From Macrostomum lignano (Eukaryota): 64,000 nucleotides of DNA. Positions 1 through 64,000 of the stretch are shown here, piece by piece (within the stretch, counting starts at the first letter, position 1; each line of letters begins with the position of its first letter). The position numbers were made by a program, and so were the translations under genes. The stretch spans positions 142,608-206,607 of the forward strand of contig NIVC01002080.1 of assembly GCA_002269645.1 (NCBI GenBank). Direction: 5' to 3'. The notes beneath the pieces were generated by a model. The model was not told the origin of the DNA. It searched no databases and saw nothing but the letters and a program-made list of their open reading frames with translations.

Positions 1-18
1 ACTTCTAATAGTAGTGCT

Positions 19-784
19 ATGGACGAGCAGCAAATGGACCTGCTGCTAAGTGTTATCAATGACCAGCAGCAGCAGCCGCAGACTCCGCAGTCTCAACAGT
101 CCAGCCTTAATGGCGTCCAAGCGGCAAGTCCAGTGCAGCAGCAGCAGCAGCAACAGCAACAGTCTCAGCAGTCATTGCTTCAGCAAGCTCACCAATCTGA
201 GCAGCCTGTTGTTAGCAATTCCACCTTAACCAATCTGCTGCAGCAAATTCTTCAGCAACAACAGCAGCAGCAGCAGCAGCAGCAGCCAGCTTTGTCACTG
301 CAGCCGGCCACTGCCAGTCAGCTGGCTTACGCCTGCGGCGGCTCTTCAGACTTGAGCAACCTGTTGCAGGCTTTGGCTAGCCAGACTGCTCAAATGCAGT
401 CGGTTATTTTAGCTTTGTTAAAGCAACAGCATCAGCAACAGCAGCAGCAGCAGCAGCAACAGGTGCATCTGCTTCAGCCTCAGCGTCTCGTTCCAGCAGC
501 CAACGATAGCTTTTTGAAAACCCTGATCGCCGAACTGGAGGTCAAGGCCGAGCCTCCTGAACAGCAGCGCCAATTGACGCCTTCCACTGTGTCAGCCTCT
601 CTGCCTGCCAGCTCGACTCTCCGGTCAATCCTAACAGACTCTTCTACCTCAGCCGCTATCGGCCGCTATGCTGCACCGCCAGCTGCTTTGAATCTCTGGC
701 AGCATCAGCAGCAGCCTGCCGAACAGCAAATGCAGCAACAACAGCTTCCATCTGCAGATCAGCTGATATCTCTCTCTAGAGAAG
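19..784 (+). CDS. NFAT5: NFAT5-like exon 1 (polyQ-rich region)
   Basis: ATG at 19; donor GAAG|GTGAGA at 784/785, phase 1 compatible with the acceptor at 1176. The true start could lie upstream of the window. Confidence 0.75.
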
Positions 785-3700
785 GTGAGAAGTATTGTTT
801 GTGCTGTTGGCGAATGGGTTTTACAATGCATATTTTTTGCCACGCACTGGCCCAATCAAATGACTTCCTGGCCACTCGTGTTAGGGTATAAGTTGAAGTT
901 CATGTGTCAGGGTTTAGGTTAGGGCTCATGTTAGGGTTTAGGTTAGGGCTCAAGTGTTAGAGTTTAGGTTAAGGTTCTTACGTTAATGTTTAGGTTGGAG
1001 TTTAGGTTGGGGTTTAGTTTAGGCTTTTTGTGTTGAGGTTTAGGTTAGAGTTAGGGTTAGGACTCTTGTGTTAGGGTTTAGATTTAGGTTAGGGTCGGCA
1101 GTCGTGGGCAATGCACATTAAGACTTAACCAGATCAAACGCGAATGATATTTAAACTGAATATAAATATATTTTAGCGCAACCGTCCCAGTGTCTTGTGG
1201 CGCCAGTAGCTTCATCGTCTTCGTCTGCACCGCCTCCGGATGTCGTCGGCGCCACCGGCGGCGGTAGCAGCAGCGGCGGCGGCGGCGGCAACTACAAGTA
1301 CAAGCGTGCCCGCGTCTCCGACACTGCCATGTCGTCCTCGTCATCGCCGGCCAGCTCCTCGTGCACGTCGCCCGCCCGAAGCCGGTCGCCAATAACCGTG
1401 GTGGATTCGGACACCCAGTTGTCAAGTATTAGACGCGACTGCGGCGAGTTGTTCCTCGGATCGGCATCCGAGGACGAGCCCGGCATTCTGTCTGGCGAAG
1501 CGTCCAGTCTGCGGTCTGAATTGCTGAAGCGACGGAACTCCGCTGCCGCCGCGGCCGCTGCTGCCGCTGCCGCTTCGGGCTCCAGCTTCGGTGGCGGCCA
1601 AGACAGGCAGGCTTCGTCTATTGAATACGGCAGCGTGTCCAGGTTGGCTGCTCTTGCATATAGTGCTTAATCCTTGCTACTGTTTTTTGATTGAAGTACT
1701 TGCTGGGCCAGCCTCCCAGATCCCTCAGTTGCTGGGCCAGCCTCTCAGATCCTCAGTTGCTGGGCCAGCCTCCCAGATCCCTCAGTTGCTGGGCCAGCCT
1801 CCCAGATCCCACAGTTGCTGGGCCAGCCTCTCAGATCCTCAGTTGCTGGGCCAGCCTCCCAGATCCTCAGTAGTTGCTGGGCCAGCCTCTCAGATACTCA
1901 GTTGCTGGGCCAGCCTCCCAGATCCTCAGTTGCTGGACCAGCCTCCCAGATCCTCTGTAGTTGCTGGGCCAGCCTCTCAGATCCTCAGTTTCTGGGCCAG
2001 CCTCCCAGATCCTCAGTTGCTGGGCCAGCCTCCCAGATCCTCAGTTGCTGGGCCAGCCTCCCAGATCCTCAGTTGCTGGGCCAGCCTCCCAGAGTTCCTC
2101 TGTTGCTGGGCCAGCCTTCCAAATCCTCAGTTGCTGGTCCAGCCTCCCAGATCCTCAGTTGCTGGGCCACTCATCCTCTCAGATCCTCAGTTGCTGGGCT
2201 AGCCTCCCAGATCCTAAGTTGCTGGACCACCCTCCCCAGTTGCTGGGCCAAGAGCAAAACCAGATTAAAACAAATTTTATCCTATATTTTTTTGCCCTTC
2301 CTAACCTAATCTCCGCATTCTATTAATAAGCCAAATTCAAATTTACTCAACCGTGTCACAATTGAAAACAGCCTCACTTAATCCGAATCTCCACCCGTAT
2401 CGCAGCTGCAGGTCAGACGAGGTTACCTCTTCCCCTGCATCGGTGCACACGAACTTTTCTGGCGACGCAGGCAGCGATCGGCGCCGGTCTGGCAAGCCCA
2501 GCCTATTCAACTGCTATCCGAGGAAGCACGGCCCATTCGAACTGCTAATTGTCTCCCAGCCCGAGCAGCACCACCGGGCTCGGTACATGACCGAAGGCTC
2601 GCGCGGCTCGGTTAAGGATCGGTCGCAGCAGGGCTACCCCACTGTGCAGGTGAGCGGCTTCCTAGTAGATTCTTGGGTAGAGTTGTCCATTCTGTCATTA
2701 GCCTCAGGTAGAGCTGTCAACCCTGTCATTAGCCTCAGGTAGAGCTGTCCATCCTGTCATTAGCCTCAGGTAGAGCTGTCAACTCTGTCATTAGCCTCAG
2801 GTAGAGCTGTCAACCCTGTCATTAGCCTCAGGTAGAGCTGTCAACCCTGTCATTAGCCTCAGGTAGAGCTGTCCATCCTGTCATTAGCCTCAGGTAAAGC
2901 TGTCAACCCTGTCATTAGCCTCAGGTAGAGCTGTCAACCCTGTCATTAGCCTCAGGTAGAGCTGTCCATCCTGTCATTAGCCTCAGGTAAAGCTGTCAAC
3001 CCTGTCATTAGCCTCAGGTAGAGCTGTCAACCCTGTCATTAGCCTCAGGTAGAGCTGTCCATCCTGTCATTAGCCTCAGGTAGAGCTGTCAACCCTGTCA
3101 TTAGCCTCAGGTAGAGCTGTCCATCCTGTCATTAGCCTCAGGTAGAGCTGTCAACCCTGTCATTAGCCTCAGGTAGAGCTGTCCATCCTGTCATTAGCCT
3201 CAGGTAGAGCTGTCAACCCTGTCATCAACATCGGTAGACCCGTCAGATACCCTCGAGTAACCAAGCTAAACTGTTAACTGAATCTCTAAACAGATTTAGT
3301 TTGCTGGGTGTCTGGTCTGGCCTGGAGTATGCCGTATTGTATTTTAATTTAGGAGCAACCCGTACTCACAGAACAGTTAACGGCTTGATTAGTAAGCATA
3401 ACAGTGACCCTTTCTGTTATAACTTGCTATAATACCAGGGCGTAATGTATCTCGCATCAGTTAAATTGCGTATCTACTATTATCTCAGTATAAGTTGTGC
3501 TATGCCCTGCATTACACTGTACTCATTTGCGCATAGGGACAGGCTCGTAGCAAGGCCAGAACACAGCGCGCTCACGCGGCCCCTTTAACCTCTCTTCTTT
3601 AATCAGTTTAATCAGGTGTTCACGCAGGCCCCGTATGACAGTTCAAGTGTTAGTACCTGGCGTACGATCCCCGAGCGCTTTTGTCCAAGTCTATTTGTAA

Positions 3701-6700
3701 TAGAGAGAGAACGAAATTCGGTCGGCATGCCATTGATAAAGCGCTGTGCTGAGCTGCGGGTCTGCCTAAATTTCTACTACAATAGTTAATACGATATGAC
3801 TGGTAAAATGTGCTTTGAATAATTCTCCGAGTTCTGGTCAGTTGGCTAATTCTTTCCTGGTATAAGTATTAAAAGGGCGACCTAAACAGAAGGACGGGAA
3901 ACTTCTGAGCGCCTACAAGCGCGCCAATGCTCACACAGTGACACAGGGTGTACAGCGGTCCTGACTTTCTAATCGTCAGGCATGTACACTCTCTGGGCCT
4001 TTGGGGTTTGGCCCTCATGGCTCTGAATCGCACGACAACCCCCCCCCCCGGCTTAGTTTTCGTGCAGCTTATCAAGTGTCCATAAATTAGAAAGAAAGAG
4101 CTAGCCTTCAAATATTTTTCTAAGAAATATAAGGTTAATCCCGTCACCAATTTATCCGCTTTAAGATTATTTATATAATAGAAATTCGATTAAATGCTTT
4201 GTTTTTTGTTAGGATTATGTTTCTGTGTCTGAAACCGGTTGTAGGTGGGTAGCGGTGGCTACGGCGAAAACTGTTGCCGATGCACTTAACCTATTTTTAG
4301 ATTGCTATATTTACTATTAGGAGTAAGAGACGGAGGGGCAGAGAGTCAGACCGGCTTGGCCCTCTGTGTGCGGCCAGTTTTCTTGCTTTTCTTGTCCTTC
4401 TGCAGATAAACCCCGACCTTGTCTTAAAGTCCTCATTTCTGACGCGCGGCAATAGATTCTCTTTTAGTTGTTGCTAGCTGCATACTAATTTTAAGATTCG
4501 CTGGCTATTTTCAACTAGTATCGTATATTATCCGGTAAACTGGGCGCCAGAATGCCAGAATGGCGCCAGTGTATATGTGGCGCCGGAATGAGCAACTGTG
4601 TGGCACCGGAATGAGTAACTGTGTGGCACCGGAATGAGCAACTGTGTGGCACCGGAATGAGCAACTGTGTGGCGCCGGAATGAGCAACTGTGTGGCACCG
4701 GAATGAGCAACTGTGTGGCACCGGAATGAGCAACTGTGTGGCACCGGAATGAGCAACTGTGTGGCGCCGGAATGTGTACATGTGTGGCGCTGGAATGAGT
4801 ACATGTGTGGCGCCGGAATGTGTACATGTGTGGCGCTGGAATGAGTACATGTGTGGTGCCGGAATGAGTACATGTGTGGCGCCGGAATGAGTACATGTGT
4901 GGCGCCGGAATGAGTACATGTGTGGCGCCAAAAGGACTGTTCTAATGACTAAACGAGTGCTATATTAGGTCACACATTGTAGGCTACCGATTTGTAGACA
5001 GTTAGCTAATTGAGAGTTATTAGCTAAGTATAATATTCTACATGTATACCATGCCTATAAATTTACGATGATCTTCTGTGTTAGAAGTTTGCGCATTTGC
5101 GGCTGGTGGCTAATCTGTGCGGTTGCGGGTGAATGCGGGGTTATAATGAGTTTGGAACTACTGCTAATGCTAGCACTTATGAGAGAGTGGTGGGGGCATG
5201 GCAGATACAGATGCGCTGGCTTTAGCTACAGCACAATGGCTCCATGTCAGGCATGTTGCCTCTCGCGGATAATATAGTTTTTTCACTTGCTTAGCTTCAC
5301 TTGCTGTCGTAGCATGTATAAAAATATACCTAATATTATAGCATAGCCTAAACACTGAAGTAAGGAAAGACACTACCAATAGTGCACAAGGTACTCTCCA
5401 GAAGAGTCTATGCACCGTTGCATCCCCTCAAACAACTTATTGAAGCAGCTGGACCACTATGAACTTGACACCCCCTTGACATGCTTGATGAAGGCCTCGA
5501 CTGCAGCTTCCGGCGATGAATAACGACTGCCACGCATCTGCTTGATTTGCCGAAACACGAAGAAGTCGCACGGGGGTCAGATCTGGGCTGTAGGGTGGAT
5601 GGCCGAGCTCTTGAATGCGTTTTTCAGCCAGGAATTCGACCACTTGCCTGGACGCGTGGGCTGGGGGGGTTGTCTTGATGAAGAAGCACACCTGAGCTCG
5701 AGCCTTGGGTGGCAACTAGAGAGACAAGTCAGCACTTTTGGCAAGCAGCAGTTGGTACACCAGTTGCCAGTGACTGTGCGTTGCTGCGCAAGTGGCACGG
5801 TCGCTAGATGATCAGCTTTCATCACAAAAATGGCCACCATCTGCTTTTTCCACGCTACGCTCTCGCTGCAGCTTCAATGGTGGAGCGCCTCCAACTGGTG
5901 TCCACTGGATCGACTGCTGCTTGGTCTCTGGGTCAAAACTACAGATCCATGATTTGTCACCACTGACGAGTTCCCAGATCGAGTTTGAGCGGCCACCATC
6001 GAATCTGTCAAGCATGGCATGGCACCAAGCCATCCGAGCCTTCTTTGCTCCTCCACCAGGTCATGAGACACCTAACGTTCAGAAACCTTGCTCAGGTTGA
6101 GCCTTGAGTGCAGGATCGTGCGGATGGTTCCCGATGAGATGCCCACTTCTGTCTCTATCTGGGTCACAGTTACCCAGGCATCATCCTTAATCATGGCCCG
6201 AATGGCAGCAACATTCTCTTCGCTTGCTGCGGAGGTGGGCCGGCCGCTGCACTCTTCATCATCCAGACTCCGCTGGCCACGTCGAAATGTGGCAAACCAC
6301 TCAAAAACAGTGTTCCTGGAAGGTGCTTGATTGCCGAAAGCCGCTTGAAGTCGCTCAAAGCTCTCATACTGCCTTAGACCACTTTTGTAGTCATAGTAAA
6401 TCATTGCTCTCAAATGGTCTCTGTTGAGCTCCATTGTGAATTCTCAGTGTTTGAGGGTATGCTAACTTTTCGTGTGCGTAGCACAGGCTTTATAGAGTGA
6501 ATTTGTCTGAAATCGCACAAATATAATCACAAGATGATGTACATGTATATAATACCTGCTATGCCAAATTGTGTACATCACCCTCAATTCGTCCATCCAG
6601 AAACTTATTGAATACCCCTCGTATTGATGTACATGTAATATGGTCGATGTACCTTTTGGAATTAGGTCGGATCTGAGTTCAGGCTTTTCGGGATCGGGAT

Positions 6701-9700
6701 CAGGATCAAGTGTTATGTGATCGGGATAGAGGGTTTTTAGGATCGGAATCAAGTGTTATTGGAATCGAGGGTTATCGGGATCGAGGTTTATCGGGATCGG
6801 GATCGAGGGTTTTTGGGATCGGGATCGAGGGTTTTTGGGATCGGGATCAGGATCAAGTGTTATGTGATCGGGATAGAGGGTTTTTAGGATCGGAATCGAG
6901 TGTTATTCTGATCGAGGTTTATTGGGATCGGGATCAAGGGTTTTTGGGATCGGGATCGAGGGTTTTTGGGATCAAGATCGAGAGTTTTCGGAATCGAGAG
7001 TTTTCGGGATTGAGAGTTTCCGTGATCAGATCCAAGATTTTCGGGATCGGGGTGCAGGAATTTTAGGAATCGAGATCCCGTACTACTTTTACCCGGTCAC
7101 AACAGAAGTTAAACTGAAGCTCTGCTTAAATTACGACTTCCCAGCTGCGTGTACTAACCGCAGCTAACTTTGCTTAACCTTGCAAACTACGGTATAAGGT
7201 CTGAAACTAAAAAGTCGGGGGTTCGATTCTCAACCTACTCTAAGAAACAATCTGTGTCCTTGAGCAAGACACTGAACTCTGCATTGCTTCCGTTCACCCA
7301 GCTGTAGAATGGGTGCCAGCATTAGCTGGGGTAATTGAGGGTGTGCGTGGCGACCCCCCAGTCCTTGGACCGAACAGCCGTACGCAGCCTTCAGATGCGC
7401 CGCGCAATAGCTGTTAGGGCGTAGGTGTAATCAATATAATAATAAATATTATTATTATTGCAAGCTATAATAAATAATCCCTGCTCTATGCTCATATTAT
7501 CCCGCAGCTGATTGGCTGGTCGCAGCCAGCCAGCCTGTCAATTTTTGTTGGCACAGATGTTGGCCGGGTGAAGCCGCACGGCTATTATCAGGCCTGCAGA
7601 GTGTCCGGCAAAGCCACCACGTGCGAGGCGGTAGAAACCGAACAGGAGGGCACCCGAGTGCTGGAGGTGCCGTTCGATCCGCAGAAGAATATGATACTCA
7701 AGTGAGTTATTTGTTAGTTGGATTTGCTTTTTATTTAAAGTTTATGTTTATGATAATCAGCTGGCTGGTTACATGCATACTGCCAACTTAGCCCCGTTCT
7801 CTCTCTCTCTTTCTCTCTGTGCCACATGCCGCCTCAAGCTTATGATAGTTCTGTATATGTGTTGCACGCACACCTGGTTTTACCTAATTTCTCTTATCTA
7901 TTCACCTGTCGGCGTTCTTTGTTCGCCTACTTAACTTACACTTCGCTTATTAATACCTCTGTTTAAGCTTGCGAAAAAGTTTGCTTTATTGGTCTAATAG
8001 AGAGCTTACTATCTGCATTTCGGACCCTGGGACTGACAAGACTGAAGGGGCGTTGGTGTACCCTAGCCACTTTTTATATATATAGCTACCGACCGTTCTT
8101 AGTTCCAAGCTGCCATTTCCTTGCATATTTTTTTATTACCGCACTTTAAGCGCCATTGTCACTCAACCGGGGAGAGGCGTTACTGCCCATTCCGCCTTGA
8201 CTCCCGTTAGGCATGTACACTTCACTGTGCCTCGGGGGGTTGGCCCTCAAGGCCGTTAATTGCACGAGCAGAGCCAAGCCGAGATTCCAATTTAGCCCCA
8301 AATTAATGTGACTGCACTTGGGATCGAGTCTGGGCCGCTGGCACATGAGAGCTCTGCGCTAGACCACTGGGCTAATGTATATCTAGACTATCTAGTGTTA
8401 ATATTATTATTAATGTCTTTCAAGTCAGCCAAGTATCGCTAGTGCTTTTCTCTAAAAATATACATTGCCGACAACCGTATGCAATTTCTGGCTGTGTATT
8501 TTTGCTTTAAAAAGAGAATAAACACTAATATGTGTTAGATTAACACGCGGTTGCTTCTTTAAGCGCTGTGTCTGCCTTATTGGATAGTCAAATCTAGCGG
8601 AGATAAACGATCGGAGGGCACGCTGTACTGTTTTAGTCGTAGCAGCTGTAAAAACCTTCCGATTGCTGGTCAAAATCATAATAGTAAATAGAAAATTGAG
8701 GCACAATTAATTGCTGTACAAATACACTATTCTTAGTACAGTGAGTAGGCTTATATAGAATATCGTGTCATTTTCTTTCGTTATTATCAAATATGAAAAG
8801 AAATGGGTTGGAACACCTCGGCCATATAGTTTGCATTGCCTCAATTAATTAACTTGAGAGTCCGCTGTAATCCCCAACGTTAATCCGTGCCCGCGTTGCT
8901 AATCCACCCCGCCAGTCTGGACTGCGTGGGCATCCTGAAGCTGCGCAACGCCGATGTCGAACAGAAGCGCGGAGTCGGCAAGAATCGAAAGAAGAGCATC
9001 AAAGCTAGGCTGGTTTTTCGAGTCAACCTGCCGCTGGGCGGTGGAAACTTCATCACACTGCAGGCTGCCTCCGATCCTATTGTGTGCAGTGAGTGCCGCG
9101 CAGAGTCATAATCCCATATCTTATCCTATTTCATCCTATCAGTCCCACCATCCCGAAGAGCTAATCCCAGCCTCAATTTTGTGTGATTTGCTCCTTGATA
9201 AGCCCAAGCCGAATATGAGCATGATTCCGCTACAATAATCCCATTACGATAATCGCGAAGTACCCCACTCTGATAATTCCATTACGATAATCCCCAACTA
9301 TCCCACTCCGATAATCCCATTACGATAATCCCCAACTATCCCACTCCGATAATCCCATTACGATAATCCCCAACTATCCCACTCCGATAATCCCATTACG
9401 ATAATCCCCAACTATCCCACTCCGATAATCCCATTACGATAATCCCCAACTATCCCACTCCGATAATCCCATTACGATAATCCCCAACTATCCCACTCCG
9501 ATAATCCCATTACGATAATCCCCAACTATCCCACTCCGATAATCCCCAACTATCCCACTCCGATAATCCCATTATGATAATCCCCAACTATCCCACTCCG
9601 ATAATCCCATTACGATAATCCCCAACTATCCCACTCCGATAATCCCCAACTATCCCACTCCGATAATTCCATTATGATAATCACCAACTTTCCCACTCCG

Positions 9701-12700
9701 ATAATTCCATTATGATAATCCCCAACTTTCCCACTCCGATAATCCCGTTAAGATAATCCCCAACTATCCCACTCCGATAATCCCATTACGATAATCCCCA
9801 ACTATCCCACTCCGATAATCCCATTACGATAATCCCCAACTATCCCACTCCGATAATCCCCAACTATCCCACTCCGATAATCCCATTACGATAATCCCCA
9901 ACTATCCCACTCCGATAATCCCCAACTATCCCACTCCGATAATCCCATTATGATAATCCCCAACTATCCCACTCCGATAATCCCATTACGATAATCCCCA
10001 ACTATCCCACTCCGATAATCCCCAACTATCCCACTCCGATAATTCCATTATGATAATCCCCAACTTTCCCACTCCGATAATCCCGTTAAGATAATCCCCG
10101 ACTATTCCACTCCGATAATCCCGTTATGATAAACACTTACTGTCCCACTCCGATAATCCCCATACTAACAATTTCTAGTTGGATAATCCCTATCTGATTG
10201 TCCTGTCCGTCAGTAATCCATTTTTACAACTCCCATCTTGGCATTCCATTCAGATAATCCCCGTTCTCATACTTTAACCCACACCGCACCCCGCAGTCAC
10301 CCAATAGTCCCACTTTTAGCGTTACACGAGCGCACCTGTCTTAAACTAAATCTTTCGCTCAACATCTTTTTAGCCCAGCCTGTGGGCTCCCCAGAGATGC
10401 ACAGAATCTCCATGATGGAGGGCCCGTGCCACGGCAACGAGGACATGTTCATCATTGGCAAGAACTTCACCAAGGGCACCCGGGTCATATTCCAGGAGTA
10501 CATTGAAAACAAAGGCGTAGTGTGGGAGGCCGAGGCCAAGGTCGAGTCCGAGTACTTCTCGCAGACTCACTTAATCTGCCGGATTCCGCCGTACGGCAAT
10601 CCGGACTTGAAGAACCCGCTGACGGTGCAGGTGGTGATCCACTGCGGGCCTCGGGTGTCCGAGCCATTCTATTTCACCTATAAGCCTGGTGAGTCTGATA
10701 ATAATAATCGTTTTTTGTTTTTTCTCCTGCTACTTACTTATACTTTTACTGTTAGTATAGTAGATGGAGATTTAAACGCTAAGCATAGGTCTAAAGTACA
10801 CTAATGCAAGCATCGCTGACAACACTTCAGTTACCTGTCCGAACGATTTGTCGGCCGTCACACTGCTAAAAGCAGCCGCTGCAGCCACTGGCAGCGACAG
10901 TCCGGGCGACTTGAAGCCGTCGCTGTCCTGCGTGTCGCCTAGTGAGTTTTGTAGCATAGGGGCTGTGTGGGAAAGTTTTAAGGATGTTTTGGGATAGTTT
11001 GGAAAATGAGAGAGCGGATAATGAACTGGGTGAGAGCGGAGAATGCACTGGGTGAGAGCGGAGAATGCACTGGGTGAGAGCGGAGAATGCACTGGGTGAG
11101 AGCGGAGAATGCACTGGGTGAGAGCGGAGAATGCACTGGGTGAGAGCGGAGAATGCACTGGGTGAGAGCGGAGAATGCACTGGGTGAGAGCGGAGAATGC
11201 ACTGGGTGAGAGCGGAGAATGCACTGGGTGAGAGCGGAGAATGCACTGGGTGAGAGCGGAGAATGCACTGGGTGAGAGCGGAGAATGCACTGGGTGAGAG
11301 CGGAGAATGCACTGGGTGAGAGCGGAGAATACACTGGGTGAGAGCGGAGAATGCACTGGGTGAGAGCGGAGAATGCACTGGGTGAGAGCGGAGAATGCAC
11401 TGGGTGAGAGCGGAGAATGCACTGGGTGAGAGCGGAGAATGCACTGGGTGAGAGCGGAGAATGCACTGGGTGAGAGCGGAGAATGCACTGGGTGAGAGCG
11501 GAGAATGCACTGGGTGAGAGCGGAGAATACACTGGGTGAGAGCGGAGAATGCACTGGGTGAGAGCGGAGAATGCACTGGGTGAGAGCGGAGAATGCACTG
11601 GGTGAGAGCGGAGAATGCACTGGGTGAGAGCGGAGAATGCACTGGGTGAGAGCGGAGAATGCACTGGGTGAGAGCGGAGAATACACTGGGTGAGAGCGGA
11701 GAATGCACTGGGTGAGAGCGGAGAATGCACTGGGTGAGAGCGGAGAATGCACTGGGTGAGAGCGGAGAATGCACTGGGTGAGAGCGGAGAATACACTGGT
11801 TGAGAGCGGAGAATACACTGGGTAAGAGCGGAGAATACACTGGTTGAGAGCGGAGAATACACTGGGTAAGAGCGGAGAATGCACTGGGTGAGAGCGGAGA
11901 ATACACTGGTTGAGAGCGGAGAATACACTGGTTGAGAGCGGAGAATACACTGGGTAAGAGCGGAGAATACACTGGTTGAGAGCGGAGAATACACTGGGTA
12001 AGAGCGGAGAATGCACTGGGTGAGAGCGGAGAATGCACTGGGTGAGAGCGGAGAATGCACTGGGTGAGAGCGGAGAATGCACTGGTTGAGAGCGGAGAAT
12101 ACACTGGTTGAGAGCGGAGAATACACTGGGTGAGAGCGGAGAATGCACTGGATGAGAGCGGAGAATGCACTGGAAGGCTGAATCAGTAAGCGAGTCTTTC
12201 TAATTGCTTTGCAGTGGCAGCCCAGTTGAACAAGCTGATTGAGGAGAGCTGCCGCAGTCAGCAGCAGCAGCAGCAGCAGCAGGAGTCTGCGCACTACAGC
12301 GCCGCCTCCGCAGCCAGTCAGGAGCTTCTGCCTGACCTTGGCAACTCGGCTATGGACTGGAATGTCAGCCTACAGCCAGCCGAGCAGACGGTTGATCATC
12401 AGCAGGTTGGCGGAGGCGGCGCCAGCGCTGTCGGCTTGCCGCTGCCCGCCTGGTCTCCGGTCACCGATCCGACTGTGGCGGTGCCGGCTCAGGCCGCGGT
12501 GGCTCCGGCGTCAACCGCCGCTTCTTACATGCAGCTGAGCAGCCAAGTGCTGGACTCTCTGTTCAACGGCGCCACAGGCGTCAATTCGGACTCGGTGGCA
12601 GTCTCAGCCGAGGCAGTCGGACCCGAGTCTGTCGACGTGCTGTCTAACGCCGTACCGACGTCAGCGGCCGGCACAGTTGACGATTCGTCCGTTTTTATGC

Positions 12701-12705
12701 TGTGA
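19..12705 (+). CDS. NFAT5: NFAT5/TonEBP-like Rel homology domain transcription factor, 8 exons (19-784, 1177-1642, 2406 or 2412-2649, 7508-7701, 8916-9088, 10374-10688, 10789-10941, 12215-12705)
   Basis: Spliced translation gives [66 protein letters not shown]...[15 protein letters not shown]...KARLVFRVN...CTQPVGSPE...[17 protein letters not shown]...FTYKP, matching the NFAT5 RHD+IPT. All junctions are GT-AG with compatible phases (1,2,0,2,1,1,1). Q-rich N- and C-termini. Confidence 0.93.
905..1095 (+). repeat. Degenerate telomere-like (TTAGGG/TTTAGG) tract in intron 1
   Basis: Repeated GGTTAGGG/GTTTAGG motifs. Confidence 0.75.
1177..1642 (+). CDS. NFAT5: NFAT5-like exon 2 (Ser/Gly/Ala-rich, basic KYKRAR NLS-like motif)
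   Basis: TTTTAG acceptor at 1176, CCAG|GTTGGC donor at 1642; in frame with the flanking exons. Confidence 0.75.
1700..2245. repeat. 28-bp minisatellite (CAGTTGCTGGGCCAGCCTCCCAGATCCT)n
   Basis: Direct tandem units in NFAT5 intron 2. Confidence 0.95.
2406..2649 (+). CDS. NFAT5: NFAT5-like exon 3 (start of RHD)
   Basis: [19 protein letters not shown]-recognition loop; donor CAG|GTGAGC. The acceptor could be at 2405 or 2411; both are in phase. Confidence 0.92.
2675..3225. repeat. 31-bp minisatellite (TCATTAGCCTCAGGTAGAGCTGTCAACCCTG)n
   Basis: About 17 tandem units starting just after the exon 3 donor. Confidence 0.95.
3929..4050 (-). mobile_element. SINE-like dispersed repeat family B, 5'-truncated copy
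   Basis: Reverse complement of the 23650-23765 body (CCATGAGGGCC...AAGGCCCAGAGAGTGTACATGCCTGACGATTAGA...CCGCTGTACACCCTGTGT). Confidence 0.75.
4575..4930. repeat. 23-bp minisatellite (CCGGAATGAGCAACTGTGTGGCA)n with a polar switch to a GTACATG variant
   Basis: Direct tandem units. Confidence 0.95.
5341..6462 (-). mobile_element. Degenerate mariner (Tc1/mariner) DNA transposon in NFAT5 intron 3
   Basis: Frameshifted transposase; imperfect ~19-bp inverted ends (GCATAGCCTAAACACTGA / rc of TCAGTGTTTGAGGGTATGC), each flanked by TA. Confidence 0.85.
5380..6434 (-). pseudogene. Mariner transposase pseudogene
   Basis: HTH region ([27 protein letters not shown]), [15 protein letters not shown] and C-terminal [11 protein letters not shown] motifs, spread over 4-5 frames. 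Confidence 0.9.
6690..7075. repeat. GGGATC/GATC-rich degenerate repeat with an internal duplication
   Basis: TCGGGATCGGGATC motifs; the block GGATCAGGATCAAGTGTTATGTGATCGGGATAGAGGG occurs twice. Confidence 0.8.
7190..7460 (+). mobile_element. tRNA-headed CORE-like SINE (family A), copy 1
   Basis: GGTTCGATTC B-box, GTGTCCTTGAGCAAGACACTGAAC...CAGCTGTAGAATGGG core, AT-rich tail; high identity to rc of 36975-37288. Confidence 0.85.
7508..7701 (+). CDS. NFAT5: NFAT5-like exon 4 (RHD; absent from the ORF track)
   Basis: [35 protein letters not shown]...[14 protein letters not shown]; CGCAG acceptor, AA|GTGAGT donor. Confidence 0.93.
8190..8378 (-). mobile_element. SINE-like family B, diverged copy with tRNA-like head
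   Basis: rc reads TAGCCCAGTGGTCTAGCG...CTCGATCC...ATTTGGGGCT...GAGGGCCAACCCC...AGTGTACATGCCTAACG. Confidence 0.65.
8916..9088 (+). CDS. NFAT5: NFAT5-like exon 5 (RHD)
   Basis: [15 protein letters not shown]...ARLVFRVN...SDPIVC; canonical splice sites. Confidence 0.93.
9235..10155. repeat. 38-bp composite minisatellite (GATAATCCCATTAC + GATAATCCCCAACTATCCCACTCC)
   Basis: Tandem units with occasional sub-unit dropout; NFAT5 intron 5. Confidence 0.95.
10374..10688 (+). CDS. NFAT5: NFAT5-like exon 6 (IPT/TIG domain)
   Basis: QPVGSPE...[16 protein letters not shown]...HLICRIPPY...FTYKP; TTTTTAG acceptor, G|GTGAGT donor. Confidence 0.92.
10789..10941 (+). CDS. NFAT5: NFAT5-like exon 7
   Basis: CATAG acceptor and A|GTGAGT donor, phase 1 on both sides, open frame [12 protein letters not shown]...SCVSP. 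Confidence 0.7.
11030..12172. repeat. 22-bp minisatellite (GAGAGCGGAGAATGCACTGGGT)n
   Basis: About 52 near-identical units filling NFAT5 intron 7; source of three spurious minus-strand ORFs. Confidence 0.97.
12215..12705 (+). CDS. NFAT5: NFAT5-like last exon
   Basis: TTTGCAG acceptor, phase 1, Q/A/S-rich frame to TGA at 12705. Confidence 0.75.
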
Positions 12706-12959
12706 GCTTGTGACCAATATTGAGCAGCTGCATTGCGGCTTGGACAGCAGTGGGTCTGCTCTTTTCTTGTTTAGTGTCTGCTTTTGTTTGTTAACATAGC
12801 TAACATTTAACATTGTTGTTGTTATGTTTGAAACTTTTTATTCCTGTGATTTTTCCAACCGGTACTAAAGTACGAACTGTACTGTTTCTGAGACTTCTCC
12901 GACTAAATGGGCTGCTATTTTTGCTGTTTACAGCTGGTCTTCTTGTGTCCTAAACTACC

Positions 12960-14004
12960 ATTTTGGTGTGTGCTCGGGTCCTTTGGTGTGCTCACTGGTC
13001 CTTTGGTGTGCTCACTGGTCCTTTGGTGTGCTCACTGGTCCTTTGGTATGCTCACTGGTCCTTTGGTATGCTCACTGGTCCTTTGGTGTGCTCACTGGTC
13101 CTTTGGTATGCTCACTGGTCCTTTGGTGTGCTCACTGGTCCTTTGGTGTGCTCACTGGTCCTTTGGTATGCTCACTGGTCCTTTGGTATGCTCACTGGTC
13201 CTTTGGTGTGCTCACTGGTCCTTTGGTATGCTCACTGGTCCTTTGGTGTGCTCACTGGTCCTTTGGTGTGCTCACTGGTCCTTTGGTATGCTCACTGGTC
13301 CTTTGGTATGCTCACTGGTCCTTTGGTGTGCTCACTGGTCCTTTGGTATGCTCACTGGTCCTTTGGTGTGCTCACTGGTCCTTTGGTATGCTCACTGGTC
13401 CTTTGGTATGCTCACAGGTCCTTTGGTATGCTCACTGGTCCTTTGGTGTGCTCACTGGTCCTTTGGTATGCTCACTGGTCCTTTGGTATGCTCACTGGTC
13501 CTTTGGTATGCTCACTGGTCCTTTGGTGTGCTCACAGGTCCTTTGGTATGCTCTCTGGTCCTTTGGTGTGCTCACTGGTCCTTTGGTATGCTCACTGGTC
13601 CTTTGGTGTGCTCACAGGTCCTTTGGTGTGCTCACTGGTCCTTTGGTGTGCTCACAGGTCCTTTGGTGTGCTCACAGGTCCTTTGGTGTGCTCACTGGTC
13701 CTTTGGTGTGCTCACAGATCCTTTGGTGTGCTCACTGGTCCTTTGGTGTGCTCACAGATCCTTTGGTGTGCTCACAGGTCCTTTGGTGTGCTCACTGGTC
13801 CTTTGGTGTGCTCACAGATCCTTTGGTGTGCTCACAGGTCCTTTGGTGTGCTCACTGGTCCTTTGGTGTGCTCACAGATCCTTTGGTGTGCTCACTGGTC
13901 CTTTGGTGTGCTCACAGATCCTTTGGTGTGCTCACAGGTCCTTTGGTGTGCTCACTGGTCCTTTGGTGTGCTCACAGATCCTTTGGTGTGCTCACTGGTC
14001 CTTT
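12960..14004. repeat. 20-bp minisatellite (CTTTGGTGTGCTCACTGGTC)n
   Basis: About 52 units just 3' of NFAT5. Confidence 0.97.
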
Positions 14005-14246
14005 AGTATACTTTAGTTTATGAGCCAGAAAATCTCTTAGTCTATAGAGCGGTGGTGTTCGGGAATCTCAATACGAACAGAAATCTATTTCTTTTCTATT
14101 TTACATTCATTGTTACCATGGCTACATGAATAGAGCGAATACTGCCAGGCGTTTCCCCGGTGAGCAGCTGCACCACAATTGTAAACCATACTATTTATTG
14201 GATGGATTTGCGAATAAGTCAGTAGTTTTATCATTTTCGTAGTGTG

Positions 14247-14248
<2 letters not shown>

Positions 14249-14293
<45 letters not shown>

Positions 14294-14307
14294 GTGTGTG
14301 TGTGTGT
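14249..14307. repeat. (CT)n(GT)n microsatellite
   Basis: Directly visible. Confidence 0.95.
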
Positions 14308-14387
14308 ATCGGCTTTTCTCGGACCTTCTGTAGAGTGTTAAATTCTTATTAACATGTGTAGTCTAGAGAAGCAGTAGAGCCCTTGTT

Positions 14388-14822
14388 TCTCAGTAGGCCA
14401 TGGACCCTCATATCTCAGTAGGCCATGGACCCCTCGTATCTCAGTAGGCCATAGACCCCTCGTATCTCAGTAGGCCATAGACCCCTCATATCTCAGTAGG
14501 CCATGGACCCTCATATCTCAGTAGGCCATAGACCCCTCGTATCTCAGTAGGCCATAGACCCCTCATATCTCAGTAAGCCATAGACCCCTCGTATCTCAGT
14601 AGGCCATAGACCCCTCATATCTCAGTAGGCCATGGACCCTCATATCTCAGTAGGCCATAGACCCCTCGTATCTCAGTAGGCCATAGACCCCTCATATCTC
14701 AGTAGGCCATAGACCCCTCGTATCTCAGTAGGCCATGGACCCCTCACATCTCAGTAGGCCATGGACCCCTCATATCTCAGTAGGCCATAGACCCCTCATA
14801 TCTCAGTAGGCCATGGACCCCT
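14388..14822. repeat. 26-bp minisatellite (TCTCAGTAGGCCATAGACCCCTCGTA)n
   Basis: About 16 tandem units. Confidence 0.95.
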
Positions 14823-15834
14823 TACGTGGACAACTGTAAGCCCACTCAAATGAATTAAAAAATGAAAAAAATCAAAATTGATTTGTAAATAGATGATTCT
14901 GTGTTGGATTTTTTGTCTCCGTTAGCCTCTGTTTAGAGTGTTTAATTTGCACAGCTTTGCTATACGTTCCCTCAATTAACAAATTAATTAATTTTCGACC
15001 ACTTATAACCAATATGTGTTGTGCTGTTTTTATAGTCTTTAGAATTCCTGATACATGCAGCGCAATCTGCTCTTGTAATGTGTAAAAATCTCTGACCTGA
15101 TTGTCATTTTGCGTTTTCGATTGCCCCCATGCCTCCCTCCTATGCAAGCTGCGTCAGTGTTTTAGACAATTAAATTATTTTAAATATTGCAATTTCGATT
15201 GAAGCTAACAAATCTACTAATACTACTGTTTTTATTGCTTTTATCGATATATAAGTAGTAAGTATAAAGTAGCACTGAACACTAGGCCGAGATCTCAATA
15301 GCTAGTTTATATTATTCTTTAATATGTGTACTATAACGCTTTTCATGTTGGAACTTGATTGACAGGTTTCGAACAAACTGGCTGAGCCCTGTTTCAGATT
15401 GTTGTGCGATTTTTGAGCACTAATTATTGAATTATTGTTGTGTCAGGCTTGGATGGATGGGGCTTTAGCTTGTTTGTGCTTGCCTTCTATAATATTTATC
15501 ATTGACTTCAATATTCGTTTGGCCTCTTAACTCTCTCTGATCCTGGATCCATTTTTATCAGTTGTGGCTATACTCGCTACTTTATTTTTTATTTGAACGC
15601 GCTCTGTCAAGCTCTATTGTGTTCTGTTGTTTCTGCAACACTGCGTTAGAGCCTTTTGTATAATAATTATATTAATAATAATTGAATATAAATTATGGAT
15701 TTTGCTATTGGTTTATTAGTAAGAAACCAAAGTAATGCTTTCATTATGTCAGAAATTCTCTATGCTAATACTGCTGCAGCTATTGCATTGTCTTCCAGTT
15801 GGGAATTTAAATTCTTTTCATTTAAAACTGCCTC

Positions 15835-16870
15835 CACTCCCAGTTCTCAGCTGTCAGTCACTCCCAGTTCTCCAGCTGTCAGTCACTCCCAGTTCTCCAG
15901 CTGTCAGTCACTCCCAGTTCTCCAGCTGTCAGTCACTCCCAGTTCTCCAGCTGTCAGTCACTCCCAGTTCTCAGCTGTCAGTCACTCCCAGTTCTCCAGC
16001 TGTCAGTCACTCCCAGTTCTCCAGCTGTCAGTCACTCCCAGTTCTCCAGCTGTCAGTCACTCCCAGTTCTCCAGCTGTCAGTCACTCCCAGTTCTCAGCT
16101 GTCAGTCACTCCCAGTTCTCCAGCTGTCAGTCACTCCCAGTTCTCCAGCTGTCAGTCACTCCCAGTTCTCAGCTGTCAGTCACTCCCAGTTCTCCAGCTG
16201 TCAGTCACTCCCAGTTCTGAGCTGTCAGTCACTCCCAGTTCTCCAGCTGTCAGTCACTCCCAGTTCTCCAGCTGTCAGTCACTCCCAGTTCTCCAGCTGT
16301 CAGTCACTCCCAGTTCTCAGCTGTCAGTCACTCCCAGTTCTCCAGCTGTCAGTCACTCCCAGTTCTGAGCTGTCAGTCACTCCCAGTTCTGAGCTGTCAG
16401 TCACTCCCAGTTCTGAGCTGTCAGTCACTCCCAGTTCTGAGCTGTCAGTCACTCCCAGTTCTCAGCTGTCAGTCACTCCCAGTTCTCCAGCTGTCAGTCA
16501 CTCCCAGTTCTGAGCTGTCAGTCTCTCCCAGTTCTGAGCTGTCAGTCACTCCCAGTTCTCAGCTGTCAGTCACTCCCAGTTCTGAGCTGTCAGTCACTCC
16601 CAGTTCTGAGCTGTCAGTCACTCCCAGTTCTGAGCTGTCAGTCACTCCCAGTTCTGAGCTGTCAGTCACTCCCAGTTCTCAGCTGTCAGTCACTCCCAGT
16701 TCTGAGCTGTCAGTCACTCCCAGTTCTCAGCTGTCAGTCACTCCCAGTTCTCAGCTGTCAGTCACTCCCAGTTCTCCAGCTGTCAGTCACTCCCAGTTCT
16801 GAGCTGTCAGTCACTCCCAGTTCTCAGCTGTCAGTCACTCCCAGTTCTCCAGCTGTCAGTCACTCCCAGT
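15835..16870. repeat. 24/25-bp minisatellite (CTGTCAGTCACTCCCAGTTCT[C]CAG)n
   Basis: About 42 tandem units. Confidence 0.95.
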
Positions 16871-17611
16871 AGTGCCACTTTCGTGCCATTGCCAACTGAC
16901 TACAAGACTTAAGTTATGAGACGCTTCGTTGTCTTCTTACAGACTTTGATGTCAGCAACGCTCTGGTGCTGCTGCATGTAGTTCGGACAGTTTTGGTTAC
17001 ATCGGTTGCTTTGGTACCTGTTAATAAAACCCTACCCAAAATATCAAGAAGACGAAGAGCGTTCTTTGAGCAGTAGTTTGTCAGTAACCTGTATATATAG
17101 TAGCAGTAGTAAGGAGCGAGTTGGGATTAGATTGGTGCTATGTCCGCAGTTTTCAAATGCAATTACATGTAAGCCTAGCGAGGGCATAATTTTTTAACCA
17201 ATTGCCGCCGCAAGTGTCGTGTACCGGTAGGTGTAAACAATCTTGGGTGATCAGCTAAGGGTAGTCAAATTTTTATGAGGCTGTACAATTTATCTTCAAG
17301 ACACTACGTATACAATACAGGTATGCACATTTAAAGTACGAGTGCAACAACCCTAGCCAGCCGTGCAAACACCTACGCACAGTATTCTATATGATGTACA
17401 CTCGCAGTATATGTACATCAGTGCTCTACTGCTGATTGGACTTGAATCTAGCCTAGCCTATTACCGGCTTGAGTGGGCGTGAAAACTTTATTTTATAAAT
17501 AGACTCGCACCCGACAGACCTACACACCATGCAACCCCAAACTGCATTTGCTTTTAAAATTGCACCGTTCTGATGCTTAAGTGGTCATTATAGTGGATAA
17601 GATAATTGAAG

Positions 17612-19248
17612 TCTCGTGAGCATGTGGAATTTATCAGCTTGCCTGCGGACAGGCTTCAGCCAGCTGGTGCACAGGCGGGATCAGCGACCGCTGCTGCTGG
17701 AACTGGCCATGATGCTGCTGTCTACTCCAGTGCTGCTGTCCGCTGCCGCGCTGCTGGGACGGGCGCAGAGGAGGCGGGTCAGCGGTGCGCCGTCATGCAA
17801 GCAGGTGACTGCAGCGTGGGGCCTTGAGCAAGTGTGTACTGTTGGGTCCTTGGTTCCCTGGGCTGCCGTCACCCTCCCAGATGCTCATGCAGTTGCTGGG
17901 CTGCCGTCACCCTCCCAGATGCTCATGCAGTTGCTGGGCTGCCGTCACCCTCCCAGATGCTCATGCAGTTGCTGGGCTGCCGTCACCCTCCCAGATGCTC
18001 ATGCAGTTGCTGGGCTGCCGTCACCCTCCCAGATGCTCATGCAGTTGCTGGGCTGCCGTCACCCTCCCAGATGCTCATGCAGTTGCTGGGCTGCCGTCAC
18101 CCTCCCAGATGCTCATGCAGTTGCTGGGCTGCCGTCACCCTCCCAGATGCTCATGCAGTTGCTGGGCTGCCGTCACCCTCCCAGATGCTCATGCAGTTGC
18201 TGGGCTGCCGTCACCCTCCCAGATGCTCATGCAGTTGCTGGGCTGCCGTCACCCTCCTCTATTTTTTTTCGATCAGCATCTCGGGTAGAAGCTTGCAGGC
18301 CCACACACTGGAGCCCATGCAGCTGCCAGCCAGCTCCATCAGTCACAAAGATGCCGCTGCTCCCTTCAAAATACAACCCCCCCTGCCACTGCCACATCGC
18401 TGAAGCTCCGCGTCCATCGCAGCCTTCTGTGCGCCTTCATCGGCCACTACAGCGTCAGGTCCTTCCGCATCGTCACTTGGCCAGCCGTCTCCGCCTGCGT
18501 CTCCGGCCGGCCGTCGCTGACTACCCAGACGCTGACCGCCGCCGCTGAGCTGGCCGACGCCGCCACCTACTGCACTATTTTCGGCTGGCTGCTGGCCGAG
18601 TCGCTCTGCCTGCACGTGGACACCCTGGCCAGGGCCGGCCGCAGCTCCCAGGCCGCAGGCCGGCTGTTTCCTTACAGCGCCGCCAACGCGGCAAACTTGT
18701 TCGGCTGGGGGTCGCCCTGCCTCATCGCCGTGGTGTACTTCTCCGTGCACCTGCTGCCGCCAGGCCGGGACGGCGGCAACTCCTGGCTGCTGGTGAAGCG
18801 GAACAGCAGCTCGGTGTTCTCCTACGCTGTGCGCCTTCCTGCAGGCTGCCTTCTGCTGAGCAGCCTGGCCATCAGCGCCTGGTCGCTGCGCATCTGCCTC
18901 AGCCGGGCCGCCGCCAGTCAGCCGAGCGGCCGCAGACTGGCCAGGGCGCTGGCTCTCGCCAAGGCCGCCGCCAGTCTCTGCCTGCTGACTGGCGGCCTTC
19001 TGCTACTCGAACTGCTGCCCGGCGACCTGCTGGAATCGTCGAATGTCGGCGTCGGCGGTTGGGGCTTGGAGGCGGCCAGGTGCGCACAGATCAGCCTGCT
19101 GAGCCTGCAAGGCCTGCTGGTGACGGTGCCGCTGTGCTGGGCGAATCGACGGCTGGCTAGCCTGCTGTGGCCGCGCCGGCTGCGCAGGCGGCGACATCTG
19201 CGACGACGATGGCACGCGTGGTCGACAGCTGCCTGCAGCCGAGTGTAG
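17612..19248 (+). CDS. Class B1 (secretin-family) GPCR, divergent; exons ~17612-17804 and 18289-19248; upstream ectodomain exons not located
   Basis: Spliced frame gives WNLSAC (end of hormone-receptor domain), TM1, LRVHRSL (TM2 His), FGWLLAESLCLH (TM3), FGWGSP (TM4), LAKAAASL (TM6) and SLQGLLV..CWAN (TM7). CAG|GTGACT donor and GGTAG acceptor, phase 0. Confidence 0.8.
17862..18256. repeat. 38-bp minisatellite (GCTGGGCTGCCGTCACCCTCCCAGATGCTCATGCAGTT)n in the GPCR intron
   Basis: About 10 perfect units. Confidence 0.95.
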
Positions 19249-19543
19249 GGTCACGTGATTCGCGCAACTTCAGCGTTATGGAATCTTAACAATCGTAATC
19301 CTTATCTCAGTTGTCAAGACTAATTTAGTTACTAAGGCACTGCTAACCTTGGGAACAGAGGTGTCAAATCAGTGCGGCTAAGTTAAGGGCCCCCCATAAC
19401 TTTCTTCAGCCTATTGGGGGGGGGGGGCGATGCCCTCCCTGCCCTCTCCCAGGCTACACCCCTGATACTAAATGTATATAAACTAGATGACTAGCTAAGC
19501 CAGCTGGGCATATTTGTTTGGCCTAAAAGTTTATCTATTTTAA

Positions 19544-21000
19544 TTTCAGTAGTAAGGAAGCATCTGTAAGCTATTTTATAAAAAGAAAGGCAGCTGGAGG
19601 AACTTGCAGCTGGTAAACGGCTTGCTATTGGCGCAGCCGTTAATGTACATTAGCCAGCACCGCTGAGAATGTACATGGTAGGCAGCTTTAGTGCTAGGCT
19701 GCAACCACTTGAAGAAGGCAATAAAAATTGGGCGGTAGGGCCGGGGGTGGGGGTAAGAGGTTTTGGTGGGGTTTGGTGGGGAAACCCAGTCAGGGGGGGT
19801 ACGAGGCTGAGGTGGGGGGGGGGGTTAAGAGAGCCAATAAACGAGTCCTGTCAAAAATACATTAAAATGCTTTTTTATTTAACTTTCTACTGAACTGAAA
19901 GTAGCTTACACGCAAATATGCGCCGAGTGGCCCATCCAGTTATTTAATAGAAAAAATCCTGATACTACAGGACTTCCTTTTTACCAATAAATTAACCGTT
20001 TCTCCCACCCTCTGTCTGAATTTACGATAGCATTGCATGTAGACTTGGTTATGCGTGTTTCGATCTCCCCAGACAGTAGTTGATTTGGTGCTGTTAGATC
20101 TAGTACGAGCTACAGATTTGTAATAAATTTATTGTATTTTGCTTTCTGATTTGTAAATCGCTTCTTTCTAACAAAGAGTTCTTGTTTGTAAAGGACTTTT
20201 CCTGGCTATTTTACTTGCATTGTAATTTGTAAACGTACCATACTTTCTTTCAGGGAAATTCGTCTTCACGCTTGTAGGTGTATTTCTTCCTTTAATAGTG
20301 GTAACTTGATTTTCTAAGCCTGAGAGCTTTATTACACACTTCCGGGTTGAGATTAAGGATTGGTTTTAGTGCTAGCTCAACCATTCTGGATTGCTAAGTA
20401 CTTCAGGTGATAATAAACAAATCTTTCATATGGCTGTTCCATGATAAATTAAAGCATTCCCTCATGACCGCTTCAGGTTTGAATACAGAAATGAATTCAG
20501 ACATAAGTCGCTTGTGAAGTTTCTATTTGTATTTTTAAAACGCAATAACTTCGCGTTAAAGCCACAGATACTAAAATAACTATTCATACATGTGAATGCG
20601 CCACTCGGGCATTATATAGCTCGTACTTAGCAAAACAGCTGTCTACTTTCAGTTCAGTAGCAAAGAAGAATAGATAAGCTATTTTATAAATACAAAGGCG
20701 GCTAAAATGACTTTGCTAAGTTTAGAAGCCCAAGCTTGCAGGCCTAAACAGTTTAACTTGCTAATTGGTTCTGCAATAATGTACATTGGCCAGTCCACAG
20801 AAATGTACATGGCAGCAATTAGGCTGGAATTCCGAGAAAGGAAATAAAAATTGAGACGGGGTAGTGTGGGAAGGCGCTGTTGAAGAGTTTAAGCTGGGGG
20901 GGGGGTAAGAGCCAATAATTAAATGAGCCTACTTTCAAACGCTTCTGTTTAACTTACTACTCAACTGAAAGTAGTTTACACACAAATGTGCTGAGTGGCC
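19544..21000 (+). repeat. Diverged ~350-390 bp direct repeat pair (19544-19931 and 20652-21000)
   Basis: Collinear shared blocks AAGCTATTTTATAAA, AATGTACAT..GCCAG, AATAAAAATTG, G-run+AAGAGCCAATAA, AACTGAAAGTAG.TTACAC.CAAAT, GAGTGGCC. Confidence 0.75.
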
Positions 21001-21711
21001 TACAAATGTTTCTAGGAAACAACTCGCTTTCTAGGAAATACTGGGCCATGCAGACAGAGAAATTCATTTAGTAAGGACATCATCGGTGCCGAGGCTGTAT
21101 GCAGTTTTCTTGTTTGTCCAGAAAAAATTGTGCTCTCGGCTGCAGGGCAGTCAGAGAAATCGAACTGCCCTCAAGGACGAGCGGCTGCACAAGCTGTGTA
21201 ATTACTTTTTTGCTGAATTTCTGCTTACAATAGTGCGCTAATAATTCCCCCATCAGTGACCACTTCTGCTTTAAATCTGTTTTTTAATAGTGGATTATAC
21301 GATCGTATACTACATATTATATTATATTTCACTACTCCGCCGCAAATTATTAAAATAAAAAAGATTTTCAATATTTGCTTTGCTATTATGCTTATCTGCA
21401 CGGAATTGAGTTTTAGGAACTCAACAATTGCTGCCCAAATAGATCGATAAAAAAGGATGAGGGCAATTAGCGGTTTAATTATGCTCTCGCCCGGATTTCA
21501 GAGAGCTCGTAAGTAAAACAAAGAAGCTATCGATTCGAAACTTTTAAACTTCGAACGTAATACGATAATTACACTAATTACGAGGTCAATATTTATTGAA
21601 CGAGCATATTGAAACATCTTGCTAGATTATTTCTGTGATAGATAAATTAAATATTCGACAAAAAACACGAAAAGTCAATACAATCGATCGACTTCAGGAT
21701 GTTCTGGTGTG

Positions 21712-21912
21712 ATTGTGTGTACAGTTTGTGTACAGTTTGTGTACAGCTTGTGTACAGCTTGTGTACAGCTTGTGTACAGCTTGTGTACAGCTTGTGTACA
21801 GCTTGTGTACAGCTTGTGTACAGCTTGTGTACAGCTTATTTACAGCTTGTGTACAGCTTGTGTAAAGCTTGTGTACAGCTTGTGTACAGCTTGTGTACAG
21901 CTTGTGTACAGC
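21712..21912. repeat. 11-bp minisatellite (GCTTGTGTACA)n
   Basis: About 18 units. Confidence 0.95.
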
Positions 21913-23567
21913 TCACAGACCCGGCTGTGTTGATGGTTGACACAACTAGATTAAAAAGCTGATCGGAGTACTTCTATTTTCTTCTGTATTGAATTTAAAG
22001 CTATTCCGCAGGTGCAACAGGCGGACTAATTAAATAGCTAATCTCCTATACTTGTCTGCAGGGATTTTTAATGCACACCTGACTCATCCATCATTGCAAA
22101 GCTGAGTGAGGCCTCAGATCTGTATTGACCCGAGTCCCAATGAAGTGCTGAGCGCCTCGAAATTAATCAGATTAACCTGTCTAGTCCCAACTCGAATCCT
22201 GCCTGGAGATTCGAATCGAGGCAATCTAGACTGAGTTCATGTGAATCGGAGCGCTGTCGAATGTCAGATTAGCCATGTCCCGAGGTATCCGTGGGTCTCC
22301 TGCGCACTTGACTCCGCCTGATGCAGGGCTTTCTTAGCCTCGACTCGAGTTCAGCCCCGGGAGTGTTGCGAGAATAGCTGCCTCATTTCTGAGATGATTA
22401 ATGAGTCGCTCAATCTCCTTCTTCTTGCCTTGCAGCACTTCCTTTTGTAACCTCTAAATCCTCTTTTTCTGACCAGCCGGGACCCCTTTTATTATCCGTG
22501 CATGCCCAGCAGGTGGGCCAGCTCGTTTCCTCCCTTCAACTTGAGCTTGAGTTGCCCTCCCTTCTTCTGTCTCTGCGCCTGGGTGCCTTCGTCCTGCCCT
22601 CTTTTCCCTTCTACTGCCTGTTTGATTCCTTTTAGAGCTGCCTGGATTTCCCTAGCTGTCTTTTGCAGACCGGCCCCTCCATCAACTGATGGTGCAGTTA
22701 CAATATTCCCCCCCTCCCAAAGCTGGGAAGTCACTTTGAACCGTGACTGCTCCTCCCCTCCGGCCTCCTCCCTTCCTGCAGTTTGAATTGGCAATCCAGA
22801 AATAGAAATTAGCGGAGCCAAGAGCTTAATTACTGCTAGCTACTAAAGAGCTCAAACCGTTCAACTCTCAGCTATAAGAGATGCAATCAGGAGTTTCCGT
22901 TCTGCTTTACGAGCTAGAAGCAGAAATTCCCAGAATTTCTAGATCTTTGAAGTGCATCAGTTCAGACTCTGCAACAAGCAGGAGCAACCAGTCAAAAGGA
23001 AAGGGAGATGAATCAAAATAAGAAGAATTTTTTGATTGAAGCCGGAACAAGGCAAGCGGCTAATTTCCCCTGGGAGAGCATTAACAGCAATAGCAGCAGC
23101 GGCTGAAGCGGCAAAGGCACTCAAGCACGACCTGGCTGTGGTCCTCCACTCTGGAGATGGGACCTTAACTTGTTGCTTTTGCTAGAAAGTTTCTGCCAAT
23201 GCATGCGCTTTCTCATGCATAAGTAAACTGAACACTTGTTCTGCGAGGCCTTTTCCTTTTGCATTGGTTGATAAAAAACCCAGCTACACTCCGCAATGTG
23301 TTCAAGTTTCCGCTCCAAGACCAGTTCCGACACCAACTCTCCATTCTCTCCTCACCAGCCTAAGCCGGGCCTTGTGACGCAAACTGCATCACCCGCAGAT
23401 GAGACGAGAGCCGCGGGCGTAGTGTGAATTGCGTCACTTTAGGGCTGAGATCTGAGAACAGTTCATGACCGCTGGTTTCACGGGTGGAAGCTTAAATATG
23501 TTGCTGGGTGTAGTTGCCATGGCGTGCGACTTCTGACTCTCTTTTATTAAAAGTACAATTTTGAACA

Positions 23568-23765
23568 GGCGCAGAGCAGCTCAGCGGTAGGCGCGCCAGA
23601 CTCTCGCGCCAGACCTCTGGCTTGATTCCACCTTCATTTGGGGCTTGTGTCGCGTGATTCGCAACCATGAGGGCCAGCCCCCCCCCCCAAGGCCCAGAGA
23701 GTGTACATGCCTGACGATTAGACAGTCAGGGCCGCTGTACACCCTGTGTGAGCGTGTCTGTGAGT
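23568..23765 (+). mobile_element. SINE-like family B copy with tRNA-like head
   Basis: AGCTCAGCGGTAG A-box-like and TTGATTCC B-box-like motifs, followed by the body shared with 3929-4050 and 8190-8378. Confidence 0.7.
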
Positions 23766-24324
23766 GCGTGCCTGCGCAACAGCATGTGCTCAGGAGCCAG
23801 CGGAATGGGCAGAGTTGCCTTCAACGCTGGTTGTGGGACGGTGTGCCGCAGCCCTCCTAGAATGATTATCATTTTACTCTAGGGTCACTCATTGGAGGGT
23901 CACTCGGCCTCTGCATCGAGCGTCGGGTAACACGCGAGGTCACCCTAAGACAAATCTATTTTTCTCGTCCAGCAGAATCTCGCGCGCGCAAATCCCAGGA
24001 GAGAATTCGTTCATTGAAAAAAGACAAGCTAAGGGTTTTAATTCTCCTCACTCGCTTTTTCAATACAGACGGCTCTGCCTAATCCAGAGCTGCCACGCAA
24101 ATCCGTTCACCTGGCCTTCCTGACACTCGCTGCTTTTTAGGGCCGTGAGATCGGGTGGGACAGGGGGGCAGGGGACAATGCACTTCAAGCTCCCTGCCCT
24201 GTCCAATCCAGCCATCTCTTGGAAGAATTCTCCAACCCAACCCCCCCTTCCATAGCTTCAACTATCGCGTAAAAGCGGGTCTAGAAGCTTAGAAGCAGCA
24301 GCTTCAGAAGAGAGGAACTCAGCC

Positions 24325-37734
<13,410 letters not shown>

Positions 37735-37748
37735 TGCCCTTCTAGTTA

Positions 37749-37781
37749 GGGTAAACGGCGGGAGTAACTATAACTTTTAAG
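37749..37781 (+). other. Short 28S rRNA-derived fragment (R2/I-PpoI target region)
   Basis: GGGTAAACGGCGGGAGTAACTAT is identical over 23 nt to the conserved eukaryotic LSU segment; no flanking rRNA, so not an rRNA gene. Confidence 0.75.
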
Positions 37782-38689
37782 AGAGAGTAGAATGCTTCGC
37801 CATCTTGTTAGTACAGATTAGCGATGTGAAGTTATATTGAAGTTGAAGTCAACAAAATAGGTTTAAATAATTATAGTAAGGGGGCATTTCACAAGCTCGA
37901 AATTTCACATTGTCAAAAATTCGATCTTGTCAATCAGTTCTGTCTGGTCACAACTTAAACCATTTCGAAAATTTTAAACTTATTCGAGCTTATCAAAGTT
38001 CGCTCCAGTCAAAGGTAACCAGCTTCTACCTTCGTATTAGCAGTCAGTGGTCCTTGTTTTTAGACACAAACACACACCTGACCCACTTCAGCCAATGTAA
38101 CGAATTGAAGGCTGCAATGTACTTTTACTTCAGCTTTTTCTATTTCTAGTTGTCCTTGGCTTATACGTAGAAAAATGCGCTTCATTAACTGAGTTCTCCT
38201 CATCGAGCGAGTGTGAGTTTAAAGAACAGTATTTAATTAAGAATTTTTGTATCGCTAATTGTTATTCAAAATTACAAACTCATTGTAGTACTTTCAGTAG
38301 AGCGTTAAGTACTAAACAAGGAAGATTTACTGTCTGGACATGGCCTATACTCGAAGCTCTTGGACTGAAATGCAGAGAATGAACAAGCCGATTGATAAAG
38401 TATAGCACTATAGTACGCAAAAATTATAATGTATTAACTTTGCCAAGCTGTTGCCATGAACTATAAACCATTGCGTAAAATATAATTAGTTATTTTTCTT
38501 TTAATCACGTAAAAACCTGGCCGTTCAAATGAACTTTTAAAAATTCTTTCATAACTTTTGAAACAGGAATACAATTTAACTGCAATTTATACTAAGTCAT
38601 CTACTTCAAATAGGTCGGTACCGGTTTATTTTTATAAAGATATCACTGTAATTAGAATTGGAACTTTAGAATAAAGTCTATGTCAGACA

Positions 38690-39360
38690 ATCGCATTAAC
38701 TCACATTGGAGTCTGTCAGACAATCGCATGCACTCACATTGGAGTCTATGTGTCAGACAATCGCATGCACTCACATTGGAGTCTGTGTGTCAGACAATCG
38801 CATTGGAGTCTGTGTGTCAGACAATCGCATTGGAGTCTGTGTGTCAGACAATCGCATTGGAGTCTGTGTGTCAGACAATCGCATTGGAGTCTGTGTGTCA
38901 GACAATCGCATTGGAGTCTGTGTGTCAGACACTCGCATTGGAGTCTGTGTGTCAGACACTCGCATTGGAGTCTGTGTGTCAGACACTCGCATTGGAGTCT
39001 GTGTGTCAGACACTCGCATTGGAGTCTGTGTGTCAGGCACTCGCATTGGAGTCTGTGTGTCAGACAATCGCATTGGAGTCTGTGTGTCAGACACTCGCAT
39101 TGGAGTCTGTGTGTCAGACAATCGCATTGGAGTCTGTGTGTCAGACAATCGCATTGGAGTCTGTGTGTCAGACACTCGCATTGGAGTCTGTGTGTCAGAC
39201 AATCGCATTGGAGTCTGTGTGTCAGACACTCGCATTGGAGTCTGTGTCAGACACTCGCATTGGAGTCTGTGTGTCAGACAATCGCATTGGAGTCTGTGTG
39301 TCAGACACTCGCATTGGAGTCTGTGTCAGACACTCGCATTGGAGTCTGTGTGTCAGACAA
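38690..39360. repeat. 27-bp minisatellite (GTCAGACAATCGCATTGGAGTCTGTGT)n
   Basis: About 24 units. Confidence 0.95.
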
Positions 39361-40019
39361 TTGTACTCCTGTTTCGAAGAAAGGAAGCAACGGAAAATAT
39401 TAGTTGAGAAATATAAGGAAAGCTAAAAAAGATAAAATCATTGCTCCCGGCGACTGTTCCAGAGTCCGACATCAATCGGCAGTATGAAGTTTCCGACGCA
39501 AAATCAAAGCCCAAGCCTGATCCACCCAGTGTTGAGCACATCCTGTCAGTCAATCATATTTGGCCGGATCACTGACTGTTCGCTGGTGCTTTCTGTATTC
39601 AAAGTATCAATTTTCAGTAGCTATTTGCAGCATCTTCACTGGCTCCAGTATTCGGTCATAAATCAATCAGGAGTCTTAGTCAGGAAAAGAGCAGCTGATT
39701 GGTTGGTGCCTCTCAACTTTGACGCCATAAAAGGAGCTGAAAATCATTTTTCCATCTCTCTACTCCACTCCTGCGCCTGTTTAACAGTAGCTGAGAACTC
39801 ATCTTTCGAAATAGCAGCACATCGGTGAGTCACCCCTGCAATGATAGATTTAATGAAGGAACTCAACGCTCAACTGCCTATATGGCCCGTTTTTGTTCTT
39901 TCAGAAATGCAAACCCGAACTAGCGACTCTTCCAATTAAAATTATTGCCTTTTAAAAACTTCCCGTGTACAAATTCAACTTTTTGGACTTGTACACGGGA
40001 GCACTTGTACACACAGACA

Positions 40020-40330
40020 ATCATCTTGGCGCCGCAGGCACTCATTTTAACACCGCAGGCACCCATTTTGGCGCCACAGGCACCCATTTTGGCGCCGCAG
40101 GCACCCATTTTGGCGCCGCAGGCACCCATTTTGGCACCGCAGGCTCTCTCATTTTGGCGCCACAGACAGACACTCATTTTGGCGCCACAGACAGACACTC
40201 ATTTTGGCGCCACAGACAGACACTCATTTTGGCGCCACAGACAGACACTCATTTTGGCGCCACAGACAGACACTCATTTTGGCGCCACAGACAGACACTC
40301 ATTTTGGCGCCGAAAGCGCTATATTTTGGC
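40020..40330. repeat. 21/25-bp TTTTGGCGCC-core minisatellite
   Basis: Two adjacent unit types sharing CATTTTGGCGCC. Confidence 0.9.
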
Positions 40331-40946
40331 GCCCTAAAGCAAAATTATTGATTTCCACAACGGGTGACAGGGTGGGGGGGACAAAGCATTGGCATGTCCC
40401 TCCGTAGCTTCTACACTGGGGGACATGTCCCCCTGCCCCCCCCAGCGGTGATGCCACTGTCTGTGATAATACCAGATATATTGATCAGGCAAATATTTTC
40501 TATCGCATCGAAACAGATTTCTCTTGTTAGGGAATAATCAAGCTAAGAAATTTTTTGACTGACTGCTACGGAATTCAATCAAAAATGCACGGAGGCGGCT
40601 TCTGCCAATTTTGCGAAGCCTGCCTCTCTTTTTTCAGGTCCTTCAGTCCGTGTCTGCGCGCCTTAGTCTCGAGTGTTTGCTAAAAATGCATTCGGAGGAA
40701 GCAAAAAAGACAATAAAGCAGCAACAAAAAATCGCTCTCAAAGAAGAAGAGATTTTTAAAGCATTGTAGTCGTTAAAACAAAAAAGCTATTCGAGAGCTT
40801 GTCGTTAAAAGCATTTTCCAGCTACACTCTGTTGGTTTCATTAACGAAAAAGCAGCGCATTGTGCTCTCTCCTGCCGGTAATTCAGATTTCAGTCACTTA
40901 CCATCGCCGCACTGCCTCTCGAACCTTCTGCAGCCCAGGTCGCGCC

Positions 40947-41249
40947 ATGCCCCGACTGCTTGCCGCCTTTCTACTGCTTTCGGCCTGTGCGATTCTGGCC
41001 GCCAACTGCCTGCCGACTTCTCCTCTGTCAGGCCGATTCCAACAGCGGCAGCCTCATCAGCTTAGCCGGAGTCTGGCTGCCGGTGATCAGGCCGACTGGC
41101 TGACGCTCGCCGACGCTCTTCGACTGCGCCAACTGGACAGGCTGGTGGGCGAGTTGCCAGGCGAAGACGCTGGATTTGATGAGGCCCAGCAGGAGAAGCG
41201 CGGCTTTCGAGGCAGCCTGCGATTTGGCTCGAATTTCGGCAAGAAGTGA
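40947..41249 (+). CDS. Neuropeptide precursor (100 aa); predicted amidated peptide GFRGSLRFGSNF-NH2
   Basis: Hydrophobic signal peptide MPRLLAAFLLLSACAILA, acidic spacer, then KR-GFRGSLRFGSNF-G-KK (dibasic flanks plus amidation Gly). Confidence 0.8.
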   Translation: MPRLLAAFLLLSACAILAANCLPTSPLSGRFQQRQPHQLSRSLAAGDQADWLTLADALRLRQLDRLVGELPGEDAGFDEAQQEKRGFRGSLRFGSNFGKK

Positions 41250-43505
41250 GCAACTCCTGGGATTCACGGGGAGATTTTCGGCAAGAAGTGATTGAGCAGT
41301 TCCTGGGATTCACGGGAGAATTTCGGCAAGAAGTGAGCAACTCCTGGGATTCATGGGAGAATTTCGGCAAGAAGTGAGTGAGCAACTCCTGGGATTCATG
41401 GGGAGAATTTCGGCAAGAAGTGAGTGAGAAACTCCTGGGATTCATGGGGAGAATTTCGGCAAGAAGTGATTGAGCAGTTCCTGGGATTCACGGGGAGAAT
41501 TTCGGCAAGAAGTGAGTGAGCAACTCCTGGGATTCATGGGGAGAATTTCGGCAAGAAGTGAGTGAGCAACTCCTGGGATTCACGGGGAGAATTCCGGCAA
41601 GAAGTGAGTGAGCAACTCCTGGGATTCATGGGGAGAATTTCGGCAAGAAGTGAGTGAGAAACTCCTGGGATTCATGGGGAGAATTTCGGCAAGAATTGAT
41701 TGAGCAGTTCCTGGGATTCACGGGGAGAATTTCGGCAAGAAGTGAGTGAGCAACTCCTGGGATTCATGGGAGGTTTTCGGCAAGAAGTGATTGAGCAACT
41801 CCTGGGATTCATGGGGAGAATTTCGGCAAGAAGTGAGCAACTCCTGGGATTCATGGGGAGAATTTCGGCAAGAAGTGAGTGAGCAACTCCTGGGATTCAT
41901 GGGGAGATTTTCGGCAAGAAGTGAGTGAGCAACTCCTGGGATTCATGGGGAGAATTTCGGCAAGAAGTGATTGAGCAGTTCCTGGATTCACGGGGATAAT
42001 TTCGGCAAGAAGTGAGTGAGCAACTCCTGGGATTCATGGGGAGAATTTCGGCAAGAAGTGAGTGAGCAACTCCTGGGATTCACGGGGAGAATTCCGGCAA
42101 GAAGTGAGTGAGCAACTCCTGGGATTCATGGGGAGAATTTCGGCAAGAAGTGAGTGAGCAACTCCTGGGATTCATGGGGAGATTTTCGGCAAGAAGTGAG
42201 TGAGCAACTCCTGGGATTCATGGGGAGATTTTCGGCAAGAAGTGATTGAGCAACTCCTGGGATTCATGGGGAGAATTTCGGCAAGAAGTGATTGAGCAGT
42301 TCCTGGGATTCACGGGGAGAATTTCGGCAAGAAGTGAGTGAGCAACTCCTGGGATTCATGGGGAGATTTTCGGCAAGAAGTGATTGAGCAGTTCCTGGGA
42401 TTCACGGGGAGTATTTCGGCAAGAAGTGAGTGAGCAACTCCTGGGATTCATGGGGAGATTTTCGGCAAGAAGTGATTGAGAAACTCCTGGGATTCATGGG
42501 GAGAATTTCGGCAAGAAGTGATTGAGCAGTTCCTGGGATTCACGGGGAGAATTTCGGCAAGAAGTGAGTGAGCAACTCCTGGGATTCATGGGGAGATTTT
42601 CGGCAAGAAGTGAGTGAGCAACTCCTGGGATTCATGGGGAGATTTTCGGCAAGAAGTGAGTGAGCAACTCCTGGGATTCACGGGGAGAATTCCGGCAAGA
42701 AGTGAGTGAGAAACTCCTGGTATTCATGGGGAGAATTTCGGCAAGAAGTGAGTGAGCAACTCCTGGGATTCACGGGGAGAATTCCGGCAAGAAGTGAGTG
42801 AGCAACTCCTGGGATTCATGGGGAGATTTTCGGCAAGAAGTGATTGAGAAACTCCTGGGATTCATGGGGAGAATTTCGGCAAGAAGTGATTGAGCAGTTC
42901 CTGGGATTCACGGGGAGAATTTCGGCAAGAAGTGAGTGAGCAACTCCTGGGATTCATGGGGAGATTTTCGGCAAGAAGTGAGTGAGCAACTCCTGGGATT
43001 CATGGGGAGATTTTCGGCAAGAAGTGAGTGAGCAACTCCTGGGATTCACGGGGAGAATTCCGGCAAGAAGTGAGTGAGAAACTCCTGGTATTCATGGGGA
43101 GAATTTCGGCAAGAAGTGAGTGAGCAACTCCTGGGATTCACGGGGAGAATTTCGGTAAGAAGTGAGTGAGCAACTCCTGGAATTCATGGGGAGATTTTCG
43201 GCAAGAAGTGAGTGAGCAACTCCTGGGATTCACGGGGAGAATTTCGGCAAGAAGTGAGCAACTCCTGGGATTCACGGGGAGAATTTCGGCAAGAAGTGAG
43301 TGAGCAACTCCTGGGATTCACGGGAGAATTTCGGCAAGAAGTGAGTGAGCAACTCCTGGGATTCACGGGGAGAATTTCGGCAAGAAGTGAGCAACTCCTG
43401 GGATTCACGGGGAGAATTTCGGCAAGAAGTGAGTGAGCAACTCCTGGGATTCACGGGGAGAATTTCGGCAAGAAGTGAGTGAGCAACTCCTGGGATTCAT
43501 GGGGA
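41232..43505. repeat. 46-bp minisatellite (GAGAATTTCGGCAAGAAGTGAGTGAGCAACTCCTGGGATTCATGGG)n starting inside the neuropeptide ORF end
   Basis: About 49 units; the first unit supplies the codons for NFGKK-stop. Confidence 0.95.
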
Positions 43506-44504
43506 GAAGCAAGAAGCCAATCTTGTCAAGTAACATCCTTCAACAGACTAATTTGAAGTCCTAGCTAGAAAGGCCTATTTGAAATTCAAATTGAACCTTT
43601 TTCATTAAAGTGACTGTGCTGCATAGTTTCTATGGAGTGTCAACAACCACGAGGTCGTATAAACTACTCTAGCGTTAAAATCTAATCTATCCTCGTAGCT
43701 AATCTGATTCGAAAGCAGTTCGAAAAAAGAGCTGTGGTAATTGCAACACAATTTTATCTTTGAATTCCAACTAGGGCGTGGCACAATAGCTATTGTGTAA
43801 ACAAGCTTGAATGAATGATGTAGGTTTAAGGCGGGTGCATTGAAATTTCTGTTACAATCGATATTTTAATTCATTTTGTTCCCACACCCTGTCCCCTCTG
43901 CAATTTCAGGTAGATTGATGATTGCTTGGAGCTCAAAATTCTAACAAGTGGGCGTCTACAAAAACTAAAAAGGAAACTAAGAACTGATCTGAACTGCCCA
44001 GCAATGTTTAAAAATGGTTTTCTAGTGGCTGCCAACCCCATCCCCGTATCAATTACTACAACTTAAGCGGGTGTTTAATTAGCAGGATTTAAATAAACAA
44101 AATGAAACAGAAGAGACGCAATTAATTGTTCAGTTTGAAAAGTCCGGAAAATTTATTGCAATAAAGTCGGATGCCAATTCCGATGAAGAGTTTTTACATC
44201 TGCTTTTTTAATTTACCGTTAGAGTTGATCGCTGATCGCAAATGAATGGTTGAAAATTTGACGTACGTACTGTATGATACTGTATGATACTGTATGATAC
44301 TGTATGATACTGTATGATACAGCAGTATGTCATATTGAATGTTATTTTTTAGCCATGAGCTTGTTTTGTGTAATCAAAAACAAAACGGGAGAGTTTCACA
44401 AAGCACTAAATATTTTATGCAAAAGCTCGAATCTTCACAAGCTAAACGCTCAAAACTTCACCAAGGACCACTGCAATTGGCCATATACAGTGGTCCTTGA
44501 ACTT

Positions 44505-44890
44505 CCACGCTCAAAACTTCACACGCTCAAAACTTCACCCGCTCAAAACTTCACCCGCTCAAAACTTCACACGCTCAAAACTTCACCCGCTCAAAACTGC
44601 ACCCGCTCAAAACTTCACCCGCTCAAAACTGCACCCGCTCAAAACTTCACCCGCTCAAAACTTCACCCGCTCAAAACTGCACCCGCTCAAAACTTCACCC
44701 GCTCAAAACTTCACCCGCTCAAAACTTCACCTGCTCAAAACTTCACCCGCTCAAAACTTCACCCGCTCAAAACTTCACCCGCTCAAAACTTTACCCGCTC
44801 AAAACTTCACCCGCTCAAAACTTCACACGCTCGAAACTTCACCCGCTCGAAACTTCGTGCACAAGCTCAAAACTTCACAAGCTCGAAACT
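44505..44890. repeat. 16-bp minisatellite (GCTCAAAACTTCACCC)n; 10-bp (TGTATGATAC)n nearby at 44275-44320
   Basis: About 24 units; isolated monomers near 44447 and 45993. Confidence 0.93.
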
Positions 44891-46899
44891 TCATATTCTT
44901 CGAAAGTAGTACGAGAAAGTTTTTGGTTTCTATTTGCTTTTTAAGCTGCTCTTGCGAGTAATTTCTGTTGGGATTTATAAATCCGAAAAAATCTGCAGAT
45001 TCAGATTTGTCGTAGTTTTTGTAAAGCCAATGCGAAACAATATTGAATCTCGAGGCTAATCGCTTTCCCCTGTTCACGAGTTTCTTGGTTTTCGAACTTA
45101 CAAGCTTAAAACTCGCATTAATTACCCGAGTCTGCTCACCGGGTGCTCAGCCAATTGCCAATCGGCGGCAGATTATATGAATGTGACCGACAACATTCTT
45201 CGACGAATTTACATGTAACCGCGCGGACTACTCAGGTAGTTAGAAAGGGCTACTTAAATAAGGGGTCGGGAAACGGCCTAAGTCATGGTGATAAAAGCTT
45301 TAAACCTGAATGTACGACATTTACAGTTCGATTTTCTAACTCAGAGTCAAGACAATGCTGGTGAACGAGACACATGCACATTTACGATGCATATACACAC
45401 TCATCTTCCACTCTTCTTCTTTTTACAACTCTTCCACTCAAAGCATAAGCTATTTCAATAAAATATTGAATTAAGATAGAGATTACACAAATGTACTACC
45501 AGTTTAAAGTAAAGCTAAAGTGAGTTAATTTAATTTGCTTTATTGAACATGCCACGTCTACATGCATGTAGTACATGTACATGGATTACTTAAGCAGGAA
45601 GAATAAGAAGAAGAAGAAATCGATAGCTGGAATTTGAGACGAAGACAGCATTGGTCAACAGACTTCGTGGTTTGATCTATGTCATGAAGCACTGGAATAT
45701 TCCGCGAATACATGTGCCAACGGAATTCTAATCAACATTTTGAAGGCAAGATATCTGCGTTATGTCAAATTTGGATGACCAGATAGGAGCCACGTGCTGA
45801 TTCGTAACGTATGCGAGCAGAAAATTTACTTTACATTAAGCTTTTGTTTTGTAAAATTTATACAGTTGATATAACGAAGCGTTTGCAAATATCGCGTTTT
45901 GTTTGAATCGTGACATTTGAAAATAACAGTTTCCACGACGCCTGAATTCTCCTTACGTTGCGGAGAGGTATCGTAAAACAGAAGCGTGCTCACGCTCGAA
46001 ACTTCACGCTAGGCCGAAAAAATGCCGGTTTATTATTATAAACTGTAAACTTCGCATTGTCCAAAAGTAGTACTGGAAAGTTTTTAAAGTTGTAGAAGTG
46101 GTAATTTTTAATTAATTAGCAATTTGATGTTTACTTTTCTCCATCTTATTTATAGCTAGCATTTGTATAATTATAATCTCATTTTCATTTCATCCTGTTA
46201 TGTTCTGTGCCTGTATTCTGTTTTGATATTTTTATCATCAAACAAAACATATTGTCAAGTCTTTATTCTTTGTTATCCTATTTTTTATTTAATATTGTCA
46301 CTTTTCTTAAAAATGTTTTTTATATTTTAAAAAATTGAGATTGTAGCTAAAAATGTTGCGACTTGCATCTGTATTGTGTATCTGCCTAGAGAATTCGATC
46401 TCAGTCTAAATTTGGTTGATTGTCTTTTCTGCCTCTAGTCTTTCTTAAAATAATATAGCAAAAATCAATGTATTAACTAATTGTTCTTTTTAAATTAAAT
46501 TGTTTTATATTTTTATTTAATTATTATTGGTAACTAGTTTTTAGGTCCTAACTATAACTTATTAAAGCTATGCTGCAAAATTAAAAGCTATATTGCAAAT
46601 TTTATAATGGAAATATCATAGCTATATTATAGAGTAGGCTTAAATATAAACTTTTTATTGATAGGCTAGCATTAACTATTTTTAATATTATTAGTCTATT
46701 AACTCAGTCTTCACTGAGTTTTATCTCCTTTATTCATTGAATCAAAGTAAGGTATTACAAAAATCAAAATTGCAAATAAAAACTTTTTAAAGTTAAGACC
46801 TAATTCTAAGTCTATTTAGCAATTTATATCTTTATAAGAAATTTATCTAATAATTATTATACTCTATTTTGATTTAAACTTCAGAACATTTCCTTCCTG

Positions 46900-48659
46900 A
46901 TGCAATCAGCACTAATTGCAATACTGGGTGTAATGTTTCATCTGCTGGCCATGGCCACAGCTGAAGTTGTATTTTATCCTGAGCTGAAATCATCTGGCTG
47001 CGAATGGTCTGAATGGCAGTGCAAGGAGCATCAGACAGAATGCATCCTTTTTAGAGAGAAGAATTGCTCTTCCTTCATTCTGCGAGAGTATGATCAACTT
47101 CGCCAGGGAGTTAAAGGCATAAGTTGCAGATCCCAGTACTCATTCAACTGTCTGTCTGAACCCCGATTCTTGTCATACACCAGCTTCCATCCGATGTGGT
47201 GCTCTTGGCAGAGCTGGCAGTTTTGGAGCTACGCCTGCATCGATGCCATTTTAGAAAAACACTCCTGGCTCTCCAGCGCTCTGTCGGAGTATAAGCGTGA
47301 GCTTAATGAACTTCTCTTTTTAGTTCGTGAGTAACTAGTGACTGAGTTTGTGGCTCAGTTCATGAGTGAGATTATGAGTGAGCTTATGGGTAAGTTTATT
47401 AGTGAATGAGTTTGCGAGTGAGATCATGAGTGAGTTTATGGGTAAGTTTATTAGTGAATGAGTTTGCGAGTGAGATCATGAGTGAGTTTATGGGTAAGTT
47501 TATCAGTGAATGAGTTTGTGAATGAGTTCATGAGTGAGTTTATGGGTAAGTTTATCAGTGAATGAGTTTGCGAATGAGTTCATGAGTGAGTTTATGGGTA
47601 AGTTTATCAGTGAATGAGTTTGCGAATGAGTTCATGAGTGAGTTTATGGGTAAGTTTATCAGTGAATGAGTTTGCGAATGAGTTCATGAGTGAGTTTATG
47701 GGTAAGTTTATCAGTGAATGAGTTTGCGAATGAGTTCATGAGTGAGTTTATGGGTAATTTTATCAGTGAATGAGTTTGCGAATGAGTTCATGAGTGAGTT
47801 TATGGGTAAGTTTATCAGTGGATGAGTTTGCGAATGAGTTTATGAGTGAGTTTGTGGGTAAGTTTATCAGTGAATGAGTTTGCGAATGAGTTCATGAGTG
47901 AGTTTGTGGGTAAGTTTATCAGTGAATGAGTTTGCGAGTGAGTTCATGAGTGAGTTTGTGGGTAAGTTTATCAGTGAATGAGTTTGCGAGTGAGTTCATG
48001 AGTAAGCTTATGAGTGAGTTCATGGGTGAGTTCATGAATACGAGTGTGATGAGGGTTCATGAGCCCATACGTCCATGAGTTGAAGATAATCTGATAAGAG
48101 TTAATAAGTCATTGGTGAGCATGATCAGAATTTACAAGTGAACCAGGAAAACGATTATTTTGCAGACATCAACAACGGCTCCCTGTGGCTGAGACAGCGC
48201 AGCCGGCACTGCCGCTGTCCCAAAGGCAGATACGGCACCCAGTGCTCCGGCCCCAGTCAGCAGGTGGCCTTCACGCCGCGGACCGCCGATCTCGCAGTGA
48301 ACGGCGAGCTGCTGATCCCCGCTAGCCGTCAGTCGGCCTGGTGCCCCTGGTCCGCCTGGTCCGACGACTGCAGCTGCTTGTCGCAGATAGCGACTTGGGT
48401 GAAAAAACGTCGCAAACGAGTCTGTCAATTTGGCACGCCAACAGCGTCTGGCTGCAGCGGCTCCGCCATCGACACTCAACTGTGCTGGTGCGAACCCAGG
48501 CTCTCGAGTTCGTCGTCAACTACGCCGAAAAGAAATTCGAAAACGGATCTGGGACTAATATTTAGCAAGCCGATGTTAATAATGGTGTCCATTCCGCTGG
48601 GTGTGCTGCTCTGCCTGTGCTGCATCTGTCGGGCAACTCGACGGAGTGACCGGCTGTGA
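46900..48659 (+). CDS. Type I membrane protein with TSP1-like WSxW motifs and an EGF-like module; exons 46900-47326 and 48139-48659
   Basis: Signal peptide; CEWSEWQC, WCSWQSW, CRCPKGRYGTQC, WCPWSAWSDDCSC..RRKRVC..C.G; TM LIMVSIPLGVLLCLCCIC; short basic tail. C|GTGAGT donor and ACAAG acceptor, phase 1. Confidence 0.8.
47345..48035. repeat. 52-bp minisatellite rich in GTGAGT/GTAAGT in the TSP1-gene intron
   Basis: Period 52 (CATGAGTGAG at 47581 and 47633). Confidence 0.93.
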
Positions 48660-48714
48660 GTGCGCTCCTTTTTGCGCTGAGTAGAATGCATGAGGGGGCT
48701 TCTGGGACAAAATT

Positions 48715-49110
48715 TTTCACCTCCATAATCCACCTAAATCCATCCATATTATCCCTGACAGAATCAGAAAAAAAGGGGGGTCGCACCTGCTCACAAAACA
48801 TCGTCCATAATCCCATTAAATCCATCCATATTATCCCTGACAGAATCAGAAAAAAAGGGGGTCGCACTCGCTAACAAAACGTCCTCCATAATCCACCTAA
48901 ATCCATCCACATTATCCCTGACAGAATCAGAAAAAAAGGGTAGGGGTCGCACTTGATCTCAAAACGTCCTCCATAATCCCATTAAATCCATCCATATTAT
49001 CCCTGACAGAATCAGAGCATAACAGGTGTCCTACTTGTTCCGAAAACTTCAAACATAATCCCATTATAATCCACTGACATCCACCCATAGCATCTCTAAA
49101 ACAATCAGAA
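48715..49110. repeat. ~82-bp tandem repeat (4 copies plus a degenerate fifth) at the left flank of the Polinton
   Basis: ATCCCTGACAGAATCAGA at 48751, 48833, 48914, 48999. Confidence 0.88.
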
Positions 49111-49226
49111 AATAATCTGCATTCTTCTCCCCACATTCAATCCGCAACGTGCTACCAGATCCCTAAGACTTTAAATTATCAGCGCAGGGTGCTCATCCTC
49201 CGAAAAAATCTAAATTCTCAATAAAA

Positions 49227-49466
49227 ATGCTTCCAGTTGTCTCCCGAGGTTCTTATTATACTCAGCCTCATCCATTGTACAAATCCAAGTACCGATGCAA
49301 ACTTGAATGCAGCGAATACATGAGAAAATATTGGCCCGACGTTGATATCAATGTCCCTAATATTAATAAAGCACTTAAATCTCACTGGTTTGAAAAACAT
49401 GGAGTAACCTATGTAAAAGATTACGACAGCTACTATAACTTTGCAGAAATCATTAAGCAATTGTGA
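49227..49466 (+). CDS. Small hypothetical protein (79 aa) of the element
   Basis: AAAAATG start context like the other element genes; stop converges on the minor capsid gene stop. Confidence 0.5.
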   Translation: MLPVVSRGSYYTQPHPLYKSKYRCKLECSEYMRKYWPDVDINVPNINKALKSHWFEKHGVTYVKDYDSYYNFAEIIKQL

Positions 49467-49470
49467 TTTC

Positions 49471-50334
49471 TTACATTCTCTCAATGATCAACGTCAATAC
49501 AAACTCTTCCCCATTAAAATCAACGCCCATCCCATCTTCAGTCTCAAACTGTAGCACAATCTCGTGAATCTCCTTATTACTCAATACAACTCTTTTCACT
49601 GGATTTGGTTTCTCTACCACCATCTGTCCTCCAGCAACAGAGTTGGAGATGTTGTACAAAATATTCGTTCGCTTTCCCTTAAATACCCAATCAAGACTGA
49701 GATTGCTTCTGATTAGAATATTCAAACCCTTTACAATGTCTGCAATATTGGGTGCTAAGAACAAACCGCTTACACTTTCCCGGACCATTCTAACAGTCCC
49801 CGATGCTTGAGTGGCGGTCCGCGCCGCGGATTCTGCCTTATAAACTTTCTTCTCGAATCCTAGTTCCCTATACCAAGTGTCATCTTTAAACTCAACCTCC
49901 GCATTTTTGTGAACTTGCATGACCACTCTCATTACAGTGAGATCATAGGTTAGTTTGACAGGGAACAGTTTCTTCTCTGGCTTACTCGCATCAGGTGTCT
50001 CAAAATGGCCTCTCTTAGTAAAGACATTTTCTAGAAAGTTATTGTAGGTATCCACACTTTGCGTGCTCACATGGAATACCACAGGGTCTTCTGCTGCACC
50101 TTTCCATTTGTAATAAAACTTATTATTTGCTGCCATCACATTGGGAACGTTTGACCAACCAGTGAAGTCGTTAAGATAGACATGGTAATTAGCACCTGGA
50201 TCCAGGCGAATCGCCTGCTCTAATTTTTCAACAAATATCCCGTTTGAGTCATTAATTCGCCCAGTTATTGTAATAGGAATGCTCTCTTTAGAGTGAGAAA
50301 CTATATTATTTAGTCTTTCAGCAATCGCTTCCAT
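49471..50334 (-). CDS. Minor capsid protein (penton, single jelly-roll), intact
   Basis: 287 aa; C-terminal pattern IRSNL...KGKRTNILY.....G.MVVEKP...I.EI.LQFETEDG..VDFNGE.F.L.L typical of Polinton pentons; adjacent to MCP. Confidence 0.82.
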   Translation of the reverse strand: MEAIAERLNNIVSHSKESIPITITGRINDSNGIFVEKLEQAIRLDPGANYHVYLNDFTGWSNVPNVMAANNKFYYKWKGAAEDPVVFHVSTQSVDTYNNFLENVFTKRGHFETPDASKPEKKLFPVKLTYDLTVMRVVMQVHKNAEVEFKDDTWYRELGFEKKVYKAESAARTATQASGTVRMVRESVSGLFLAPNIADIVKGLNILIRSNLSLDWVFKGKRTNILYNISNSVAGGQMVVEKPNPVKRVVLSNKEIHEIVLQFETEDGMGVDFNGEEFVLTLIIERM

Positions 50335-50357
50335 TTTTTTTCACAAAAAAAAAATAT

Positions 50358-51644
50358 TTAAACTTTACTGGATGAATTGTTGATCATGTTAAGCTTCACC
50401 TTCCTCTCAAATGCATAGATAATGTACAGGTCCACGGGTGTTGCGGTAGTCCTTTCAATGTTAGTCACGATATTCACAGGGCTGTTATCAGTAGGCATTT
50501 GTCTGGCAGACACATCAGCGCCAAACATCGGATATAGAGTTCCATATTGAAGAGCAGTGATAGCAATTCCATTGTTCTCTTTCACAGCCAAGTCGACCAA
50601 CTCGCTATAAAATTTGCTAATCTTGTTCTGACTGAAATCTCCATTTTGTGGCAGTGCAGGGTAAAGATTATCACTGATTTCATGCTGAATGGACCGCACG
50701 TCTCCATGCATGTAGCGTATGATGCTATTTGGGTTTCTCATGTTAATAATGATATACCTTGGATTGCTGCATGATCCCTCTTTGATGCGGATGTTTGTTC
50801 TAGTTTCGTTTCGCTCATCTCGACACATGTAGGCCGTGTATGCAACATCAATGTCCTTCTCTATTGCCTTAAGATAGTCTGCTTTTAGTGCAGTCTTTGG
50901 CTCAATGACTTCCAAATACAGCTCGATTCCGGTTAGCTTCACAGCCATCCCAGTGTGGTCCGCCCCAGTCCACAACACTCTACTGCGATCATCTCTAGTC
51001 AGTCTAAATGTGTAGCTAAAGTTGCTAGTCAGTCGATTAAATGTATTACAGAATCCACTCATGAATCTCAGTGGTACAAATACATCAACAGACCGATACT
51101 GCGGGTTCTTAGCAGCATCATCAGCACCTTGCAATGCATAGTTGTATCTCTTCTTCCTATTTTTATAGCCACTGTCATTGATATCTCCTTCTTTTTCATC
51201 TGCAATAAAACCCGCACCACTTCCCAACTGAATAAAATCAGGATTCTCGATCAAACAATGAGCGTCATAGACAATTCCAAAGTTGGCGATTCGCTCCAAC
51301 TCTGTGCTCCCATTCGATACACTAAACTCCTTGAACATGTACGCCCAAAAGTTACTGATCAGAGCCACATCCGCATCATGCTTGTCAACGTTAGCACGAG
51401 CCGCATCCGCACCACCTTTTGTCTTGAATTGAAATGTCATATGGAAGCCGCTCTTAAGACTGTGCACACTAACCAGAGACGAACATCCATTGTATGTAAA
51501 TGTCAGTGTTTGACCTGGACCCAAATTAGTTTCATTCTGGTTCTCGTGACTCGGAACTCTAACTTGTGTCGCTTTGATTGTGCTATCATCACTCAAAATA
51601 AGCTTGTTAATTTTGTAGAAAACTGGTGTCAGTCGGTCGTTCAT
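50358..51644 (-). CDS. Major capsid protein (double jelly-roll), intact
   Basis: 428 aa, beta-strand rich; N.WAYMFKE.S...G.TELERI, VFVPLRFMSGF, KLTGIELYL motifs; size and position next to the penton as in Mavericks. Confidence 0.82.
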   Translation of the reverse strand: MNDRLTPVFYKINKLILSDDSTIKATQVRVPSHENQNETNLGPGQTLTFTYNGCSSLVSVHSLKSGFHMTFQFKTKGGADAARANVDKHDADVALISNFWAYMFKEFSVSNGSTELERIANFGIVYDAHCLIENPDFIQLGSGAGFIADEKEGDINDSGYKNRKKRYNYALQGADDAAKNPQYRSVDVFVPLRFMSGFCNTFNRLTSNFSYTFRLTRDDRSRVLWTGADHTGMAVKLTGIELYLEVIEPKTALKADYLKAIEKDIDVAYTAYMCRDERNETRTNIRIKEGSCSNPRYIIINMRNPNSIIRYMHGDVRSIQHEISDNLYPALPQNGDFSQNKISKFYSELVDLAVKENNGIAITALQYGTLYPMFGADVSARQMPTDNSPVNIVTNIERTTATPVDLYIIYAFERKVKLNMINNSSSKV

Positions 51645-51674
51645 TTTTTAACTAAAAATAAAATAAAATAAGAA

Positions 51675-52874
51675 ATGAAGCGGAAAAGTTCATATCATAT
51701 CTCTGAACTAGAAAAGCTGGCGCAAGCAGAGAAACGAGTTACCGGACTAATCAACAAAGAACAACAATCTTACAATGAATTCGTCCAAGCAGCCACCGAA
51801 TTTCACAAACCCGGATACACAGAAGCGAAGAAAAACATCGACACTGTGAAGGAAACAATTGATGATATTCAAGAGAGCCAGTTGCAAAACACATTGGGTA
51901 AAATCCCATCTTCACCGGAACAACCACAGGCTCAGCAACCAGGACAACCAGTGCAGATGAATGTGACGGATAACTTTTTTTGGCCCCGTAATGGTTGATG
52001 GAAAATATATTTTTGGAATTAGCGTCTGGCGAAAAGAAATTACCAAGGAACCGGTGGATTACAACATTGAAGTGACAAAGGAAAATATTTCAATCAATAA
52101 AGGTGCAGAAACTAAAGAATCCCCTACACTAAAACTTTACTTGATTACATGACTAAAAATCTAGAGAAAACGTCTGAAAAGAAGCTAAAAAATTACAAAG
52201 ATCTTGTTACCTTCGCTTTAGAGAGGGACATAGACATTCTCAAGAACAACGGTGTTTTGAAAGTTTTACATGAAAACAGGATTGACTTGAACAGGTTTAG
52301 AAAATACAAATACTTTAAACAATGGTTTGGTTTGCCAGATCAAGAAGAGGTCATAAGACAACAACCACAACAACAACAGCCACAACAGCAGCAACCAAAA
52401 CAACAACTACAACAACCACAACAGCAGCAACCACAAACACAACCACAACCACAACAACCTCCACCGCCACAGCAACAAATCACACCCGAACAAGTACTAG
52501 AAGCGCTTGAAAAAGCAGGGCCAAATGAGATTTCCCAGTACAGAAACCAGCGCCCAGATGAATGGCGACAATTAGAGCGGCTCTCCCCAGAACGAATGAA
52601 GCGAATCAATGACAGAGTATTCACACCTCAACAAAGACAAGCGCCACATGACAGTTCCTCCTCTGACCAATCATTCGAATCACCTCCAAGCTCTTCCGGA
52701 AAAGGCATGCCTGAATTCTACAAGCGGTTAGCTGTTCTTCTAGGAGCGGCAAAGACCGGAATGAAAGACGAGAATAGAAAAGAATTTGTCAACATCCTGG
52801 ACAAAATGCTTGAGAGAAAATATATCGATAAAAGAGCAAGAGAACTTTTGCTTTCACGGTTTAACAAAAAATAA
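51675..52874 (+). CDS. Probable single ~400-aa Maverick accessory/core protein split by indels (ORFs 51675-51998 and 52149-52874), with a Q/P-rich linker
   Basis: Frames can be joined across T7 (~51975), T4 (~52088) and C runs; C-terminal SGKG..F.KRLAVLLGAAKTG..EFVNILDKM helix resembles a motif conserved in Polintons (PZ-type assignment tentative). Confidence 0.6.
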
Positions 52875-52890
52875 ATTTCTATTTAAAAAG

Positions 52891-53271
52891 ATGCCAATTA
52901 TTTTCGAAAAAGACATTGACAAATACTACGACAAAGAGGAACTTAATCTCATTAAACGCGGATCTGGACTTTTCCCTGCAGGCCACTATCCAAGAAAAGA
53001 ACGTTCTGGGAACGGTCTTGCCGATTTGATCGCTCAAGGGGCCAAGATTTTTAAGGTCATTGGAGAGAACAAAGAGAACATCAAGAACGTTGCTGAAGCG
53101 GCCGGTAGTGTAGCCACAGCAGCCAAAAAGATTAAAGATACGGTTCATGAAACCCGGAAATCAATACCAGATATTCAACCCCTTGCACCGAGTGCAGATA
53201 GTGTCGATCCAGCCATCTACGCAAAGATGAGAGCTGAATATAAGAAAGGAGGCGGTTTTAAATTTGACTAA
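52891..53271 (+). CDS. Small virion core-like protein with GxG motifs and an amphipathic helix (126 aa)
   Basis: ATG at 52891 in AAAAAGATG; KRGSGL, RSGNGLADLIAQGAKIFKVIG, terminal KKGGGFKF. Confidence 0.65.
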   Translation: MPIIFEKDIDKYYDKEELNLIKRGSGLFPAGHYPRKERSGNGLADLIAQGAKIFKVIGENKENIKNVAEAAGSVATAAKKIKDTVHETRKSIPDIQPLAPSADSVDPAIYAKMRAEYKKGGGFKFD

Positions 53272-53467
53272 TTTGGTGCACCCTGACGGTAAAAGAGGTG
53301 TGAGGGTGTAGGACTAGTCGGATGTAGGACTAGTAGAAAAAAAAAGACACACAACCCGAAAAAAAGACACACATCCCGCAAAGAGACACACACATACACA
53401 TCCCGAAAAAAGACACACGCGTCTTAAATACACAATTTTAAAAAGAAAAAGTTTTTTTACATAAAAA

Positions 53468-54266
53468 ATGGACTTCACAAACGACTTTCATCCCCACTGG
53501 ACACGCAATCAGATAAAATTTGCTCACAACGAGATAATTCCAGGGCACTTCCGATGCATTGTTGTTGGCTCATCTGGGTCAGGGAAAACCTTCAGAGTTT
53601 TTAACATGCTCCTCAGACCTGGATTCCTCGATTATGACACACTACATATCTATTCACCCACTCTGTATCAAGATGAGTATAAAATGCTAGTAGCGGGCCT
53701 ACAGAACAAACTCAACAAGGAAATATTATTCAATGTTTTAGACATCAAAAAGACCTCAACAGCAACCCGGAAGTTGTAGCCACTGAATACGCAAAGCACA
53801 TCCCAGACAATGAAAAATGGCAAAATTTAAAGTTTTCACTTATGGAGATCCACAGATAGATCCTAAAACTAAACTCTTACCTCAACCTGATGAACTAGAA
53901 AAGGGGAGAAAGCACCTGATTGTCTTTGATGACTGCATGACCGGTCCCCAGAAACAGATAGAAAATTATTTCACCCGGGGTAGACACAATAACTGCAATG
54001 TTATTTACATTGCCCAAAACTGGTTTGAACTGCCAAATAAAACAATTAGAGGTAACTGTAATTTGATTCTCCTTTTCCCAACCATACCACAGGATCGACT
54101 GAAACGATTTTATAATGAAGTCATTGCCCCAGCTCACATTACATATCCAGCTAAGAACTCTAACAGAACAATATCACAGGAGGAATTTGTTAACATATGC
54201 TATGAAAAGTGGAACCAACCTTATCAGTTTGTCATGATTAATAAGGAGAAAAGAATTTTAATTTAA
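53468..54266 (+). CDS. A32/FtsK-like genome packaging ATPase (two -1 indels in A5 runs near 53750 and 53815)
   Basis: Walker A GSSGSGKT, Walker B LIVFDD, then RGRH and IYIAQNWF motifs. Confidence 0.93.
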
Positions 54267-54283
54267 TTTTTCATTTAAAAAAA

Positions 54284-55057
54284 ATGTCTATTAATTTTGC
54301 AGGTGAGTCAACTACAAGCAACAGCACTCTCACAACTTCCTTCCTTGACAAGCGCTACATTAACATTGATGAAGAGATCCCAGAGATCAAACTGAATAAA
54401 AACAGACTGAAAGCCCTAGAGCGCTCCATGCACCAGTTGCAAATCAACATGGAAGATCTCAGGCTTAAAGTAGCTAGACAGAAGTTTGACAGTGATAAGC
54501 TTTATGTGCCGTTGTTAAACGCAACTAATGAACTAAGGTCAGAAATAACTTCGGCGGTCTCGCTAATCAACGGCTTGAGATCATCAGTTAATCTTCTGGG
54601 AAATTTCACTGATAGACGGATGCGTATTCTTGAAGAAAGAGTTTTCACAAACACAGTTAAAGTGAGGAATTTAGAAGAGTTCATGAACCAGTCAACAGCG
54701 TTGCATGATAGAATTAAAGAAAACGTCGCAACCAACACATGTAAAGTGAGGAATTTAGAGGAGTTCATGACTCAGTCAACAGCGTTGCATGATCAAATCA
54801 AAGTAAGAATTACTGCAAATAAAGTCTTTGTAGATTTAGTTTTTACCGAATGGCAGAAATCGGTGAGAAGAATCGGTCGTCTTGAACGCTTGCATAATCT
54901 CAAAAACATTGACGCTGAAGAGGCACCACAGACCACAAGGGAAACAAGTGATCCAACCGACTTGTTTGAGATCATGCGTAGAATGGAGCTCACAGATAAT
55001 GAAAAGGCAGATTCAGAGATTTGTTGCCGTCACTGCAGACGAAGCAATCAACCGTAA
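54284..55057 (+). CDS. Coiled-coil protein with a 29-aa internal repeat (fibre/spike-like candidate)
   Basis: N-terminal LDKRYINID; heptad pattern; VKVRNLEEFMNQSTALHD repeated as CKVRNLEEFMTQSTALHD. Confidence 0.7.
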   Translation: MSINFAGESTTSNSTLTTSFLDKRYINIDEEIPEIKLNKNRLKALERSMHQLQINMEDLRLKVARQKFDSDKLYVPLLNATNELRSEITSAVSLINGLRSSVNLLGNFTDRRMRILEERVFTNTVKVRNLEEFMNQSTALHDRIKENVATNTCKVRNLEEFMTQSTALHDQIKVRITANKVFVDLVFTEWQKSVRRIGRLERLHNLKNIDAEEAPQTTRETSDPTDLFEIMRRMELTDNEKADSEICCRHCRRSNQP

Positions 55058-55115
55058 AACAAATCTAACCACCACCAACTAGTTGCCGATTTTTTTTTTA
55101 AAAATTCCCTAAAAA

Positions 55116-55760
55116 ATGGATGCTCAAAATTCTTTTTATGATCCGAACGCTTCCACAACACCTAGTGCACCTAGTGCACCCCAATATGAGCAACAAAAAC
55201 TCTACCCCGTCATTACTTGTAACTCTCAACAGTTTCGACTAGTGGAGATTCAAAAAATGCGAGATGATCTTGAAAAAAAATATTTTCCACAACACAAAGA
55301 AAATTAAGCGCTATGACAGCCACTGTAAATTTTTCGACTACAGCAATATGATTCTAGGATCTGTGTCTGTTCTATCTGGATCTGCTGCAGCTGTCTCAGT
55401 GTTGCCAGCCATCACAGCCCCAATCGCAATCCACTTGGTTCAGTAGGTGCTGCATGTGGACTTATTTCAGCAATTACTGGAGCATTAGCGCGAAACAGGC
55501 GAAAAAAACTAAAGCAGCTACAGGAGAAGCAAGTAAAAGAGAAAGGGGTGCACACATCAATCATAGGGTACATTTCAAGGGCAATCGAGGATAAGTTCAT
55601 TTCAGAGGATGAGTTCAAAACCATTCAGGATCTTTATGAACAATCAATTCGAATGAACTTGAACATGGTCGGTACTGATGACATGAGTCAGCTGAGAAAT
55701 GAACTCGAGAAAGTTCTTCAACATTATGTGGAAAGAAGGACAACGAGAAATGCACAATGA
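55116..55760 (+). CDS. Reconstructed ~214-aa membrane protein: PSAP/LYPx late-domain-like N-terminus, hydrophobic hairpin, ISEDEF C-terminal helices (two compensating indels)
   Basis: Removing one A from the A8 run (~55278) and adding one C at ~55433 joins ORFs 55116, 55264 and 55548 into one frame. Confidence 0.72.
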
Positions 55761-55764
55761 ACCC

Positions 55765-56166
55765 CTATGAAACACAGCCAAGAATAATTTCCTTGTAGGT
55801 CTTTCGTGTTTTGGTCATTGCATACAAAACAGTCATGCACAGCTCACCGCAAATATCACTGCTAAGACCTTGAAGAATAAAGTCTGAGTGGTAAATTTTT
55901 TTATTATTTTTCCCCTTCATATAATTTCTTAGCTCTTCTGGTACTGCCGTCCCATAGCTATCGAAGTAATAACACTTGTGCTTGCGATCGGGATCAATCA
56001 CCCAGCAAACCCAATGAGATCCTGGCTTATCGGTGGTGTCAAAGTTCATGATGCCGCATTCCTTTCTTAGAGGAAAATCAGGCAGAGTGTCCCTCATAAA
56101 TATTCCTCTAAAGTTTGGGATTTCCAGTTCATTAGCCAAATCTTCAAGAAAGTTATTTGTTGTCAT
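55765..56166 (-). CDS. Adenain-like (C5 family) capsid maturation cysteine protease, intact, 133 aa
   Basis: GSHW (His), YYFDSYG (Asp), LQ...ICGELC (Gln/Cys); ATG at 56166 in AAAAATG context. Confidence 0.93.
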   Translation of the reverse strand: MTTNNFLEDLANELEIPNFRGIFMRDTLPDFPLRKECGIMNFDTTDKPGSHWVCWVIDPDRKHKCYYFDSYGTAVPEELRNYMKGKNNKKIYHSDFILQGLSSDICGELCMTVLYAMTKTRKTYKEIILGCVS

Positions 56167-56238
56167 TTTTATGAGGTTTATTAAACTTTCTCTCAAACCT
56201 AAACCTAAACTCCACCTCCTAAACCTAAACTCCACCTC

Positions 56239-59200
56239 CTAAACCCAACTTCCACCTCCTAAACCTAACCTCCAATGCCCGAACGGTAGACTGTTAATAT
56301 TGTCATCAAAAATGAATCTCTTGTTATCTGCACCTGACAGCCCAATCTTCTTTTGCTGAATTGTGTGAATAATATGGTTTTTAGATTGTAGCTTTGAGAA
56401 CTCATGTGATGTCTTTTTGTTGCAATTCAAGGCGTCTCTGTATTCAGCTTCATTAATTTCCTTCCTAACCACACGTTTCGGAATTCCCTTTGATTTTTTG
56501 ATTGGGTCTGACGACTCACATTTTACAAAATAGGACTTTGCTCTCAACCCTAATGAATTCAGTGATTATGTCACCAGCAATCTCGTCCTTCATTTTCCCA
56601 ATCACTTTCTTGTTAGTGGCGTCAAACACTTGATCGCCATTCTGTGTCCTGCAAGATTCATCATACTCAGACAAGTCAAACAAATCTTTTTGCTGCAGCA
56701 TGTCCTGATAAATGTCTTCTGTTTGAATGTCCATAATAAAACTGTCTGTGTCAGTGTACAAGAGTTTCATTTTATCCTTGTACTGCTGCTTCATGCATAG
56801 AAGAACTGGTACATCAGACGTTTTGATTCGTCGAGTACAGTGACACCTGTATAGATCGGCTTGCGCAGCGTCACCTTGTTTTGTAAAATATGATACACCT
56901 AAGTAGCTATTAAAGATATGGAGTTCTTTGAATGTTGGCTTTGACATATTTGCCTGAATAACAGCAGGCTCTGATGAGGTAACAAGTTTCAGGTTTGTTC
57001 TTTTCCGCTCATTCTCAAGAGTCTTGCCATAGACAGAGTTGTTGGCCAACTTAAAGAGGTTCTTGTCAAATTCGTTGGTTGCTTTGGTCCTAAACTGGGT
57101 GTTCTTATCAATGTAGGGCTTCATCCACGCTTCCTCTGTAAATGTAAGAGCCCTGTGAACTTTGGTGACCCTGCAACCAAGTGAGATAAAATATGAAGCA
57201 GTTTGTAATGGATTTTGTAACGTGTCTTGTTGTTTAGATTCTGTGTTAGTTTCTCTGTATGTTCTTTTTCTGTTCCTGACAGGTGCCAAGTTCCATTATT
57301 ATCATTGGGAGTTTCGATTATTTTCGGGCACTTGATGTTCTCTGGGAAGGGTGGAAAGTCAGAGAAATAGTCGTGAAGCTCTGGTGGAATGTAAACATCA
57401 ACCTCATAAATGGCAGCCAATGAAAAGTCCCACTTTAGTTCTGATGAGGGTAGCCATCGAAAATCTCTAACTGGAAGATCTTGACTCATCGCCCACCCGT
57501 AGAGATTATTAGCGTCCAAGTAAGTAATGTAGTTTGAGGGCTGCTCCTTATTGTAAGATTCAATGTAGGGATTGTTTGCTTTTGCATACCTGTTAACACA
57601 AATTGAGATCCCCCCTCGCTTTGACGATTCAACAAAATTGTACATGTCAATGTCTGTAAGAAGTTCAATGTACCAATCTGGATCTTGATCCCATTTCATT
57701 TTAAGCAAAGATTCCCAGCTAGTGGCAGGCAGAGACACATAATGTGCTGGATCGAGGCCATATGCTGTGTACCAGGTGTATCTGAAGGTTTCAAACACAT
57801 CGGCCAGCAGAAACACATCTGTGAAGAGGTAAAGCAGGTGATACTGGAAAAAGTTTTGACAATTAAAGTAATTATAGACATGCTTCGCGTGCTCATAGTC
57901 TTTGTCAGAGATTCCAGAGTCTGTTAGCTTTGAAAAGAACTTTTCTTGTGGTGGTAAACCATCTTCAAATACGTGATACCCAGTAATATTCTCATAGGGG
58001 TAGAAGCCTTTCTTTCCTTAAAGTTTAAATGATTCATCAGTGTTGTTAATTTTACTTGCAAACATCTTTGTATATGTACATTTTTCATCTCTTAGATTCT
58101 TGCTTAGTTCGTCTAGACTGGCAGCTAGAAATTGATATGAATCCTTCAGTCTTATTTTACCTTCACCTTTACCCGAATTATCCTGTTTAATATCAACACA
58201 CTTAAACTTCTCCTTGTTCTCTGCGATGCAATCAAGGTGTATGTCTGGAATCATGCCGATTTTTTCAACTATTAAATGCATGTCATAGTTCTTTGCGTTG
58301 TGACAAAATATCGTTAGATCATGAATGTTCGATTTTAGCTTTAGATTACAGGTGTTATGCGCTGCACCTCTAAATTTCCGAGTAAAGTGGCAGTGGTCCC
58401 TAACGGTGGGGTTTTTAAAATCAGTGCAAGTTAACTGTTTCCTGCAGATGTGGCAATGAGTTGCTGATAGGAAATTGCTTTCATCCTCCTCAGTCATCAT
58501 TATTGGAACAGGTTGAAGGGTGCTAATCACTTTTTGCAACTCTAACATTCTGGCAATAAACTGCTCCACACACTGCTCTCCAAAGAAATAATTATACTCA
58601 ACAAGTCCTTTTGTATTAATAAAGGCATATGCTACTGAATTGGGGACATGTTTTTGAGTTTGAGTTTGTTTTTGAGTTGGAGTTTGTTTTTGAGTTTCTG
58701 GCACGATTGAGCATTCGAAATCAGCATATACAACAAATGGGAGCTTCTCCATCTTATGATAGTTCTTAAACCGGAGATACTTCTCTTCAGCTGAAGGAAG
58801 AGAGCAGTTTGTTGGGTGATCCTCGCATGATAATTCATGCTCTGCTAGTTTTTCAAAGCGCCCAGGCCCACTGTAATGCTTAAGGCACAAGCGGCAGATG
58901 GCAACAGCCTCGTGATGATTATTCAACTGCTTGTGAATGAGTCTTGAAAGATTTTAATCCAAACATAGTGAGCCTCCTCTAGTAAATTACCAATCACTAG
59001 AAGATCCACTTCAGTCCGCCTTTTCCCCTCAGGATCTAAAACGTCTTTGCTACATCTGACCGGTTGAACTTTCTCAGTTTTCTCACTCCACTCAAAGACT
59101 GTGATTCTAATTTTGTTATTAAACACTTCTTCTAGCTTTGGGATCTGAGAGATCGCCAAGCCTCCTTTGTCAAACCTGATTCCCTTCTTTTCGCATTCGA

Positions 59201-60118
59201 TGAGATAGTAGTTGAAATAATTTTGATAATTTGAGGTTCTTTCGGGTGGTGAGGTACACTAAAAAGTGCAGAAAGAACTGCCCATAGAGCACAGCAATTG
59301 TCTTTATTTTTAACATTTATGCAAGCTTTTTTGCCGGCTAGCTTATGCGGGAGCTCTATATAAGAGGAGGCTTTAAGTGGGTCATATTTCATGACCATGA
59401 CAGTTGCTCTTTGAATCCCTCCACGACCCATCCGGAACCTCTGGATGTAAACGCTTCAATTTTCTTATGACATCTTGAAGGAAAGGATCCAGTGTGTCTG
59501 TTGGGTGAATGGCTTTGCCTTTGTTGTCATGTAATACTCGAGATGCTCAGTGGGTTTCGCAGGCATATAAAACGCAATCTTGAATGATATCTGTAGTTTA
59601 AAGGTCTTGTGTGTTTTGAGCGTGTGATCAACAACTGATTAGATGCTGTCTTTATAGTCGTAGATGTTTGCGGTGGTATCCTTAATTGGGATTGTGTACT
59701 CTATGTAATGTTCTGTAAACTTCCTCTGTGCAAAATTAATCTCTTCAATGGCAAGCTCCGACTCTTTTAAATGGATTAATTGCTCTAATTTCTCTTGTTC
59801 TTGCTTATTTTGTGGGTACTTTGCTTTTTCACCAGTGAGAGTTTCGTATTTGTTAACTAAGTTGCGACTCCTCTCTTGGTGTTCCTTTGCAGGATTTTTT
59901 ATAGGCGCATACTGGTTGAATTCTAATTGGTTGATGATTTCCAACTGTTTTTCATAGCTTCCCAGGTGACTAGGGTCGGTGTTGAACTTTTGTTTGCATG
60001 CTTCTCTTAGTGAATTACTTTTGTCTTGAAATGAGACGCCTTTTAAGGTTGTAGGGTAGGGTAAATGAGACGAAAAATATTTGTTGACTAAATCTCTTGC
60101 TGGATTGGCTTTTGGCAT
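56239..60118 (-). CDS. polB: Protein-primed family B DNA polymerase (~1290 aa), fragmented by indels and one in-frame stop at 58018-58020
   Basis: ExoI VYADFE, ExoII HNAKNYD, ExoIII TDVFLLADVFE; Pol motifs YLDANNLYGWAM, KLANNSVYGK, YTDTDS; C-terminal DNKRF..PFGH. Confidence 0.95.
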
Positions 60119-60400
60119 TTTTTTCTCTAAAATATAAAATAATTTTGAGGGTTACCACCCTGATAGAAAAGTTGAACTGTTTCTACATCCTATAAGTAGT
60201 GTTAGGTTTATGAAGCTGGATAAAGTGGGGTTTAAAACCTCATCACATACGCATTATTGTAAACCCAGCATTGTGCAGTGTCATGATGCTTTGACAATGT
60301 CAGACTTGCTTATAGAATTTTCATTCTCACAATCATCACGATCGGGGCAGTGCCTTAACATAGTCTCTTGCAATCTCTTCTCTCTAATTGCTTTACCTTG

Positions 60401-60718
60401 TTATACCTTTGTCTCTTGCAATCTTTTGCAATTCAGCTGGTGGGCTCTATCATTCCCAGCTTTAACAGCAGTTGCTACACCTCCAGCTACACCACCTGCG
60501 GCACTTACAGCGCCTGCAATGATCGGAATAAGAGCTGCTAATGGTAGGATTCCTCCTGACTTTTCATCTGTGATGCTGTGTCTTTGCTCATTACACTGAA
60601 CTATTTGCTGCACGGGATCGATTTTTACTTTGGCACCTTTAATTGATATAAGACCTGGTTTCTTTGATTCAATGATTTTATTGAGTTTATTGATGGTTCT
60701 GGTTTCAATCTTTGTCAT
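60401..60718 (-). CDS. Adenovirus pX-like core protein precursor (C-terminus probably frameshifted)
   Basis: SGG-ILPLAALIPIIAGAVSAAGG resembles adenoviral pX GG-FLPALIPIIAAAIGA, preceded by a basic region. Confidence 0.75.
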   Translation of the reverse strand: MTKIETRTINKLNKIIESKKPGLISIKGAKVKIDPVQQIVQCNEQRHSITDEKSGGILPLAALIPIIAGAVSAAGGVAGGVATAVKAGNDRAHQLNCKRLQETKV

Positions 60719-60967
60719 TTTTTATTTTAATATTTTAATTAATTTCCGTGTCAGCTGGTATCACTAGGAGTTCAGCTCTAGTGAATGACCGCGTGGGGGA
60801 TTTAGGGTTAAAGGCCTGAGATAAAAAGTAATAGTCTCCAGAGTCGGAGGTAAAATGTCTGTCTATTTTATGTACATCAAGGCTGAAGTATGGATCTGTA
60901 GCTCTTCTTTTGGTGTCTTTCTCTAGCTCTCCAGGTAGATATAAAAAGCGTAGAAACTCAGAGTTTG

Positions 60968-61765
60968 TCAGTATGTATGGTGATTCAACTCCTGGAAGCT
61001 TAGGGTAGTTCGAGGTGTGTTTTGTGTTGTGGTGTTGTGTGGGGTTGTCGTGTTGTTGTCTGTTCTATGAGATGACTTAAGTTCGACAGTGTCTTGTTTA
61101 ATTGCATGGGATGGTTTCAATCCAGTCATGCGCGTGACTTCATTGTTCAGTTGCTCTATAACAGTGGGGAGCCGGTCTGTCCACTTGGTATAGTACTGAC
61201 CACTTTTTAGTTTCAGCTCTTCAGCTGTCTGCTTAGTGAATAGCCTCTTGGCTAGAGTTAGATTGAATCTTTCCACAAAAGCCTGGTCTCTGTGCAAGTT
61301 TGTTCTGCCATAGCGAATCTCTGTGTTTTTCTTTTCCATAAGGGATTTCACTGCACCCATGAATTCTTTACCGGGTCGGTCATAAAGATTTGGGGTATGT
61401 GAGCGGAGAGTTTTTATAAATATCTTGAGGGCGGCTGCAACTGCTCTTGACTTCTTCGTCTTGAGTGGGCGAGCTTCCTTATATCTGGAAGCAATGTCTA
61501 TAATTGTAAGAGCATACTTGTAGCCTGAGTCATTGGGGAGAAACAGAAGATCTGCTTGGTGCGCCTCATTAGGTTTATAAATACTGAAATGGGGCCTTTC
61601 AAATTTTACTGGTGGGAAATAGACTTGGTAGACTGCTGCTTAGAGAGCCACTTTTCTACTTAGCTTTTGGTTCCTTACTAGTTCTGTGAGTTTGGTGACT
61701 GCATTTTTTCCTACAAAGAATCCTTTGTCGCTGTAGTAGAGTTTTTTAAGTTTCTGATCTGTCAT
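60968..61765 (-). CDS. int: Retroviral-type (rve, DDE) integrase, frameshifted
   Basis: Reconstructed HQADLLFL..YKYALTIIDIASRY (D), TDPGKEF (D), QAFVERFNLTL (E); N-terminal KKLYYSDKG. Confidence 0.92.
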
Positions 61766-61795
61766 TTATTTAAAAAGAAAATTTTAAATAAAATA

Positions 61796-62188
61796 ATGCA
61801 GCGCTCTGGTGGTAATAGATTCACATGGACTGATAGAAAAGCTTCCTCATCCAAACAAAGGCTGGACACTTCCGGTAAAATATTGTGGGCCTTTGAATCC
61901 ACTTGAAATACAGTTAGATAAAAACAATAATCCAAATCCTGGGCATGAGCCTGTGAACGAGCTAGACTCTGTCTGCATGTGGCACGATGTTAAATATAGA
62001 GATTTTCCTGAGGAGAAGAATCGCTGGGACAAAGAAATGCTTAGAGACTAGACAATATAGGGGCTTCAAGCGGGTGGAAGGAATCGATCGCTCGGAAGCT
62101 AGTTAAAGCTGTTATTTTTGGTAAGACAAAACTGGGGTTGGGGGTCGGCGGCTGTTTGAAAGAGCTTTGTGTTGCACGCGCCAAGTAA
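61796..62188 (+). CDS. Parvovirus VP1u-type phospholipase A2, frameshifted at both ends
   Basis: KYCGPLNPL (Ca loop), EPVNELD..C.WHDVKY (HD dyad); the frame continues after one missing C as LDNIG...KTKLGLG. Confidence 0.88.
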
Positions 62189-62655
62189 AAATTAGGAATA
62201 CTGCTGAAAGAGCTGGGGGTTGAGAGAGCAGAATGATTCAAGCAAGAAAATTCAAGAGAAACTTTTTAAGAAAATAACAGCAAAAGAAAAATAAATGGAT
62301 GACATGATATACTTTTGAGCAGCAGTTAGTTTCCCAAATTTGGTACTCACACAGGCTGCCACTCGAAGGCCGCTGCTACAGCCCGCGCATCTTTAAAGAA
62401 GAAAAAAGTAATTTGATATTAGCAATCTCCTTACTTTCTTTTTCCTTTTAAAGATGGAAAAAAATTAACTTGTCTGAAACAAGAAAGAGAAGATTTAGAG
62501 AAGAAGAGAAGAAGAAGAGAAGAAGAGAGAGAAGAGAGGAGGAGAAGAAGAAGAAGAAGAAGATTTAGAGAAGATGAGAATTATCTTCTTATTATTAAGA
62601 AGATAAAGAAAAGAAAAGTTATATTTATTTACCATTTTTACTATTTTTATTTACT

Positions 62656-63230
62656 ATTCTTTTTTTATTTGAATAACACCCATGCTCCAATAGGTTTTAT
62701 ATTTATTTGAACACATTAACATGTCTTCAATATCATTTTTTAAGGTGTAAAGTTCCTCAAATGTTATATTTAGCTTAAAAAACGAGGATAATCATGTAAT
62801 GTTTTACTAAGAGACAACATTTTTCTAATAGTGCTTTTAGAATATGTTATCTCATGTCGTTGCAAAAACTCCAACCTGATCATCACAACTTTTACATTTA
62901 ACAGTTTCTTCAGGATGTTCTATTCTATGTTTCGCTGCGTTGTGGTTAAGCCATACACCACAGATGTATGTGGCAATGAGCATACGATTATTACATCTTT
63001 TTAAACTTGTGACTGCCGTCTGTAGTTGTTCTTCTACAGATAACGGCATATTCGTATCAACAATAGAATAGGGGTGATTAAATTCATCGACCCCTTCAAA
63101 TTCAAATACTTTTGCGCAAAGATATTGATGAAGCGTCTCACCAGTTGGCCGTAGTTTTTGCTTCTTTACTTTTACTTTCTTTCTGCTGGTTGATCTTGAT
63201 CCTCATCTACATCCATGCGCTCTTCATTTA
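62656..63230 (-). pseudogene. Probable frameshifted accessory ORF (includes 62852-63049)
   Basis: Frames join into MDVDEDQ..KLRPTGETLHQYLC..MPLSVEEQL..CKSC..ITYSKSTIRKCC..YKTYW. Confidence 0.4.
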
Positions 63231-63829
63231 ATTTTTTTGATCGATCTTCTTAAATTGCCACAACTAGGTACTAAGGGGCAATCTAATGTAACTTTTAAAT
63301 GAATTAAATCATCTTCAGATAAGAGTAGTTCGTTTTATTGTTATCTTTTGCTAACTGATTTAGCTGTAAAATTTTAGAGAAGAGAGATAGATCTGGTGTG
63401 ACAGACAAGTCAGACATTTTTAACCGAGTAACTCTTCAAAAGTAGTTGTATAAATAAGCTTTCTTCCTTACCGACAGACTTTGGGGGGGAGGAGGTGTCC
63501 GCCTGATAGCGGCGAGACGACTTGGCTTTGGGATAAGGGGAGAGAATTGAGTAGACTGAGAAGAGCTGTGGACGAGGGACAATGGAGGATCGGGGGTATG
63601 GTTTTGGTTGGCCATACGTATGCCATACGTAGCATACCCATACGTGCTGCGGGATTGACTGTAGGTAGAGAAGTGGAAAGAGAGAGAATTGCTATGTAGA
63701 ATAAATGCTCACGGTGAGGAGAAGCTTGTGTATAGGAAGAGAGTTCTCTCTGTATACGGGGCCTGCGTACTCTGAGTTAGTAGAGGGCATAAGCTTTTGC
63801 ATGGGGGAAGAGATATTTGCTCTGTACAT

Positions 63830-63945
63830 GTTCGGCGGCGGAACATTTGTTGGGCTGAGGAACAAATGTTCGGCTGAGGAACATTTGTTCGGCTGAGGAA
63901 CATTTGTTCGGCGACAGAACATTTGTTCGGCTGAGGAACATTTTA
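63830..63945. repeat. 19-bp tandem repeat (GAGGAACATTTGTTCGGCT)n
   Basis: About 6 units with a palindromic GAAC..GTTC core. Confidence 0.9.
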
Positions 63946-64000
63946 GCTGGCTCTGTAGCTGGTGCCCTAGAGGGTAGTTTTACATTTTCCCTTAGATAAA

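Follow-up and report, generated by a model that had tools for sequence, protein, structure and literature searches.

Genes at the locus and in the host flank

The window, i.e. the whole 64-kb stretch of DNA that was analysed, contains no N and carries a Polinton-like element that adjoins a host gene, in a surrounding genome of invertebrate-like character. Outside the element, exon 1 of the host gene lies at 46900..47326 (+), an ORF with an N-terminal hydrophobic stretch and a donor at 47327 placed by eye. Its last exon forms the left flank at 48166..48659 (+), is Cys/Trp-rich with a membrane-like stretch, and follows an acceptor ending at 48165; the splice into it preserves the frame, as read by eye. 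The intron after exon 1 contains a 52-bp minisatellite. The last exon has no Pfam match, and its GC content is ~0.60 versus 0.39 in the element.

The first-pass annotation had described the element as a Polinton of the adintovirus type with genes for penton, MCP, ATPase, protease, pPolB, integrase, PLA2 and a pX-like protein. This identity is borne out by Pfam and structure matches and by hhalign, and all of these genes were confirmed where they had been placed. The penton (minor capsid protein, 287 aa) is unbroken at 49471..50334 (-). Its model (pLDDT 76.8) matches the mavirus penton (E 4e-9) and adenovirus penton bases best, and 13 homologues are found at 39-64% identity. The double jelly-roll (DJR) MCP at 50358..51644 (-) is likewise unbroken and of full length, with 428 aa as compared to 422-438 aa in its relatives. 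It matches the Pfam DJR family PF21738 with an E of 4e-5, under the curated cut-off, and the PF21738 MCP of contig L005 with an hhalign probability of 98.1, while the best Foldseek matches are the MCPs of Sputnik, PBCV-1 and mavirus (model pLDDT 52.5). The structure matches of both proteins and the hhalign result agree with the jelly-roll folds expected for 49471-51644, and the DJR capsid with a single jelly-roll penton that marks a Polinton is present.

The protein-primed family B polymerase of Polintons is also found, in a fragmented gene. The pPolB gene at 56242..60118 (-), with an EndoVII insert and a vOTU-like stretch, is recognised from Pfam and from profile fragments in order: at least nine natural fragments are collinear with a 1227-position profile built from 37 homologues. 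It carries 9-10 breaks, with stops near 58019 and probably 59640, and frame changes near 59490, 59415, 59240, 58950, 57190, 56895, 56800 and 56540 (all on the - strand). In Pfam, DNA_pol_B_2 is matched above the cut-off (E 6e-6), and PF03175 scores 25.9 bits against a cut-off of 25.8. The PolB of Alpha adintoviruses has an N-terminal OTU domain; fragments of the window gene align with the homologous stretch in relatives, with Cys and His placed by eye against L005, and no Pfam profile for the OTU domain matches the pPolB frames.

A packaging ATPase and a C5 protease accompany the polymerase, the former split and the latter whole. The A32-type ATPase (53468..54266, +) matches Pox_A32 at E 3e-4, under the cut-off, and its support is raised by a profile of relatives. 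Against this 243-position profile it appears as two fragments with Walker A and Walker B in different frames and a break between ~53710 and 53875, whereas in the relatives one ORF of 230-266 aa encodes it. The adenain-like C5 maturation protease (55765..56166, -) is unbroken and contains the His, Asp and Cys motifs. Its match to Pfam Peptidase_C5 is under the cut-off (E 4e-4), and a single fragment spans positions 5-121 of 137 in the relatives' profile (E 8e-37).

The retrovirus-like rve (DDE) integrase is encoded at 60968..61765 (-) by a broken gene with an in-frame stop near 61641. Against Pfam rve (PF00665) the E is 2e-6, under the cut-off; against a profile built from six relatives it is 2e-26, with matches at positions 1-24 and 64-238 of its 334 and none in the C-terminal part. 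The PLA2 gene of parvovirus type (61796..62185, +) occupies at least two frames. It matches PF08398 (Phospholip_A2_4) above the cut-off with 35.5 bits (E 1e-8), two fragments follow the PLA2 profile in order, and no sequence match was found in PDB. The gene for the pX-like core protein (60401..60718, -; Adeno_PX, 31.1 bits against a cut-off of 25, E 2e-7) is separate from that of PLA2 and on the opposite strand.

Among the remaining frames, the three at 55113..55760 (+) represent a conserved Polinton gene of helical, membrane type; two of its fragments (E 0.009 and 0.002) follow, in order, a profile made from the L003/L004/L005 homologues. Judging from the frame layout, 51675..52874 (+) is probably one conserved Polinton gene in three overlapping frames; it resembles L005 4813-5712 by eye only, the profile match being weak (E 0.43). 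This was the fourth of six small L003/L005-derived profiles run against the window, three of which gave no convincing match. A 126-aa basic ORF (52891..53271, +) has no family match at the cut-off and may be a core-protein candidate. For the 257-aa ORF with an internal repeat (54284..55057, +), a fibre-like role is a guess, the best Atlas score of 0.85 being a lead only. The 79-aa ORF at 49227..49466 (+) has weak matches below the cut-off only, and a 116-aa open frame without a start at its 5' end (62852..63202, -), for which no family matches were found, is probably what is left of another gene of the element. NCBIfam (12 frames) and PHROGs (11 frames) returned nothing at the cut-off or meaningful, and gasdermin, which is not expected in Alpha adintoviruses, gave no Pfam match among the frames scanned.

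Relatives of the element

In the MCP tree, built with 30 of 146 distant matches, the window MCP falls inside a 10-row unnamed metagenomic clade with an SH-like support of 100%. Its metagenomic relatives (P0001-P0009 and P0143) include MCPs that are 70-77% (7 proteins) or 44-45% (2 proteins) identical to that of the window, and pentons are 39-64% identical. They lie on hostless contigs of 0.9-5.8 kb and are labelled only 'hypothetical protein', whereas in the window this capsid type comes with the full set of genes and has host genes next to it. No close relatives with DNA context were found with the MCP alignment against viral contigs and metagenomes, nor with P0292 as the query.

The polymerase is, on the basis of its sequence, Alpha-adintovirus-like: PF03175, which it matches just above the cut-off, is the Pfam type of Alpha PolBs, and one piece is 39% identical to the Corynactis PolB, an Alpha reference, over 99% of 298 aa, and the Corynactis coral adintovirus likewise has EndoVII in pPolB. 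The same piece used as a query yielded 14 distant loci out of 26 candidates. In a quick tree of 46 of 130 rows after redundancy filtering, with no Beta outgroup, the pPolB branch is long (1.72) and the window row is left unplaced. The earlier suggestion of an undescribed lineage seems plausible, given that the nearest MCPs are unnamed and the pPolB branch is long. In the literature (titles; most subscription papers and Repbase lay outside the search), no earlier description of a Polinton/Maverick in Macrostomum or flatworms was found.

Alpha adintoviruses constitute the family Eupolintoviridae, formerly Adintoviridae (PMC8502044, PMC12451622). They share integrase, ATPase, adenain, hexon, penton, PLA2 and pX with the window element, which we would tentatively assign as a Eupolintoviridae-like adintovirus. 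The two differ in that Alpha adintoviruses have a fused PLA2X (PLA2 with a C-terminal pX) where the window has separate genes; the window MCP, from another clade, shares no more than 22-24% identity with the classical type, the window enzymes are mostly broken, and TIRs were not found. The Polinton-type IMG/VR contigs L003 and L005 share with the window the ATPase, penton, pX and helical gene as well as the PF21738 MCP, pPolB, protease and PLA2, and in both of them PLA2 and pX are separate, as in the window; the integrase is found in L005. Their gene order is unlike that of the window and identities are ~18-44%. Their pPolB genes are single ORFs of 1294 and 1319 aa and their ATPases of 258 and 266 aa, whereas both genes are split in the window.

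State of the copy and its ends

The "full modules" of the first-pass annotation do not hold, since pPolB is in at least nine fragments and the ATPase, integrase, PLA2 and helical genes are split; penton, MCP and protease are unbroken. By hand tally, the 9267 nt of coding sequence that could be judged contain 13-19 breaks, with 2-3 in-frame stops and about five times as many frame changes. The description of the copy as little decayed is not borne out: in-frame stops are few but frame changes many. The argument from a lack of decay to a young age is wrong in the form given, as none of pPolB, ATPase, integrase and PLA2 reads as one open frame. The open pPolB, integrase and ATPase frames of an intact provirus are absent, and the copy as assembled would not be able to replicate, integrate or package DNA.

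The visible element is ~14-15 kb long within the window, and its right end may lie beyond it; Polintons/Mavericks are 15-25 kb long (PMC6431247). Between the host stop and the first ORF, an 81-bp tandem repeat of 3.6 copies (48720..49016) is either the left end of the element or a host minisatellite. It has no inverted partner in the 64-kb window, and we rejected it as a TIR because another minisatellite in the window likewise starts at a host stop codon. Polinton/Maverick ends typically have a 6-bp TSD and AG...CT termini. Neither TIR nor TSD was found across 45000-64000: the best terminal matches are 12/15 (22 pairs), with no TSD among the 20 matches listed. Since the right end is possibly beyond the window, the absence of TIRs is no proof of their loss, and TIRs are detected in only 22.8% of coral elements on average (10.1101/2023.10.06.561300). 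No second copy of the element was found within the 64-kb window.

Among the matches listed, 20 of 24 sequencing runs, all from one organism, contain 52-65% of the element's words, and no RNA run is listed as containing them. Such a share is consistent with a copy that differs by 1.4-2.1% from its family, so that the copy may be fairly recent, and the locus presumably belongs to a multi-copy host family. By calculation, indels alone at 1.5-2.5 per kb would retain 93-96% of words, implying that frameshifting indels account for a minority of the differences. The word share could alternatively reflect parts of the stretch absent from the contigs of those runs.

Origin of the breaks

We consider it probable that the locus is an Alpha-type Polinton of an unnamed capsid lineage, integrated directly downstream of the host gene and since decayed. 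It is most likely a dead copy, with breaks that we infer to be real mutations, because there are 13-19 of them, the in-frame stops are substitutions, the word shares lie well below what indels alone would leave, the MCP branch is long, and no TIR or TSD was found. The ~5:1 ratio of frame changes to stops was counted against decay, as were the private changes at invariant MCP columns (7/131, barely above the 0-6 of relatives); at invariant penton columns, the relaxed-selection comparison gives 4/66.

What an intact ancestor did can be drawn from established knowledge of the family, the window data being gene identities and breaks. Copying of its linear genome by pPolB would have started from a protein primer that the vOTU domain sets free, MCP and penton would have formed an icosahedral shell, and the A32 ATPase would have packed the DNA. 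Adenain would mature core proteins such as pX, PLA2 would help membrane entry, and the rve integrase would insert the genome.

Some of the breaks may be assembly errors, and the excess of frame changes over stops appears to resemble long-read assembly errors in repeats. Extended to most breaks, this would leave the element largely intact in the animal, its frames disrupted by indel errors in an unpolished long-read assembly of a multi-copy repeat. Full-length penton, MCP and protease fit this account, as do the catalytic motifs that can still be read in the pieces of pPolB, ATPase and protease. The 2-3 in-frame stops, word shares of 0.52-0.65 unexplained by indels alone, the unmatched integrase C-terminus and the missing TIR in 45000-64000 make it rather unlikely in our view.

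It is a long shot that the penton-MCP block owes its open frames to selection (host co-option), or was renewed through recombination with a younger copy, while the rest decayed. The 2151 nt of the two genes are free of breaks, with a p of 0.03-0.007 if the block had been named beforehand; chosen post hoc, the longest break-free gap has a probability of 0.13-0.43, which is not significant. Furthermore, the packaging ATPase is broken, and of the 7 end branches in the clade that of the window MCP is the longest, at 0.21 as against 0.08-0.17 for the others. Foreign or misjoined DNA (viral or symbiont, or a distant copy fused at ~49 kb) would suit a junction at a tandem repeat, the lower GC content of the element (0.39, against 0.60 in the exon) and the lack of a TSD, and is highly improbable because more than half of the words occur in 20 runs from 7 studies (6 if one possible source study is excluded) of one organism, so that the sequence goes with that organism, the ~49 kb junction itself being unproven thereby.

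Polintons with the same gene set are common in the genomes of invertebrates, with 20,702 pPolB1 homologues linked to an integrase across 960 genomes (10.1101/2023.08.22.554363), and one further broken copy changes little. The modest value of the decayed copy lies in linking an unnamed, divergent clade of capsids with an animal host and with a full gene order; only intact siblings or particles turning up in the same organism would give it more weight. That the locus provides the first host and full gene map for the clade, and that intact siblings in the host species, or this copy if intact and mis-assembled, make particles, is improbable; if true, natural virions of an animal Polinton could be sought directly in a much-sequenced invertebrate. 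The adintovirus on human chromosome 7 is likewise a relic in the germline, disrupted by nonsense and frameshift changes, but it is Beta-type and far more decayed (PMC8502044).

Capsid genes and gene content

The element is a real endogenous Polinton of the Alpha type; the Polinton kind itself is known, and what is new is a member from a capsid clade without a name. The literature searched, a scope outside which Repbase and subscription journals lie, contained no earlier description of it. The ORF at 50358-51644 (minus strand, 428 aa) gives a weak PF21738 match, and it aligns with the clear PF21738 major capsid protein (MCP) of L005, a Polinton-type IMG/VR contig, with a probability of 98.1. 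Its predicted model is poor (pLDDT 52.5), and double jelly-roll capsids, including those of Sputnik, PBCV-1 and mavirus, make up most of the top Foldseek matches of this model in PDB and BFVD. The neighboring ORF at 49471-50334 (minus strand, 287 aa; model pLDDT 76.8) matches the mavirus penton and adenovirus penton bases. Since both ORFs match known capsid and penton folds, the jelly-roll assignment of 49471-51644, on whose failure the first-pass annotation would have been refuted, is upheld.

Pfam matches in the element comprise A32 ATPase, C5 protease, protein-primed polymerase (pPolB), EndoVII, pX, rve and PLA2, with only pPolB, pX and PLA2 reaching the curated cut-offs. Profiles of the IMG/VR relatives back the ATPase in two pieces (E 1e-18 and 4e-29), the rve integrase (E 2e-26) and the C5 protease (E 8e-37), and a helical gene at 55113-55760 is common to the three contigs L003, L004 and L005. 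Searches of NCBIfam, PHROGs and Atlas gave no assignment for the remaining ORFs. L003 and L005 carry unbroken pPolB, ATPase, MCP and penton genes, with fibre-like genes following the protease; CpG is very low in L003 (o/e 0.15).

Affinity of the element

The pPolB piece matches 7376 of the 8000 scored candidates. Identity among the best 120 of these is at most 49%, and those that bear a name derive from cnidarians, a sponge, a crinoid, an oyster and a dragonfly; they include the PolB of the Corynactis coral adintovirus (39% identical), which Starrett et al. place in the Alpha panel (PMC8502044). The same study gives PLA2 with pX as a mark of Alpha virion modules (PMC8502044); both are present in the element, but as separate genes. 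In a quick pPolB tree built without a Beta outgroup, the sequence of the element is an unplaced long branch. The MCP has 9 close relatives, and a search among 50% representatives gives 540 matches at E ≤0.001. In the MCP tree it falls within a clade of 10 rows whose SH-like support is 100%, whereas the MCP type of L003 and L005 falls outside it. Clade members that were looked up are annotated no further than 'hypothetical protein'.

Probable decay of the reading frames

When aligned to a profile built on 37 full-length homologues, pPolB resolves into at least nine ordered natural fragments; the interruptions comprise 8 frame changes, a clear stop and a further probable one. Profile comparison places the two ATPase halves in different frames, an early stop interrupts the integrase, whose C-terminal part lacks a profile match, and PLA2 and the helical gene are both split. 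In all, 13-19 breaks were counted over 9267 nt (1.4-2.1 per kb); the upper figure takes in those recognised by eye, and the length used for the integrase is an estimate. Penton, MCP and protease have none, which gives p 0.03-0.002 if these genes are named beforehand; because a longest-gap test on break spacing gives 0.13-0.43, we do not claim their selective retention. Searches within the window yielded no terminal inverted repeat, target-site duplication or second element copy. Of the near-complete Polinton with little decay proposed in the first-pass annotation, the gene set stands on Pfam, profiles and folds, but its intactness does not, and the element is most likely dead.

Frame changes outnumber stops among the breaks, as would be expected if these were assembly errors. 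However, only 52-65% of the sampled words from 49000-58900 are present in 20 of the 24 listed runs (one organism, 7 studies, one of which may be the source of the sequence), corresponding to 1.4-2.1% difference if loss is uniform, while frameshifts alone are expected to remove just 5-7% of words. Because word loss exceeds this expectation, in-frame stops occur and the MCP end branch is the longest in its clade, the evidence favors a real, moderately diverged, dead copy, and assembly error seems unlikely, albeit with appreciable weight. At invariant MCP columns the element has private substitutions in 7 of 131, hardly more than the 0-6 of its relatives.

Intact Polintons insert via the rve integrase, and an intact ancestor of this probably dead copy would have entered the genome in this way. 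Polinton replication is described as protein-primed, with the terminal protein set free by vOTU (10.1101/2024.03.18.585575), and DNA packaging in an MCP-penton shell is predicted (PMC8502044, PMC6431247); the ancestor would have replicated and, as predicted, packaged its DNA likewise. Since none of the genes for polymerase, integrase, ATPase and PLA2 is a single frame, the copy as assembled is, judging from its sequence, incapable of protein-primed replication, rve integration and DNA packaging. Its putative residual output, if transcribed, could be capsid proteins or repeat-derived RNA at most.

Genomic setting

The window is animal genomic DNA, with Pfam matches to Rel-homology (NFAT-like), secretin-family receptor and MFS transporter exons and a mariner fragment, and with numerous intronic minisatellites. 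To the left of the element lie a two-exon host gene (46900-47326 and 48166-48659, splice read by eye) and, 3' of it, an 81-bp tandem repeat (48720-49016); element-like ORFs begin at 49227. A 52-bp intronic minisatellite (47339-48037) directly follows the splice donor and has donor-like motifs in each unit.

The NFAT-like gene (1-12700, plus strand) has RHD DNA-binding and dimerisation exons, Gln/Ala-rich regions and introns filled with minisatellites. The mariner transposase N-terminal fragment is an HTH_48 match (E 2e-11) at 6072-6443 on the minus strand, and the receptor (a GPCR) and transporter exons lie at 18289-19248 and 24256-25476, both on the plus strand. Degenerate TTAGGG-like repeats, internal to the chromosome arm, occupy 875-1081, and a 168-bp dispersed repeat is inverted between 7246-7413 and 37047-37214 (95% complementary). 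At 40948-41249 (plus strand), a short secreted-type precursor without a Pfam match, in which a dibasic site is followed by an RF-Gly peptide motif as read by eye, resembles an RFamide neuropeptide gene. A minisatellite with a 46-bp unit in about 50 copies (41231-43508) starts within the last codons of this precursor and takes in its stop codon.

Follow-up and report, generated by a model that had tools for sequence, protein, structure and literature searches.

Late domains and release from the cell

Release from the host cell by way of late domains is a familiar strategy, for which the PSAP of hepatitis E ORF3 provides one comparison. The described protein that most resembles the one considered here is NS3 of bluetongue virus (PF01616), a protein of ~220 amino acids (aa) that carries N-terminal late domains, a coiled-coil helix, two predicted membrane segments, and basic motifs, that keeps both of its ends in the cytosol, and that is encoded by a nonenveloped virus (PMC7409164; this source and those cited below are drawn on in excerpt). 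Late domains as defined in the literature (PMC8402826, PMC4880917, and PMC10159163) include the motif pair of retroviral Gag (PSAP plus LYPAL in MLV and PTAP plus YPXnL in HIV-1, in which PTAP duplication is also known), and the YPXnL of HAV VP2 is a precedent for quasi-envelopment (PMC8402826). The pair is also found in Toxoplasma GRA14, a membrane protein that has both P[S/T]AP and YPX(n)L and to which TSG101 and ALIX are recruited; GRA14, however, is a parasite protein that serves the uptake of host material from the cytosol and not egress, and thus the motif pair need not mean egress (PMC10159163).

A second body of work concerns genes labeled SLATT in adintoviruses, Polinton-like viruses, and giant viruses, whose products share with the protein described here a helix, a two-segment apolar hairpin, and a helical C terminus. 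Such genes are labeled on the Hydra and Stylophora adintovirus maps of Starrett et al., who also describe the genes PLA2X, GasderminX, and Cupiennin as membrane active (PMC8502044), and the family reported below may already bear the name SLATT, Cupiennin, GasderminX, or that of an Adintoc gene. SLATT genes of Polinton-like viruses have been proposed as entry pores (PMC12220804), and SLATT genes have also been proposed to serve abortive infection or lysis (10.64898/2026.10.13.758929); the excerpts of these two papers make no mention of late domains in their SLATT hypotheses, and those of 10.64898/2026.06.19.733378 and 10.1101/2025.02.07.637071 hold labels only. An earlier hint of membrane-wrapped Mavericks came from the nematode Maverick fusogen MFUS-1 (10.1101/2022.07.12.499685), but this is an entry glycoprotein limited to nematodes, and no fusogen is recognized in the Macrostomum lignano element; envelopment of Mavericks outside nematodes was left open by Jeong et al. 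(10.1101/2023.08.22.554363).

The window analyzed here (the whole 64,000-nucleotide stretch of M. lignano DNA, with positions counted from its first base) contains a gene that an earlier note had read as a Polinton membrane protein with stacked late domains and a possible NS3-like system of nonlytic exit, a route that the note believed to be undescribed for Polintons. That belief is borne out among the literature matches listed, which covered few subscription journals and included no paper linking Polintons, Mavericks, or SLATT to ESCRT or late domains. The strategy is known from NS3 and from quasi-enveloped RNA viruses, and for Polintons no description was found.

The Maverick element and its gene context

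A Maverick/Polinton spans ~48.7 to 63 kb of the window, with several of its genes in pieces. Both of the genes by which such elements are recognized are present, namely, a protein-primed DNA polymerase B (pPolB; 56239 to 59455, reverse strand, in several frames; PF03175, E 6e-6) and a retroviral-type integrase (60968 to 61639, reverse; PF00665, E 2e-6, under the cutoff). The capsid module comprises a double-jelly-roll major capsid protein (50358 to 51647, reverse; PF21738, E 4e-5), an A32-like packaging ATPase (53465 to 54266, forward, in two frames; PF04665, E 3e-4), and an adenain-like maturation protease, i.e., the cysteine protease (55765 to 56238, reverse; PF00770, E 6e-4), all three matched under the cutoff, together with a putative minor capsid (penton) protein assigned from position and size, with no Pfam match (49471 to 50340, reverse). 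The same capsid-module gene set is found on independent contigs. Over the cutoff are an adenovirus pX-like core protein (60401 to 60721, reverse; PF05829) and a parvovirus-type phospholipase A2 (PLA2), which is separate from pX here (61797 to 62051, forward; PF08398). The likely left end (48680 to 49100, no strand assigned) begins with AG, is followed just inside by imperfect tandem repeats of ~110 bp (48720 to 49080), and is marked by contigs of one run that diverge at 48678/48680. No right inverted repeat matching this end was found in 44000 to 64000, and the contig ends with the window.

Some further observations concern the surroundings of the element. A host membrane-protein gene with Cys/Trp-rich repeats (46884 to 48659, forward) precedes the Maverick, which starts ~20 bases past its stop codon, and the intron of this gene (47297 to 48165) is spliced in contigs of three runs. 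A host open reading frame (ORF) at 40845 to 41249 (forward) looks like a neuropeptide precursor, with a signal peptide followed by a dibasic site and a short peptide whose last residues are RF-G. Within the element, LYPAL occurs at residue 327 of the major capsid protein; such a motif was seen in 1 of 9 capsid ORFs examined and is probably there by chance. Three runs guessed to be RNA yield contigs over the late-domain gene and the whole element, for which DNA carryover of a high-copy element is a possible source.

The late-domain gene (55116 to 55760, forward) lies directly downstream of a 270-aa ORF of no family (54245 to 55057, forward) and is convergent with the protease gene. Its relatives keep similar company: Maverick core genes are present on 12 of the 13 metagenome contigs of ≥5 kb that bear the family (16 of 66 loci overall, most contigs being short), and on most such contigs the late-domain gene sits among capsid, ATPase, and protease genes, as in the order pPolB, integrase, ATPase, capsid genes, pX, protease, unknown ORF, and late-domain gene at one locus (L069). 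This placement bears on the idea that the protein serves ESCRT as a sorting adaptor and is unconnected with capsids, in which case it would direct host surface or immune proteins to multivesicular bodies or export itself in exosomes as an effector. GRA14 gives such an adaptor a membrane-protein precedent for the motif pair (PMC10159163), and the capsid partner that we suggest below is proposed by analogy only. Against it, the gene stays in the virion-assembly cluster of independent elements. Moreover, PPxY, which is typical of ubiquitin-sorting adaptors, is not enriched in the N-terminal tails of the family (6 of 124 tails versus 2.8 after shuffling, within the shuffle range), and we regard an adaptor of this kind as unlikely.

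The late-domain gene and its sister copies

The features that the earlier note had listed are all present in the window copy, on the forward strand. Two overlapping PSAP motifs of the TSG101 type (PSAPSAP, 55161 to 55181) arise from a 9-bp tandem duplication (55161 to 55178), a duplication paralleled by that of the HIV-1 PTAP, and are followed by LYPVI (55200 to 55214), an ALIX-type [LIVM]YPx[LIVM] motif, which across the family is conserved better than any other part of the tail. The window copy has I, not L, at Y+3, and YPxI is accepted by ALIX too. Helical segments and an apolar stretch of ~51 residues lacking D, E, K, and R (55339 to 55490) lead to the basic cluster RNRRKK (55491 to 55508), in which K131 is found in 91% of 150 aligned members, and from this cluster a helical tail extends to the stop at 55760. 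Within the tail, the family alignment contains a near-invariant D-x-x-I-S-x-x-E-F helix-loop-helix (55590 to 55616). No other C-terminal residues are conserved as strongly as its D159, I162, S163, E166, and F167 (D, 92%; E, 97%), and its sequence pattern looks like the latter half of an EF-hand loop or, more simply, like a helix-capping box. An NSLY-like tetrapeptide upstream of the late domains is common to the close clade, and the window copy (55125 to 55142) has F for L there.

The claim of one reconstructed ORF has to be divided. The window copy is not one ORF, since its frame shifts near 55,270 to 55,300 and again near 55,430 to 55,440, the latter inside the apolar stretch; in 17 of 30 fetched sister copies, however, the gene is one natural open frame of 211 to 230 aa. 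Because all 29 sister copies depart from the window copy where the first break lies and 26 of 29 do so at the second, and because 17 of 30 read open, both breaks are private to the window copy, where they represent either decay or an assembly error.

The sister copies come from searches of the species' own genome, in which 40 of 312 candidates were scored at the DNA level (all 94 to 100% identical) and 150 of 309 at the protein level (150 of 150 match). Two P[ST]AP motifs are retained in 28 of the 30 fetched copies and one in the other 2. When distinct single-base variants were counted over codons 1 to 200 of the open copies only, pN/pS among the 17 was 0.20 (24 synonymous and 16 nonsynonymous variants; p 7e-7), and therefore selection acted on the gene while the family spread. 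The late-domain gene is thus under purifying selection among its copies.

Conservation of the tail motifs

The reading of the tail as a late-domain region turns on whether the motifs are conserved relative to the sequence around them, a check that the earlier note proposed, and they prove to be so far above chance. Eight close homologues (42 to 54% identity) have tails that otherwise do not align, and yet [LIM]YPx[LIV] is found in all 8 and P[ST]AP in 7. A profile search returned 550 clusters at 50% identity; from the best 150 of these, 149 of them new, 25 were left out for a tail of <13 aa or a truncated match, leaving 124 representatives. In their N-terminal tails, [LIVM]YPx[LIVM] occurs in 108 (shuffled mean, 0.9; maximum, 5) and P[ST]AP in 54 (shuffled mean, 0.6; maximum, 4) against 1,000 composition-preserving shuffles, and the rest of the proteins contain 0 and 2, respectively. 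A chance origin of the motifs was considered and is ruled out by these counts.

Because the original profile included the tail, the count was repeated on the 74 representatives whose HMM match begins after the motif columns, of which 62 have the YP-type motif and 28 have P[ST]AP. In a set retrieved by the core peptide only (66 loci, 42 with a readable start, forming 16 clusters at 80%), the YP-type motif is found in 12 clusters and P[ST]AP in 5; in a redundant, profile-selected set, the counts are 110 of 114 and 71 of 114. Either motif falls in the first 45 aa of 9 of 10 family ORFs versus 1 of 154 other ORFs of the same elements, many of these 154 being spurious.

The two motifs are not equivalent. 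The ALIX-type motif, not PSAP, is the core motif of the family: 63 of 124 tails have the YP-type motif only, 70 have no P[ST]AP, and 7 have neither. Two long-branch members (P0071 and P0084) are without both motifs and could mark a motif-less, possibly nonanimal branch. The pair is also mobile in position, since 29 tails are YP first and 24 are PSAP first, and on a core-only tree the two orders require 19 and 18 changes, of which at least 6 and 8 are forced by well-supported branches (the tree is a quick one, with 49 of 121 inner branches unresolved).

Could the tyrosine motif instead be an ordinary clathrin-adaptor signal, with PSAP an incidental piece of proline-rich sequence and ESCRT uninvolved? 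YxxPhi is the consensus of the tyrosine-based clathrin-adaptor sorting signal, YPx[LIV] formally fits it, and P, S, and A abound in the tails. The constraint on the motifs goes beyond this consensus, however: P at Y+1 is nearly fixed and a hydrophobic residue (L, I, V, or M in 109 of 116) precedes Y, neither of which YxxPhi requires, and Y+3 among the 116 YP motifs is L in 82, I in 15, and V in 14. Likewise, PxAP has S or T at x in 54 of 58 cases, and shuffles give at most 4 PSAP tails versus the 54 observed. We consider a plain sorting signal highly improbable.

The family has no name in the sequence sources searched, and its atlas clusters, which have members in Mollusca, Nucleocytoviricota, and Preplasmiviricota, are annotated as "hypothetical"; one member is a Hydractinia protein. 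Scans of IMG/VR with two family alignments and one metagenome scan found no relative, phage records gave chance matches only, and PHROGs gave nothing consistent. A member whose 3-kb contig was assigned to a bacterial metagenome bin (L129) is probably misbinned animal-virus DNA.

Candidate ESCRT partners in the host

The host genome encodes both candidate partners. The exon for the TSG101 UEV domain is present in three copies (E 1e-44 to human TSG101). Exons of the ALIX V domain are present too, among them the KFY segment, whose Phe we take to form the YPxL pocket of ALIX. In the host UEV (L052:1468-1872), human Y63 is replaced by H and F142 by V; these residues presumably line the PTAP groove, and the two substitutions might alter PTAP affinity. 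A complex prediction for tail residues 1 to 40 with the host UEV returned a score of 0.00, which counts in neither direction. Another host gene (L061) encodes an ALIX-type V domain within a 1,643-aa open frame; it is possibly HD-PTP and an alternative partner for YPx[LIV].

Because the motifs are conserved, because their order changes often within the tail, and because the host encodes both partners, the conserved and position-mobile pair very probably represents ALIX and TSG101 late domains, with ESCRT binding as the expected consequence. Those refuting conditions of the earlier note that computation can address did not hold, since homologues keep the motifs and sister copies read as a single ORF. 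The ranavirus precedent, in which only 3 proteins bound in >20 late-domain tests (PMC4880917), indicates that a motif by itself proves little, although the motifs there were not shown to be conserved as they are in the Maverick family.

Predicted structure and membrane topology

Structure and hydropathy were studied on a natural open sister copy (L006), taken unaltered as the query. In the AlphaFold2 (AF2) model (150 sequences; pLDDT, 85.6), residues 1 to 36 are unstructured, helices 37 to 93 and 104 to 159 form a hairpin, and two short C-terminal helices follow. Residues 75 to 125 are free of D, E, K, and R (family median, 50), with a net charge of +3 before and +7 after this apolar run. The hydrophobic hairpin of the earlier note therefore stands as an apolar stretch with a predicted helix-turn-helix form, but its hydrophobicity is moderate (Kyte-Doolittle 19-mer, ~1.7 to 1.8 in L006) and two full membrane spans are a prediction only. 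A first window with hydropathy of ≥1.6 is present in 156 of 157 proteins and a second in only 33 of 157, and thus two full spans and a re-entrant hairpin are equally possible. Under either topology the model places the tail in the cytosol.

As for known folds, the best matches to predicted structures are uncharacterized invertebrate iridovirus proteins (S6DF61, A0A5B8RH66, and A0A068QKD3; E 1e-6 to 9e-5; TM, 0.52 to 0.67), for which the rmsd is high (6 to 29 Å), making this a likeness of predicted fold alone; giant-virus proteins come next, several of them labeled SLATT. Searches of solved structures yielded matches of a generic helical kind only, with none from Foldseek at E 0.001 or better. 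A BAR protein was considered and rejected, as the best VIA-align result (arfaptin/BAR; Z, 12.3; rmsd, 3.5; 165 aligned) is under the ~13 that helical bundles would be expected to give. In PADLOC, 61 of 150 members match the LeoBC model over its C-terminal part (best E 6e-9); we take LeoBC to be a dynamin-like protein of bacteria whose tip inserts into membranes, and we read the match as a common trunk-and-tip layout. No family model among the matches shown was over its cutoff (RTX, 26 of 150 members; SLATT_5, 1; orbivirus NS3, 1).

These results bear directly on a second explanation, in which the protein forms a pore in the manner of a viroporin or holin, with a SLATT- or RTX-like hairpin, ESCRT binding only sorts the pore or ties up ESCRT membrane repair, and exit is lytic or entry is pore aided. 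The apolar hairpin is long and rich in G, A, and S. The RTX N-terminal domain is matched weakly by 26 of 150 members (best E 3e-5), the best hit of a PDB sequence search is the AopB translocator (E 0.001), and SLATT-labeled viral proteins are among the fold matches at E 1e-3 to 0.1. For Polinton SLATT genes, entry pores, endosomal escape, and lytic egress have been put forward in the literature (PMC12220804; 10.64898/2026.10.13.758929), and NS3 itself has viroporin-like activity (PMC7409164), so that the pore and egress readings can coexist. The SLATT layout (two membrane helices and a helical cytoplasmic region) fits, with a second segment that is weakly hydrophobic. However, the RTX and SLATT family matches all lie under the cutoff (the best SLATT case, P0026, reaches PF18160 with E 3e-6 and 27 bits versus a cutoff of 29.5), and hhalign against five SLATT_5 proteins, a thin template, gave a probability of 0.2%. 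The element also already has PLA2 for entry, and recruitment of ALIX and TSG101 together is the usual signature of budding. A pore as the main function thus seems to us rather unlikely, if worth keeping in view.

A model for nonlytic exit

With the tail motifs very probably late domains, what would the protein do for the element? A membrane protein with cytosolic late domains, encoded in a virion-assembly cluster, most resembles bluetongue NS3, and for this reason we commit to the reading that ESCRT recruitment wraps Maverick capsids in host membrane and releases them without lysis, to which, by this analogy, we would assign a probability of about 0.58. In this model, the antiparallel hairpin (37 to 93/104 to 159) would insert its apolar tip into the membrane, and the basic residues flanking this tip would hold the N and C termini alike in the cytosol, the site of ESCRT. 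The tail would bind the ALIX V domain through the core motif and, in ~40% of members, also the TSG101 UEV. We posit that the cytosolic helical part would bridge to capsids at endosomal or plasma membranes, in analogy to bluetongue NS3, and that ESCRT-III would then pinch off membrane-cloaked particles. Because no recognized fusogen is encoded, we speculate that particles taken up would lose their cloak by shedding or degradation and would rely on PLA2 for entry.

The resemblance to NS3 proposed in the earlier note is one of layout, and it does not extend to homology, since PF01616 is matched by only 1 of 150 members (E 0.002; 18 bits versus a cutoff of 27). The motifs and the loop differ as well: NS3 pairs PSAP with PPxY, whereas the Maverick family pairs YPxL/I with P[ST]AP, and NS3 has a 21-aa glycosylated luminal loop, whereas the L006 sister copy has an apolar turn of ~10 residues without Asn. 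Gag and HAV, in turn, carry their motifs on a structural protein, whereas here they are on a separate membrane protein of a double-stranded DNA element. Given the GRA14 precedent and a capsid partner proposed by analogy only, the step from ESCRT binding to quasi-envelopment is one that we infer.

Where the wrapping would occur is a further question. Polintons are thought to assemble in the nucleus, and the egress reading would need a further exit step. This step is the starting point of another explanation, in which the protein acts at the inner nuclear membrane, recruiting ALIX and ESCRT-III so that nuclear-assembled capsids bud into the perinuclear space in the manner of herpesviruses. The core motif is of the ALIX type, basic clusters flank the hairpin, and ALIX recruitment to the inner nuclear membrane is described for HSV-1 UL34 and EBV BFRF1 (PMC10159163). 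On the other hand, P[ST]AP, as an ESCRT-I motif, suggests a site at endosomal or plasma membranes, and in the excerpted review table the herpesvirus nuclear-egress proteins have no listed YPxL (PMC10159163). A nuclear site of action is, in our view, improbable, and we retain release of capsids at endosomal or plasma membranes as the working model.

Implications for Mavericks

Mavericks, endogenous DNA viruses with a wide distribution, have been proposed to act as vectors of horizontal gene transfer. If the model is correct, it would provide the first exit mechanism for Polintons and a proposed function for a large unannotated family, one that is at odds with the pore and lysis guesses made for similar genes. 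The late-domain pair supplies named host partners and a 36-residue test peptide, the tail, which the window copy retains intact. The model also predicts that Maverick DNA would be found in the vesicle fraction and not only in naked capsids, which might explain the scarcity of particles found. In its broadest form, for which we see the odds as even, the proposal would be that many aquatic-invertebrate Mavericks have a dedicated ESCRT-recruiting egress protein and spread membrane cloaked without a fusogen, and that the fold of this protein is common to invertebrate iridovirus and giant-virus proteins with two membrane segments that would have acquired late domains in animal hosts.
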